From Carpediemonas membranifera BICM (Eukaryota; Protista; Fornicata), in the NCBI GenBank assembly GCA_019828565.1, contig JAHDYR010000053.1, forward strand, positions 1 to 64,000: a DNA stretch of 64,000 nt. Direction: 5' to 3'. Both the position numbers and the translations under genes were made by a program. Under the pieces are notes generated by a model. That model searched no databases and had not been told where the DNA came from. It saw only the letters and a list, made by a program, of their open reading frames with translations. Below, piece by piece: positions 1 through 64,000 of the stretch (the stretch's first letter is position 1; each line of letters begins with the position of its first letter).

Positions 1-762
1 TGAAGAAGTTCTGCTATGACGAAGCCGGCTTGTCGCGACGAGAACTGGGCCATAGAACTGAAATCGGCATCCGAATATCGCGGCACGCATGGGTATTTAC
101 CCCCAGAAATGTTCAAAGTGTGTTCGTGTTCGGTCATTCCGCCGTCAACGAGCGCCATACGAGACCTCCAAGCATACGCGCATGACTGCATCGGCTCTTC
201 CCGCCTGTTCTTCATGTCGTCACACCTGCCTCCGACATTTACTCGTGCGGTGTAGTCAGTGCTCTTTTACGGTCTCCCAAGTCCCCTTGCCGCGAAGGTG
301 ACTGACATGGCGCAGATCGACAACAAGAAGAAGAATAAGATGCTGAAGCTTGGTAGCTTGCTGAACTGGTGCCACTTCTATGGTGGGCAGTTGCAGTTGT
401 CACGTAAGACACTCGAACCGCTCAGAGATTGTCTCAACTTCGTGAACGTGAACTCTGCACTACCGATTCGCGGCACAACGCCACCCACTTGCCTCGGAAT
501 GTACGACCTGGCAATGCAGATGCTCCACTTCGACCCAACGAAGCGTCCCACTGCTGCCGAATGTCTTGACAAGCTCAAGGTCATCATGCGCGTGCATGAA
601 TGCGTCGCCAAGCCGAGTCCGCTTCTGTTAGATGACACTGAACAGGTCTTACTCTCTGTAGATCAGCGAAAGAGAATGGTCGACTGCTGCCAACTGGGGT
701 CCTGGAGGAAAAGTTTAGAGATGCGATTCGAAAGGGTCGTAGCATTGAACTCGAAACCATGA
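1..762 (+). CDS. Protein kinase C-lobe fragment (5' end outside window; split over ORFs 16..255 and 259..762)
   Basis: YRGTHGYLPPEMF resembles kinase subdomain VIII (GT-x-x-Y-x-x-PE); DLAMQMLHFDPTKRPTAAECL resembles subdomain XI. A stop at 253-255 implies a short intron or decay. Confidence 0.65.
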
Positions 763-2731
763 GTCCTAAGAACACCGGCGCATGCCCAACACTCACCCCG
801 GTGGGGCCTGGCCGTGGTTTGAACATATACCGACACATAACTGGGTAAATACGTAAATGTTGTGCGAAAATTGCGTCTTGTTCTGCACAGAGCGATGACG
901 AAACTAAAACGGAACAAGAAGAGGCCTGAAGATTTAACTGCCCGGCGGTGCAGGTTCGTCAAGTGGCCGGAGATGCCGCTTCCAGTAAGGTGTATGCCGT
1001 ACAGCTCGCCGTATCCATCTCCGTGCCCGTCTCCATCCCCCCACTCCGCCTTCAACGCCAGCCCCCGCCACGCCTGTTGTAAGTCCGCCTCCATCTCCTG
1101 TCCGCAGTTCACCACCGAGTCTCGAAATCGAATCACCTCACTACCATGATTCCCCGCAATACCATGATGTATGTGATGACCATTAAACGATCTCCTTCTA
1201 TACAATGACTTCTGAAGCCGTCCGACCAACGGCACAGAACGGTTTATAGCATGCATATGATCCATTCTGGTGCCTTTATCCTCTATAACCAACATCAGTC
1301 CATCAAAATGAATCTTGCAACAGAATACTCATCCACACGCATCGAGAACGAAAAAGAAGCATATAACCAACATCAACAACCTAATAGAAGGCTGCATGCA
1401 AGCGTAGAGCTCTCCTAGTCGATTCTTCAATTTATCAAGCATCAATCTCCACGTCAGGATGAAACTGTGCGCCCAAAAGCTCAGAGATGCCGTTATAGAT
1501 GATATAACGACGTCTCTGAGCTTTTCAGCGATGTCAGTTTCTGGCCACGTCCAAGTTCGGCTCTGCGAAAATAACAGTGCATTGCACTATAAGTCATACA
1601 TTTGGAATACAGCAATGCACTGTTATTTTCGCCAAAACCACGCTGACCTACCATTGTCCATGGGCTTGACGGGGGTGATCTTCTCGGCTTGGATTTGGCT
1701 GAAACTTGGTATATGTGTAGTATTTGATATGTTAGGACGGATCCAAGATTTTTTTACATATCGTTCGAGTCTATTTACCGAGATATACGTAAAGCAAAAT
1801 TAGGGTTGAGTCTATTCTGGCTGAAAAGCGGTATGGTGGGTTCTCTGACTGTCTGAACACGGCTCCAGAAGTTTTACGTGATGAATTGGCATATTTATAT
1901 TGCTTTGCGTAAACAGAAAATTTTGACAGTACCTACAATCAACTACCTGCATATACATGCTATAAACATGCTTAAAATGCCTTCAGTCGTACGTGCTATA
2001 TACTAAAGCTCTTCCTGCATCTTATTTCGAAAGAACAAAATATTCACTCTGAAAATAACACTGCATTGCTGTGAAATTTTGGAAAAGATGCTAGATATCA
2101 CTATTCTACGCAGCTGGATTCGTGAGCATCATGAGAAGACCGTTAGGATTGCTTCTGCTGCACCTGGTCAAGAGCGTAAGGCTATTCGAGCAGATAAGAG
2201 TATGTTCGAGAGATGGTTCGCACTCCGGACGAATAAGAGCCGCTTGGAGCACCTCAAAGGAGCACAAAGTGATAACGAAGACAGCCCTGAGATGCGCGCT
2301 GGTCGATAACATCGTCATTGACGAGATTCGTGATGTGTTTGGTCTCGCTGGCCGAGTTTCACTAATGGATCTCATCAACAAGGCTTCCCTTCCCGAGCTC
2401 ATGGCCATTAGTGACGACCTTGCCCGGCCCGAGCTGTCTAAGGTTCCTGCAGGCTTGTTTATGGAGGATGATCAGGTTGAAATCGTGCGGAAGCAGTTTT
2501 TGACCACTACACCGGATCAGCGATCACCTTTGAGGATAACCGCGAGGCTGTCATGCCGTCACATCGTGGCTCTATTCATCTAGAAGGAACAGGCCGTCTC
2601 TTTCTTCCAGATCAAGTCAACCTGATCCTTCGCGCTCTCTTCGTCGCCCCTGAGGGCACTGTCGAGGCCCGCCGCGTGCATTCCCCTACGAGGACATTCT
2701 TTCTGGTTGCAAGAATGATCCGGGAAGCGAT

Positions 2732-3703
2732 GTGACATCAGCCCAGCTTGAGCGGTTGCGTCGAGATGTTGCCAAGGCAGCCGCCGAAGCTATTCAGGCA
2801 AGGAATGACCGCGAGGAAGCCATACACTCGCTTGAACTCGTTACTGCATCCTATGCGCAAGATACAGGGCATGCATATGTGACACCACCCGCCAGCGACG
2901 CCGTGGAATTTTCCGACACTGACGAGGACGAGTCCGATGGCCACGCTGAACCGGCCGCCATGCAGGGTGACGGCGTTCCTTTGCCCCAGACTGATCAAGA
3001 CGTCGAAGTAGAGTCCGATGTGGACGACACAGACACCGTTGGTCTCCAGACGGTTTACGATGTTGATGCAGAGGCCGATCATGACGTCCGCGAGCCAGTG
3101 TCCCTGCTTAATCACAGCTTAGCACAGCTAGACGACACCATTGCAGGCCTTGATGATGTACCCGAGTCTGTGCGCTTGTTGGAGCAGTACGAGCCCTTGA
3201 TGAAACGGCTTGCTGAGGAGAGGGAGGCGAGGGAGGCGCTTGAACAGGCTAACAGAGATTCTGAGGAGTCCCAGAAGAGACTAGAAGCTGAGTTAGGTCA
3301 GCAGAAGGGCGAGGATCAGGCGATCCATCAGTTTACTCAAGCAGAGTTGGCACGCGCGAGTGAGGCTGGGCTTGAAGCACTCGCCGATGAACTCGAAGAC
3401 AACTGGGCGGAGCTTATCAGGCGCGCCGAGGAGGCAACAATCGAGCTTGACCGCTACGTTGCTCTCGCTGCCTTGATGGAACTGTTCCAGAGGAACAATG
3501 TGGCTGGAGCTTTGTGGACTCGGATCAATAGCACCATGATGAGGTACGGGGGCCAGAAGTTCATAACGGTCCCACCCCTAGACCTCGGTCTTACGCCTGA
3601 GATGAAGGCTATCATCGCACAGCACTCTCGAGAGAAGAAGACAAAAGCTCGTGTAACACAGGGAGAGAAGCTGGAGTTTCCCCTGGAAGGGCGTTCATGC
3701 TAG
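2732..3703 (+). CDS. Acidic/coiled-coil hypothetical protein (possibly joined to broken ORFs 2079-2735)
   Basis: 323-aa ORF, D/E-rich with a heptad-like region. PLDLGLTPEMKAIIAQHS matches PIDLNFTPEMKDIIAQHS in ORF 55099..57150. Confidence 0.55.
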   Translation: MTSAQLERLRRDVAKAAAEAIQARNDREEAIHSLELVTASYAQDTGHAYVTPPASDAVEFSDTDEDESDGHAEPAAMQGDGVPLPQTDQDVEVESDVDDTDTVGLQTVYDVDAEADHDVREPVSLLNHSLAQLDDTIAGLDDVPESVRLLEQYEPLMKRLAEEREAREALEQANRDSEESQKRLEAELGQQKGEDQAIHQFTQAELARASEAGLEALADELEDNWAELIRRAEEATIELDRYVALAALMELFQRNNVAGALWTRINSTMMRYGGQKFITVPPLDLGLTPEMKAIIAQHSREKKTKARVTQGEKLEFPLEGRSC

Positions 3704-4190
3704 TGGAGCAGTTGAAGTAAATGGGCACGGCGACAGGGCGGAACAAGCAACCGCGAAATAGAGATATCAGGTCATCCCTGACATTGTATGGCGAGAACTG
3801 TTCTCAGTCTCCGCTTTGGGAGCTCTAAGATCAGTCTGAGATGAGTTACAGATGTCCACACGGTATTCGTCAAACTGAGCACTTCTCCAAATGAAATGTA
3901 CTCGTGCTGCTTTAATGAGTCTTTGTTGTAGTCATAAACATAAGCAGCACCAATTGCCTTCATTTTGCCTGTTTCTGCCATTATTGATCTGCATATTGAT
4001 TCCAAGCGACTATCTAAACAAAAGCGGCTTTGAATTTCTTCAACAATGCCAATTCCGCGCATAATGTCCGATGAAATGCTGACCACTTGTGATGCAGCTC
4101 CCTCAGGCGTTTCTAGATGTGGTTTCATTGGTTTCATTCTCAGTGACACCCTTTACATAATTCATTTACGTTATAAACATATCGAACGAA

Positions 4191-5422
4191 ATGAAGCAAG
4201 TGCCGAAAAAGAAGTCTCCTGGAACCTATCGCGCGTTCACTGGTCATGATCTTACTACAAATCTTTCAAAGATCACTTTTCGGGCCATGTTGACATGCTT
4301 CTTTGTCATTGTCGATGATATCGACGTAGACAGTGGCCTCTCACTGGGAATGCCCAAAGACTCCGTGTTATCGGCCTATAACACTGTCGTGTCGAACTTG
4401 CTTGTCCCTGTGTACGGTGGTTTTGTTGCTTTGAAGAAGAAGAACTTCAACGAGAAGGGGTTGCTAGACTGGGCGAGAGATTTGGGTTATAAGCTCGGTT
4501 ACACCAAGACTAAGCCGATCATCTACCACCAGTTGACGCCGAAAGAGAAGCCTAGCGCCAAGGATCTGTCAGTTTTCATGAAGGAGATGGCGAATGTCCT
4601 CAGACTAGCCAACGCCCCTGATATGGACATCGAGAACCTGAAGAAGATGAAGTTCATCTTCCCGACAGGTCTACTTCTTGATGCCAGGCAAAGATATCAC
4701 AAGCAAAGCGTGCAGACCAAAAAGGCTGAGGGGAGATGAACCCAGCTTTCCTGCGTCTCCAATCAAATCTGAGTCACTGCTCAACGATAACAGCCTTCTT
4801 GGATCCATTAAGACTGAAAGAGATGCGAAGACTCCCGCTCGTGACTCTTCTCTGACAAATCCTTCGGTCCAACACCAAATGATCCAGGATCTTCACCAAT
4901 ACGTTGTTGGTGAACGAAAGTTCGATATGGCACATCAGCAAGAGCTGAAGCGTCCTACTGCTGATGACAGTGATGACAGTGATGTCAGCATTGCTGAGAA
5001 AGACAGGTCCGCTGATTTCTTTCGATATGTTTATGCGTCAACTAGCATTTTGCTGCGGGCATTGCACTTCCCCGGATTGGTTGGGCAATCCGGAGAACGA
5101 AACTGACTTCGCCCAGTGCGGATCATGCAACCGCTACTACCATGGGAGGTGCGTGAGGTGGCTCAGCAATGGGAAGAAGGCCATTACCAATTTCACGTGT
5201 CCGGATTGTGCTGCTGCTTCTGAATGCACCCGCTGCAAGGCTAAGATCAAATCGTCAAAGGGAAGGGACTCTTTCTTCTGCAACATGTGCAAATCTTGGT
5301 ATTGCAAGCCATGCGGTGTGGCCATGTGGGAGACCTCGATTGATGGAACCGTTGCCAGGTTCTTATTTTGCCAGGTCTGCAAGGAAAGCCTCCTGGCACT
5401 GAATCCGAGTCTGGCATTGTGA
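4191..5422 (+). CDS. PHD-finger protein with a second Cys-rich finger, spread over three overlapping frames (4191..4739, 4678..5106, 4964..5422)
   Basis: C4HC3 pattern CGHC...CGSCNRYYHGRC...CPDC, then CTRC/CNMC/CKPC/CQVC. N- and C-terminal parts both align with the paralog at 61555-62838. Confidence 0.7.
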
Positions 5423-5635
5423 GGAGTAAAGGAAGGAAGAAGCGATCCAGCCTTTATGTAATTTAATCACTTGCGGCTTATCTACATACAGCGGCCGGCC
5501 GGGGTTAGCCACTCACTGGGGTCAACATCATCCCACGGCAGCAAATTCGCTGCAGTAGATTGACTGTCGTCCCCGCTGGGGAAGGTGGGGAAGGTGTGGA
5601 GACGTTTCTATTACGCGTTTATTGGGCAATGTGGG

Positions 5636-7195
5636 TCAAACAACAATTTCTGCTGGTATTGGTTTCTCATACAACGGCATCCATGGAAGAGTTGGTGTCC
5701 ACCGCAGAATATTGTTGTACGCGTACCACCGTTTGTTGAGTGGGTTGAACAGCCAGTAAGTGCTGGGGGACTTATCCATCAGTGTCACTGCATATTTTGA
5801 TGCCTCAAAGCGCGCAATAGCAGGAAACCCATGCGATTGTCTCGAAACCACAGTTTGTCTGCTCCCGCCGTCTACTCGCACATAGATAAGGACGTTGTTG
5901 GGCAATAGCACAAACTTGGAAAGTGGGTACAACCTATACACCTCATGTTCGCTGCAAGGAATCGGGTTTGGGTCCAAAAATAGAGATCGGACAATGTTGG
6001 GGATGAGTCGGGATCTACCGATGAGATAGCAATCATTGCCAGATCTAACGATCATAAACCTAGACTGTGCAACAAAGATGATTGCGTCGATCCAGACAGG
6101 TGTCCTCCTGAACCCCGGATGGGCGACATCCGTCATGTCATCAGCGGGAATATGACCAGTGGTATTACCGGTGAAGAACTGGGCTGGGACTATATTCTTT
6201 GTCTTGGATGCCCGGACCGTTCCGGACAAGATAACAAGTCCAGGCACGGCCCTGATCCCTCCAAGATTGACGGGAAGTTTCACCTTAGCAAACGAAGAGA
6301 ATCGGTGAGTGAGGGCCACATCGTGTCCAAACCAAGCCATCATATTAACGCCATACTCCTGAGAAGGCGCTGTAACGAGCACCCCGTGCATTGTGTGCAA
6401 CATGATGTAAGTGTTGCAGTGGCAGTCAAGAACAAATCGATGCCTGCACCACAGATGCATCTTGGCAAGCTTCTCAGCTATGGCTGCGGGGAAAACCGCC
6501 TGATGGACAGATGTAACACGAGCGAACCACAAGTTGCCAATGTAGAACGCCTTGCTGGTTGAGAAGAAGAAACACTTGCCATCAGACCAGAACCGCATGA
6601 TCCGGTGACGGAATGAACGATGATTGTCGTGGAAGACAAACCCACAATAATGCACGAGCTCTGATGCATCATAGCTCTTGATGACAGTCCGATCTCTCTT
6701 AGCAACACTATGTGAAAACATGAACTTCCTGCACATGAACCAGAGAGCGCTCGAGTCACCATCGGTCACCGTCCTCAGTATGGCCCACAACGTCCCTTGT
6801 ATAAGCGTGTGAAGACGGTCGGGCAGCGATTCGCCTTCGCGAAGCTGAACATCCATGCTTAGCTGTGGATGGCTTCGCAGTTTGATGACGCGAGAGAGAA
6901 TCCGGGCAACCTGCGATGCCTGATCCGAATTCTCAAGCTCTTGCGCGTGAAGACAAGCAAGCTGAAGCATGTCATCAAACGTCTCCAGGTCTTGAAAGAT
7001 GTGATAGAAATGCGAACGCGCAGGGAACATAAAGAAGACCCTTGTGGCTTGTTCTAAATAGCCCGGCAGGTTGTTGGGCAAAGTTTTGCACAGGACACAA
7101 GAGTTCCAGTAAAGGTCACAAACACTGAGCGACAATTGTCTGTGATTAGAATCAGTCATGTTCCCCCTATAGCTGTTCTTAAACTGCACTGCCAA
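5636..7195 (-). CDS. Hypothetical 519-aa protein; C-terminal half rich in short beta-strand/turn patterns (possible beta-propeller, RCC1/BLIP-II-like)
   Basis: Long ORF with repeated hydrophobic strand-Gly patterns (CFFFSTSKAFYIG, FMIVRSGNDCYLIG). The fold is inferred only. Confidence 0.45.
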   Translation of the reverse strand: MAVQFKNSYRGNMTDSNHRQLSLSVCDLYWNSCVLCKTLPNNLPGYLEQATRVFFMFPARSHFYHIFQDLETFDDMLQLACLHAQELENSDQASQVARILSRVIKLRSHPQLSMDVQLREGESLPDRLHTLIQGTLWAILRTVTDGDSSALWFMCRKFMFSHSVAKRDRTVIKSYDASELVHYCGFVFHDNHRSFRHRIMRFWSDGKCFFFSTSKAFYIGNLWFARVTSVHQAVFPAAIAEKLAKMHLWCRHRFVLDCHCNTYIMLHTMHGVLVTAPSQEYGVNMMAWFGHDVALTHRFSSFAKVKLPVNLGGIRAVPGLVILSGTVRASKTKNIVPAQFFTGNTTGHIPADDMTDVAHPGFRRTPVWIDAIIFVAQSRFMIVRSGNDCYLIGRSRLIPNIVRSLFLDPNPIPCSEHEVYRLYPLSKFVLLPNNVLIYVRVDGGSRQTVVSRQSHGFPAIARFEASKYAVTLMDKSPSTYWLFNPLNKRWYAYNNILRWTPTLPWMPLYEKPIPAEIVV

Positions 7196-7285
7196 AAATG
7201 AGGTGGAGAAAATGGCATCGACATTTTTTTACGTAGGACCAATATAAACAGCGAAAAAACGTAAAGGAAACAAAACTGGGAGGAC

Positions 7286-9853
7286 ATGCATATCTCCACA
7301 CAAGCTACTTTGGTCATCTGGAGAATGACACCTTACGGTAACATTCTAGCACCATCAAGCGTTTCCGCCGTCAATGTCATTCTAGCAAACGTTTACACCT
7401 CGATCCAAGGACACCACGCTAATGGCATGGATCGACGGTTCCGTCAATGCGATAAGGATTCGCGTTCGTTGTTCAAGGCTGTCTTGCTATCTCTAACTGA
7501 TGGTGATATTGACAAGAGCATTCTTGATCCTGTCTTTGTTTCCTTGCTTGATGGTAATACGGATCGTTTTCGACGTAACATATGTGCTACTGTCAGAGAG
7601 TACACACCAACATGGTCCCATGCCTTCTCACCTGCGTCGGACGAGAGAGATAGCTTGTGCGAGGACAACCACCTGCTACTCGAGAAGATTGAGAACACCG
7701 AGCATGCATTTCAGTTCGCAATGGCGCTCAAGCGGATCACTGAAGGTGTCAATGTCGTTGATGATGAGGTTACTGTCTTTAACGCGATCGCCAAAAGGCT
7801 GGGTATCCAGACCATGAAGTTTGATGTCTCACATTATGCTCTCAAAGACCTTGGGTGTGATATTAGGAACGTGTTCGGAGTGAAAGAAGCCATGAAAGAT
7901 CACGAGGCAGATTTTTTCGAGAGTCTTGTACCAGACGAGATACACTGTTCGCACAACACGTTTCGTTATGATCAAAACAACCAGAAGTTCCCTCTCGAAC
8001 ATACGACACGTTTCCCAATTGCAGCTGACGCAATAGGCTCCTTGCCGGTTCCGGTCAACAACTACTTACATGATGGAACGCACATTACTATCTTCTTCAA
8101 CAGCGAAGATGAACGAGATCAATGTGTCTCCATGCTTTCCCACCTCAACCCCACCAAGTTGAAAAGCGATCGGTGGGCCTTTGTCAAGTCGGTTAAGTAT
8201 AACATTTCCAGCCGTATTGCACGAGGCATTCAGTCACCACAGTATCTCGAGACAGCCAGAGATATTTGGTATGATACAACGACACATGTTAGCAGAGAAG
8301 CGCGTGTTGAAGCTAGCTACATTCCAGTTGACATTCTCATCTGGTTTGATGCATGGCGAGGGACTACGACCGCTGTCAAATTCAGGCTGATTGACATGAC
8401 AGGAGAGGTCTTTCCGCAGAGAGTGACATCACCATTCAGACTGCTTGAGTACCAGGGAAAGGAGGATCTTTTGCCAACATACTTTGAGTATATTCAGTCT
8501 AACGTGGAAGAGGCAATCCAGAAGTCATTCCAAGTGCGAGAAACTGGAAGGTGGGCAAGAATCAACAGAGTATTGCTGATTGGTGACCACCCTGCCATGT
8601 CGACAGTTGTGGGCTCGCTGCAAGGAGGGCATTATCCATCGCCTTTCCAATCGAATAGTAAGCGAAACATGGGTTGGATGCCGTTTGGCGCCACGTTCCG
8701 GACCACACTTCAGCACGTCCTCCAAGCCAAAGAAGGTAGTATTGCTGAATCTACATCGGGTATTCCAGATCCTGCCGCGCACTGGGGCAGCTTTCTCCTG
8801 GCGACTGACCGAAGGCGTTCGTTGGAATACAGAAGAAGAAGGTTACGTCAAACTCTCTTTGAGGGATCGTCGATTGCTCCTGACAGTGTGTTTCTTATCC
8901 CCCCAATCATGCACTGTTGCCATCATTTCATGGGTCAGGTGGCCCTAATGGCGGGAATGTTCAAACCGCGGAATGACGGCTCACGAGAAGAGAACGCTCA
9001 GTGGGGACGTTATCTGCAATCTATCCAAGATTTCAAACCGCCAGATCGTACAACTGGGTGTAATGAGCATATGTTAGGCCGCAGGTTGATGGCCAACATG
9101 GCAACGACGTACTATCATGCGTTTCCTGTCTCTGTTCAGTCCATCTTCAGACTAATGGGATATCTTTTCTCCCATTATTACTCAACTGCGACAGTGACGG
9201 AAGATATCGTGTGGTGGCATCGAGTTGCTGCACTGTTGGTCCACTTACTCCATGTAAGCCTCTCCTTGGTCACTGATAAGCCCATCCCGGTTCCCACACC
9301 ATCCGAGGCAAAATCAATGCGGCCATTCACTCAGACGCTATATAGCAATGCAATTGTCGCAACCATTCCCGAGATACAAGCCGCAACAATGCTTCCTTTT
9401 GGTGTCATCATTGAGGAGTACTTCGAGAGAGACTTCATTGGCAACCAGGATGCTCGTGTACATTTGAGGAGGAACACAGTTCTGCAGCAAGTTATTCTGA
9501 GAGAACAAGCGGAGATGTTCTATCGGTTCCTGCGCGGTCCTGTATCTTATGGTCGACGTGAGGGCCACGTACCACTTCTTTCCCCTCTGATCAGCCTCCG
9601 AGTACACAAATGTTGCAAAGATCACGCTCAATGGATTCGTATTCAACAGGATATGACAGAAACGTTGCCAAAGTCTGATGTCAACGATCTGAATAGAAAA
9701 TTCGAGCAGAACGTCGCTCATTTGTGGGAAAGCATGCTGAGACGAGCGCGAAAGTCATGGAACAATGAAGACTGGCTGTTTATCAAGGTTCGGGATGATC
9801 GTGAGAACGGTGTTCGTCTTGACGTGTGTCTATGCAGAGAAGGCTGTCCATAA
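7286..9853 (+). CDS. Putative DDE transposase, divergent Transib/RAG1-like
   Basis: 855-aa ORF with candidate triad IWFD / LIGDHP / IIEEYFE and PPIMH. TLYSNAIVATIPEI-x5-LPFGVIIEEYFE follows the recalled RAG1/Transib pattern T-x-Y-x-H-x4-H-x-PEI...G-x3-(S/E)E-x2-E. A paralog starts at about 63.1 kb. Confidence 0.6.
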   Translation: MHISTQATLVIWRMTPYGNILAPSSVSAVNVILANVYTSIQGHHANGMDRRFRQCDKDSRSLFKAVLLSLTDGDIDKSILDPVFVSLLDGNTDRFRRNICATVREYTPTWSHAFSPASDERDSLCEDNHLLLEKIENTEHAFQFAMALKRITEGVNVVDDEVTVFNAIAKRLGIQTMKFDVSHYALKDLGCDIRNVFGVKEAMKDHEADFFESLVPDEIHCSHNTFRYDQNNQKFPLEHTTRFPIAADAIGSLPVPVNNYLHDGTHITIFFNSEDERDQCVSMLSHLNPTKLKSDRWAFVKSVKYNISSRIARGIQSPQYLETARDIWYDTTTHVSREARVEASYIPVDILIWFDAWRGTTTAVKFRLIDMTGEVFPQRVTSPFRLLEYQGKEDLLPTYFEYIQSNVEEAIQKSFQVRETGRWARINRVLLIGDHPAMSTVVGSLQGGHYPSPFQSNSKRNMGWMPFGATFRTTLQHVLQAKEGSIAESTSGIPDPAAHWGSFLLATDRRRSLEYRRRRLRQTLFEGSSIAPDSVFLIPPIMHCCHHFMGQVALMAGMFKPRNDGSREENAQWGRYLQSIQDFKPPDRTTGCNEHMLGRRLMANMATTYYHAFPVSVQSIFRLMGYLFSHYYSTATVTEDIVWWHRVAALLVHLLHVSLSLVTDKPIPVPTPSEAKSMRPFTQTLYSNAIVATIPEIQAATMLPFGVIIEEYFERDFIGNQDARVHLRRNTVLQQVILREQAEMFYRFLRGPVSYGRREGHVPLLSPLISLRVHKCCKDHAQWIRIQQDMTETLPKSDVNDLNRKFEQNVAHLWESMLRRARKSWNNEDWLFIKVRDDRENGVRLDVCLCREGCP

Positions 9854-10443
9854 ATCGTAGTTGTATTTAGCGGGGGAGACAATAATCAACCACACGCCCG
9901 ACCAAGCAGGAAAGTGACGCCCCTGGGATTGACGGGGAAACCCCGCATATTCCGGCAGCAAAACTTCGCTGAAACGGAACCACATAATTACTTGACTGAT
10001 TTTTGGATCTTAGAGAAGACTTGACGCGCATAAACTCAGGTTGATCGTCAAGATCTCCGAAAGGAACGCAACTGCTGCCTAAATCACCTTTTATCATTAT
10101 TAGTCGGTTCAGCTTTTTTTCTCGCAAGTCCGTCATCATTTCGTGACATAATCCGCGGGATCCGTAGCGAACGATGACTCCTCGGAAAAAAACACATAGT
10201 TGTGCTCTACACTTGACCTACATTCCAAATATTCACTTTGTTCTTTCCAACGGCTCAGTTTTGTCATGCGTTGACCGACCAAGAATGTGAGCGTACACTG
10301 ACACTATTGGTTGCATGATGTGAAACATCGTGTATTGCGTACATGAACAAAGTTTTAAGCTGTTATGACTCGTATTCGTTGAGATATGGCTGTTTGTTCA
10401 TACGCCTAAAAATGCACACATGGTCAAATCTGTCGAAACAAAA

Positions 10444-10578
10444 AGAATTGGGAATATCTCGGGAATGACACGTTGCCGTTTTTCAAAAATCGGGCAAGCC
10501 CAACGAATGATAGTATGGGATCGCCTGCATCATTTGCAAAAAACGGCAACGTGTCAATCTCTAGATATCGCCAATTCT
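10444..10578. repeat. Imperfect ~40-bp inverted repeat with ~55-bp spacer
   Basis: AGAATTGGGAATATCTCGGGAATGACACGTTGCCGTTTTT (10444-10483) pairs with AAAAACGGCAACGTGTCAATCTCTAGATATCGCCAATTCT (10539-10578); the 18-bp core TGACACGTTGCCGTTTTT is perfect. Confidence 0.85.
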
Positions 10579-10708
10579 GCATAAAAACTTTTTTTTGCAA
10601 GGCATAGAACTCTACACTGTGAGCACTAGTGTATTAGTGCTTGCAGAAGCGGTTACTTGAGTCGATGAAGTATACGCACATGACATAATTAATTAAAACA
10701 GTTTAATA

Positions 10709-13700
10709 TTGAGTGAGCCACCAGGAATTACCCTTATCCAATCAGGGCTTTCCCCCGAGGAAATTCCCCTACCCAATAAGGGAAATTCCTGCACCCTGGA
10801 CAGTATGTGGGCCCGCATGTGCCCTTGTTTGGCGTGGTGGGTGTGTCATCAGGGCCGGAAGTCCTGCTGCCGCTCGGGCCCAGGGGGGTTTCTTCTTCGT
10901 TAGTACCCAGGGCTCCATGAGATGCCCCGTCCCGTACGGGCTCTATAACTTGGGTCTGCCCCGTTGTGAGCCAGTAGTTAGTGATGTTGCGCGTCAGAAA
11001 GGAGGCAGACACCAGTTCGCGGGCAATCCTCGCGGGTGGGGGCCAGAGACGCCTGGTCTTATCCCATGCCGACCAGAGTTCGGGGAAGCCGGGGACTGAC
11101 CACCGTTGGATGAGGTCTCTGACCTCCTCCCTCAGGTCTGCCTCTGCTGCCGAAGGCTCTTCTTCCAGGGGTGGGGGTGGGAAGACTGGCCTCATCACAC
11201 CCTCGGTTCTGCTGTAGATGAGGATCTCCTCGACGGGGCCCTGGGTCCAGATCTGGATGGGCGTGCCGTCTGGTCTGCGGAAACCTCCCTCCGGGGGGTG
11301 AGGGGCGTGGTAGCCTTGCCCTTTGGCTAGTTCCCGGCCTAGGTCGGCCCAGAGCTTCTTGTTTTCGCGTCCTAGTGAGGGGAGCCCTCTGGCTGCAGCT
11401 CCCGCGGAGATGGCGTGTCCGGCGGCATGGAGGAGCCACATTGCAGCCTCCATCCCGTACTTGGTCTGGATGCCGTTGCCTGAGATCGAAGAATGTCCTG
11501 CAGCTTGCAGCGATGTTGCCACGAGCTCTAGGAGGAGCGTCCTTGCGACCTTTCCCGTTCGGGCAGTGAAGTCCGTTGCGTCATCTCTGGTGAAGACCAT
11601 GGCAACGTCCCTTGTGGGAATAGCCGCATCTGCTGAGGCTCTGATGCAGTCCCATTCGTCCGGTGTGGCCAGTTGCTTGCCCAGTGGCGTTAACGACTCC
11701 TTGATCCCATTTGGGGTGGTGTTTGCGCAATCCAAGGCGTCTGGGACGCTTTGGGGAGCTGTTCGAGGTCATTGTGTGGCGTGGTCTCGAAAAGTCCCGG
11801 TTATGGATTCGGCCGAGATCAAGGCCCTCCTCCACAGGGAGAAGTGATGGGGTGTGTTGCTCACTAGCTGGTGCCGTCTGGCTCGTCCGGTGGGGATGTG
11901 CTACGTACTTGGAGTAGTCCGCCTGGACTCTGGGGTAGAACACAAATTTGGGGGACCCTGGGCGAAGCCGGCTTAGTGTCTCCGCCTGCTCTAGGTCCAG
12001 CCGGTTCCCTTCAATGAATAGCCAGTATGGCTGTTGGGCGGCTTTTGTGTACCGTCTCAGGAGGGGAAGTGATGCAAACAGCTTCTTGGCCCGGCTTTTC
12101 CGGAGCTCCCCTGGGCCTTCCTTTGCTGTAAAGCTTCCCTGTTCTGGGTCTACAATCTTGTCGTATCCTATCGCGTTGCCGAGCTGGATAATGGACGTAT
12201 TTGCTTTTTCCCTTCTGGTTTTCCTGAGATCCCTTCTGGGTGCAGCCTTAAGGGCGAATAAGCCATAAATCATGCTTTCTTCCCTATCTGGCATGTCCCT
12301 GTTGGGATATTCCCCTGTTTCCATTTGGAGTGGCAAAAGGCGGGAAGTGCACTTTTGCCAGCTTCTTGGAGGGGCTTGAGGAGGTTTGGTGGAGGTTCCA
12401 AGGGGCGCCAGCCAGCGATGTCCTGGTCTTGTATGGCTCCTTTCCCTTCCTCAGGGCGGATGGTTCAGGGGCGAGGTATGCGAGGTTTGTTGCGGACCTT
12501 GTTTCCACACAAAACATGTCTGGCGAAAACCCAAAAGGGAACCTTATTGCAGGGACAGGGAGCATCGCCCCACACGGGGCTGCTGTCCCTTATTCCCCAT
12601 GCGTCCGTTCCATCTCTCCTTCCACCTTCACGCCTCCTCCTGGCCATTCGGCCGGCGCCTCCGCTGCCCAGCGGTCCCCAGAGGGGGAGGTGCATTACCA
12701 GGGGTTATGCACTCCGATCCCTATCGAGTCCTTGGCCCGAGTACGGCCTGGACTCCGATTTCGGGGGCGCCGCCTCTTTCCCCGGGAAGCAGGGCCCTCT
12801 TCGCACTCCGACGGGGGATCCCATATTCCCCTCCGGGCCCCAGGGTAGTCCCTTGCCTTGTGGCGGCAGGGGCTTCACCGCTCCTTCTCGGGAGTCCCCG
12901 ACTCCTGGCCCGGCGACTCCTCGGGGTTGGGAGGCGCATTTCCTGCGGACCATAGCTGACGATTTTTGCCCAGGTGGACGTCCTGGCCAGCCGGTGGCGG
13001 GAGCGTGCCGCTGCTTTTTCCTACCTGGCTCAGAATTACCGTGACGAGGACCTGAGTCCCCACGAGTCTAAGTCGGCTCGGGGTTTCGACGCTGAGCTGA
13101 GGGGCCAAATGCGGGTCTATAAGCGCCTTCGTGCTCGCATAGACGCCCGGCTGCACCAGCTGGTTGCCATTCACGCCCCTCGTCCTGTATCTTGTGGTCG
13201 CAGCCCGGTTGTTTCCTTCCTGGGTCGCGTCACTCCCAAGAGGTTGTGAGTCCTGGTAAACACCGTGATGGTTTATGCCTTTTGGCTTCGGCTGGGCGTT
13301 TCTTGTGGGGCTGTGGACGGGGCCCTCAGCGCTCCCCGGTCTGTTGTCCGGTATGGCTGGTGTACTGGGGGCCTGTTGTGGTGGCCCTGTTGCCTATGCC
13401 GGCGGCGGGCGGCGATCCCGGCTCTCGTGGCGATGACGTCCACAAGCCCGGTCTTGGGCGGCATGAGAGCACGGGCGCCGGAGTAGTGTGGCCCAGTGGC
13501 CTCCCAGTGAGAGCCTATTGGCCGCCGGTCCCGGTGCTCTCGGGTTACTTTTGCCATATGGCCCCAGTTAAGTTGTCTGAGGCAATCGTGTCGCAGTGCC
13601 TCTGGGGCCTACTGCGGGTACCGGTTACGGTAGGGGTTTCAATCATAAAGGTGGCGCAGTACGCTTGTTCGCGTTGATTTCCCTTGTGGGTTTGTGCGAG

Positions 13701-14270
13701 GAGCGTTTAGTTGCGTCTGGTCCCCTTGTGGGTCCCAGGAGCATGGGCGGTAGGTTTTGTTTGTTGTTAGAGTACTGTGTATTCTGTCAACGCTTTCCTA
13801 CCGAGGCTAACTTATTCCCTTTTGGGTGGTTTTTGCCTCTGTGCATTTTTGGGCACACGAGGACGATCATCTGTTGCTCGACATAGCTTGGCGCACGGCG
13901 AGGTATACAGGGCAGGGGAGTGGGCTCCAGGTGAGGTGGTGCGCACCTCACCTGGAGCAGCCAGTTGTCCTCTGCCGGCCCGCTCTGGCGCTAACCTGCT
14001 TCGCAACGGGCGATCTCCTCCGGGGAGCAATTTGCTTCCCCAATGTGCCCTATGGCTAGTGGGTTAGGAGAATACTTCCCATTTCTGCTCTCGTGCCCCA
14101 GAGCAGACGAACTCTTGGTCCTGAAATTACCATTTGGTGGATGCTGGCGCCGCGGGGCACCGTCGCTCGCTTCGAGCTCGAATAGCTTTCAATGAGATCC
14201 GATAAATCCCGATTGCCAGCTTTTGGCCTTTTTCCGGTTGGTTTCGTCAACTTCCCAAACCGGACATTTC
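10709..14270 (-). other. Unclassified GC-rich ~3.5-kb insert with broken minus-strand ORFs (10734..11735, 11581..12336 and smaller)
   Basis: Sharp compositional switch from the AT-rich flank at about 10700; overlapping ORF pieces with no motif I recognise. Confidence 0.35.
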
Positions 14271-14271
14271 A

Positions 14272-15662
14272 ACCGATCATAAGAACTTGATCTACATGTC
14301 GCGCAGTGAGACCCCGAAGGTCGTGCGCTGGAGCCTCCGTCTCCAAGAGTATGTCTTCGTGATTCATCACATCCCCGGCCTCGACAACGCGGCCGCAGAT
14401 GTCCTCTCTCGCTGTCTCAAGGCTGTCACTTCCCTGTCTGACCATCATGTGGACATTGAGTCCGTGCATGGTCCCGTCGCCGGCCATATGGGCGCCGTGA
14501 CCACCATGGAGCGCCTCAAGCTCCGCGGCATCGAATGGACCAACATGCTGGATGACATCAAGGGCTTTATTGCCTCATGCCCCATCTGTCAGAAGGTCCG
14601 CGAGACAGCCAAGAAGACGACTTCTACCCTGCGTCCTACGTTCTCCTCTGACCCGTTCGTGGCCGTCTCCATCGACACTATGGGTCCCTTCCCGGAGGAT
14701 GACTTTAGTTTATCATCGTCACGGTTGACAACTTCTCACGCTTTACAGAGCTAGTTGCTGTCCCTTCAACTTCCTCCGAGTCTGCCTGCCGCGCATTCAT
14801 CCAGTTCGCCGGCCACTACGGATTCCCTCAGACCGTCCGCACTGATGGCGGCTCCCAGTTCACTGCCAAGCTCTTCAAGGAGATCTTGGCCTCCCTACAC
14901 GTGGCCCACACCGTCACGCTGCCCTACCACCACCGCGCGAACGGCCTAGTCGAGAGGGTCAACCGCGAGGTGAACCGTCATCTCGTCGCCTTGACCTCTG
15001 AACTCAGACTCTCCTCCAAGTGGTCTCTGTACCTGCCCATGGTCCAACGCCTTCTTAACGCTACCACCAACTCTAGCATTGGCATGTCACCCGCTGCCCT
15101 CGTCTTCGGCACCGCCGTCAACCTCGACCGCAGCATCATCGACGTAGTGTCACAGGGAGAGGGAGAGCACCCAGACATCGTCCAAATCCAGGAGATCCTC
15201 GTTCAAGCAGCCCGCCTTAACCAGGATCAGACCTTCAACCCCGGCCCTTCAACCTCGGCCGTCTTTGCCATCGGCGACCAGGTCTTAGTAACCTACCCGA
15301 CGCGTCCCGACAGCAAGTTGACCCCCAAGCTCATGGGCCCCTACACCATAACTTCCCGCTCGAACGACATTTACGAGGTTATCAATCCTGCGACTCGTCG
15401 CACCCAGACCTATCACGCCACACGCCTCCGCCGCTTCGTCTCCAATGGCCTCCTCACTGACATCGAGCTCGTCGCCATGGACGAGGACTCCTACCTTGTA
15501 CAAGAGATCCTGGCCCACCGTGGCGGCCCCAACAAGACCTCCTTCGAGTTTCTCATCCGCTGGGATGGCTATGGTGCCGAGGACGACCAATGGCTTCCCT
15601 ACCTCGAGGTCCCTGACCTCGAGGCTCTCGACTATTATCTCGAGTGTCACCCACTCTTCTAA
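14272..15662 (+). pseudogene. Ty3/gypsy pol 3' fragment: RNase H end, integrase, chromodomain (frameshifted)
   Basis: TDHKNL, RWSLRLQEY, NAAADVLSR (RNase H); H-x5-H...CPIC zinc domain; SIDTMGP, NGLVERVNREV (integrase core); KLMGPY; YLVQEILAHR...FLIRWDGYGAEDDQWLP (chromodomain). Confidence 0.9.
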
Positions 15663-15762
15663 GAGAGAGAAGTGTTGGGCAATTTTAGTTATAACCATTT
15701 TTGCCCTTGATCGGGTTTCGAATAAACCTCACTTCGTCATTAGTTCTCTTTATTTGGCCACA
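15661..15762 (+). repeat. Polypurine tract (15661-15672) followed by a short ~90-bp 3' LTR (15673-15762)
   Basis: AAGAGAGAGAAG directly after the pol stop, then TGTTGGGCAA...TTGGCCACA (TG...CA with imperfect terminal IR) and internal AATAAA at 15721. No partner LTR in the window. Confidence 0.7.
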
Positions 15763-16742
15763 GAACTCTCTCGCTTCTTATCAGCCATGAGCTGTATGCT
15801 CGCTATTGAATGGTGGGTGGTCACTGTATTTGCCGGAAGTTTGAAGAAGCTTGAGACTGGGAAGTTGAGAGAGACAGCACGGTGACCTTTCTCTTCAACG
15901 GTGAATGTCGTAGGTCGCGTCTTGAGTAGGGAGATAAGTGTCTTTGGGACAGCAAAACCGTCGATGTATCGGGTCTTGAAGGTGGGGTTGGAGGTTGGGA
16001 GCATCTCGAGATCTGCTGTGTCAAGCGTTGATTGCCAGATGGTTGATGGGTCTCTGCAATCGGTGTTGAAGTCACCCATGATGATGGGTGTGCGTCCAGC
16101 TTGCTTAGCTTGGTGCAGGGCTGCTCTAAGAGAAGCGTGGAAGGACTCCCTGTCTGCCTTTCCAGAGCACGGGGCGTACGCCGACATGAGTCTAACTGCT
16201 GTTCGCTTGCCGCTAATGACGCAGCTGACGTCGATTTGGATCAGCCTTGGTGAGTGAGGCTGACCGTTGACATAGTGGCAGTGTCTTGCAACATCATTGT
16301 GAAAGAGAAAGCCGATTCCTAGGTGTTTGCAATCTCTGAGTGGGACTCCGTGGAAGATGAATGTGTAGTCATTGGTAGTTGCACACTCTGGTGATATGGC
16401 TCGCCACCAATGCTCCTGTACCGCCAAGAAGTCTGCTCGAATTGAGTGACCTAGGGATAGCTTGGTCGGGTTCAATGACGTTACATTCCATGAGCATAAC
16501 AGGCCATTTACAGGCCTACCTCTCCTTGCACCATGTTGGCGAACGGCAGTTGGTGTGATGCGGCGAGGGGGGGCGGCAAGTTTGGCCGTGCGGGTAGGTG
16601 TAATGAGCGGCCACTGGATGTCCTGGGTGCGCGCCGATTGCATGATGTCAATGGTGGAGGTGAGGTCTTGGATCTGTGACGCTCTTAGATCTGCTGCTCT
16701 GGACATGTTGGCGTTGTGGTCCGCCTTGGCGCTGTTGGACAT
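15763..16742 (-). CDS. APE (EEP-fold) endonuclease of a LINE-like element, cut off by the LTR
   Basis: SWNV, LAVQEHW, AYAP, IMGDFN, TF-x3-YIDGF, GHRAV motifs. The ORF runs into the LTR at 15762 and no RT follows. Confidence 0.85.
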
Positions 16743-18021
16743 GCGGGATCTTACTTTGCGAAGGCGGGGGACATTGCCGTCTCTTGGAACTAGGAACCAG
16801 AAGCGAGGGGCCTTGTAGGACTTGACTATGTTGTTGCCTGTGTTGTTTGCGGGGAGCGTTCATCGATCTAAGCTCCTCTACTGATCGTGGGAGTTGAGTG
16901 GACGGGGGAGATGTCCAGTATGCCTCTTCAGCCGTTAAGAGGTTTCCAAAGGAGGTATCGCCACCTTGTACGCTGATGGGCGCGGTGAATGTCTCCTCGA
17001 GGGTGGCAGGGGGGTGAGCACCCCTCCGGGTTGCTGTGTCTATGAGTGCTGCATGTGGATCGAACCACTTCCAGTCACCTTGATGCGTCGTTGTGACCGC
17101 GAACTTAGGTCGAGTCATCACCTCGTATGTGTTCTTGCCAGAGGGGTAAGAGTACCCGTTGCGCGGGACTATATAGAAGCGGGCGAAGGTGTCATGTAGT
17201 GAAGTGAGTGGGGGCACCTGTAGAGAGGTTAGGAATTCTGGGGCGAGGTCCATCAGTTCTGTTGTCCAATTAAGAATGAGCCCGTCCAGCTCATTTGCCC
17301 ACCAGTCCGTGATGTCTTGGTCCGAGCTTGCAATAGCATGGCGCCTTCTGCTTAGACATGAGAAAGTTTTGATAACAGCCGCAAACGCTATGGTGTCTGC
17401 TAGCGCGCAGTGGTAGCCTGGGTCCGAGTGGGCATGGAAGGGACATGGGGCTTTAACCCACGTTAGCGCTTGGGCTGTGTCCATTCTCTTGGCAAAGAGG
17501 TCAGTGCTGACGTATGAGAAAATGCCGGCGAAGAGCTGACGGTCGATCGACTCCAGGTCGGCTATGTCTCTGACCAGTCCCAGTGTCTCCCGATCTTCCG
17601 CATCAGCCTGAGATTGAATGATGGTATTTTCCATCCTAGGGTCCTTGGCGATCAGGATGCACCCTGGGAGTTGTTTCATGATCTCAGCCAGTTGGTGGAG
17701 CCACTGTCTGGGCGACGGGAAGACGATGTCTATACCTCGCGATTCAGGATGAATCTTGAAGGTCATTGGAGGGCACCCGTGTATTTTGCATGACTGTACG
17801 AGAGCTGAGCGCATGAGAGCTGCAGGGAAATCCGTTGCGAGAGGTCCCCAGTGGATGCCTCCGACTTCCCACATGGGGATGTCTGTGCCCGGTTCTGTGG
17901 TACTATATAGCAGGGTTACGCCTGCTTCCACTGGGTAGCATACCCGGGCACCAGGGTGACTGTCGTCCACTGCATATCCCATCGCCTCAAAGTCTATGAC
18001 GATGATGTGGGACAGGGGCAT
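16648..18021 (-). CDS. DEDDh 3'-5' exonuclease with E-C-H-C zinc motif (Maelstrom / arenavirus-NP-like)
   Basis: IIVIDFEA (ExoI D-x-E), YPVEAGV, CPFH-x7-HCALAD (zinc ligands plus h-x4-D). Confidence 0.7.
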   Translation of the reverse strand: MPLSHIIVIDFEAMGYAVDDSHPGARVCYPVEAGVTLLYSTTEPGTDIPMWEVGGIHWGPLATDFPAALMRSALVQSCKIHGCPPMTFKIHPESRGIDIVFPSPRQWLHQLAEIMKQLPGCILIAKDPRMENTIIQSQADAEDRETLGLVRDIADLESIDRQLFAGIFSYVSTDLFAKRMDTAQALTWVKAPCPFHAHSDPGYHCALADTIAFAAVIKTFSCLSRRRHAIASSDQDITDWWANELDGLILNWTTELMDLAPEFLTSLQVPPLTSLHDTFARFYIVPRNGYSYPSGKNTYEVMTRPKFAVTTTHQGDWKWFDPHAALIDTATRRGAHPPATLEETFTAPISVQGGDTSFGNLLTAEEAYWTSPPSTQLPRSVEELRSMNAPRKQHRQQHSQVLQGPSLLVPSSKRRQCPPPSQSKIPHVQQRQGGPQRQHVQSSRSKSVTDPRPHLHH

Positions 18022-18073
18022 GCTCCCCTGGTTGTTCGTCGAGCCAGTGCGCTTATGCGAGGGAATGCCAACA

Positions 18074-18185
18074 CCCTCGTGGACCCCCTTGGCCTCGGCG
18101 CGCTGATGGAGGGAAGGGGCGATGCCCTCGTGGACCTCCTTGACCTCGGCGCGCTGATGGAGGGAAGGGGCGATGCCCTCGTGGA
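18074..18185. repeat. 51-bp tandem repeat, ~2.2 copies
   Basis: Unit CCCTCGTGGACC...GGGGCGATG begins at 18074, 18125 and 18176. Confidence 0.9.
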
Positions 18186-18218
18186 AATCTTGCTTGTAAG
18201 GTAAGGTTTAAGGTAACC

Positions 18219-18683
18219 TTACAGGTTGCTCGTATGAGGAAGAATGAGGGCTGTGAAGTGGTCTACGCTATGATGGAGCAATATCCGGCCACATTGAGCG
18301 AGGCTGAGAGCAGCTGGGAGCGGAAGAGAAACCGATGCGATCGTGGATGCTTCCAAAATGTAGCATGTGACCGAAAGAGGGGTGATCTCGGAGATGATAA
18401 GGGTTTGCACTCCTAGAGCCTTGGAAATAATGGCCAGTGTATCGAAAGAGAGGAAGGAGTTGCGGAATGACGATGTGGGGACTCGCAGGTTAGCCACAGC
18501 ACCTCGGACCCTCGGTGATGGCTGGAGCGTTTCCGCGGATAGGGCGTCTCGGATGGCCCTGAGAGCCTGGGGTCGAGTGATCGTGAGCTGCAACTTCATT
18601 GCAGCAGCCATTGCGTGAATCAATTCCCGTCTGCATGGGTCGGGATCTCGAGGAAGGGTCCAAAGGGGGACGGGGGCCCACAT
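18219..18683 (-). CDS. Possible OTU-like cysteine protease domain
   Basis: TLPRDPDPC near the start, TLAIISKALGVQTLII in the middle, ILLHHSVDHFTAL (HF-x-x-L) at the end. Confidence 0.4.
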   Translation of the reverse strand: MWAPVPLWTLPRDPDPCRRELIHAMAAAMKLQLTITRPQALRAIRDALSAETLQPSPRVRGAVANLRVPTSSFRNSFLSFDTLAIISKALGVQTLIISEITPLSVTCYILEASTIASVSLPLPAALSLAQCGRILLHHSVDHFTALILPHTSNL

Positions 18684-19684
18684 GCTGGCGCCATGGGTGA
18701 ATCATTTTCGTCGTGCTCTTTGAGGTGGTTGATGGCGATTGTGATACGCCCTTGAATATCGGTTAGCTGATGTGACGGAGAGAACTGAATGGGGCTGCAC
18801 AACTCTACATCTGAAGACTCGCTTGAGCTATGCTCGTTCTCCGTGGGCTTCTCTTGGTCCTTACGTTCCCTCTTACAGGCTAGGAGGAGGCTATCGTTGA
18901 CAGGTTCAGCCTTTCTGGTGGCCTTGCACACAGGTGTATCGGGGGCACCACCCCAAGCCATGTATTTGGCGGTGAGATCGGGCGATGATAGCGCTGGGGA
19001 GATGCCATATAGTATGTGAATTACGCTAAGATCCAATAGCTGAGTGAGATGCAGACCTGAGCTGGATATGAGCGGGCCGGGGCGGCTGTTCTGAGCGATG
19101 GTAGGGCCAACGGGTGCACGCTGTCCTGGGGCTTGACTGACGGCCGCGTCCCATGTCCATGGGTCCGTGAACGTGGCGGGGACCCTCGGGGGCTGCTGTG
19201 GGTGATTGTTTGGCTTGGCTCCATCGATCCAGTTGACGAAGCGGGTCCATTTGGTCGTTGTGACAGTGGGAATACCAGTGGTCTTGCGGAAGCCTGCTTG
19301 TACTGCCATACATGTTGCAACCGCGGAGACGAGCAGATGAAGGGTGCACGGGAAGGCGCGGAGAGGACCATCAGTCATGGACAGTTGAAAACTAGTTGCA
19401 ATGCGCTGACAAGTTGCTATGAGATGCCTGCGGGGCAAGCCTTTCGCGACGGAGATGGTTTTGCGCACTTTGGGAGAATCGGACTGGAAGGTTTGGAAGG
19501 GCTCGACGATTATGGGTTCTCCTATCACATAAAGGTTGTTGAGTAGATGCTTTGCAACTGCTTTGGAGGGGCCGGTAACGTTCTTGAAGTATAAGTATGA
19601 TTTTCTCTGTGGAAATGGCGCTGATCGGAGAGCTTCGAACAGCTCTCTGATCTGCTTTTGCATGAGAATTGAAGCTTGTATCAT
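18620..19684 (-). CDS. Hypothetical ORF1-like protein of the APE/DEDDh element
   Basis: 354-aa ORF, first of four co-oriented, overlapping or closely spaced ORFs; no recognised motif. Confidence 0.4.
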   Translation of the reverse strand: MIQASILMQKQIRELFEALRSAPFPQRKSYLYFKNVTGPSKAVAKHLLNNLYVIGEPIIVEPFQTFQSDSPKVRKTISVAKGLPRRHLIATCQRIATSFQLSMTDGPLRAFPCTLHLLVSAVATCMAVQAGFRKTTGIPTVTTTKWTRFVNWIDGAKPNNHPQQPPRVPATFTDPWTWDAAVSQAPGQRAPVGPTIAQNSRPGPLISSSGLHLTQLLDLSVIHILYGISPALSSPDLTAKYMAWGGAPDTPVCKATRKAEPVNDSLLLACKRERKDQEKPTENEHSSSESSDVELCSPIQFSPSHQLTDIQGRITIAINHLKEHDENDSPMAPACGPPSPFGPFLEIPTHADGN

Positions 19685-19706
19685 TTCTTGACCTTTTAAC
19701 GCAGGA

Positions 19707-21206
19707 TCAGAACCTTCGTCTGGGTGCAGAAATTTTTAGGTCGCTGGCGTCAGTGTAAAGATGAATTGTGTCGCCAGGACGCGGATGGGTCAGCGTACGG
19801 TTGCAAGTGAGTTCCCTAACTATCTCGTCCCAGGCATCTCGCTGAGTGTCGCCCCACATGAACGAGGCTCCGTCACGCGTGAGAGCGATGATGGGCTCCG
19901 CCATATCGGCAAAATTAGGGATAGACGGTCGGAAGTAGTTGACCATTCCCAATAGAGTGCGGCACTCGGAGACGTTCCGCGGGGTCTTGATGTTGTACAC
20001 GGGCTCCAGACGCTCGGGGCTGATGGAGCGTCCTTCGGGGCCGATGTGCCAGCCTAGGTAATCGATTTCTGTGGCCGCTAAGTTTGACTTGGCGGCGTTC
20101 ACTCGTACTCCCGCTGCGTGCAGGCGGGTGAGCACGGATCGCAGCCGCGCGAGAAAGGTCTCGCGATCGTTGGCAAAGATGACCACGTCATCGATATAGA
20201 CCAATGCGCCGGTATGGAGGTCGCCACCTAGGATATGCTCAAGGGCTCGCTGGCAATGAACTGCCGCGTTCCTGAGCCCGAAGGGCTTTCTGGTATATTG
20301 GTACTTGCGTCCGTCAGCAATGAAGGCGGTATACTGGCGGGCACGTGGTGTAAGAGGTATCTGGAGGAACGCCTTGCTAAGGTCAAGGGTGGCGAAGAGC
20401 GTTTGACCCTCCAGTTGGTCTAAGAGGTCATCGATCAGTGGAAGAGGGTGGCCCATCTCCTTGGTTATCTCGTTCAGAGGCCTAAAATCAAGGCACAACC
20501 TGATGGACCTGTCTCGTTTCGTCACTGCGACGATTGGGTTGTTGAATGAGCTGTCTGACGGCTCTACGACATCTAGTTTGAGCTGCTCGTTCGTCTGACG
20601 AGATATCTCGTCACGCACTGCTTGTGAATACCTATACGGTAGCGTGTTCGTCGTCTTGTCGTCGGTTAGCTCGATATCGAACGGAAGGAGTTTCGATGGG
20701 GTATTCTGCAGGCCACCAAAAAGACCAGGCAAGTCGTTCAGAATGCCGTTGATCATAGGGGCTAGCTCTTCCTCATCAATAGTGGGTTCCGGGTCTGTGA
20801 TTAAATTCAGGTCAACCTCGCTGTCTGTGTCGTCAAAGTCGACGTCATCGTCGTCATCAAAGTTGAAAGATATCAGTCCGGCTTCACTCATAGTCGGGAA
20901 CCCCAGGACAATCTCTGTCGGGAGCCCCTTGAGTACGAGGAACTGGGCGACCACCGTCAAGCGACGCCCAGCTGTTGTCTGGCCGAGGCACAGCTCTAGC
21001 TGGAGCTGGCCCTGAGCGTTGACCACTTGTCCGTTCCCCAGTTGCACCCTCGCTCGGGTAGGTGCGACGGACAGTCCATGGCTCTTCACGAAAGCCGCGG
21101 ACACGAAGTTGTATGATGCACCAGTATCCAGGAGTGCACTAGACTGGACTGGTGATGAACTAACCTGCACTTCGACTCTTTTGACGGCCTTTGATGTGCT
21201 CTCCAA
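19707..21206 (-). pseudogene. Ty3/gypsy protease + reverse transcriptase, truncated at the start of RNase H
   Basis: ALLDTGASYNF (aspartic protease); RLCLDFRPLN, LDLSKAFLQ, PFGLRNA, YIDD (RT); LYTDASD followed by unrelated sequence at about 19738. Confidence 0.92.
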
Positions 21207-22034
21207 CAGGTTGAACTGTCATACAAAACTCGTACTTACCCCGTTTATTGGGGTTCTTCTTGTAGCACTTCTCCTCCGTATGACCAATCTTTCCACAGAA
21301 ACCGCATGTCGGGCGAGAGGAAACCTTCTGAGTGTGTTGAGACTCCTCAAGGTGGGCCTTTTCCTTCTGGGCCTGCTCGAGCTTCTTAGCCTCGTCCAGG
21401 GCGACTCGGAACGCGTCCTGGATATCGCGCTTGCTGGCTAGGGTGACGACCCTGTCCTTCAGGCGTTCCGGGGTGAGTCCTGCGGTAAATGTATGGACCA
21501 GGCGTCTGGGCGCATGCGTCCACAGTTCTCGAGTTGGCGCGTATACTGGAATACGTAGCGGAGGACGTTGGTCATGGCATCACCACGCTTGGAGCAGGTG
21601 ATCTTGGTAAACTCGTCCAGAGCGTCTTGGCGATCCAGGGGCTGGAAGAGAGTGTTAACGGCATCGACAATGGCACGGCTGTCTGGATCGTCTCGGAGCG
21701 CGGGTAGGTCAGCTGGTGCGCCGTCTCCATCGGGGTCTGAATCGGAGTCTGAATCGGAGTCGCTGTCAGATTCATGAGGCTGGAGATCTCGCGGGCGCTC
21801 AGCAGCGGGAAGGTCAAACTGGCGAAGCGAAGGGTCCTGCAGTTCCAGAAGCTCCCAGACGGTGCGTGAGATAAGCGTTCTCACGGGCAACTGCCCACCA
21901 CGAGAGCGGTAGGCGTAGAACAGCTCTCTGAACTTGTACCAGGAGCTACGGTTGAGCGTGTCGAACATTGGTGCTACAAAAATGATGATGGGGAGATTCA
22001 TGTTCAAGGATCCAGTAATTACTGTGGTGAACAA
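21207..22034 (-). pseudogene. gag of the same Ty3/gypsy element (frameshifted) with CCHC zinc knuckle
   Basis: ORF 21459..22034 plus a downstream frame reading CGFCGKIGHTEEKC (21265-21306) just before the protease. Confidence 0.75.
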
Positions 22035-22093
22035 GCGGAGAGTGGATTTATAGGGTTTACCCGGTGGGACAAAATGGCGGAAACTAAATAATA

Positions 22094-22786
22094 GTGTCTA
22101 ACACCACTACAAACTGGATACTTCACCTACCAGCAGCCTGCTTTATCATCAACTCTACCCCGAGAATCCCGACGCGGTTAACCCCCGCTGAGGTAATATT
22201 TGGTTTCAATCTCAGGATTCCAGACAAGATATTCTTGACCGACGTAGCTATAGCGAGCGCGAAACAGTCCCATCGCGCGTCAGCTGAGGCAGCCATACAG
22301 CTCGCCAAGGCGAGAGCTCAAGCTATGAAGGAAGACGCGTGGTCGAAAGCGGCCTCATCACGGACTGAGATTCTCAGCAGGTTCGTGTTAGTCAAGTACC
22401 CCGCTTGACCCCCAGACAAGCTATCCCCCGGCTGGCGCGGCCCAATGAGACGCGTCAACTGTATCAAGCAAGACGGCATCCCCGTAGCTTATGAGGTCCA
22501 AGACCTCACTGAGGGCAGGAGGGGCAATACAATCAAGGTCGACGCAGCCAGAGTACGCAAGTTCAACCCAGGCACGCTATCAGAGTCGCAGATCAGGCAG
22601 ATCGCCGCCACGGCGTTGGACGAGTACGAGATCGATCGCATATCGGACGATAGGGGCGCAGGGCCGGTCACGAAACGAGAGTACCTCGTGCACTGGCTCG
22701 GGTTTGAAGACGACTAAGCGACATGGGAGCCGTACGCTAACGTCAAGAAGACCGAGGCCCTTGAATTGTTCCTGAAGAAGAGCTAA
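22094..22786 (+). pseudogene. Retroviral-type integrase C-terminus + chromodomain fragment
   Basis: WILHLPAACFIINSTP...TPAEVIFG, PDKLSPGWRGP, YEIDRI...YLVHWLGF-x3-*-ATWEP; contains in-frame stops. Confidence 0.8.
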
Positions 22787-22838
22787 GACATTTACAAGTG
22801 CCTGGTGACCGGGGTAAAGGGCACACACACAAGATCGT

Positions 22839-23858
22839 TTACTTGAACCAAGACGAGGGGCAGTGCTTAGTCAGCTTCTGAGCCCGGAGGATCTCGCGAG
22901 TGATGTCCAGTCGAGCCAACTCTCGGTCGACTGCGACGATGGAAAGCCCCGGGAAGCCAATGTAGGCGATGAACAACAGAAGGACGCCTTCGCGGTTGAA
23001 TTCGTGGCCAACGATGGCCTCGAGCTCATACTTGCGCTCAGGGTCGGACGCCTGCAGACTGAGGCCGACCAGACGGGGAGGCAGAGCAGGCAGACCATGG
23101 GCAAGGTTACGGGCGAGATAACCCCAGATCGCCGACACGTCGGCACCGCGAGAGGACGCGACATAGACGAGGCGGTAGTAGGCAGGGGCGAAGGTCATAA
23201 TGGTCAGACGGTGGAGAGACAAGCGAAGCTCAGTCTCGGAGACGCCAATCCGTCCGCCCATGAGGTACTTAATCAGTGCGGGGCTGACCAAACGGTGGGA
23301 GGCTCCAGTACCGGTGACACTCATGTCGCCATCATATGCGCGGGACATAATGTCACGATCAGAAGCCGGACCCAACTTGTAGTAGAGCGCGATCGACTTC
23401 AAGACTGAGTGGTCAATGCGCAGGTCGCGCACCTGTCGAGCCAGCGTTTTCAGAGGACCGACGTCAAACTGGGCGAACCCCCCAGTCTCAATGGCGTCAA
23501 ACACCGACTGAAACAGGAAGTCCACCCAGTTGACGTAGTTGTTGACGTGCTCAGTGATGAACGGCGTGAGCACACCGTCGAACTCGGTGAACGGCGGTAA
23601 CTCAAAACCCTCAAGGGGGACAGAAGACAACAGCTTCTCGCGCACGGCAGTCGTGATTGTGGCGCTATATCAGCGTTAGTTTGATGTTGTTACTTACTTT
23701 TTGGCCGTTTTGCGGCTAGCGCGCTTACGGATCGCGCCAGAAGGAGCGGAAGGCAGCGTGGCCAGAAGATCCTGAAGCTCAGCGGGAGCAAGCTCCATGA
23801 GCTGCGAACGGATATCGGCAATAGGTGACGCAGAAACCGTTTCCCCCGCTTTTGGCAT
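22839..23858 (-). CDS. Two-exon hypothetical gene with a C-terminal chromo-like domain; 33-nt intron 23665-23697
   Basis: The minus-strand intron GTAAGT...ACTAAC...TAG removes a stop and joins ORFs 23694..23924 and 22839..23645 in frame. C-terminus reads YELEAIVGHEF...LFIAYIGFP. Confidence 0.6.
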
Positions 23859-25610
23859 GCGAAAAGCGAAATGCCAAATCTGACAATTTAGTTCCGCGTC
23901 GAAACTGCCCCAAAATGCTGCCAAACAACGTCATATAACCTCCATTTATCCCCTTATTACCTATTTTGATGTTGTTATTGTTATTGGTGCAGGCACCAGA
24001 TGACGGCAATGGCTGTGAAGAAAAAAGCACCAGAACTCGACAACGAAGCCTCGTTGAGGCCTCTAATGGCCATATTTCGACAGTACTATGTAATGAACGC
24101 GAAGAAGTCCCCATGTTGGGCAAAATACGAAACCGAAGGTCGTTTGACCCAAAGGTGCACCGTTTGATTGTTTCAAACTGGTTTGTTTCATTTGACGGCC
24201 TATACTGGCCGTGTAGGGGCAGTGTCCCCGGTAAGGATCCATTTTACATCAGCGCGCTATTTATCCAGTGGTACCACACAAAATATTTGAATCTCAGGAA
24301 AAGATTTGAGACATTGTCAGTGCGCGTAGCGACACCGACTAGATGGTCAGACATAGCCCATCTCACTGCCAATGAGATGGACTGCGGCGAGAGCGGAGTG
24401 GCAACCGTGAACAAAGCAGTTGACTCTTCGACAAATCCTCACTAGCCGTACAGTCACACCGCTTGAGGTCGTGCCCATTTGGGCACTGAAGGGGCAGTGT
24501 AGTGGGTCTTACCCAATACTTACATGTTTATGACTTATAGATTACACCATATTTGCAACCATTGGGTTTTCTCTTTATTAAAGTTCTTTCCCTCCTCCAG
24601 TAGGAGCACAGCGGATCAGCGTTATCCGCGTCGCCTTCGGCCATCCTCACGGTTTCTGTTGGAGGGATACGATCTGCTCGCGATCGGGACGGATCAAGAC
24701 CGTATCCACAATCATATCTTTCGAGATTTTCTAAATATTTTGACCATCTTTCTCGTGTCCCCGGAATCCTGTTCTGACACACCCTGACCCAGCAGTGTCA
24801 GGGCGTGAGCCACGCCCGAGGCGTGATAGCTTACATATCGATGATGGATGGTTAACAAGATCGATATAACGAAGACTATCGAAGAATTGGCCGGAGAGAG
24901 TGAAAAAATGCCGGCGAATGGAAATGGCCAAAACCGCGCACAAAGAATGGTCTGGCAAGCAGACACTCCGGTAGACTCTGTCTACACTCCCAGAGGGGGG
25001 GGAAACGAATTTATAGTGCTCTCTCCCATGCTAGTGTAAGCTAAATTCGTCTCTCCGGGACCCTCTTACTTGTTGGCCTCGGCCAGAGTCCCGGAGTCAC
25101 CCCTTCCTTCGGGGGATAGGCTGCCGTGGCTGCTGTGCGGTTCATCTGCATAGTATTCTTGCCTTTCTTCGAACTGGCCAGGATTGATCTGACTCTGATT
25201 CGACCTAAGAGCCAGCATCAATAAGACCTCGACCGCTCAGCCGAAGATCGTCCGGTGCCTCCGCTCACCTTCAGTCAGACGAGCTGACGAGTCGGCAGAC
25301 TCTGTCTTAACCATCCGGGACTCGTCGCCGCCACGATCCCTGGCTCATTTTCTCTATCCATCATTTGACTGGATCAAATTTGGCGCACATCATCTTGGAT
25401 TCTTAAACCTCCCGACGGTTCCTCTGTATTCCACCCGTGCAGGTGGAGAGCTCGAAAAACGTGCCTAGAGGTCTCAACACCGCCTGGTTGCCGAGATACG
25501 GCACTTTTGATATTTTCTCTCTCTTTTGAGCGTATATCGCTGTAGTTTCGCTAGAATCCGTGCGTAACCTCTCTAAGGTATCTCCCTACACTATAAGGAA
25601 CTCAATATCA

Positions 25611-28430
25611 TCACGTTTTACGATCAACCTCACTAAGGTCCGCGATCGTGCTGGAGCAAGCACTCCTCAATGCTGCTCCAGGCCTCAACGAGGCAACAGA
25701 AGTGCTGTAATCGAGGCGTAGGACGTCCTCGATATAGCGTATCAGTGATTTGGTATCCACCCAAGTGCCCTTCGCGGCCACGACGGGAATGGGTATGCCC
25801 GCAAGGACCAGGTCCGCCGCGCTGCCGCGGCGAAGGCCATGAAGCCTTGCCCTCGAGGAGCGAAGGATCCCCTTAATCTGGTCCTCAAGCTCCGAGAACG
25901 CAAAAGACCAGAGTGGATCCTCCTCCCCAGCGTGGGCGTCCATCCGATTAACGACGACCTCGGAGAGCCAATGCGCAGGGTCCAGCTCGCCATCGACCCT
26001 TGGTACCAGCTTCTCTATGACCTCACGCCGCGTCTTTGTGCCCTGTATTGCCACGCGCAGCCCTCGCCGACCATCAGTGGACACGTCCCTCATCCGCAAA
26101 GAGAATATCTCCATAGGCCGCGATGTGGTGGCGTAGATGGTGAGCGCGAAGGCGAACGCCTCTCTCCATAGGGCCTGCCGGCGGGCCTCCGGCGTGGAGG
26201 CGTGGAGTCTTGCAGCTAACATCTGGGCCCTGATGGGCAGGGCTGGGCCCCTCGGTCGACCAAGCGCGTCCCTCGCCTGCTCGATAACCACCGCCGTGCC
26301 GTCCACGGGGACCTCCCAGGGGACAACCCGGTCGAAGAACCTCACTATTAGGTTCCACTTCGACATGATGGTGGGGCGAGCCACCCTCTCCGCCTGGTCG
26401 TGTGCCCACATTCGAACGAGCTCGGTGTCGCCACGGGCCTCGGTGTGGCTGTCGCGGAAGTCAGCGAACTGCTGCAAGACCCCGGCCACGTGTCTCTTGT
26501 CCTTGAATCTGGCTAGCATGTCACTGCTGACGGCCTGGTCGAAGACCTGATGACCATGAAGAGGGCCATGAGCCTGAACGTCCCGTCCGACTGGAGCGGT
26601 GTGACCTCCGACAGGTCTGCCTCCTCCTTCCGAATCCTGAAGTAGAGCCGGTGCTCCGAGAGCTCTCTCAGTGCCATCGCTGTTGGAGAGCGGCTGTCCG
26701 ACACAAGCAAGACCAGAGCATCCGGACATGCTGAGGGGGAGCTGGGATGGTCCATCTGGAGGCGTTGCAACTTCGAATAGACCTCCAGCAGCAGGCTGAA
26801 CGGGACTACTGCCAGCCACCTGCCGACTGACCAGTCCTTGTCCATGAACTGTATGCTCCCGGAGGCCTCTGTCGCGTCCTGCTTTGCTCCAAGCCACCCG
26901 GAGGGCCATATCTCTCCTTGAACCGGGCCCCACGTCGTGATTATGCGCTCGAGCATCCGTCTGGGTGGTGATAATGTCTCGGATCGAGATAAGGCGTCGG
27001 CAGTGACGTTGAGGTGACCTGACACGTGCACGGCCCTGACCCTGATCTGTCGCCTGCTGAGCGTGGGCAGCAGGGCTCGGAGGGTCTGGTCCACCACCTC
27101 TGGCGCCTTTGTAGACCCCTGGTGGTTCCACCAGGCCACCGCCGCAACAGAATCCGAGAAGATAGTGATCTCGCTCGGGTCTCGAAGGTGTTGGAGAGTG
27201 AGCTCCACAGCCTGGCAGAGGGCTCGAAACTCTAGCAGGGTGATATGCTCCCCCTTCGGGGCCGAAACAGCGAAGGTGTGAGGGTCCTGGCCTGGGATCA
27301 GGAGGACGAGGCCGGCCTCCGAGGCGTCCGTCATCACCGTAACCTGAAGCTTCGGGGACATGCCCCACAAGTGGGTGAGCTCCAAGAAGCTGCGGACTGG
27401 GGAAGGGCGACTCAGGCGGGCTTGCCAATCGATGAGGGCCGCCTCTGCCTCGCCATGGACTCTCGTCCTGTATCGGGCCTTGATGTTGGCCAAGCAGCGT
27501 TGGATAGGCCTGATGGCCGCCCGGCCCTCTGGCCAGACTATCGACGCAAAGCCCAGGTTCCCGAGGAGTCTCTGCAGGCTGTGGAAGGTGACGCCCTGCT
27601 GGAGAGCCTCCTCCACTCTGGACAGGTACTTGTGGCGCTTCTCCTCCTGAAGGGAGACTCCATGCTTCCTCGAGTCGAGCACGAAGCCAAGGAAAGTCGT
27701 CGTGGGCGATGGTGTCAACTGGGATTTCTCCCGGTTGATTACGAGGCCTAGGTCCGTAAGCAACCGAACTATCCCCGGCATCGACGACTCTAACAGGGCT
27801 TTCGGACCGCAGAAAAGCCAGTCGTCTAGGTATATCGTCAGGTTGATACCCGGGAAGGCACGCGCGACAATCTGTCCGGCGGTCATCATGACCCGTTGAA
27901 AGTGGTAGGGTGCCGCGCTCCATCCAAACGGCAGGACGTTGAAGCAGTAGGGGCGCCCGTCTACCACAAAGCCCAGGAGTGTCCGGTCCTGCGGTCGGAT
28001 GCCCAGCTGATAGTACCCCTTCGTCAGGTCGATGCGCGTCATGTAGTCGTTCTCTCTCATCTGGCAGATGGCTTGCCTGACGTCTCGAAGCCGGAACGAC
28101 CTTCTCTCGAGCGACACTGCATTGAGTGACCTCAGATCGTGAATGAGGCGCGTCTCTACAGGTGTCTTCGGCACGGTGAAGATTGGCGAGATGAGACTCG
28201 GTGCCCGGCACGGGCTGGCCGCTCCCAAGGCGAGCAGCGTCCTTAGATGATCTCGGAAGGCCTTTCGATCCCTCGGCCGCGGTGAAGGAAGGCTGGGGTG
28301 CCTCGGCCGCGCACTCACCGAGATGGGGATACCCTCTCGTAGCCACAAGACCACCTCGGATGGCGCGTGTAAGCGCTCCCAAAGGGTCCAGCGGCTGTTG
28401 ATGCACGGGAAGGGTCTCATCTTCGGGCAC
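25611..28430 (-). CDS. DIRS tyrosine recombinase ORF (YR domain ~25611-26519; upstream part overlaps RT)
   Basis: TTSRPMEI (R), GTKT (K), HGLRRG (H-x-x-R), GTW-x7-RY (W, Y): full catalytic set present. Confidence 0.88.
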   Translation of the reverse strand: MPEDETLPVHQQPLDPLGALTRAIRGGLVATRGYPHLGECAAEAPQPSFTAAEGSKGLPRSSKDAARLGSGQPVPGTESHLANLHRAEDTCRDAPHSRSEVTQCSVAREKVVPASRRQASHLPDERERLHDAHRPDEGVLSAGHPTAGPDTPGLCGRRAPLLLQRPAVWMERGTLPLSTGHDDRRTDCRACLPGYQPDDIPRRLAFLRSESPVRVVDAGDSSVAYGPRPRNQPGEIPVDTIAHDDFPWLRARLEEAWSLPSGGEAPQVPVQSGGGSPAGRHLPQPAETPREPGLCVDSLARGPGGHQAYPTLLGQHQGPIQDESPWRGRGGPHRLASPPESPFPSPQLLGAHPLVGHVPEASGYGDDGRLGGRPRPPDPRPGPSHLRCFGPEGGAYHPARVSSPLPGCGAHSPTPSRPERDHYLLGFCCGGGLVEPPGVYKGARGGGPDPPSPAAHAQQATDQGQGRARVRSPQRHCRRLISIRDIITTQTDARAHNHDVGPGSRRDMALRVAWSKAGRDRGLREHTVHGQGLVSRQVAGSSPVQPAAGGLFEVATPPDGPSQLPLSMSGCSGLACVGQPLSNSDGTERALGAPALLQDSEGGGRPVGGHTAPVGRDVQAHGPLHGHQVFDQAVSSDMLARFKDKRHVAGVLQQFADFRDSHTEARGDTELVRMWAHDQAERVARPTIMSKWNLIVRFFDRVVPWEVPVDGTAVVIEQARDALGRPRGPALPIRAQMLAARLHASTPEARRQALWREAFAFALTIYATTSRPMEIFSLRMRDVSTDGRRGLRVAIQGTKTRREVIEKLVPRVDGELDPAHWLSEVVVNRMDAHAGEEDPLWSFAFSELEDQIKGILRSSRARLHGLRRGSAADLVLAGIPIPVVAAKGTWVDTKSLIRYIEDVLRLDYSTSVASLRPGAALRSACSSTIADLSEVDRKT
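26513..28420 (-). CDS. DIRS reverse transcriptase-RNase H
   Basis: RLIHDLRSLN, IDLTKGYYQ, LPFGWS, YLDDW (RT); TDASEAG, HITLLEFRAL, SDS, NVTADALSR (RNase H). Confidence 0.93.
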   Translation of the reverse strand: MRPFPCINSRWTLWERLHAPSEVVLWLREGIPISVSARPRHPSLPSPRPRDRKAFRDHLRTLLALGAASPCRAPSLISPIFTVPKTPVETRLIHDLRSLNAVSLERRSFRLRDVRQAICQMRENDYMTRIDLTKGYYQLGIRPQDRTLLGFVVDGRPYCFNVLPFGWSAAPYHFQRVMMTAGQIVARAFPGINLTIYLDDWLFCGPKALLESSMPGIVRLLTDLGLVINREKSQLTPSPTTTFLGFVLDSRKHGVSLQEEKRHKYLSRVEEALQQGVTFHSLQRLLGNLGFASIVWPEGRAAIRPIQRCLANIKARYRTRVHGEAEAALIDWQARLSRPSPVRSFLELTHLWGMSPKLQVTVMTDASEAGLVLLIPGQDPHTFAVSAPKGEHITLLEFRALCQAVELTLQHLRDPSEITIFSDSVAAVAWWNHQGSTKAPEVVDQTLRALLPTLSRRQIRVRAVHVSGHLNVTADALSRSETLSPPRRMLERIITTWGPVQGEIWPSGWLGAKQDATEASGSIQFMDKDWSVGRWLAVVPFSLLLEVYSKLQRLQMDHPSSPSACPDALVLLVSDSRSPTAMALRELSEHRLYFRIRKEEADLSEVTPLQSDGTFRLMALFMVIRSSTRPSAVTC

Positions 28431-28464
28431 TGGAGGGGGGGTTGGTGGATGGTGGGCTGAGGGT

Positions 28465-28577
28465 GGTCGTGAGGAGAGCGGTCGTGAGGAGGGTGACCGT
28501 GAGGAGGGTGACCGTGAGGAGGGTGATCGTGAGGAGGGTGATCGTGAGGAGGGTGATCGTGATGATGATGATGATGG
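28465..28577. repeat. 15-bp tandem repeat (~6 copies) plus (GAT)n between gag and pol
   Basis: CGTGAGGAGGGTGAy units; in the RT frame it reads HHHHHHDHPPHDHPPHDHPPHGHPPHGHPPH. Confidence 0.9.
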
Positions 28578-28584
28578 TTTGGAC

Positions 28585-29088
28585 TTATGAGCGGTTGTTG
28601 CCGGGGCGCTTCGGGCCCTGGCCGCCTCGCTTTCGAAAATCCTTGCCTGGCTTCTCCGTAAGGCGGGGGTTCTTCGAGAGCGTCCGGAGGACCAGGGTCT
28701 CGATCTCCGACTCGGTCATCTCTGGCTTCTCGGCCAGGGCGGCGCGACCGGCGGTGCTGACCGACTGGCCGGCGAGGTAACCGTAGCGATCCTTCACCCA
28801 GAGCACCCGGTGACGGAGGTAGAGTCGGGCGAGGATGGCGAAACCGCTGAGGCGACGGAACTTGAATCCGCGGTACATCTCCTCAATAAACTCGGCCTCC
28901 TCCTTCATCGTGTTGGAAGCTGGCCGTTTCCAGTTGATGAGCGACTCGTCGGATAGCATCTTCACCATGGAGGAAAGGTTCGAAGTTGGTTGTGCGATCT
29001 TTGTGGTCTCTTCGAGTTGTTTCTTCAGTTGCTCGATTGCATCTTGCATCTCCTTGATCGTGGCGGCGTTCTCAGATTCCTCAGGCAT
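28585..29088 (-). CDS. DIRS ORF1 (gag-like)
   Basis: 167 aa, N-terminal coiled coil and basic C-terminus, first ORF of the element. Confidence 0.7.
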   Translation of the reverse strand: MPEESENAATIKEMQDAIEQLKKQLEETTKIAQPTSNLSSMVKMLSDESLINWKRPASNTMKEEAEFIEEMYRGFKFRRLSGFAILARLYLRHRVLWVKDRYGYLAGQSVSTAGRAALAEKPEMTESEIETLVLRTLSKNPRLTEKPGKDFRKRGGQGPKRPGNNRS

Positions 29089-29226
29089 TCTGATGACTTA
29101 TTTCGCTTCTCCTTCGTTCTCTGGGTTCCTGATTTGATCTGGTCCTGATTTGGCCTCAATCTGATGCGAATCAGAATGCCTCGACCGCTCAGCCGAAGAT
29201 TGTCCACTACGCTGGCCTTGCCAAAT

Positions 29227-29299
29227 GCTCCTTTAGCTCAGTTGGTAGAGCGTGTGATTAGTAATCACAAGGTCCTCGGTTCGAATCCGGGAGGGAGCA
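29227..29299 (+). tRNA. trnT: tRNA-Thr (anticodon AGT)
   Basis: GCTCCTT/AGGGAGC acceptor stem, GCTC/GAGC D stem, TGTGA-TTAGTAA-TCACA anticodon arm, CTCGG-TTCGAAT-CCGGG T arm, discriminator A; no encoded CCA; TTTT at 29303-29306. Confidence 0.97.
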
Positions 29300-32200
29300 A
29301 ACTTTTATGTAATCAACGACAAACAGTCTAGCGAGCGGCGAGGCGCAGCCGAGCTTCGCGAGCCTGAGCGCAGCGAAGCAGTTTGAGGCTATGGGGTGCG
29401 TCGGGGTCCTCCGTCGCTCCATCCAGTGAGTCGCTGGCGAGTCAACAAAACCAACAAGAACACTCTGAAGCGCTCTGCACGAGCCGATTGCTACACCAAT
29501 ATCAGAATTGAGTAACAATTAGTGGGAGAGGCCCAAATCCTCTGCTGCAGCATGTGCTGCGTCGCATTGCTTGATGAACGCTGCATATGTGTGCACTTGC
29601 CCTCTCATGCACGCCAAGAAAGCGTTATCAGCCATCTCGCGGACCTGCTCAGCCTTAAGACCAAGTTCATCGCGCAAATCGTCCGTCCAGCCCCTTCCGT
29701 GCACTCTTCCAACGTCACCGTTGTGAAGCGTCACCGCGGGTATGAGCTTGACGTCCCAGTTGGAGTACTGGGCGCGCTTGCTCGTCATGGCCTGAGACAC
29801 GTGGTTGCTGACGACGTTGTCAATGACGATTGCCTTCACGCCAGGTTTCGTGAGGAGGATGTCCGCCCGCGCCTTCATAGGCTTGGTCCGGTCAATGGTC
29901 CACTCACTGGCCTTGTTCAACCACACCTCGGACTGGACTCTCCAGCCATAACCCTTCAGGTCTCTCACCAGCCCGTCCTTGATAGCGTTGTGACGCTCGT
30001 CGTCCAGGCCTCCACGTAGGCATGGGCAGCACAGGGTGTGAGTAGCGTTGCACACAACGGACTGGTGGTTCACGGTGCGTGCCCTGCAGAGAGGGCAGAC
30101 GTCAAATCCGGGCGTGAATGCGGGGAGGCCCAGGTGATTGCGGAAGATGGGGGCAACAGCGGCATCGGTTACCGAGCGCCCAAGAGAGGTCGGGTCGACC
30201 ATCATGAACGACCGAACGACGTTGGGCGAGACGGCGGCACTCACAGAGAGCTTGGTGGCAATAGATTCCTCAACGAGGCGAACCAAGTTCTTCTGCGTGT
30301 GGTCGGCGTCAAGAGCCTTCACATCGTCCAAGCCACTAGGCCAGTTCGACGGCGTGTTGAGCTGGGGCGGGAGACACTTGATGGCACCCGTCACGCTGTC
30401 AGGTGAGCGTGTAACACCCAGCCCTGCCAGTTGTCTCGTGGCCGCGAGGAACGCGGGAGCCCACACGACTGATGGCATTGCCAGCGCAAGCCCGCGTCTT
30501 TCTACCGGCATACTCAGGCGGAGAGCAAAGTCGTCATCGACCTCAGCCTCGCTCGACAGGATTCGGAGGATGGCCGGGACCGCCTCTTTCTTCTCAAATC
30601 CGAGTTCAGCCTCGTAGAGACCGTTGCCGACTCCACCCGTTGCGGGGGGAACGTTACGGAAGAAGTGCTCCCACTTTGTGAGCGCACAATACTTCGCAAT
30701 GATCAACGCAGGGGCAGTTGCCTCCGGCCCCTCCTTGGCCACCATCTCTCCGGCAGCGTTAAGGAGTTGCATCACGCGACTGTTGACCTTGGCCAACTCA
30801 CCCATCGCATGAGCAGCGGACCCAACCGGAACGCCCACGAGGTTTAGGCTGCGTCTTCTTGGGACGCCTCCCGAGGTGTTGCCGTCGGTAACGTCTCTGT
30901 GCGCCACAACGCACTTCGACTTGTTGAGCCGCAGGCCGACTTCGAGGAACTTCTCCCTCGCGATCTCGACAAGGTTGTTAGCCTCTCGGCCGACACCGGG
31001 CGTCTGCAAAGGCCGATCAGTCGTGGCGACTAGATCGTCTTGGTACGCTTGGAGGTGCCAACCCGGGAACGCCTCGCGCAGAACGTCCAGAATGGGCTTG
31101 ATGCCCAGGCTGAACAGAATAGGGGACAGGGGATCTCCTTGATGTATGCCCTCAGCTGACCTTATCACTCCTCCTGACGTGGAGAATAGGAGCCCTTGGC
31201 GATACATCGTAGACAGGTAGGGCATGAGAGCAGGCATGTAAGCGCGTACCACGTCGAACATGAACGCCCTAGATAGGCATCCATAAGCGTTCGATAAGTC
31301 GAGGGAGACAACAGTCCCTCCCTCCTCGTAGACCCTGGTCACGCTGTCACTCAGCCTCTCCAGGCCGCACTTCTCCCCCACCCCATACTGATCCTTGAGG
31401 GTCCGGTCGACGTCGACCAGGCGGGCCCTCACAGCCCAGGCGAGAGCCTTCGCCGCAACCCGCCGAAGCGAGTCCCCGATGGCCACTCCTCGGATCTTCC
31501 CAGCCCCCTTGGGGACCGGGACAATGATGCAGTGGCTCAATACCGCGGTGTAGGTCTCGCCGTTCAGGATGTCCTGTACGATCGGCATCAATGCGGCGAT
31601 GAGGTCATGTCTGGCCACCTTCGCTGCTATTCTGATATGGAGGAAGGACAAGCCCGACGGCCCTGGGGCCGCCTCGGCCTTTAGAGCGTGTAGTACAGTC
31701 TTGAGGGTCCTAGCGGACACCTCAACTGACTGCAGTGGCTCTGCGGGGACGTCCTTAAACGGAACATCTGGGCGCAGGCCACTGTAATCCTCCTGCAGTC
31801 TCTTCAGCTCTACATCCACCTCCTGTGGTGACAGGCCCGCATCCTCAGCTACCAGCGCAGTGGCTGCCTTGGACACGAACCCGTGGCGAACCAGTCGCAT
31901 CACCTTACGCCACTTGGACGGGCGGCGCTTGGGGCCTTTCGATGCAACCGGCGGTGCGTACAGCGCCTTCGGGTACTCGAGTACCGTCCTCAGGGCCGCG
32001 CGCTTCTCGTCCTCGCTCTCCACGAGGGCCACCCGCTTGAGCTTCTCGATCAGGCCTCTGGCGAATTTCTCGCGTCCCCTCTTGGGGGGAGCGATCTTGC
32101 CAAGGAAGAGAGCCTGTCCCGGTGGTAGGAACACGTCGGGTCGATGGGCTGGGTGAGCGGGAGGGGCAGTCGGGGGGCTTGCGGTGAAGCCCACCGCGGT

Positions 32201-32733
32201 GACGTGCGCTGCTGCGCTCGGCTGCGATGACAGCTGGCTACCAGGGGCGTGGACCTCTTCGACAGATGGAAGGAGACTGGCAGGGTCGTTGTTGCCCATC
32301 ACGTTTCTCCTGATCTCTCGGAAGAATTCGGCCGCCACCGACGGAGCTGTTTTGGCAGAACGCAGCGGTGTTGCTTTGGGAGTACTGCTAAGAGTAACAC
32401 CCGCCGCGTCTAAGAGCCGCTTGAAGGAATCTACGATGTCCTTCAGTGCTCTCACCGTCAAACGCACAATCTTCTTGTTGTTCACGTCCTTCATCAGCTC
32501 GACGATGGCCGCTTCGGAGCACAGCGTATCAAACACTGTCTCTACATTGCACCAACGTGCGTCAATGAACTCAGCATTGACGAATTTCGCGTAGTCGGTA
32601 CGAACAGTCTGCAGCAGAAGCTGTACGTCCCGAGCAAGCGCGTTTTCGCGCCAATCGGACGTTATGGAAACTCTCATCGCCATCTGGCCTCCAGGATCAG
32701 CCTGGGGCGCAGAAAATGACGACATTTCCATTT
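29300..32733 (-). mobile_element. Site-specific RLE non-LTR retrotransposon, family A copy 1 (full length, intact ORF)
   Basis: Flanked by CGGGAGGGAGCA at 29288-29299 and 32734-32745; single ORF; no poly(A) tail. Confidence 0.93.
29519..32731 (-). CDS. RT + CCHC finger + restriction-like endonuclease (CRE/SLACS-like), family A, ~1070 aa
   Basis: AAPGPSG, IRGVAIGDSLRR, QYGVG, LDLSNAY, GIHQGDPLSPILF, AYQDD, GLRLNKSK (RT); CPLC-x12-HTLCC; RHNAI, SEV, RADILL-x8-IDNVV, SKRAQY (RLE). First ATG inside the element is at 32731. Confidence 0.92.
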   Translation of the reverse strand: MEMSSFSAPQADPGGQMAMRVSITSDWRENALARDVQLLLQTVRTDYAKFVNAEFIDARWCNVETVFDTLCSEAAIVELMKDVNNKKIVRLTVRALKDIVDSFKRLLDAAGVTLSSTPKATPLRSAKTAPSVAAEFFREIRRNVMGNNDPASLLPSVEEVHAPGSQLSSQPSAAAHVTAVGFTASPPTAPPAHPAHRPDVFLPPGQALFLGKIAPPKRGREKFARGLIEKLKRVALVESEDEKRAALRTVLEYPKALYAPPVASKGPKRRPSKWRKVMRLVRHGFVSKAATALVAEDAGLSPQEVDVELKRLQEDYSGLRPDVPFKDVPAEPLQSVEVSARTLKTVLHALKAEAAPGPSGLSFLHIRIAAKVARHDLIAALMPIVQDILNGETYTAVLSHCIIVPVPKGAGKIRGVAIGDSLRRVAAKALAWAVRARLVDVDRTLKDQYGVGEKCGLERLSDSVTRVYEEGGTVVSLDLSNAYGCLSRAFMFDVVRAYMPALMPYLSTMYRQGLLFSTSGGVIRSAEGIHQGDPLSPILFSLGIKPILDVLREAFPGWHLQAYQDDLVATTDRPLQTPGVGREANNLVEIAREKFLEVGLRLNKSKCVVAHRDVTDGNTSGGVPRRRSLNLVGVPVGSAAHAMGELAKVNSRVMQLLNAAGEMVAKEGPEATAPALIIAKYCALTKWEHFFRNVPPATGGVGNGLYEAELGFEKKEAVPAILRILSSEAEVDDDFALRLSMPVERRGLALAMPSVVWAPAFLAATRQLAGLGVTRSPDSVTGAIKCLPPQLNTPSNWPSGLDDVKALDADHTQKNLVRLVEESIATKLSVSAAVSPNVVRSFMMVDPTSLGRSVTDAAVAPIFRNHLGLPAFTPGFDVCPLCRARTVNHQSVVCNATHTLCCPCLRGGLDDERHNAIKDGLVRDLKGYGWRVQSEVWLNKASEWTIDRTKPMKARADILLTKPGVKAIVIDNVVSNHVSQAMTSKRAQYSNWDVKLIPAVTLHNGDVGRVHGRGWTDDLRDELGLKAEQVREMADNAFLACMRGQVHTYAAFIKQCDAAHAAAEDLGLSH

Positions 32734-32745
32734 CGGGAGGGAGCA

Positions 32746-35700
32746 AACTTTTATGTAATCAACGACAAACAGTCTAGCGAGCGGCGAGGCGCAGCCGAGC
32801 TTCGCGAGCCTGAGCGCAGCGAAGCAGTTTGAGGCTATGGGGTGCGTCGGGGTCCTCCGTCGCTCCATCCAGTGAGTCGCTGGCGAGTCAACAAAACCAA
32901 CAAGAACACTCTGAAGCGCTCTGCACGAGCCGATTGCTACACCAATATCAGAATTGAGTAACAATTAGTGGGAGAGGCCCAAATCCTCTGCTGCAGCATG
33001 TGCTGCGTCGCATTGCTTGATGAACGCTGCATATGTGTGCACTTGCCCTCTCATGCACGCCAAGAAAGCGTTATCAGCCATCTCGCGGACCTGCTCAGCC
33101 TTAAGACCAAGTTCATCGCGCAAATCGTCCGTCCAGCCCCTTCCGTGCACTCTTCCAACGTCACCGTTGTGAAGCGTCACCGCGGGTATGAGCTTGACGT
33201 CCCAGTTGGAGTACTGGGCGCGCTTGCTCGTCATGGCCTGAGACACGTGGTTGCTGACGACGTTGTCAATGACGATTGCCTTCACGCCAGGTTTCGTGAG
33301 GAGGATGTCCGCCCGCGCCTTCATAGGCTTGGTCCGGTCAATGGTCCACTCACTGGCCTTGTTCAACCACACCTCGGACTGGACTCTCCAGCCATAACCC
33401 TTCAGGTCTCTCACCAGCCCGTCCTTGATAGCGTTGTGACGCTCGTCGTCCAGGCCTCCACGTAGGCATGGGCAGCACAGGGTGTGAGTAGCGTTGCACA
33501 CAACGGACTGGTGGTTCACGGTGCGTGCCCTGCAGAGAGGGCAGACGTCAAATCCGGGCGTGAATGCGGGGAGGCCCAGGTGATTGCGGAAGATGGGGGC
33601 AACAGCGGCATCGGTTACCGAGCGCCCAAGAGAGGTCGGGTCGACCATCATGAACGACCGAACGACGTTGGGCGAGACGGCGGCACTCACAGAGAGCTTG
33701 GTGGCAATAGATTCCTCAACGAGGCGAACCAAGTTCTTCTGCGTGTGGTCGGCGTCAAGAGCCTTCACATCGTCCAAGCCACTAGGCCAGTTCGACGGCG
33801 TGTTGAGCTGGGGCGGGAGACACTTGATGGCACCCGTCACGCTGTCAGGTGAGCGTGTAACACCCAGCCCTGCCAGTTGTCTCGTGGCCGCGAGGAACGC
33901 GGGAGCCCACACGACTGATGGCATTGCCAGCGCAAGCCCGCGTCTTTCTACCGGCATACTCAGGCGGAGAGCAAAGTCGTCATCGACCTCAGCCTCGCTC
34001 GACAGGATTCGGAGGATGGCCGGGACCGCCTCTTTCTTCTCAAATCCGAGTTCAGCCTCGTAGAGACCGTTGCCGACTCCACCCGTTGCGGGGGGAACGT
34101 TACGGAAGAAGTGCTCCCACTTTGTGAGCGCACAATACTTCGCAATGATCAACGCAGGGGCAGTTGCCTCCGGCCCCTCCTTGGCCACCATCTCTCCGGC
34201 AGCGTTAAGGAGTTGCATCACGCGACTGTTGACCTTGGCCAACTCACCCATCGCATGAGCAGCGGACCCAACCGGAACGCCCACGAGGTTTAGGCTGCGT
34301 CTTCTTGGGACGCCTCCCGAGGTGTTGCCGTCGGTAACGTCTCTGTGCGCCACAACGCACTTCGACTTGTTGAGCCGCAGGCCGACTTCGAGGAACTTCT
34401 CCCTCGCGATCTCGACAAGGTTGTTAGCCTCTCGGCCGACACCGGGCGTCTGCAAAGGCCGATCAGTCGTGGCGACTAGATCGTCTTGGTACGCTTGGAG
34501 GTGCCAACCCGGGAACGCCTCGCGCAGAACGTCCAGAATGGGCTTGATGCCCAGGCTGAACAGAATAGGGGACAGGGGATCTCCTTGATGTATGCCCTCA
34601 GCTGACCTTATCACTCCTCCTGACGTGGAGAATAGGAGCCCTTGGCGATACATCGTAGACAGGTAGGGCATGAGAGCAGGCATGTAAGCGCGTACCACGT
34701 CGAACATGAACGCCCTAGATAGGCATCCATAAGCGTTCGATAAGTCGAGGGAGACAACAGTCCCTCCCTCCTCGTAGACCCTGGTCACGCTGTCACTCAG
34801 CCTCTCCAGGCCGCACTTCTCCCCCACCCCATACTGATCCTTGAGGGTCCGGTCGACGTCGACCAGGCGGGCCCTCACAGCCCAGGCGAGAGCCTTCGCC
34901 GCAACCCGCCGAAGCGAGTCCCCGATGGCCACTCCTCGGATCTTCCCAGCCCCCTTGGGGACCGGGACAATGATGCAGTGGCTCAATACCGCGGTGTAGG
35001 TCTCGCCGTTCAGGATGTCCTGTACGATCGGCATCAATGCGGCGATGAGGTCATGTCTGGCCACCTTCGCTGCTATTCTGATATGGAGGAAGGACAAGCC
35101 CGACGGCCCTGGGGCCGCCTCGGCCTTTAGAGCGTGTAGTACAGTCTTGAGGGTCCTAGCGGACACCTCAACTGACTGCAGTGGCTCTGCGGGGACGTCC
35201 TTAAACGGAACATCTGGGCGCAGGCCACTGTAATCCTCCTGCAGTCTCTTCAGCTCTACATCCACCTCCTGTGGTGACAGGCCCGCATCCTCAGCTACCA
35301 GCGCAGTGGCTGCCTTGGACACGAACCCGTGGCGAACCAGTCGCATCACCTTACGCCACTTGGACGGGCGGCGCTTGGGGCCTTTCGATGCAACCGGCGG
35401 TGCGTACAGCGCCTTCGGGTACTCGAGTACCGTCCTCAGGGCCGCGCGCTTCTCGTCCTCGCTCTCCACGAGGGCCACCCGCTTGAGCTTCTCGATCAGG
35501 CCTCTGGCGAATTTCTCGCGTCCCCTCTTGGGGGGAGCGATCTTGCCAAGGAAGAGAGCCTGTCCCGGTGGTAGGAACACGTCGGGTCGATGGGCTGGGT
35601 GAGCGGGAGGGGGCAGTCGGGGGGCTTGCGGTGAAGCCCACCGCGGTGACGTGCGCTGCTGCGCTCGGCTGCGATGACAGCTGGCTACCAGGGGCGTGGA

Positions 35701-36180
35701 CCTCTTCGACAGATGGAAGGAGACTGGCAGGGTCGTTGTTGCCCATCACGTTTCTCCTGATCTCTCGGAAGAATTCGGCCGCCACCGACGGAGCTGTTTT
35801 GGCAGAACGCAGCGGTGTTGCTTTGGGAGTACTGCTAAGAGTAACACCCGCCGCGTCTAAGAGCCGCTTGAAGGAATCTACGATGTCCTTCAGTGCTCTC
35901 ACCGTCAAACGCACAATCTTCTTGTTGTTCACGTCCTTCATCAGCTCGACGATGGCCGCTTCGGAGCACAGCGTATCAAACACTGTCTCTACATTGCACC
36001 AACGTGCGTCAATGAACTCAGCATTGACGAATTTCGCGTAGTCGGTACGAACAGTCTGCAGCAGAAGCTGTACGTCCCGAGCAAGCGCGTTTTCGCGCCA
36101 ATCGGACGTTATGGAAACTCTCATCGCCATCTGGCCTCCAGGATCAGCCTGGGGCACAGAAAATGACGACATTTCCATTT
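32746..36180 (-). mobile_element. Family A copy 2 (full length; +1 G in a G-run at ~35610 splits the ORF)
   Basis: Near-identical to copy 1; bounded by the 12-mer at 32734-32745 and 36181-36192; ORFs 32965..35580 and 35351..36193. Confidence 0.92.
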
Positions 36181-36192
36181 CGGGAGGGAGCA

Positions 36193-39100
36193 TCGTTTAT
36201 TGCCTTTTGGACGAACTGTATTGCGAGCGGCGAGGCGCAGCCGAGCTTCGCGAGCCTGAGCGCAGCGAAGACGTCACTCTAGTGGTCAGTATGTCGGGTT
36301 TGAGGCACTGCTCGCTCCGAAATCTCCCTTTCGACTCTCCACTCAGTCACAACGAACGCGAACGCGAATAACGCGCAGATCACGCTCAAAGTACAGAAAC
36401 AACATCAGTATTAGTGGTTGAGGCCATTAGCCTCAGCTTGACGGTGCGCAGCATCCGCCTGGCGCATGAACGCATGGAACACATGAACTTGCTGCCGCAT
36501 ACAGGCCATCATGACCGCGTCGGCAATCTGCCCAACAGTTTCGGCATCAAGGCCCAAAACGTCGCGCATCTCATCGGTCCATCCTCTCCCATGCACAGCA
36601 CCAACACCACCACTCTGGCGAACGACCACGGGAATAACCCGGACGTTCCAGTTGGCGTACTGCTCCTTCTTGCTCCGCATAGATGCAGACGCGTGATTGC
36701 TCACCACTACGTCAAGCACAACGGGTTCGGTATGGCCCGGTCTGGTCAAGAGGAGGTCCGCCCGCGCCTTGACCCGTTTGGTCCGGTCCACAGTCCACTC
36801 GCTGCCCCGTCCGAGCCAATGCTCAACTCTTACGCGCCAGGGGTGCCCGCGCAGCAGTTTGGCGAGCGTGTCGCGAATTTGGTCGTGCCGCTCCGATCCC
36901 AGCCCCTCCCTCAGGAAGGGACAGGTAAGAGAATGCTCGGCTGAGCAGGGGACAGACCGGTGGTTAACACTACGGGCCAGGCATAGCGGACAGACGTCGT
37001 GGCCTGTCTCAAAGGCAGGAAGGCCGACATGGTTGCGAAGCATCGGTGCAGCACCCTCGTCACAGGGGTTACGACCCATAGCGGCTGGATCAGCCGCGAG
37101 TAGAGACCTGATCACGTTTGGCGAGTCGACTGAAACAGTCAGTTGGCTGGAAATGTTATCCTGCAGGAGGCGTACCAACTTCTTCTGCGTGCTCTCGAGT
37201 GAGAGCTTTCTGACATCGCCATATGATGTCGGCCAATCCTTGGGCGTCGCGGCGAGAGCCGGGATGCATGGCAGTGCGTCTTGGATGAGAGCCTCGGGCC
37301 TTTCGACCTTCAGCTCTATGAGTTGTCGTGCGGCACCCAGATAGGCTGGGGCCCACACAACAGAGGGCATGGCCAATCCGAGCCCGCCTTGACTGACCGG
37401 CAGACAGAGCCTTGCGGCGAAGTCCTTGTCAGTCTCTGCGCTGGACTGGAGCAGCTTCAGGATGGCGGGGACCACCTTCTGCTGTTCGAAGTCCAGTTGC
37501 GACTCGAACATGTCACCCCCGCCCGGCGAAACATTGCGGAAGAAGTGCTCCCACTTGGTGAGGGCACACAGTTTCGTCACTAGGAGGGCAGGGGCGACGG
37601 CTTCCGCGCCAATGTCAGAGACCATCGATGCAGCAGCGTCAAGCAGCTCCATAACCTTGCGGTTAGCAGAGCCTAGCTCCCGCATGATGTGCGTGGCGGA
37701 GCCGATTGGAACACCAACCAGCTTGGTATCGCGTCTCCGTGGGACGCCACCAGTTGTGTTGCCGTCAACGACATCCTTATGGGCTAGCACGCACTTGGTA
37801 CGGTTGAGGCGGAGGCCAACCTCGTTGAACTTCTGAGCGGCGAGTTCTGTGAGATTGTTGGCCTCACGGCCGACCCCAGGCGACTGTAGCGGGCGGGTAG
37901 TGGTGGCTACAATGTCATCCTGGTAGGCACGGATGCACCACCCAGGGAAAGCCTCGCGCAAGACGTCCAGAATGGGCTTAACGCCTAAGCTGAAAAGAAT
38001 TGGCGAGAGCGGGTCCCCTTGGTGAATGCCTTCAGCCGACCTCATGGTGATGCCGGAGGTAGAGAAAAGTAAGCCCCGTCGGTACATGGTCGACAGGTAT
38101 GGGATGAGCGCCGGCATGTAGGCCGCCACCACCTTCATGGCGAAGGCCCTCGACAAGCATCCATAGGCGTTGGAAAGGTCGAGTGTGAGCACTGTACCGC
38201 CACTTCGGTAGACTGCACTCACCTCCTCTCCCAACCTCTCCAAGCCGCACTTCTCACCTACTCCGAACTGGTCCTTCAGGGCACGATCGACGTCAACCAG
38301 CCGCTTACGGACGGACCAGGCGAGTGCCTTTGCCGCCACACGGCGAATAGAGTCGCCGATCGCGACCCCTCGGACCTTCCCTTCACCTTTCGGCACAGGG
38401 ACGAGAATGCAATGACTGAACACATCAGTGTAAGCTTCTCCGTTCAGGATGTCCTGAACCAGCGGGAGCAGAGCCTGGACTAGTTCGCGCCTTGATGTCT
38501 TGTAGGCGATCTTCAGGTGAAGGAACGATAGCCCGGAGGGCCCCGGGGCCGCCTCAGACTTGAGTGTGTTGAGGATGGTCTTCAGAGTCTTAGAGGAAAC
38601 TTCGACACACTGCAGGGGGTTCTCGGGGACGTCTCGCATGGGGACGTCGGGACAAAGCCCGTTGAACCCAACCTGGAGGTCCCGCAGTTGAGCGTCGATT
38701 TCAGTCGGTGTCAGGTCAGTCTCATTGGCTACCATGGACGTGGCGGCCTTCGAGACAAACCCGTGGCGAATCAGGTTCAGCGTCCGACGCCACTTGCTCG
38801 CGCTAGCGCGTCGTCCGCCTCGGTCCGACGGCGGTGCGTACAGCGTCTTGGGGTAGTCTACAACCTTAAGAGCCTCAGCCCGCTTGGCGTCGTCACCTGT
38901 CGCGTTGTTCACCTCCCTCAATCGTTCAATAAGGCCTCGTGTGAACTTCTCGCGCCCGCGCTTGGGCGGAGCGATCTTTCCGAGGAACAAGGCCTGACCC
39001 GGGGGAAGGAAGACATCGGGTCGATGAGCAGGGGTAGTGGGAGGTGCTGATGGCGGGGTTAGGGGGAAACCAACCGCCGAAACGTGAGCTGCCGTGTCTG

Positions 39101-39635
39101 CCTGGACCTCTTCGTCAACAGGCTGCGATGACAGACCCTCGTCGTCCGTCGCGATCTCTACTGCAGAGGGAGGGACATTTGCAGCGGTCTCTGGACGCAT
39201 AGCGTTGTCTCGTATCGTGCAGGCGATAATCGCAATGGACTTGGGGGCTGTGTTTGCAGAACGCAACGAAGTTGCCGTTGGCAGCGCCTGTGTGGTGATG
39301 CTGTGGGCCTTAAGGAGGTCCTTGAAGCTGTCAGCAATCGCCTTCAGGGCTTTCACGGTAAAGCGTACGATGTGTTTGTTCTGGACGTCGCGCATGAGCT
39401 CGACAACCGCAGTTTCAGAGCACAATGTGTTGAACACCGTGTCCGTATCACACCACAGTCTGTCAATTAGGCTTATGTCGACGAACTTCGCGTAGGTGCT
39501 ATGAACTTCGGTAAGAAGAGCACGAACATCCTCGGCGAAGACGCTTTCGCGCCATACGAGTCTCGTACGTCGTCGAGTCACCATCTGGCCTCCAGGATCA
39601 GCCTGGGGCGCAGAAAATGACGACATTTCCATTTT
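36193..39635 (-). mobile_element. Site-specific RLE non-LTR retrotransposon, family B copy 1 (full length, intact ORF)
   Basis: Bounded by the 12-mer at 36181-36192 and 39636-39647; colinear with A but clearly diverged. Confidence 0.93.
36411..39632 (-). CDS. RT + CCHC finger + RLE, family B, ~1073 aa
   Basis: Same motif set as A (GIHQGDPLSPILF, AYQDD, CPLC-x12-HSLTC, RHDQI, RADLLL, LDVVV, SKKEQY). In-element ATG at 39632. Confidence 0.92.
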   Translation of the reverse strand: MEMSSFSAPQADPGGQMVTRRRTRLVWRESVFAEDVRALLTEVHSTYAKFVDISLIDRLWCDTDTVFNTLCSETAVVELMRDVQNKHIVRFTVKALKAIADSFKDLLKAHSITTQALPTATSLRSANTAPKSIAIIACTIRDNAMRPETAANVPPSAVEIATDDEGLSSQPVDEEVQADTAAHVSAVGFPLTPPSAPPTTPAHRPDVFLPPGQALFLGKIAPPKRGREKFTRGLIERLREVNNATGDDAKRAEALKVVDYPKTLYAPPSDRGGRRASASKWRRTLNLIRHGFVSKAATSMVANETDLTPTEIDAQLRDLQVGFNGLCPDVPMRDVPENPLQCVEVSSKTLKTILNTLKSEAAPGPSGLSFLHLKIAYKTSRRELVQALLPLVQDILNGEAYTDVFSHCILVPVPKGEGKVRGVAIGDSIRRVAAKALAWSVRKRLVDVDRALKDQFGVGEKCGLERLGEEVSAVYRSGGTVLTLDLSNAYGCLSRAFAMKVVAAYMPALIPYLSTMYRRGLLFSTSGITMRSAEGIHQGDPLSPILFSLGVKPILDVLREAFPGWCIRAYQDDIVATTTRPLQSPGVGREANNLTELAAQKFNEVGLRLNRTKCVLAHKDVVDGNTTGGVPRRRDTKLVGVPIGSATHIMRELGSANRKVMELLDAAASMVSDIGAEAVAPALLVTKLCALTKWEHFFRNVSPGGGDMFESQLDFEQQKVVPAILKLLQSSAETDKDFAARLCLPVSQGGLGLAMPSVVWAPAYLGAARQLIELKVERPEALIQDALPCIPALAATPKDWPTSYGDVRKLSLESTQKKLVRLLQDNISSQLTVSVDSPNVIRSLLAADPAAMGRNPCDEGAAPMLRNHVGLPAFETGHDVCPLCLARSVNHRSVPCSAEHSLTCPFLREGLGSERHDQIRDTLAKLLRGHPWRVRVEHWLGRGSEWTVDRTKRVKARADLLLTRPGHTEPVVLDVVVSNHASASMRSKKEQYANWNVRVIPVVVRQSGGVGAVHGRGWTDEMRDVLGLDAETVGQIADAVMMACMRQQVHVFHAFMRQADAAHRQAEANGLNH

Positions 39636-39647
39636 CGGGAGGGAGCA

Positions 39648-40226
39648 AACTTTTATGTAATCAACGACAAACAGTCTAGCGAGCGGCGAGGCGCAGCCGA
39701 GCTTCGCGAGCCTGAGCGCAGCGAAGCAGTTTGAGGCTATGGGGTGCGTCGGGGTCCTCCGTCGCTCCATCCAGTGAGTCGCTGGCGAGTCAACAAAACC
39801 AACAAGAACACTCTGAAGCGCTCTGCACGAGCCGATTGCTACACCAATATCAGAATTGAGTAACAATTAGTGGGAGAGGCCCAAATCCTCTGCTGCAGCA
39901 TGTGCTGCGTCGCATTGCTTGATGAACGCTGCATATGTGTGCACTTGCCCTCTCATGCACAATCTTCTTGTTGTTCACGTCCTTCATCAGCTCGACGATG
40001 GCCGCTTCGGAGCACAGCGTATCAAACACTGTCTCTACGTTGCACCAACGTGCGTCAATGAACTCAGCATTGACGAATTTCGCGTAGTCGGTACGAACAG
40101 TCTGCAGCAGAAGCTGTACGTCCCGAGCAAGCGCGTTTTCGCGCCAATCGGACGTTATGGAAACTCTCATCGCCATCTGGCCTCCAGGATCAGCCTGGGG
40201 CACAGAAAATGACGACATTTCCATTT
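39648..40226 (-). mobile_element. Family A internally deleted copy (579 bp)
   Basis: Both A ends joined at a GCAC microhomology (39957-39960); bounded by the 12-mer at 39636-39647 and 40227-40238. Confidence 0.92.
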
Positions 40227-40238
40227 CGGGAGGGAGCA

Positions 40239-43118
40239 TCGTTTATTGCCTTTTGGACGAACTGTATTGCGAGCGGCGAGGCGCAGCCGAGCTTCGCGAG
40301 CCTGAGCGCAGCGAAGACGTCACTCTAGTGGTCAGTATGTCGGGTTTGAGGCACTGCTCGCTCCGAAATCTCCCTTTCGACTCTCCACTCAGTCACAACG
40401 AACGCGAACGCGAATAACGCGCAGATCACGCTCAAAGTACAGAAACAACATCAGTATTAGTGGTTGAGGCCATTAGCCTCAGCTTGACGGTGCGCAGCAT
40501 CCGCCTGGCGCATGAACGCATGGAACACATGAACTTGCTGCCGCATACAGGCCATCATGACCGCGTCGGCAATCTGCCCAACAGTTTCGGCATCAAGGCC
40601 CAAAACGTCGCGCATCTCATCGGTACATCCTCTCCCATGCACAGCACCAACACCACCACTCTGGCGAACGACCACGGGAATAACCCGGACGTTCCAGTTG
40701 GCGTACTGCTCCTTCTTGCTCCGCATAGATGCAGACGCGTGATTGCTCACCACTACGTCAAGCACAACGGGTTCGGTATGGCCCGGTCTGGTCAAGAGGA
40801 GGTCCGCCCGCGCCTTGACCCGTTTGGTCCGGTCCACAGTCCACTCGCTGCCCCGTCCGAGCCAATGCTCAACTCTTACGCGCCAGGGGTGCCCGCGCAG
40901 CAGTTTGGCGAGCGTGTCGCGAATTTGGTCGTGCCGCTCCGATCCCAGCCCCTCCCTCAGGAAGGGACAGGTAAGAGAATGCTCGGCTGAGCAGGGGACA
41001 GACCGGTGGTTAACACTACGGGCCAGGCATAGCGGACAGACGTCGTGGCCTGTCTCAAAGGCAGGAAGGCCGACATGGTTGCGAAGCATCGGTGCAGCAC
41101 CCTCGTCACAGGGGTTACGACCCATAGCGGCTGCATCAGCCGCGAGTAGAGACCTGATCACGTTTGGCGAGTCGACTGAAACAGTCAGTTGGCTGGAAAT
41201 GTTATCCTGCAGGAGGCGTACCAACTTCTTCTGCGTGCTCTCGAGTGAGAGCTTTCTGACATCGCCATATGATGTCGGCCAATCCTTGGGCGTCGCGGCG
41301 AGAGCCGGGATGCATGGCAGTGCGTCTTGGATGAGAGCCTCGGGCCTTTCGACCTTCAGCTCTATGAGTTGTCGTGCGGCACCCAGATAGGCTGGGGCCC
41401 ACACAACAGAGGGCATGGCCAATCCGAGCCCGCCTTGACTGACCGGCAGACAGAGCCTTGCGGCGAAGTCCTTGTCAGTCTCTGCGCTGGACTGGAGCAG
41501 CTTCAGGATGGCGGGGACCACCTTCTGCTGTTCGAAGTCCAGTTGCGACTCGAACATGTCACCCCCGCCCGGCGAAACATTGCGGAAGAAGTGCTCCCAC
41601 TTGGTGAGGGCACACAGTTTCGTCACTAGGAGGGCAGGGGCGACGGCTTCCGCGCCAATGTCAGAGACCATCGATGCAGCAGCGTCAAGCAGCTCCATAA
41701 CCTTGCGGTTAGCAGAGCCTAGCTCCCGCATGATGTGCGTGGCGGAGCCGATTGGAACACCAACCAGCTTGGTATCGCGTCTCCGTGGGACGCCACCAGT
41801 TGTGTTGCCGTCAACGACATCCTTATGGGCTAGCACGCACTTGGCACGGTTGAGGCGGAGGCCAACCTCGTTGAACTTCTGAGCGGCGAGTTCTGTGAGA
41901 TTGTTGGCCTCACGGCCGACCCCAGGCGACTGTAGCGGGCGGGTAGTGGTGGCTACAATGTCATCCTGGTAGGCACGGATGCACCACCCAGGGAAAGCCT
42001 CGCGCAAGACGTCCAGAATGGGCTTAACGCCTAAGCTGAAAAGAATTGGCGAGAGCGGGTCCCCTTGGTGAATGCCTTCAGCCGACCTCATGGTGATGCC
42101 GGAGGTAGAGAAAAGTAAGCCCCGTCGGTACATGGTCGACAGGTATGGGATGAGCGCCGGCATGTAGGCCGCCACCACCTTCATGGCGAAGGCCCTCGAC
42201 AAGCATCCATAGGCGTTGGAAAGGTCGAGTGTGAGCACTGTACCGCCACTTCGGTAGACTGCACTCACCTCCTCTCCCAACCTCTCCAAGCCGCACTTCT
42301 CACCTACTCCGAACTGGTCCTTCAGGGCACGATCGACGTCAACCAGCCGCTTACGGACGGACCAGGCGAGTGCCTTTGCCGCCACACGGCGAATAGAGTC
42401 GCCGATCGCGACCCCTCGGACCTTCCCTTCACCTTTCGGCACAGGGACGAGAATGCAATGACTGAACACATCAGTGTAAGCTTCTCCGTTCAGGATGTCC
42501 TGAACCAGCGGGAGCAGAGCCTGGACTAGTTCGCGCCTTGATGTCTTGTAGGCGATCTTCAGGTGAAGGAACGATAGCCCGGAGGGCCCCGGGGCCGCCT
42601 CAGACTTGAGTGTGTTGAGGATGGTCTTCAGAGTCTTAGAGGAAACTTCGACACACTGCAGGGGGTTCTCGGGGACGTCTCGCATGGGGACGTCGGGACA
42701 AAGCCCGTTGAACCCAACCTGGAGGTCCCGCAGTTGAGCGTCGATTTCAGTCGGTGTCAGGTCAGTCTCATTGGCTACCATGGACGTGGCGGCCTTCGAG
42801 ACAAACCCGTGGCGAATCAGGTTCAGCGTCCGACGCCACTTGCTCGCGCTAGCGCGTCGTCCGCCTCGGTCCGACGGCGGTGCGTACAGCGTCTTGGGGT
42901 AGTCTACAACCTTAAGAGCCTCAGCCCGCTTGGCGTCGTCACCTGTCGCGTTGTTCACCTCCCTCAATCGTTCAATAAGGCCTCGTGTGAACTTCTCGCG
43001 CCCGCGCTTGGGCGGAGCGATCTTTCCGAGGAACAAGGCCTGACCCGGGGGAAGGAAGACATCGGGTCGATGAGCAGGGGTAGTGGGAGGTGCTGATGGC
43101 GGGGTTAGGGGGAAACCA
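40239..43118 (-). mobile_element. Family B copy 2, lacking ~560 bp of its 5' end (ORF 40457..43036)
   Basis: Near-identical to B1 up to GGGGGAAACCA (43118), then unrelated sequence; no closing 12-mer. Confidence 0.9.
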
Positions 43119-43136
43119 CATACTGTGAAAGTCGGC

Positions 43137-43192
43137 AGATAATCTACGATTTTTTCTAGATAATCTAGGGCCTAAAAACCCTAGATTATCTA
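43137..43192. repeat. Iterated AGATAATCTA motif with a perfect 14-bp inverted repeat
   Basis: TAGATAATCTAGGG (43157-43170), 8-nt loop, CCCTAGATTATCTA (43179-43192); a further direct copy at 43137. Confidence 0.85.
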
Positions 43193-44195
43193 CGGTTGCA
43201 AGAAAAAATGAACTCGACGATGAGCCGGAGCTGGATCTTCAAAGTGGTATGGTAGTACTTGGCTATACCTAAGCAATACGCATGCGCAGTATCAAACTTT
43301 AAATCCTGCTAGAAAAAAGTAACATAGGGACAAATTGGAATTGAGAGTTGAGACTCAAAAAACGGGCAGGGGGGAGGAAATGGTCCATAGGTACGCCTTA
43401 TGGGTCGCTTCCTCCCCTCTGCCCCTTTTTTAATCGCAAAATCGATTTGCCGGATTTGACACACGTTTGATGTGATCAAAATGGATTTGATAGACATGGG
43501 TCCAGATCATGCAGTTGGCCATCCTGAAGCGCTAGGGCGGCCTGCAGACCGCAGCAATGCCTCTGCTGAATGCCCTTCATGCCTGACGGACAGGACGCGC
43601 GTTGACTATAAAGGACTGCATGTTTCGGCATCAGAAGAAGGTGTGGAATACAACGGAGTCATCGCCGAACCGCTCCGACCAAGTCGGTTATTAGGACATC
43701 GCGTTCAGACGCCCTCTGCAATTACCAAGTCAATAGATGGGAGTCGACCTGATCAGCACGTCATTTGGGGCCTCAGGTGACCCTATAGCTGAGTTTGGCT
43801 GGGCGCTGCTGCGGCCATGGGCCGCTAGTGCCCTTACTGGCTCGTTTCTCCTCGTATAGCGGCCGTAGAGGTCTGATCTGAGCCTCGTTATAATAGTCTG
43901 CCCGAGTAGAGTCCAGCCATACCATAAATGTCCCCCAATCTCCCCCTCCCGGTCGCTCATACCTCCAAAATGGCCTATATTCCCTGTAGGGAGATTAATA
44001 AGGGCGGATTTCCCATAAGTCGTGGCATAGAGGGAAGAGACTTTGTACACAGCCTCCAGATCGTGGGTTCAATTTTCACCGGGAGCAATATGCTCTTTTT
44101 GGCAGACAACGCCGCTCCGAGCTCTATCGCGCCCAGCGGTGCCTGCAGCGGCCAGAACAGAGCTAGAATTCGGGTGATTTTTAATCTCGATCGAA

Positions 44196-44858
44196 ATGCT
44201 GCTGAAGCACGCTCTAGAGGGACTGAAGCGCTCTACGAAGGAGCAATACAAGCAGACATATCAAAAACTGTGCGTTTACCTTGAGTGCGACGATGAGGAT
44301 GCTGATGTTGTTATTATCACAGAGATCCGACAAAATAGTGACGTATTCGAACAGTTTCTGGACTCTCTGTCCTTCTGTTGCCGTTTTGGACGGTACAAGT
44401 CCATCTCGATGCCTCAACAGGCTCTCGTTCGCCTTCTTCGCACTGCTGGTGCCGAAACCGACCTAATTTGCAGGATAAGGACTCACACGCTTCCGGCACG
44501 CCAGGTGCTGACTGAGGAAGAGTACGACAAGCTCACGGGTGCTCTGAAGTACGACATTGCCGAGTCCCACCGTCAGCTCGCCCTAGTCGTTGCTCTCTGC
44601 CGGCTGGGATCGTATGTCGCAGACCTACGTGACTTAGACCTACCCGCGCTACAGGAGTTGATGCAAGAGGCTGCCGTGGATCACCCTGCCTTTGAGACCC
44701 TTATCTGGATGTCCAAGGACCTTGATTCGCTCTGGGGTAGTCCCCCCATGACAGTCAGGCACGCGAACCGTATCCTGCACGAAGCGGGGATGCAGAGTCT
44801 GAAAAGACCCATCTCCCTGTCCGATCTGGATACCCCTGACGACAGATGGAATGACTGA
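44196..44858 (+). CDS. Degenerate tyrosine-recombinase-like protein (catalytic residues apparently lost)
   Basis: LKRSTKEQY (core-binding start), VLTEEEYDKL, LALVVALCRLGSYVADLRDLDL (G-x-R-x-x-E-L box with R replaced by Y), ISLSDL in place of H-x-L-R; ends before the Tyr region. Confidence 0.45.
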   Translation: MLLKHALEGLKRSTKEQYKQTYQKLCVYLECDDEDADVVIITEIRQNSDVFEQFLDSLSFCCRFGRYKSISMPQQALVRLLRTAGAETDLICRIRTHTLPARQVLTEEEYDKLTGALKYDIAESHRQLALVVALCRLGSYVADLRDLDLPALQELMQEAAVDHPAFETLIWMSKDLDSLWGSPPMTVRHANRILHEAGMQSLKRPISLSDLDTPDDRWND

Positions 44859-44890
44859 AGCTGTAAACATATCCATTGACTCTGAATCTT

Positions 44891-45820
44891 TTATTTCTCC
44901 ATCTGCGAGTTAAGCCAGGCCACTGCCTTTCCCGTCAAATATACCTTACGTGTGTCGTGCGCCTTCTTTGTTGCTCTTGCGGCTGAAGCATCAACAGTGG
45001 CCTGCTTCAACAAATCTCGGCAGCTAGACTTCGGCGTCTTGGTGCCACGTCGCGTGCAGGCCCACTCTCTATCGTCCACGGACTCACCACACACAACGCA
45101 TGACCCTGCGAATACGGTCGGTGGCTTCTCCTTCAGCTTCTGTCGAAGCAGATCGCACATCGCGGTCTTGACGACGCGTCGAGATAATTCATCCGTGCGC
45201 AGGGTACTAACAGGCTCAACCAAGAGCTCTGTCTGAGTAGACGCCTCCTCTAGGTCTCGCACAGTCTGAGTCTCTGCATGCTCACCCTGTGGCGAAAACT
45301 GCTGGCATTTTCCCACCATCCTCGGCTTATCAGGATCAGGACCCAGCGCAGTCATGTAAACAGGTACCTCAACCCGCTTCTCGACTATCTTGACAGGCTG
45401 GGAGCCCCTGCGGGAAGGGGCTTGCGGGTGAACTCGCGTCCTGGTCGGCCCCCCGTTCGCCTCGTTGTGCAGAGCCTCCATGAAGGCATTGAAGCCGTCA
45501 TCACGGCCCACCTTCTGCGTCACAAACGACATGACGCATGTGACCGACATCTCAAAGGATGCAAAATCGGCAGCACTGGAAACATCGCGATTGTGGCAGA
45601 TTGAGTTTCGAGCTGCCAACAGCTCGCGTATATGTCTCTTATCAGCGTGGTGAAGATCAGGAACACGATGTAGGATCGCTTGCAAAAGCATAGCCGGATC
45701 CATCTCGCCACCGTCACCACGGTACCTCGCGATGTACTCCTGCAGCTTCGGAATCATCCTCAGTAGCGCTTCAAACATCATGCTGGCGTATCCTGCTGAA
45801 TCCTTCGCCCCAGAGCTCAT
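44891..45820 (-). CDS. HEPN-like (Swt1-type) domain protein with C-terminal Cys cluster
   Basis: DPAMLL...ELLAARNSICH (R-x4-H) in a helical N-terminus; CVVC...C...C near the C-terminus. Confidence 0.55.
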   Translation of the reverse strand: MSSGAKDSAGYASMMFEALLRMIPKLQEYIARYRGDGGEMDPAMLLQAILHRVPDLHHADKRHIRELLAARNSICHNRDVSSAADFASFEMSVTCVMSFVTQKVGRDDGFNAFMEALHNEANGGPTRTRVHPQAPSRRGSQPVKIVEKRVEVPVYMTALGPDPDKPRMVGKCQQFSPQGEHAETQTVRDLEEASTQTELLVEPVSTLRTDELSRRVVKTAMCDLLRQKLKEKPPTVFAGSCVVCGESVDDREWACTRRGTKTPKSSCRDLLKQATVDASAARATKKAHDTRKVYLTGKAVAWLNSQMEK

Positions 45821-46080
45821 ATCGGTTTCTTCAGAACGAAATTCTAAAGAAATGTTCGGTGGTAAGTGAGATCACTGCGCGTCTAGAGACAGCAGAAACG
45901 TAACCTACAGCCCATATTGATGTGGGCTGGGCGTTGCTTCAACTGATAAATGCCACATTTCTCTGTTTACATGGTAAGGTAACACGTGAGTGCTTTGTAC
46001 TGGCATACTTAAAGGCAAGGTAAGGTTGGCGGACGTAGTATCACCCGTGGCGCTTGACTATCACTCAATCAGACAGATAT

Positions 46081-46736
46081 TTATTTCTTCGTGGATACCT
46101 TGTCGAAGAACTGCAATGCCAAGGTCAACTTGCCTTCCTTCGTCATCTCTTTGTCGGTCAGCAGTGTCTCGAAGTCAGCGACAACGAGAGGCCGGCAAGC
46201 AAAGGGGTCAGCCCAATAGTCATCTTCGTAGGCGACCGAGAGGAACTCAAACGGACGAATGTCAACGCTTGCTTCATATACAATGACAGGCAAGACTGCA
46301 TCCTCCACACAAACATGGCACAGAAGAGCACTGACATTGTGGTACTAAATAATTGGGGGAGAGGCATGTTACAAACAGCAGAGTTGTCGTTCACCGTGTG
46401 GACTCCAAGCTTGCCCATCAGTGAAGACGCATCCATAGCGAACTTCGTCGTGCCAACGCGAGTGCAGTACGTGGGGTCATCCGGCTGGAAGTCGATCAGT
46501 CGGCCGCAGTACAGGCCGATGATGCTCTTCGCAGGGATTTCGGCACGAGACGCGATGCCCTTGCCAGCGGTGCCTCCATATAGCGTGCGCTGATCAGTCA
46601 TGTACAGCTGTACGCTCTTGGAGACACCGTTGGCCGCTATCGTGATGTCCCGGTCCAGGAACGAGCTACCCTCCTGCTTCCAGTCAATATCCTTCAAGTC
46701 TGCCGGTATTTTTGTCAAACAGCAGCTCATAGTCAT
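46081..46736 (-). CDS. SET-domain protein (putative lysine methyltransferase); 32-nt intron 46345-46376
   Basis: GKGIASRAEIPAKSIIGLYCGRLI, MDA, HTVND. Removing GTTTGT...TTTAG joins this in frame to YHNV...ASVDIRPFEFLSVAYEDDYW. Confidence 0.75.
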
Positions 46737-48303
46737 GACGAGACATGCTAGAACCCTCCGAGGGGATTACGATCGTTTCTTCCGACATCGTTCTCAGAAT
46801 TCGACCCGTTTATAAATCAATAATAAGCAAGCTAAGCTGCAGCTCAGGCACCCTCCATGCGCTCGTTCCCTGGCATCTTGGCCCGCGGCCTCTTCAGCGG
46901 CGTTTCGGCCCCTCTCGTAAATCGAGAGGTCTTCTTGATGTTGTTACTGTCTCTGTGCTCCCATTGCTTGCCAGTCTCATTGTAGTGTTAAGTTAGTGCC
47001 AAATGGTCTTTATTGCTGTTCGCTCGCATTAATACGGAAGAGAAAGAATGATGATGTTGATTAGCTTGCGGGGAAAGGCATTACCGGACATTTGACGCGC
47101 ACAACCTGCTTAATACTGCATAAAAGCATCGCTGATCGCTTTCTCTTCTGTTCTTCAACGCCCAAGGAGCGGCTTCCAGGTCGGCAACGGTTGCCGACCT
47201 GGACCCGTGCAGTTTATGCTTTTTCGGCCAACCGACGAAGTCAAGCTTGGCCAAGACACATACTGTGTACACGGACCCTGGCAGGCTAGTTACGCCGCTC
47301 AGCCTCTGCATCCAGTTGATAATCACTCGCCATTTACTTCTGGTGCTTTTCCTGCTCTCTCTTCTCCATCACGTCGTCATACTCGGCCCTCGTCAGCCTC
47401 ACAGTTGTCATCCCGGCATCACGGATGTGCTCAAAGGCCTCAACGGGCAGCTTCGGCATCCCGTCCTCGCTGTCGCTGCTGCTGCCCAAGTCTGACTCGC
47501 TCTCGTGATAGCGGCGAAGGCGAATGCGTCTGCTGGGCTCCCTGGTCTTCATAGCGTCATAGAGCGGAGCGAGCCCACTTCCATTGGCCCCGCTACGGAC
47601 ACCCTCATCGGTATCTCTCTCAGACATATCACACTCAACCTGTTGTGACTGAACAAATGACAGGTTGTCGACGAGGCTATCCTCGGCATCGCTGTCTGAA
47701 CTCTCCTCATCCTCCCACTCTCCTTCCAGCATCTCCAACCCGGCCTCATCGTCAAACTCGCCCTCCACTGCGGTCTCCGGCATCTCTGCCTCGCCAGCTG
47801 TCTCGTCAAACAGCGCCTCATCGTCAGACTCACCCTCCCCCGTGTCGACCCCCATCGGGATTACGCTGGTCGTGGAGCTGGACCATCCTCATCCTGAGCT
47901 TTTTGTAAAGCCACCAGGTCGGCAGAGCTTAAGGTAATCCTGGCGCCCTCATCCTGGCGCCTCATCCCTGGCGCCGTCATCCCTGGCGTCCTCTCCCTCA
48001 TAAATCTGAATCATCTTCTTGTCTTGCTCCCGATGTTGTCATTGCTGTTTTCGTGTCCACAAGCATTCCAGTCTCATTATAATGTTTATTCAGTACCAAA
48101 TCATCCTTTAGTGACGGGCATTCTCATCTGCATTGCCGAGAAAAAGAGTTGATGTTGATTAGATGGTGACGAATGCATTACCGGACATTTGACGCGCACA
48201 ACCTGCTTAATACTGCATAAAAGCATCGCTGATCGCTTTCTCTTCTGTTCTTCAACGCCCAAGGAGCGGCTTCCAGGTCGGCAACGGTTGCCGACCTGGA
48301 CCC

Positions 48304-49315
48304 GTGCAGTTTATGCTTTTTCGGCCAACCGACGAAGTCAAGCTTGGCCAAGACACATACTGTGTACACGGACCCTGGCAGGCTAGTTACGCTGCTCAGA
48401 CTATGTCTAGAGACGTTCGGCTGGGCTCTGCACGGATGGAAATGAACACTATCACGTCAAGCACCCAACAGCAAGAGACAACGGCTTTTAAGGAAGCTTT
48501 TGAGCTCTTTATGGACAAGTACTCGCTATTCACAATCAGTAGGCTTTAACGAGGGCGAGAATAACGGTAACACAGCCAAAATCAGGGCCGATGTCCGCAG
48601 CTCGTTCTTTTCCGCTTGGCTATGCACTCAGTGTGGCAGTAAGTGGATGATGGAGAGAACGAACAGCCTTCTTGTGTCGTTCTCGGGCTCTGTGGCAGTC
48701 GACATTCAGACGACAGTCTTCGCAGGTTTCGGTGCTGGTGATCCGTCGTCAATGTCGATCGACACCACCCTCGCACTGCTCAAAGACGTGCAGGACTTGG
48801 TTGTTTGGTGTGACATTGCTGCTAAGGTGAGGCGCATGAGACTACCGAGCGACAAGGTCAGGAAGGCGTGCATTACCATCGCACCGACGAGTGTGGCCAA
48901 GAGGGCTTACGCAATCGTCAGCCATCCTACTGCTTTCACGGTCTGGTGGGAGCACTATGCCCTTCGCAAGATTTCTCCTGAAGTCTTCAAGGACTTTATT
49001 GACTGGGCCAACTTTACGAGCACAGCCGATCTCGTCACTGGAGAGGTGACTGCTGTTCAGCTCACTGACACTGTGATGCACTATGCCATAGACTCTATCT
49101 CCAAGTTTGAGTCCGGCTATCACCTCACCAAGTGGGAGGAGCCGTGGGTGACCAGAACTTGGCAGAAACCGTGCGAGGCGACTGCAGACGCCAAACAAAA
49201 CAATCTGGTCGAAAACAAAACTACTCGCAGCTGGTATTGTCCGCAGCCTTCGCCTCAGGCTCGAAAGCTGTTGGAGCAGTTTACCCGTAGCTCCTTTACT
49301 CGGTTTGGTAAGTAA
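48304..49315 (+). CDS. Hypothetical protein, W copy 1 (1-bp insertion at ~48548)
   Basis: Matches ORF 51055..52065 except TTTAAC versus TTTAC. Confidence 0.5.
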
Positions 49316-49339
49316 CACTGATAAATCAATGGATATAGT

Positions 49340-50620
49340 TTACTCGTCAGGCTCTTCGACCTGAGGAACTGCCCCAGTTGAGACAACTTCCTCATCAGCT
49401 GTTCCAATCGCCTTATAAATGACAACTCTTCTGTCATCGCCCTCAAACTTCTTCTGGATGAGCGTGGTGAGGGACGAGTCATCCTCGGCAGGGGTGTCAA
49501 GCAAAAGATTCTTCAGACCAACATCCATGACAACGTTGGTGTAAGCGATGGTGTCAGGCAGACAGTGGCTCGAGAGCAGGTCCCAGAAGAGATTGGGGAA
49601 GAGAATCATGTATCTCACCACGAGAATATAGTGTCGCGTGACGGTCCCAGGGTCGATGAACAACATCGTTGCCATGGAGTCACAAATCGACTTGACCATG
49701 CCGGCGTACGTCGCCCTGTAATTCCACACCTTCCGAGTTCCATCGATAAGTTCTCTGGTGGGTCGCATCAAGGCCTCGCTAACCCTAGCCTGCAGTACCT
49801 CCAGCTGCTCGGTCGGGACGATGCAGTCGTCGATGGCCACACCGTCATTCTCCAGCTCATTGTAGAGCTCCATCTGATATGCCACCCATGCGATGTTGCA
49901 GATGCGCTCGACACTCTGGACCCTCTCATTCCGAATGACCGACTTCAGGTCCGACTTGGATATAAACTTCAGCTCCCTGGCGCCGGCTGCCTCAAGCTTG
50001 GTGGAACTAGCCCACGAGCTTAGGAACTGCTCCACATCAATCTCACTGGTAAGGAAAGGAAGCTTGCGCTTCGGCGCCTTGGCGCGGGCAGTGGGAGTTA
50101 TGGCGGATGCGGATGCACCAGTGTCGGCGATGGCCACAGACGAGCTACCAACAGAGCCAGAAGAAGCTGCCTCGGCGAGGGACATGGAAGGGACAGCCGA
50201 GCGGGTGCCAGAGCACGGTTCATCGGCTGAAAGCTGTCTGGCAGCAGAACCGGTGGGAGATGGGCCGGCGAGGGATATAGCGGCGTCGCCAGCTGCGCGC
50301 CTGGCTGCGCGCAGGGCTCGGTCTGAAGGCTTGGCAGGAGAACTAGAATCGACTTGCTCTGCGCAATCGGCGGAGCGAAAGCGCTTTTCAGCAGGTTGCG
50401 GAGCTGCCTTGCGCACAATGGGCTCATCGCGTTCCTCTAACACGTTAGAATCTGGAACAAGCTCAAGAGCGGCGCGAAAGAGCTCCTCGGCACGTCCACG
50501 GGCGGAATCGTTGAAACGGTTGACAACGAGGACCGATTTCTCAGATAACTTGTCCCGTCGCATACGATAGGACGTACCAGTGAGGCAGTGAAGCTCCTGA
50601 AGCATGTAATTGCTTTCCAT
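49340..50620 (-). CDS. Hypothetical 426-aa protein, W copy 1
   Basis: Long ORF with an Ala/Ser-rich linker and a helical C-terminal domain; duplicated at 52090..53370. Confidence 0.6.
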   Translation of the reverse strand: MESNYMLQELHCLTGTSYRMRRDKLSEKSVLVVNRFNDSARGRAEELFRAALELVPDSNVLEERDEPIVRKAAPQPAEKRFRSADCAEQVDSSSPAKPSDRALRAARRAAGDAAISLAGPSPTGSAARQLSADEPCSGTRSAVPSMSLAEAASSGSVGSSSVAIADTGASASAITPTARAKAPKRKLPFLTSEIDVEQFLSSWASSTKLEAAGARELKFISKSDLKSVIRNERVQSVERICNIAWVAYQMELYNELENDGVAIDDCIVPTEQLEVLQARVSEALMRPTRELIDGTRKVWNYRATYAGMVKSICDSMATMLFIDPGTVTRHYILVVRYMILFPNLFWDLLSSHCLPDTIAYTNVVMDVGLKNLLLDTPAEDDSSLTTLIQKKFEGDDRRVVIYKAIGTADEEVVSTGAVPQVEEPDE

Positions 50621-51054
50621 GTCGATTCCAGCAATGCGCGAAGAACAAGAACCTTGGGAACAACCATGGGAGCACCAGACGTACTGTTTACGAAGGAAGA
50701 TGGTAGGCCAGGGTCCCCGGTCGATTCACCATGGCCTCTTCAGCGTCCTCATAAATCTGAATCATCTTCTTGTCTTGCTCCCGATGTTGTCATTGCTGTT
50801 TTCGTGTCCACAAGCATTCCAGTCTCATTATAATGTTTATTCAGTACCAAATCATCCTTTAGTGACGGGCATTCTCATCTGCATTGCCGAGAAAAAGAGT
50901 TGATGTTGATTAGATGGTGACGAATGCATTACCGGACATTTGACGCGCACAACCTGCTTAATACTGCATAAAAGCATCGCTGATCGCTTTCTCTTCTGTT
51001 CTTCAACGCCCAAGGAGCGGCTTCCAGGTCGGCAACGGTTGCCGACCTGGACCC

Positions 51055-52065
51055 GTGCAGTTTATGCTTTTTCGGCCAACCGACGAAGTCAAGCTTGGCC
51101 AAGACACATACTGTGTACACGGACCCTGGCAGGCTAGTTACGCTGCTCAGACTATGTCTAGAGACGTTCGGCTGGGCTCTGCACGGATGGAAATGAACAC
51201 TATCACGTCAAGCACCCAACAGCAAGAGACAACGGCTTTTAAGGAAGCTTTTGAGCTCTTTATGGACAAGTACTCGCTATTCACAATCAGTAGGCTTTAC
51301 GAGGGCGAGAATAACGGTAACACAGCCAAAATCAGGGCCGATGTCCGCAGCTCGTTCTTTTCCGCTTGGCTATGCACTCAGTGTGGCAGTAAGTGGATGA
51401 TGGAGAGAACGAACAGCCTTCTTGTGTCGTTCTCGGGCTCTGTGGCAGTCGACATTCAGACGACAGTCTTCGCAGGTTTCGGTGCTGGTGATCCGTCGTC
51501 AATGTCGATCGACACCACCCTCGCACTGCTCAAAGACGTGCAGGACTTGGTTGTTTGGTGTGACATTGCTGCTAAGGTGAGGCGCATGAGACTACCGAGC
51601 GACAAGGTCAGGAAGGCGTGCATTACCATCGCACCGACGAGTGTGGCCAAGAGGGCTTACGCAATCGTCAGCCATCCTACTGCTTTCACGGTCTGGTGGG
51701 AGCACTATGCCCTTCGCAAGATTTCTCCTGAAGTCTTCAAGGACTTTATTGACTGGGCCAACTTTACGAGCACAGCCGATCTCGTCACTGGAGAGGTGAC
51801 TGCTGTTCAGCTCACTGACACTGTGATGCACTATGCCATAGACTCTATCTCCAAGTTTGAGTCCGGCTATCACCTCACCAAGTGGGAGGAGCCGTGGGTG
51901 ACCAGAACTTGGCAGAAACCGTGCGAGGCGACTGCAGACGCCAAACAAAACAATCTGGTCGAAAACAAAACTACTCGCAGCTGGTATTGTCCGCAGCCTT
52001 CGCCTCAGGCTCGAAAGCTGTTGGAGCAGTTTACCCGTAGCTCCTTTACTCGGTTTGGTAAGTAA
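51055..52065 (+). CDS. Hypothetical 336-aa protein, W copy 2
   Basis: Intact ORF converging on the 426-aa ORF; no recognised motif. Confidence 0.55.
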   Translation: MQFMLFRPTDEVKLGQDTYCVHGPWQASYAAQTMSRDVRLGSARMEMNTITSSTQQQETTAFKEAFELFMDKYSLFTISRLYEGENNGNTAKIRADVRSSFFSAWLCTQCGSKWMMERTNSLLVSFSGSVAVDIQTTVFAGFGAGDPSSMSIDTTLALLKDVQDLVVWCDIAAKVRRMRLPSDKVRKACITIAPTSVAKRAYAIVSHPTAFTVWWEHYALRKISPEVFKDFIDWANFTSTADLVTGEVTAVQLTDTVMHYAIDSISKFESGYHLTKWEEPWVTRTWQKPCEATADAKQNNLVENKTTRSWYCPQPSPQARKLLEQFTRSSFTRFGK

Positions 52066-52089
52066 CACTGATAAATCAATGGATATAGT

Positions 52090-53370
52090 TTACTCGTCAG
52101 GCTCTTCGACCTGAGGAACTGCCCCAGTTGAGACAACTTCCTCATCAGCTGTTCCAATCGCCTTATAAATGACAACTCTTCTGTCATCGCCCTCAAACTT
52201 CTTCTGGATGAGCGTGGTGAGGGACGAGTCATCCTCGGCAGGGGTGTCAAGCAAAAGATTCTTCAGACCAACATCCATGACAACGTTGGTGTAAGCGATG
52301 GTGTCAGGCAGACAGTGGCTCGAGAGCAGGTCCCAGAAGAGATTGGGGAAGAGAATCATGTATCTCACCACGAGAATATAGTGTCGCGTGACGGTCCCAG
52401 GGTCGATGAACAACATCGTTGCCATGGAGTCACAAATCGACTTGACCATGCCGGCGTACGTCGCCCTGTAATTCCACACCTTCCGAGTTCCATCGATAAG
52501 TTCTCTGGTGGGTCGCATCAAGGCCTCGCTAACCCTAGCCTGCAGTACCTCCAGCTGCTCGGTCGGGACGATGCAGTCGTCGATGGCCACACCGTCATTC
52601 TCCAGCTCATTGTAGAGCTCCATCTGATATGCCACCCATGCGATGTTGCAGATGCGCTCGACACTCTGGACCCTCTCATTCCGAATGACCGACTTCAGGT
52701 CCGACTTGGATATAAACTTCAGCTCCCTGGCGCCGGCTGCCTCAAGCTTGGTGGAACTAGCCCACGAGCTTAGGAACTGCTCCACATCAATCTCACTGGT
52801 AAGGAAAGGAAGCTTGCGCTTCGGCGCCTTGGCGCGGGCAGTGGGAGTTATGGCGGATGCGGATGCACCAGTGTCGGCGATGGCCACAGACGAGCTACCA
52901 ACAGAGCCAGAAGAAGCTGCCTCGGCGAGGGACATGGAAGGGACAGCCGAGCGGGTGCCAGAGCACGGTTCATCGGCTGAAAGCTGTCTGGCAGCAGAAC
53001 CGGTGGGAGATGGGTCGGCGAGGGATATAGCGGCGTCGCCAGCTGCGCGCCTGGCTGCGCGCAGGGCTCGGTCTGAAGGCTTGGCAGGAGAACTAGAATC
53101 GACTTGCTCTGCGCAATCGGCGGAGCGAAAGCGCTTTTCAGCAGGTTGCGGAGCTGCCTTGCGCACAATGGGCTCATCGCGTTCCTCTAACACGTTAGAA
53201 TCTGGAACAAGCTCAAGAGCGGCGCGAAAGAGCTCCTCGGCACGTCCACGGGCGGAATCGTTGAAACGGTTGACAACGAGGACCGATTTCTCAGATAACT
53301 TGTCCCGTCGCATACGATAGGACGTACCAGTGAGGCAGTGAAGCTCCTGAAGCATGTAATTGCTTTCCAT
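52090..53370 (-). CDS. Hypothetical 426-aa protein, W copy 2
   Basis: One amino-acid difference (G/D) from copy 1. Confidence 0.6.
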   Translation of the reverse strand: MESNYMLQELHCLTGTSYRMRRDKLSEKSVLVVNRFNDSARGRAEELFRAALELVPDSNVLEERDEPIVRKAAPQPAEKRFRSADCAEQVDSSSPAKPSDRALRAARRAAGDAAISLADPSPTGSAARQLSADEPCSGTRSAVPSMSLAEAASSGSVGSSSVAIADTGASASAITPTARAKAPKRKLPFLTSEIDVEQFLSSWASSTKLEAAGARELKFISKSDLKSVIRNERVQSVERICNIAWVAYQMELYNELENDGVAIDDCIVPTEQLEVLQARVSEALMRPTRELIDGTRKVWNYRATYAGMVKSICDSMATMLFIDPGTVTRHYILVVRYMILFPNLFWDLLSSHCLPDTIAYTNVVMDVGLKNLLLDTPAEDDSSLTTLIQKKFEGDDRRVVIYKAIGTADEEVVSTGAVPQVEEPDE

Positions 53371-55098
53371 GTCGATTCCAGCAATGCGCGAAGAACAAGA
53401 ACCTTGGGAACAACCATGGGAGCACCAGACGTACTGTTTACGAAGGCAGATGGTAGGCCAGGGTCCCCGGTCGATTCACCATGGCCTCTTCAGCGTCCTC
53501 ATAAATCTGAATCATCTTCTTGTCTTGCTCCCGATGTTGTCATTGCTGTTTTCGTGTCCACAAGCATTCCAGTCTCATTATAATGTTTATTCAGTACCAA
53601 ATCATCCTTTAGTGACGGGCATTCTCATCTGCATTGCCGAGAAAAAGAGTTGATGTTGATTAGATGGTGACGAATGCATTACCGGACATTTGACGCGCAC
53701 AACCTGCTTAATACTGCATAAAAGCATCGCTGATCGCTTTCTCTTCTGTTCTTCAACGCCCAAGGAGCGGCTTCCAGGTCGGCAACGGTTGCCGACCTGG
53801 ACCCGTGCAGTTTATGCTTTTTCGGCCAACCGACGAAGTCAAGCTTGGCCAAGACACATACTGTGTACAAGGACCCTGGCAGGCTAGTTACGCCGCTCAG
53901 CCTCTGCATCCAGTTGATAATCACTCGCCATTTACTTCTGGTGCTTTTCCTGCTCTCTCTTCTCCATCACGTCGTCATACTCGGCCCTCGTCAGCCTCAC
54001 AGTTGTCATCCCGGCATCACGGATGTGCTCAAAGGCCTCAACGGGCAGCTTCGGCATCCCGTCCTCGCTGTCGCTGCTGCTGCCCAAGTCTGACTCGCTC
54101 TCGTGATAGCGGCGAAGGCGAATGCGTCTGCTGGGCACCCTGGTCTTCATAGCGTCATAGAGCGGAGCGAGCCCACTTCCATTGGCCCCGCTACGGACAC
54201 CCTCATCGGTATCTCTCTCAGACATATCACACTCAACCTGTTGTGACTGAACAAATGACAGGTTGTCGACGAGGCTATCCTCGGCATCGCTGTCTGAACT
54301 CTCCTCATCCTCCCACTCTCCTTCCAGCATCTCCAACCCGGCCTCATCGTCAAACTCGCCCTCCACTGCGGTCTCCGGCATCTCTGCCTCGCCAGCTGTC
54401 TCGTCAAACAGCGCCTCATCGTCAGACTCACCCTCCCCGTGTCGACCCCCATCGGGATTACGCTGGTCGTGGAGCTGGACCATCCTCATCCTGAGCTTTT
54501 TGTAAAGCCACCAGGTCGGCAGAGCTTAAGGTAATCCTGGCGCCCTCATCCTGGCGCCTCATCCCTGGCGCCGTCATCCCTGGCGTCCTCTCCCTCATAA
54601 ATCTGAATCATCTTCTTGTCTTGCTCCCCGATGTTGTCATTGCTGTTTTCGTGTCCACAAGCATTCCAGTCTCATTATAATGTTTATTCAGTACCAAATC
54701 ATCCTTTAGTGACGGGCATTCTCATCTGCATTGCCGAGAAAAAGAGTTGATGTTGATTAGATGGTGACGAATGCATTACCGGACATTTGACGCGCACAAC
54801 CTGCTTAATACTGCATAAAAGCATCGCTGATCGCTTTCTCTTCTGTTCTTCAACGCCCAAGGAGCGGCTTCCAGGTCGGCAACGGTTGCCGACCTGGACC
54901 CGTGCAGTTTATGCTCGCAACCAAAGTTGGTCACAGTTTCAATGATACGTGTTAACAATGCAACATAGACGGGTAAACACTGGTGTGAACTAATATATCC
55001 TCGCTAATTCACGTGACGTGAGTGATGTTGCACTTGTGACTATGAACAGACTCCTAGTTAATAGTACCGATCAAATTACCGAATACTTCATGTCATAT

Positions 55099-57150
55099 TT
55101 AGTTCTTACGTCTCCTAATCTTCACCTGGGTCGGCTTTGAGACCTTCCGCAAAGTTGCATGTCGACCCATCAACTGTATCACGTAGTTGATGTCGAGCCT
55201 GGCGCACTCCGCCCTAAAACTCTCCAGCGCTCTACTCTGATCGCCATCGAAGGGACGCCGCACTGTCAATGCATTGCCCTTCTCGTTACGGTAAATGTGC
55301 GTGATCATCTTCTCATCAATGTTGACAAGCATGGTCGGCTTCCCTGTCATCGAAGTCCACACTCTGATTGCTTCAACGCATGCCCATCTCGTCACTGTCC
55401 CGTCACTATTGACGTGCCCAGGAAACAGCTCATCCAGAAGCTCTATCTCTGTCATCTTTGAGAATACGGCCATGGTCCTTGCGTGGGCGAGGAGCGTCTG
55501 GCGGTAAGCTGTCGCCTCATCCTCAGCCTTGAGCTTCTGCGACAAGGGCAATTTGCGTCTGAACGCAGTAAATGTTCTCAGACCCGACATCATCATCAGG
55601 CAGTGAATGATGCAGTTCCCATAACCCAGGGTCGGATACGTAGGCCAACCTGAACTCGGAAGCCTTGTCGTGATGATCATGTCGAATGCCACAGTTCGGT
55701 TGTAGCGGGTTGGGTCAGACCTGGCGTTGACCACTCTTCCGCTCTCCTCGGTTTCACCCTCCTCCTCTGCCCCACCCTCCTCGTCTGACTCGGCCTTCTC
55801 TTCCTCCTGCTCCTCCTCTGACTTACTCTTGGCCGGAGAGTGCTGTGCGATGATATCCTTCATCTCAGGCGTAAAGTTGAGGTCTATGGGGTCTGCCAGG
55901 TCATTCGGAGCGGTTGCTTGTGCAGACGCTGAGCAAACATCCTCGTCGTCGCCGGAGTTGCCGCCCTCGAGGTCGCCAAAGTGCAGCTCCTCCATCAACT
56001 CATCCGCCACTGGCTCCTCTTCCTCCTCTGACTCGACCTCCTCCACTGGCTCCTCTTCCTCCTCTGACTCGACCTCCTCCACTGGCTCCTCTTCCTCCTC
56101 TGACTCCTCCTCCGAGTCCTCTGGCCTGGCCTTCTCGGGCTCGGTGGTGATGGCCTTGCGCTTCACAGACATGGCTGCCTGCGCCTCGTCCGTATCGCGT
56201 CGGGGGCAGGAAGTCCTGGAGAGCGTGCCAGACTGTGGCGGGATGGGGCTGGCGGCGAACGAAACATCGCAGGAAGCAAGGTACCCAACGTCATGCTCAT
56301 GATGGATACGCCTGCACTCAAGAAAGTGGTCTCTTCTCTCGTCAGTCACCTGCTTCGTCAGCCGCTCGACCTGCTCCTTGAGAGATTGGATCTCCGTCTT
56401 CTGAGCAGAGATCAGACTGGCTGTCACGCGACGTACGACTCGAGCTTCAGCAGGGAGTCTCGTGGTCAAAGTCTTCTCGCCAGTAAGCGCCTGAGTATCG
56501 ATCTGGTCGGCCCAGAGATAGCGCTGAAGCACGTGGTCGGCGTGATCCTCGCCGGGACAGGGGGCGTTATCCCTGCGGGCCCGCACACGACGAGTACCGC
56601 AGATCTCATCGTACACTCGCTCCCATACCACGTCATACTTGGACTCGCGCGTGTATTCCATCTCCTTTTCCAACTCCTTTCGGTCTTCCTCATCGGCCAG
56701 CTTCATCATCTGAACCCGAGTACAATCCCTGATGTCCTCGTCCTCCTCCTTCGCGAGTTCACACTCAAGCCTAGCGTTTGTCTTCATTCTAGCCTCACGA
56801 ATGCTCTTCTTCACCCGAATACGCGCGCTCTCCACCTCGCCGTCGTACAGGTGCGTGAAGGTATCCCCGCCGAGGACCTGCTTCAGTGTTTTCTTGTGTT
56901 CCCCTGTGACTCTTTCACCCTCATTCAATTTCATCGTCGCCATAAACTGCGCCTTAAGGTCCTTCTTCATATCTTCCGTCTCCTGGCGCGTGAGGCGGAA
57001 GAACGTGGCAATACGCTTGAGATTAACACCTGTGTAAACAATTTCGCTCAGTAACGTACGTTCCTTGATCACAGTAGCGAGTAAATCGCGCCTAGGCAGC
57101 AAAAAGCGCGCGAAGGACGTCGCATTTGCCTTTAGCGCTTGCAGCTGCAT
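55099..57150 (-). CDS. Coiled-coil/acidic protein with C-terminal OTU-like cysteine protease domain
   Basis: YPTLGYGNCIIHCL (G-x-GNC), WACVEAI and QLMGRHATL; contains 36-bp EEEEEPVEEVES repeats at about 56.0-56.1 kb. Confidence 0.65.
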   Translation of the reverse strand: MQLQALKANATSFARFLLPRRDLLATVIKERTLLSEIVYTGVNLKRIATFFRLTRQETEDMKKDLKAQFMATMKLNEGERVTGEHKKTLKQVLGGDTFTHLYDGEVESARIRVKKSIREARMKTNARLECELAKEEDEDIRDCTRVQMMKLADEEDRKELEKEMEYTRESKYDVVWERVYDEICGTRRVRARRDNAPCPGEDHADHVLQRYLWADQIDTQALTGEKTLTTRLPAEARVVRRVTASLISAQKTEIQSLKEQVERLTKQVTDERRDHFLECRRIHHEHDVGYLASCDVSFAASPIPPQSGTLSRTSCPRRDTDEAQAAMSVKRKAITTEPEKARPEDSEEESEEEEEPVEEVESEEEEEPVEEVESEEEEEPVADELMEELHFGDLEGGNSGDDEDVCSASAQATAPNDLADPIDLNFTPEMKDIIAQHSPAKSKSEEEQEEEKAESDEEGGAEEEGETEESGRVVNARSDPTRYNRTVAFDMIITTRLPSSGWPTYPTLGYGNCIIHCLMMMSGLRTFTAFRRKLPLSQKLKAEDEATAYRQTLLAHARTMAVFSKMTEIELLDELFPGHVNSDGTVTRWACVEAIRVWTSMTGKPTMLVNIDEKMITHIYRNEKGNALTVRRPFDGDQSRALESFRAECARLDINYVIQLMGRHATLRKVSKPTQVKIRRRKN

Positions 57151-58115
57151 TGATCTTGGTCATTAGCTCCTTCTTCTCGAACTCAGTGGCTTCTTCCAGC
57201 CAAGTGAACAAGTCTAGCATCGTATATCGCCAAGAGACGTTAAATGGTTACTAAAAGTTTATGTATATCGCCTGCGGCTTGTAAGCACTCACACCGTGAC
57301 TACCACCAGCCGTCATCACACCCCTAGCCCTACCCACACGTCCATTCTCGCCGATGCTGATTAAATCGTCCGGCCAGCGAGCCGGGGCCTTTCGCAAATT
57401 TAATATGGCCAAGAGACGTTATCTGCGGCTGAAAAGAGCCCCATATAACCCCCTATGACGTTATACGGAGAAATCATCGCCGATTTTCACGTTTCGGCGA
57501 GCTCCGGCCAAGGGGTCCAGGAGTCAGCTTTTGGGGGAAGGTCTGTGGTGCTATAACGTACCTCGGGACGCACTGTGGAGGCCCCTAGAGTACTCGGTCA
57601 TGGCATGTCAGACCAAGGGTGCCTCAAATCTGGCCCCATTCAGGATGCTCCCCCTAAATGTTCCGTTGCAAGCGTCTGACGGGCGTTCTCTGGATACCGA
57701 CCAAGATGGAGGTCACGTGGATGAACGGACGATAATTACGGTATTCTGGCCATGCCTGGTACTCTCAAATCATCTGTACTGCTCTATGCTCCATTTATAG
57801 TTCATATCGTTTCGTCCTGATGGACTTTTGGTACTTGATGTTGTTTAGAGATAATTGTTGCTTTAATGATGCTCTGCGCCCGCATACTGATGTTTCTTAG
57901 TGATATGTGCATGCCTGTATCGTTAAAGCCGCCAGTATTCTTCCTATTCTTCAGTTCGTCATTTCGGTCTCGTTGCGAGCATAAAGTGCGCGAATGCGCG
58001 GGTCAGTTCACCCGTTTTCAGCGAAGCTGATGCGACAACACAGAGGCAAGCGAATCCTTTCACCTCAGGCGTTGCCAAGAGGCCGTTGTCTGCCAGGATC
58101 TATAAGCAGTGATGA

Positions 58116-58445
58116 GATATACGGATTTCAGACTTTCTGCCTGCACGACCTCAAATGTTGACTCCCCTCGGCACCGAAAAGGCACCTATATCCATGAATA
58201 CCCTCTACAGTGATGTATCCACCCGATAAATGGATTTCAAATTTGTCGGGTCTCATGATAAATGGATTTCAGACTTTCGTACTGTTGGCCATCTGAGAAT
58301 TTATGAACGACCTCTAGAATATTTTGAAATGCAAGAACGTGCCTATGGCACTCTTTTGTACCCCTGAACACGGTTTGACCACTGTTTTGGGCATTTGGAG
58401 AGATTCGAATTTTTGTGCATGACGAAAGTCTGAAATCCGTATATC
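58116..58445. promoter_or_regulatory. Iterated 22-bp site: perfect inverted pair plus two internal partial direct copies
   Basis: GATATACGGATTTCAGACTTTC at 58116-58137 and its exact reverse complement at 58424-58445; GATAAATGGATTTCA at 58225 and 58257. Ends 1 bp before the ATG at 58447. Confidence 0.75.
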
Positions 58446-58446
58446 G

Positions 58447-59834
58447 ATGGAAGGAAGCCCGCAGGAGATGGAAACAAGCATTCAAGACGTGAAGAATGCT
58501 TGGTTGTGCACCATCAGCAAGAAATCTTCCCGGAAAGCGGCCGCAAACAACCTTTCGCGGTTCGTTCAATTCGTACAACGTGAGCGAGGGAGTACCGAGG
58601 ACGAAGCGCTCTCCGTGATCCGATCCGAGGAGGTTAGATCGCTTGTGCCCGGTTTTGCTGCATCATTGAACAAGGCAACCGCTGCTGTCACTCTCAGTGC
58701 CGTCAACTCATTCCGAAACTCCGGCAGAGACAATGTCAAGCCGCTTGGGCAGTTTGAGCCTGTCGCATCGGAAGCTATTGTCCGACTAGTCTTCCCCTAC
58801 AATGCGCTGGCTCTTATCATCAGCCACACGGGCATGACTGCCACATCAGCCCGCGATATTGATGTGAGCGAGCTCCAGATTCCCCCGGAACTCTCTGACT
58901 GGTTGCTATTCACCGGGGCACCATCTGCGATGTCCGCTGTGATGCCTAGCACCTTCTCGCAGGCTCTCAAGTCGGTCGGGCTGAGTGTTAACCAGCTTCG
59001 CTATGCGCCCACTGTGCATGTCGATCTCAATCAGCTCAAGAAGCGGGTGATTGAGACACAAAGACGGACTGGCAGGCCCAGGGATCCGATCAAGGTTCGT
59101 AAGGTCATTAAGGACAAGCGCATCAGCCTGACCGATGAGCAGTTCAGGCATCAGTTGGCGTCCAGTCACTTAACGACCACGCGGCGCCCAACGATCCTCG
59201 ATCTCAACCCGGAGATCCGAAGCTCTGCTGACCTGGTGCCGCCGACGCTCGATGACTGGCTTTACAACAAGCTCAGGATTAGGATGGTCCAGCTCCACGA
59301 CCAGCGTAAGCCCGAGGGGGTCGACACGGGGAGGGTGAGTCTGACGATGAGGCGCTGTTTGACGAGACAGCTGGCGAGGCAGAGATGCCGGAGACCGCAG
59401 TGGAGGGCGAGTTTGACGATGAGGCCGGGTTGGAGATGCTGGAAGGAGAGTGGGAGGATGAGGAGAGTTCAGACAGCGATGCCGAGGATAGCCTCGTCGA
59501 CAACCTGTCATTTCTTCAGTCACAACAGGTTGAGTGTGATATGTCTGAGAGAGATACCGATGAGGGTGTCCGTAGCGGGGCCAATGGAAGTGGGCTCGCT
59601 CCGCTCTATGACGCTATGAAGACCAGGGAGCCCAGCAGACGCATTCGCCTTCGCCGCTATCACGAGAGCGAGTCAGACTTGGGCAGCAGCAGCGACAGCG
59701 AGGACGGGATGCCGAAGCTGCCCGTTGAGGCCTTTGAGCACATCCGTGATGCCGGGATGACAACTGTGAGGCTGACGAGGGCCGAGTATGACGACGTGAT
59801 GGAGAAGAGAGAGCAGGAAAAGCACCAGAAGTAA
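58447..59834 (+). CDS. Degenerate tyrosine-recombinase-like protein with acidic C-terminal tail (frameshift near 59330)
   Basis: NNLSRFVQFV, ATAAVTLSAVNSF (core-binding helices), LIISHTGMTATSA (TG-x-R box with R replaced by T), GLSVNQLRYA (H-x-LR box). The tail is the same sequence as segment Y. Confidence 0.45.
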
Positions 59835-61269
59835 ATGGCGAGTGATTATCAACTGGATGCAGAGGCTGAGCGGCGTAACTAGCCTGCCAGGGTCCGTGTA
59901 CACAGTATGTGTCTTGGCCAAGCTTGACTTCGTCGGTTGGCCGAAAAAGCATAAACTGCACGGGTCCAGGTCGGCAACCGTTGCCGACCTGGAAGCCGCT
60001 CCTTGGGCGTTGAAGAACAGAAGAGAAAGCGATCAGCGATGCTTTTATGCAGTATTAAGCAGGTTGTGCGCGTCAAATGTCCGGTAATGCATTCGTCACC
60101 ATCTAATCAACATCAACTCTTTTTCTCGGCAATGCAGATGAGAATGCCCGTCACTAAAGGATGATTTGGTACTGAATAAACATTATAATGAGACTGGAAT
60201 GCTTGTGGACACGAAAACAGCAATGACAACATCGGGAGCAAGACAAGAAGATGATTCAGATTTATGAGGGAGAGGACGCCAGGGATGACGGCGCCAGGGA
60301 TGAGGCGCCAGGATGAGGGCGCCAGGATTACCTTAAGCTCTGCCGACCTGGTGGCTTTACAAAAAGCTCAGGATGAGGATGGTCCAGCTCCACGACCAGC
60401 GTAATCCCGATGGGGTCGACACAGGGGAGGGTGAGTCTGACGATGAGGCGCTGTTTGACGAGACAGCTGGCGAGGCAGAGATGCCGGAGACCGCAGTGGA
60501 GGGCGAGTTTGACGATGAGGCCGGGTTGGAGATGCTGGAAGGAGAGTGGGAGGATGAGGAGAGTTCAGACAGCGATGCCGAGGATAGCCTCGTCGACAAC
60601 CTGTCATTTGTTCAGTCACAACAGGTTGAGTGTGATATGTCTGAGAGAGATACCGATGAGGGTGTCCGTAGCGGGGCCAATGGAAGTGGGCTCGCTCCGC
60701 TCTATGACGCTATGAAGACCAGGGAGCCCAGCAGACGCATTCGCCTTCGCCGCTATCACGAGAGCGAGTCAGACTTGGGCAGCAGCAGCGACAGCGAGGA
60801 CGGGATGCCGAAGCTGCCCGTTGAGGCCTTTGAGCACATCCGTGATGCCGGGATGACAACTGTGAGGCTGACGAGGGCCGAGTATGACGACGTGATGGAG
60901 AAGAGAGAGCAGGAAAAGCACCAGAAGTAAATGGCGAGTGATTATCAACTGGATGCAGAGGCTGAGCGGCGTAACTAGCCTGCCAGGGTCCGTGTACACA
61001 GTATGTGTCTTGGCTAAGCTTGACTTCGTCGGTTGGCCGAAAAAGCATAAACTGCACGGGTCCAGGTCGGCAACCGTTGCCGACCTGGAAGCCGCTCCTT
61101 GGGCGTTGAAGAACAGAAGAGAAAGCGATCAGCGATGCTTTTATGCAGTATTAAGCAGGTTGTGCGCGTCAAATGTCCGGTAATGCATTCGTCACCATCT
61201 AATCAACATCAACTCTTTTTCTCGGCAATGCAGAGGAGAATGCCCGTCACTAAAGGATGATTTGGTACT
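59268..61269. repeat. Inverted copies of Y-R-Y-r relative to the 47-55 kb array
   Basis: Reverse-complement R at 59866-60269 and partial R at 60962-61269; mirrored ORFs (e.g. 60373..60930 versus 53932..54489). Confidence 0.9.
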
Positions 61270-61554
61270 AACAGGCTTTAATAAGCATGTCAAGCCTGTG
61301 ATCACGATAACAGCCTTCAATAACTACATCAAGGCAATACATCAAGAAGATTGTTTAAAGAGACGGCGGGGAGCAAGATGCAGGGAGAGCGGCAGGGAAA
61401 CGAAGGCATGGGGACAGGAGCCCGAGAAGAGCGCCTGGAGAACGGTGAGGAAGAACGGCGGGGAAGAGCAGCCGGGCGCATGGTACACACATCTGTCATC
61501 ATGTGGCATCAACATTGCCACAGTGGTCAACTCAATAACAAGCAATGTCTTCAT

Positions 61555-62838
61555 TTACTCACTGTTCTGGATCACCAATTCGTACGACGAGTAACAGTCG
61601 GGACAGAGCCGAATCTTGGGAATCGACTTGCCACAGATGACAATCTTCAGCAGCTCCATCTGTACGCAGTTGGCAGAGTTACAGAACCAGTGCCCGCACT
61701 GCCTACAGTGCACGGCTGAGTCGTTGCGTCGGCATGCGTAACACTTCTTCTCATTGAGGCAATAGCTACACGTGTATTTCCAGCGACCCTTAGTGGACTC
61801 GGCCCAGTTCTTGTTCTTTCCAGTCTTAGGCCGGGGAGGGACACAGCGTGAGTTGTCGTGGAAGTTCACTTTGCATTCCTGGCAAGTCACAAACTTTGAC
61901 GTCACGCGATTGTCGATCCAGTCCAGACTGTGGCAATGGCCGCAACAGAAACAAAGCAGCCTATTCTGAATGTCGAGAATCGAGAAAGAATCATCACCGA
62001 CCTCAGACACATCGTCATCGTTGTCCCCTTGGCTGGCCAGACGTGCCTCCACGGTGGCGAGCCTCTGATCGACACTCATCGCGACACGGTGAACATCGTG
62101 CAGCACAATCGACTCGCGAGGCGCTTGAGGGGAAGCTGGAGAGGGAACCGAAGTGGGACCGGACGATGAGTGCAGGAAAGGCTCACTTTTCACGCAAAGC
62201 TCTTGCTTCACGTGTGTAAGGGCGGGGGTGGCAGGGTTGGGGATTTCAACTGTTCTGCACTTGCCCACAAATCTCTCCGGGTCATTGATATCGGGCACAC
62301 AGAGATTAAAGTCTCGGGAGTCGAGATTATCTGGCACAGGAATATTGAGTCTCGACAGGACGGATCTGATCGCGCTGGTTAGCTCCGAACGGACTGGGCG
62401 AGGGAGCTCTTGCAGAGAGCATGGACAACCTTGGGTTTCCCGTCAGATATGGCCACAGTAACCCCCATCGTCTCAGCCCAATCTCGGACGTTCTTCGCAA
62501 CAACCCTTCCCATCGAGACGCCAGGTTTCAACTTCAGCTCATCGAGGAAGTCCGGTGTTTCGGAGCACGGCTGAAGAAACGACACGATGATGTGGTTGAA
62601 CGCATTTCCGAGCTTTTTTGATGGACAGGCCAGTTGGGTCTGAGTCAAAGACGTCAAACGCAAACGTGAAGAAGGCCTTAAGCATGCCCATCATGAGAAT
62701 TGACCGGCAAGTACTCAAAGCGGTTGTGTTCCACTTCGTCATCGGTCTCGATCTCTTAGAAACAGCCTTAACTGCATGATCGTCCGCCATGTTCTCATTT
62801 ACGGCCGCGCGCTTCGTTTCTAGCTCCGTTTCTGTCAT
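61555..62838 (-). CDS. PHD-finger protein, paralog of 4191-5422 (three ORF pieces)
   Basis: FCCGHCHSLDW...CQECKVNFHDNSRC...CSYC. MLKAFF..DSDPTGLSI, NAFNHIIVSFLQP and RDWAETMG match MLTCFF..DVDSGLSL, SAYNTVVSNLLVP and LDWARDLG. Confidence 0.72.
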
Positions 62839-63068
62839 TCCAGAGTAGATTTTCTACTAAAAATTGGCATTGTTACAACCAATCATTAACATTAATAGAG
62901 AAGGAGAATAAAGACTCACCAGCCCGCGGCCAATCGTGACTCAGGTTCGCATCAGACGTCGACAGAGACGAGTTAAACATGAGGCTGGGCAATTGTCTTC
63001 TGAGCTAATCCTTAACCTTTCAAAGAGGATGCTAATACCGAAGTGGACGCTATTACACGGCACTATTT

Positions 63069-64000
63069 ATGCTCCTCAAGAGGATACTGGCATCAACACC
63101 ATTCTATGCAGCGTGTACCTTTCCATTGACTCAGATAACGTCAGCACACATCGGTTTCGTGTTTCCAAAGCTCCCCAACGCCGTGAGTTCGTCCAGGTTG
63201 TTCAAGAGTTGCTCAGTGCAGGATATATATGTCGCCAGGATGTTTCAAAGCAGCTGTACCCCTCTCCGACTGCCACATCTATCGCTGCGGAGAAGAGGAA
63301 TCACACGACTTACCCAAGAGCCTACGTGAAGCATACATCCGCAGTTGACACTCTCGCAGCCGAGAATGAGTGTCTACGGAAGCGTCTGGCCGACACGGAG
63401 CGCCTGATTCAACTAACGAACCAGCTCAAGTCCATCACAAACGGATACAATGCCGTTAACGACGAGATCCGCATAATGAACTCTCTTGCAGGTAGGCTTA
63501 ACCTTGATATTGTGCGGATATCTCCTGTTACCTCGAAGATCAAGTCTCTCGCGTGTAATATCCAGAATATGGAGGAGATAGAATCACTTCTCCAATCTGA
63601 CACCGCTTGGAGGAGATTTATCCGCAGTCACGTTCCCGCCAACATTCAGCACAGGGTAACGGCGAGAAGGTCTGATCAGGCCAATCAGGAATATGAGCTC
63701 GACCTCATCACCCATGTCGAAGCTCCTCTTGATGTTGTACGATCATCTATTCAGGGCGACTCGGCCCATGCAGAGCACGTTGCAGGAAAAATCGTCGTCT
63801 TCTATGACTCAGAGCAGGACCGTGAGACTCACTATAGCATCATGAAAGAGCAAGGCCTCACCCCTCGGATGCAGACGAGTACAAGATATACCCATGTATA
63901 TCATGCATCATTTGATATCATGGAGTATTATCGCCAAGCGGTTGCATTCCCCGTATCGCTGGAGACGTCACGATCCGGGCGCAAGAGTGCAGCTCGGACA
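63069..64000 (+). CDS. 5' part of a paralog of the 855-aa putative transposase (runs off the window; main frame absent from the ORF track)
   Basis: The frame containing codon 63344 is open to 64000: DTLAAENECLRKRLADTE..LKSITNGYNAVNDEIRIMNSLAGRL..IVVFYDSEQDRE versus DSLCEDNHLLLEKIENTE..LKRITEGVNVVDDEVTVFNAIAKRL..ITIFFNSEDERD. Confidence 0.75.

Follow-up and report, generated by a model that had tools for sequence, protein, structure and literature searches.

A tRNA-Thr(AGT) gene of the fornicate Carpediemonas membranifera BICM is followed by a series of units, each of which is introduced by an exact copy of the last 12 nucleotides of the tRNA. This raises the question of what these units are, how they came to be stacked at the end of an intact tRNA gene, and whether the 12-mer belongs to the target or to the units themselves. 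The window (the whole 64,000-nt stretch of contig JAHDYR010000053.1 that was analysed, here C39) contains the following features:

29227..29299, + strand: tRNA-Thr(AGT) gene, intact, the target of the elements (ARAGORN; Rfam tRNA model 69.3 bits)
29288..29299, + strand: original 12-bp target sequence, tRNA positions 62-73 (sequence search, 5 matches, 0 expected)
32734-32745, 36181-36192, 39636-39647, 40227-40238: duplicated 12-mers, exact recurrences of 29288-29299
29300..32733, - strand: full-length element A1, with its 3' end against the tRNA discriminator base and 2 nt between the 12-mer and its ATG
29519..32731, - strand: A1 ORF, 1070 aa, ATG at 32731, stop at 29519
29331..29378, - strand: 48-nt 3' UTR block, identical in A and B, beginning 31 nt from the element 3' end
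32777-32824, 36223-36270, 39679-39726, 40269-40316: further 48-nt blocks
32746..36180, - strand: element A2, full length, one substitution relative to A1
36193..39635, - strand: element B1, full length, intact ORF at 36411-39632
39648..40226, - strand: A-mini, an internally deleted A copy with its own 12-mer
40239..43118, - strand: element B2, positions 576-3455 of B, broken at 43118/43119 by a foreign insertion
43119..64000 (in window), no strand: foreign insertion splitting B2, not part of the element system

A single tRNA-Thr(AGT) was called by ARAGORN at 29226-29300, and the sequence sets the gene limits at 29227-29299. The earlier note had placed the last 12 nt of this tRNA at 29288, 32734, 36181, 39636, and 40227, and our search for the 12-mer (CGGGAGGGAGCA) recovered exactly these five positions, with 0 occurrences in 100 shuffles. 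Each 12-mer leads directly into an element 3' end in reverse-complement orientation; these ends are either A-type (AACTTTTATG...) or B-type (TCGTTTATTGCC...), and the 12-mers bound units of 3446, 3447, 3455, and 591 bp, followed by a 2880-bp piece. Most of what that note had said of the architecture was likewise borne out, as every unit runs antisense to the tRNA and lacks a poly(A) tail, a 12-mer lies ahead of every element 3' end, the three longest units fit the proposed full size of ~3.44 kb, and two ORFs are indeed intact, those of A1 and B1 (1073 aa; ATG at 39632, stop at 36411). In A2, a C-run holds one C too many, which breaks the ORF and may be an error of the assembly. In A-mini, a 4-nt microhomology (GTGC) marks the junction between ~280 bp of the element 5' end and 313 bp of its 3' end. 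The 591-bp spacing of its 12-mers occurs again at C39:72741-73332, in a stretch that follows an A-type 3' end at 72753 and was located by coordinates only, not read. The one claim that failed is that the array ends at 43118. B2 is merely split there by a foreign insertion of ~23.6 kb (43119-66693) that starts with CATACTGT and whose larger ORFs had no Pfam matches; the missing 575 bp of B2 and its 12-mer lie beyond the window at C39:66694-67267, and the array goes on to at least 77 kb.

The same target is occupied throughout the genome. Four other tRNA-Thr(AGT) copies are identical to the gene at 29227-29299, and when all tRNA-Thr loci were compared for filled and empty alleles, as the earlier note had suggested, 7/7 genes were filled and none was empty, so that neither the pre-insertion target nor its native trailer was seen. 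Upstream flanks differ between the loci, and the tRNA-element junction is the same at six loci with differing flanks. The element 3' end is joined straight to the discriminator base, and every AGT and CGT tRNA-Thr gene is occupied and unchanged. The target thus comprises tRNA-Thr(CGT) in addition to the tRNA-Thr(AGT) named in the earlier note. All junctions to non-element DNA that were found are tRNA-Thr genes. A and B thus satisfy both the criterion for a site-specific element (all or nearly all copies at one sequence) and that for NeSL-related tRNA-specific elements, whose insertions are confined to the genes of one tRNA.

A and B each encode one protein, and the two proteins share 62% identity. 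Both match Pfam RVT_1 (E 1.7e-14 for A, with A1 as the intact ORF, and 2.3e-13 for B) and carry the reverse transcriptase (RT) active site as YQDD, at residue 563 in A and 570 in B, which meets the test for an RT with YxDD. In the A1 protein, a CCHC motif at residues 879-894 precedes the restriction-like endonuclease (RLE) motifs RHN 913, RAD 955, VIDNVV 969, and KRAQY 985; CPLC-x6-H-x4-C, RH(N/D), RAD, (V/I)xD, and KxxQY are kept in A, B, and their relatives, with the CCHC and RLE motifs found across 24 relatives. A C-terminal CCHC followed by a PD-(D/E)XK restriction-like endonuclease is therefore met by motifs and predicted structure, in the absence of activity data. The AlphaFold model of the A1 protein (pLDDT 81.8) aligns to R2 structures over residues ~232-1064, and R2 proteins were both the top Foldseek matches (E 6e-22) and the longest-reaching, extending through the nuclease region to residues 1057-1064, while a sequence search of the nuclease part alone against solved structures gave no match. 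The N-terminal region offered far less: residues 1-300 have only two Cys and no Cys/His pattern of a zinc finger, neither a zinc finger nor a Myb domain was matched in Pfam, no usable match was obtained in the ESM Atlas, and the predicted structure is helical without a recognisable fold, modelled at low confidence (pLDDT 59) with a best fold match (Z 6.4) among generic helical bundles.

Outside the ORF, the 48-nt block of the 3' UTR is present in 68 copies genome-wide, 62 of them exact. The stability of the 3' UTR fold was no better than that of shuffles (z -0.02 to +1.78), and its copies are 100% identical, so no covariation signal could be obtained. The extreme 3' ends do vary (TCG or CAG in B, T4 or T5 in A). 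Between copies there are 0-19 substitutions per 3.45 kb, and 47/60 indels are single-base changes in homopolymer runs; most apparent frameshifts are homopolymer indels, which may reflect assembly errors.

The hallmarks of target-primed reverse transcription are all met, namely fixed 3' ends, variable 5' truncation, a target-site duplication, and no terminal repeats, the only repeats flanking a unit being the 12-mers. We consider it very probable that A and B are autonomous single-ORF RLE-type non-LTR retrotransposons that use target-primed reverse transcription to insert precisely at the 3' end of tRNA-Thr(AGT) and tRNA-Thr(CGT) genes. This agrees with the earlier proposal of site-specific RLE-type elements that create a 12-bp duplication and leave the tRNA intact, which the domains, junctions, and truncated copies all support. 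By analogy with R2, the endonuclease would nick the tRNA-sense strand right after position 73, the freed 3'-OH at this position would prime cDNA synthesis on the element RNA, and a second cut, 12 bp upstream and thus between tRNA positions 61 and 62, would open the opposite strand. Repair would then yield the whole tRNA and an extra 12-mer, each later insertion behind the repaired tRNA would displace older copies outward, and unequal recombination and segmental duplication could afterwards reshape the stacks. This nick geometry fits the junctions, although nicking and the order of the nicks are inferred. Native tRNA trailers in the genome begin with ATTTT or GATTTT, and read on the tRNA strand the element 3' end would supply a T-run in place of the native ATTTT (AACTTTT in A, TCGTTTATTGCCTTTT in B), which should permit RNA polymerase III termination and thereby keep the tRNA functional. 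The 48-nt block common to A and B is the best candidate for a putative RNA signal read by the reverse transcriptase.

How the stacks grew is less settled. Arrays are present on at least 8 contigs, which differ from one another in the order of A, B, mini, and truncated units and in how other transposons interrupt them (the arrays of C24, C54, C61, and C68, the rest of C39, and the P0166-type arrays were mapped by coordinates only). It remains a serious possibility, albeit one we rate somewhat below even, that after one or a few insertions per locus most growth of the stacks came from unequal crossing-over, segmental duplication, and inter-array exchange. Blocks do repeat, such as an [A][B-mini][A] block found three times on C6, ~20 kb apart, and the 591-bp spacing on C39, and copies are nearly identical; from higher-order repeats like that of C6, part of the growth must be duplication rather than new insertion. 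In addition, both variants of the 12-mer, AGT and CGT, occur together in the C68 and C1 arrays, and some arrays or array pieces have no adjacent tRNA (C1:50-57 kb, C54, C61, and C8), for which recombination between arrays must be invoked. However, the seven loci have distinct flanks and require at least one independent insertion each, and 5' truncations fall at independent points, each accompanied by a 12-mer, and so record separate insertion events. Furthermore, the tRNA-Thr(CGT) gene on C68 ends in CGGAAGGGAGCA, a one-base variant of the 12-mer, and this variant recurs behind the neighbouring full A copy and behind a truncated B copy of 224 bp, such that all three junctions closest to the CGT tRNA carry it, as expected for successive local insertions. 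Recombination therefore complements retrotransposition, but does not replace it.

The 12-mer might instead be borne by the element, as a 5' leader with complementarity to the 3' end of the tRNA, a site resembling a primer-binding site, or co-transcribed target as in some R2 elements. It does lie 2 nt upstream of the start codon in every full-length copy, occurs also in the arrays without a tRNA, and is present as the AGT variant at distal junctions of the CGT-locus array. Nevertheless, 5'-truncated copies that have lost the element 5' end still keep it (C1:54575, C1:605331, and C19:43402), and the CGT variant stands beside the CGT tRNA even though AGT-type donors are ~10x commoner. Because the variant follows the local tRNA and truncated copies carry the 12-mer, its origin lies in the target, and we regard an element-borne origin as very improbable. 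Genome-wide, the 12-mer occurs 65 times versus 5 for a reversed control, and it precedes all A-type 3' ends (34/34), a survey that the earlier note had called for. That note had also held that 12-mers at non-tRNA sites would refute a target origin; the 12-mer is indeed present in array pieces that have no tRNA, yet there it always separates two element copies, and no copy was seen with the 12-mer beside unique DNA. The 12-mer is a true target-site duplication and is not carried by the element.

That the arrays are artefacts of long-read repeat assembly can be set aside almost entirely, for while the predominance of single-base homopolymer indels is typical of uncorrected long-read errors and there are no spanning-read data for the arrays, such errors alter reading frames rather than architecture, the contigs each have a distinct unit order and distinct interruptions, and the same junction recurs at six loci despite different upstream flanks. 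One read run (X1) yielded just two ~155-nt contigs from the ORF and was uninformative on spanning reads, expression, and RNA ends. Separately, the tRNA was considered as cargo of the element and this was rejected, as only 12 bp of it recur within the arrays.

Among known systems, R2 (Bombyx mori R2Bm and Taeniopygia guttata R2Tg; PDB 8gh6, 9nl3, 9dou, 8ibw) is the closest in structure and includes the only solved relatives by sequence. Like A and B, it encodes RT, linker, CCHC, and a C-terminal RLE in one ORF, is strictly site-specific for an RNA gene present in many copies, and lacks poly(A). In contrast, R2 targets 28S rDNA and carries an N-terminal zinc finger and Myb, so A and B fail the membership test for R2 on both counts; their insertion at a tRNA-Thr gene boundary makes a 12-bp duplication and leaves the gene undisrupted. 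R2 is co-transcribed with rRNA, whereas co-transcription with the tRNA is impossible for A and B, which are antisense to their target. The novelty suggested by the earlier note holds only in part, as tRNA-gene-specific RLE elements have been published: NeSL-1_TV of Trichomonas vaginalis (tRNA-Pro) and the planarian LIN15_SM (tRNA-Arg) and LIN25_SM (tRNA-Glu) (Kojima and Jurka 2015, PMC4640811). These NeSL-related elements are also RLE-type non-LTR elements with one tRNA gene family each, and the first resides in another metamonad. However, tRNA-Thr is not among the published targets, and the published junctions of LIN15_SM and LIN25_SM lie inside the tRNA, with the element 3' end followed by mid-gene sequence and the gene disrupted (PMC4640811), whereas the A/B junction falls exactly after position 73 and the gene is whole. 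NeSL-type N-terminal zinc fingers are likewise absent from both A and B. The CRE group (CRE1/CRE2, SLACS, and CZAR on spliced-leader genes; GilM/GilT) is similarly RLE-type, site-specific, and found in protists, and GilM/GilT of Giardia, a fornicate relative of Carpediemonas, form telomeric tandem arrays of the CRE clade (PMC10088271) in a comparable head-to-tail arrangement. The CRE elements have targets other than tRNA-Thr, and no Giardia or trypanosomatid protein was found among the named matches; almost all matches were unnamed metagenomic proteins. The only hint of CRE affinity is that a Carpediemonas paralogue (P0023, 40% identical) is named after SLACS in NCBI. Dictyostelium TRE5/TRE3 and yeast Ty1/Ty3 also rely on tRNA genes to mark a safe or recognisable place for integration, but insert at a distance via polymerase III factors and at no fixed nucleotide. 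Dada elements use tRNA genes as landmarks as well, but are DNA transposons (PMC3706591).

Related families in the Carpediemonas genome adjoin other tRNAs. At tRNA-Ala(AGC), every gene seen is occupied, with the elements at its 5' end and in sense orientation. One could envisage a radiation of RLE families, each at the exact first or last nucleotide of one tRNA gene without damage to it, guided by a targeting module that is neither zinc finger nor Myb, and with host polymerase III genes dependent on the element flanks (terminator or upstream region) in an obligate association rather than plain parasitism. Such dependence is suggested by the occupancy of every tRNA-Thr and tRNA-Ala(AGC) gene seen, yet we regard this scenario as speculative and rather doubtful. 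Among distant relatives outside this genome, no adjoining tRNA or Rfam gene was found at 8 loci from six records (L052-L059), so tRNA targeting is not shown beyond Carpediemonas; one of these loci is flanked by (AGCC)n repeats, and two lie in arrays with a short CACCG junction.

A and B are a new, non-destructive version of the known RLE habit of targeting multicopy RNA genes. Site-specific RLE retrotransposons such as R2 are under development for break-free gene insertion, and to our knowledge few natural targets of such elements have been described. Here, as inferred from the junctions, the cut would fall at one defined nucleotide of a gene that is small, conserved, and multicopy, with the gene left intact, and the target apparently tolerates dozens of successive insertions. 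As A and B lack the usual zinc-finger and Myb targeting domains, they may show another way of reading a DNA target, while their sister families at other tRNA boundaries offer a natural series on how target specificity changes. These tRNA-boundary families also make it possible to test whether a host has come to depend on element sequence for the start or termination of tRNA transcription.

Repeat finding combined with BLAST placed a series of units from two RLE non-LTR retrotransposon families, A and B, directly behind the sole tRNA gene of the window.

The tRNA-Thr gene and adjoining elements of the window (coordinates of A1, A2, B1, and A-mini run through the 12-mer at the element 5' side)
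29227-29299, + strand, tRNA-Thr(AGT), intact
29300-32745, minus strand, A1, full length
32746-36192, minus strand, A2, full length
36193-39647, minus strand, B1, full length
39648-40238, minus strand, A-mini, 591 bp, A with an internal deletion
40239-43118, minus strand, B2, positions 576-3455 of B

The 12-mer, which constitutes positions 62-73 of tRNA-Thr(AGT) (CGGGAGGGAGCA), recurs exactly at 32734, 36181, 39636, and 40227, where none would be expected by chance, and the + strand directly past each window 12-mer reads as the reverse complement of an element 3' end, just as the earlier note had described. Its account of the elements was likewise accurate, as all units are antisense to the tRNA, a poly(A) tail is found in none of them, and two ORFs are intact (A1, 1070 aa; B1, 1073 aa). 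The array end that it placed at 43118 did not hold up, because B2 is split by a 23.6-kb insertion beginning at 43119 (first letters CATACTGT), with its missing 575 bp and 12-mer located at 66694-67267 of the same contig (C39) and more units continuing beyond the insertion to at least 77 kb.

In the 24.2-Mb genome, tRNA-Thr(AGT) is encoded by five genes of identical sequence and tRNA-Thr(CGT) by two, and an element 3' end lies directly behind all seven. The adjoining element belongs to family A at every AGT locus and at the CGT gene of contig C68, and to family B at the CGT gene of contig C3. Since the upstream flanks differ between most of these loci, they represent separate sites. A check for filled and empty alleles found all five AGT loci and both CGT loci filled, with no unoccupied gene among the seven. 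The tRNA-Thr(CGT) gene ends in CGGAAGGGAGCA, which is one base off the AGT gene, and at C68 it is this variant, not the common 12-mer, that is found behind the adjoining full A copy and again behind the B copy that comes next, a unit truncated from its 5' side to 224 bp. Other truncated copies end in the 12-mer as well (C1:54575, C1:605331, and C19:43402). The CGT variant at C68 and the 12-mer on truncated copies argue that the 12-mer is target-derived and produced at every insertion, which upholds the earlier proposal of a duplicated target; judged from these junctions, it is a target-site duplication made anew each time. The same two observations exclude the possibility that the 12-mer is simply the element's own 5' end. 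Across the genome, the 12-mer was counted 65 times versus 5 for a reversed control, each of the 34 A-type 3' ends has either the 12-mer or its CGT variant in front of it, and within the 264 kb examined each array 12-mer sits between two element copies or between tRNA and element.

These junctions are most likely explained by target-primed reverse transcription as in R2, although the individual steps are inferred rather than shown. The tRNA-sense strand would be nicked right after position 73, with the nick priming cDNA synthesis at the 3' end of the element RNA, and the other strand would be nicked 12 bp upstream to yield the duplication; both nicks and synthesis together would leave a complete tRNA. 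The extreme 3' ends vary slightly (TCG or CAG in B, T4 or T5 in A), which would fit imprecise initiation.

Both proteins contain a reverse transcriptase domain (Pfam RVT_1) with YQDD, and near the C-terminus they carry CPLC-x6-H-x4-C followed by RH(N/D), RAD, (V/I)xD, and KxxQY. By sequence, these motifs make up the CCHC plus PD-(D/E)XK pattern that marks restriction-like endonucleases; an alignment of 24 relatives shows them conserved. The AlphaFold model of A (mean pLDDT 81.8, pTM 0.75) returned R2 retrotransposon proteins as its top Foldseek matches (E 6e-22 to 4e-17). In a second-look alignment, R2Bm and R2Tg aligned to model residues of about 232-1064, and the match therefore extends through the nuclease region, whereas LINE-1 ORF2p reached a similar score with fewer residues aligned. 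R2 proteins were also the only solved relatives detected by sequence, albeit weakly (E 2e-4). In the first 200 residues, neither a zinc-finger nor a Myb signature was seen, Pfam gave no match, and no fold could be recognised. A and B are 62% identical at the protein level and about 67% identical at the DNA level.

Native tRNA genes of this genome are directly followed by ATTTT or GATTTT, and behind the occupied tRNA-Thr genes this trailer place is filled by AACTTTT from A or TCGTTTATTGCCTTTT from B. The occupied genes probably still terminate properly, and because there is no unoccupied gene for these isoacceptors, they must still be expressed; both inferences were made without expression data. 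The element, which runs antisense to the tRNA, has its ATG only 2 nt past the 12-mer, and its mode of transcription is not established. Located 31 nt from the element 3' end is a 48-nt block that is identical in A and B, while the rest of the UTR is only about half identical. Elsewhere, a few diverged copies retain this block with 2-3 changes, and the next unit's ATG follows ~45 nt downstream of it. By inference, the block may serve either in recognition by the reverse transcriptase or as a promoter of the next unit; the 3' UTR showed no significant RNA structure.

Using the 48-nt block, we counted about 68 element 3' ends in the genome. The longest arrays extend over no less than 63 kb (C1) and 52 kb (C6), with others on C19, C24, C39, C54, C61, and C68. 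Full-length copies differ from one another by only 0-19 substitutions, which may reflect either recent activity or homogenisation. Reading frames are apparently broken in most copies, but of 60 indels 47 affect just one base in a homopolymer run, and the A2 ORF is itself split by such an indel. Given this predominance, many of the broken frames may be assembly errors. Multi-unit blocks repeat within arrays, and AGT-type and CGT-type 12-mers can stand side by side in one array, which shows that the stacks are shaped by duplication and inter-array exchange as well. Arrays are also invaded by other transposons. Such foreign elements were seen at 43119 onward in the window, at C6:1107793 and C68:15162, and, outside the tRNA-Thr arrays, in the trailers of two tRNA-Ala(AGC) loci (L013 and L014). 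B-mini, a short, internally deleted unit of about 400 bp (C6:1115193-1115592, 1136118-1136519, and 1154422-1154821), and the 591-bp A-mini both keep their two ends with 12-mers on each side, and they may be non-autonomous passengers or merely duplicated array blocks. The tRNA-proximal unit at C1:482193-484245 is a chimera of a 3' part from A (positions 1700-3446) and a 5' part from B (positions 1-307), which fits template switching or recombination between A and B.

Additional elements adjoin tRNA genes in this genome. A family ~27% identical to A (RT/RLE) adjoins all six tRNA-Ala(AGC) genes read (L013-L018, on C63, C48, C26, C8, C6, and C4), with its terminal letters, ...GATGATTAAA, stopping precisely at their nucleotide +1. 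On each oriented locus, it spans roughly positions 1-1493 and points the same way as the tRNA, and neither the tRNA nor its native ATTTT trailer is disrupted. A second RLE group, about 40% identical to A and typified by the related protein P0166, forms large same-strand arrays (C65:582-634 kb, C6:1744-1779 kb, C11:65-105 kb, C15, C52, C26:1129-1141 kb, and C54:254-268 kb) with several subfamilies 55-100% identical to P0166; on C6, C11, and C26, its final ORF stops ~200 bp upstream of a same-strand tRNA gene of unread identity. About 800 bp upstream of the window tRNA-Thr, two overlapping minus-strand ORFs in different frames (25611-28430), one matching RVT_1 (E 1.5e-19) and the other weakly Phage_integrase (tyrosine recombinase), resemble a DIRS-like retrotransposon; at C19:38906-40867, a copy with 65% similarity is also found upstream of tRNA-Thr. 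A separate element with the end GCTAGCTGTCCTAGCC was observed downstream of several tRNA genes, at a distance of 17-40 bp, and also within A-type 3' ends, 25-36 bp inside. Lastly, the motif GAGCTGACGTCTC stands 2-3 nt before several unrelated tRNA genes, namely tRNA-Phe, Val, Gly, and one Thr gene (loci L008-L010, L017, and L002). It may belong to polymerase III transcription as an upstream motif or mark the terminus of a further element that targets tRNA genes.

Outside the genome, no tRNA was found beside distant relatives at the loci sampled. The closest of these (35-38% identity; L055, a 3485-bp contig of Logan SRR31444219, and L056, GCA_002919055.1, PPCM01001310.1) are also arranged head to tail with the junction motif GCAATAAA(A/G)ACGA-CACCG-ATGGAA. 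Their 3'-terminal GCAATAAA..CGA resembles the family B 3' end, and an AAUAAA-like hexamer terminates all of these elements. The distant relative P0002 (26% identity) has an (AGCC)n microsatellite on both flanks (locus L052, around 5700-5830 and 9430-9550), suggesting microsatellite specificity in a member of this broad lineage.

The earlier note knew of no described CRE-like family with a tRNA-Thr target, and indeed we found no literature on such a target or on Carpediemonas non-LTR elements. However, tRNA-gene-specific RLE elements near the NeSL clade have been published, namely NeSL-1_TV (tRNA-Pro, Trichomonas) and the planarian LIN15_SM (tRNA-Arg) and LIN25_SM (tRNA-Glu) (Kojima and Jurka 2015, PMC4640811), and therefore this kind of system is already known. 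The planarian junctions lie inside the tRNA (supplementary, PMC4640811), whereas those of A and B, families of unassigned clade (CRE, R2, NeSL, or other), lie at the exact boundary. What is new in A and B is the absence of a known targeting domain, the orientation antisense to the tRNA, the insertion at an exact boundary without destruction of the gene, the 12-bp duplication by which that gene is rebuilt, and the saturation of every target gene.
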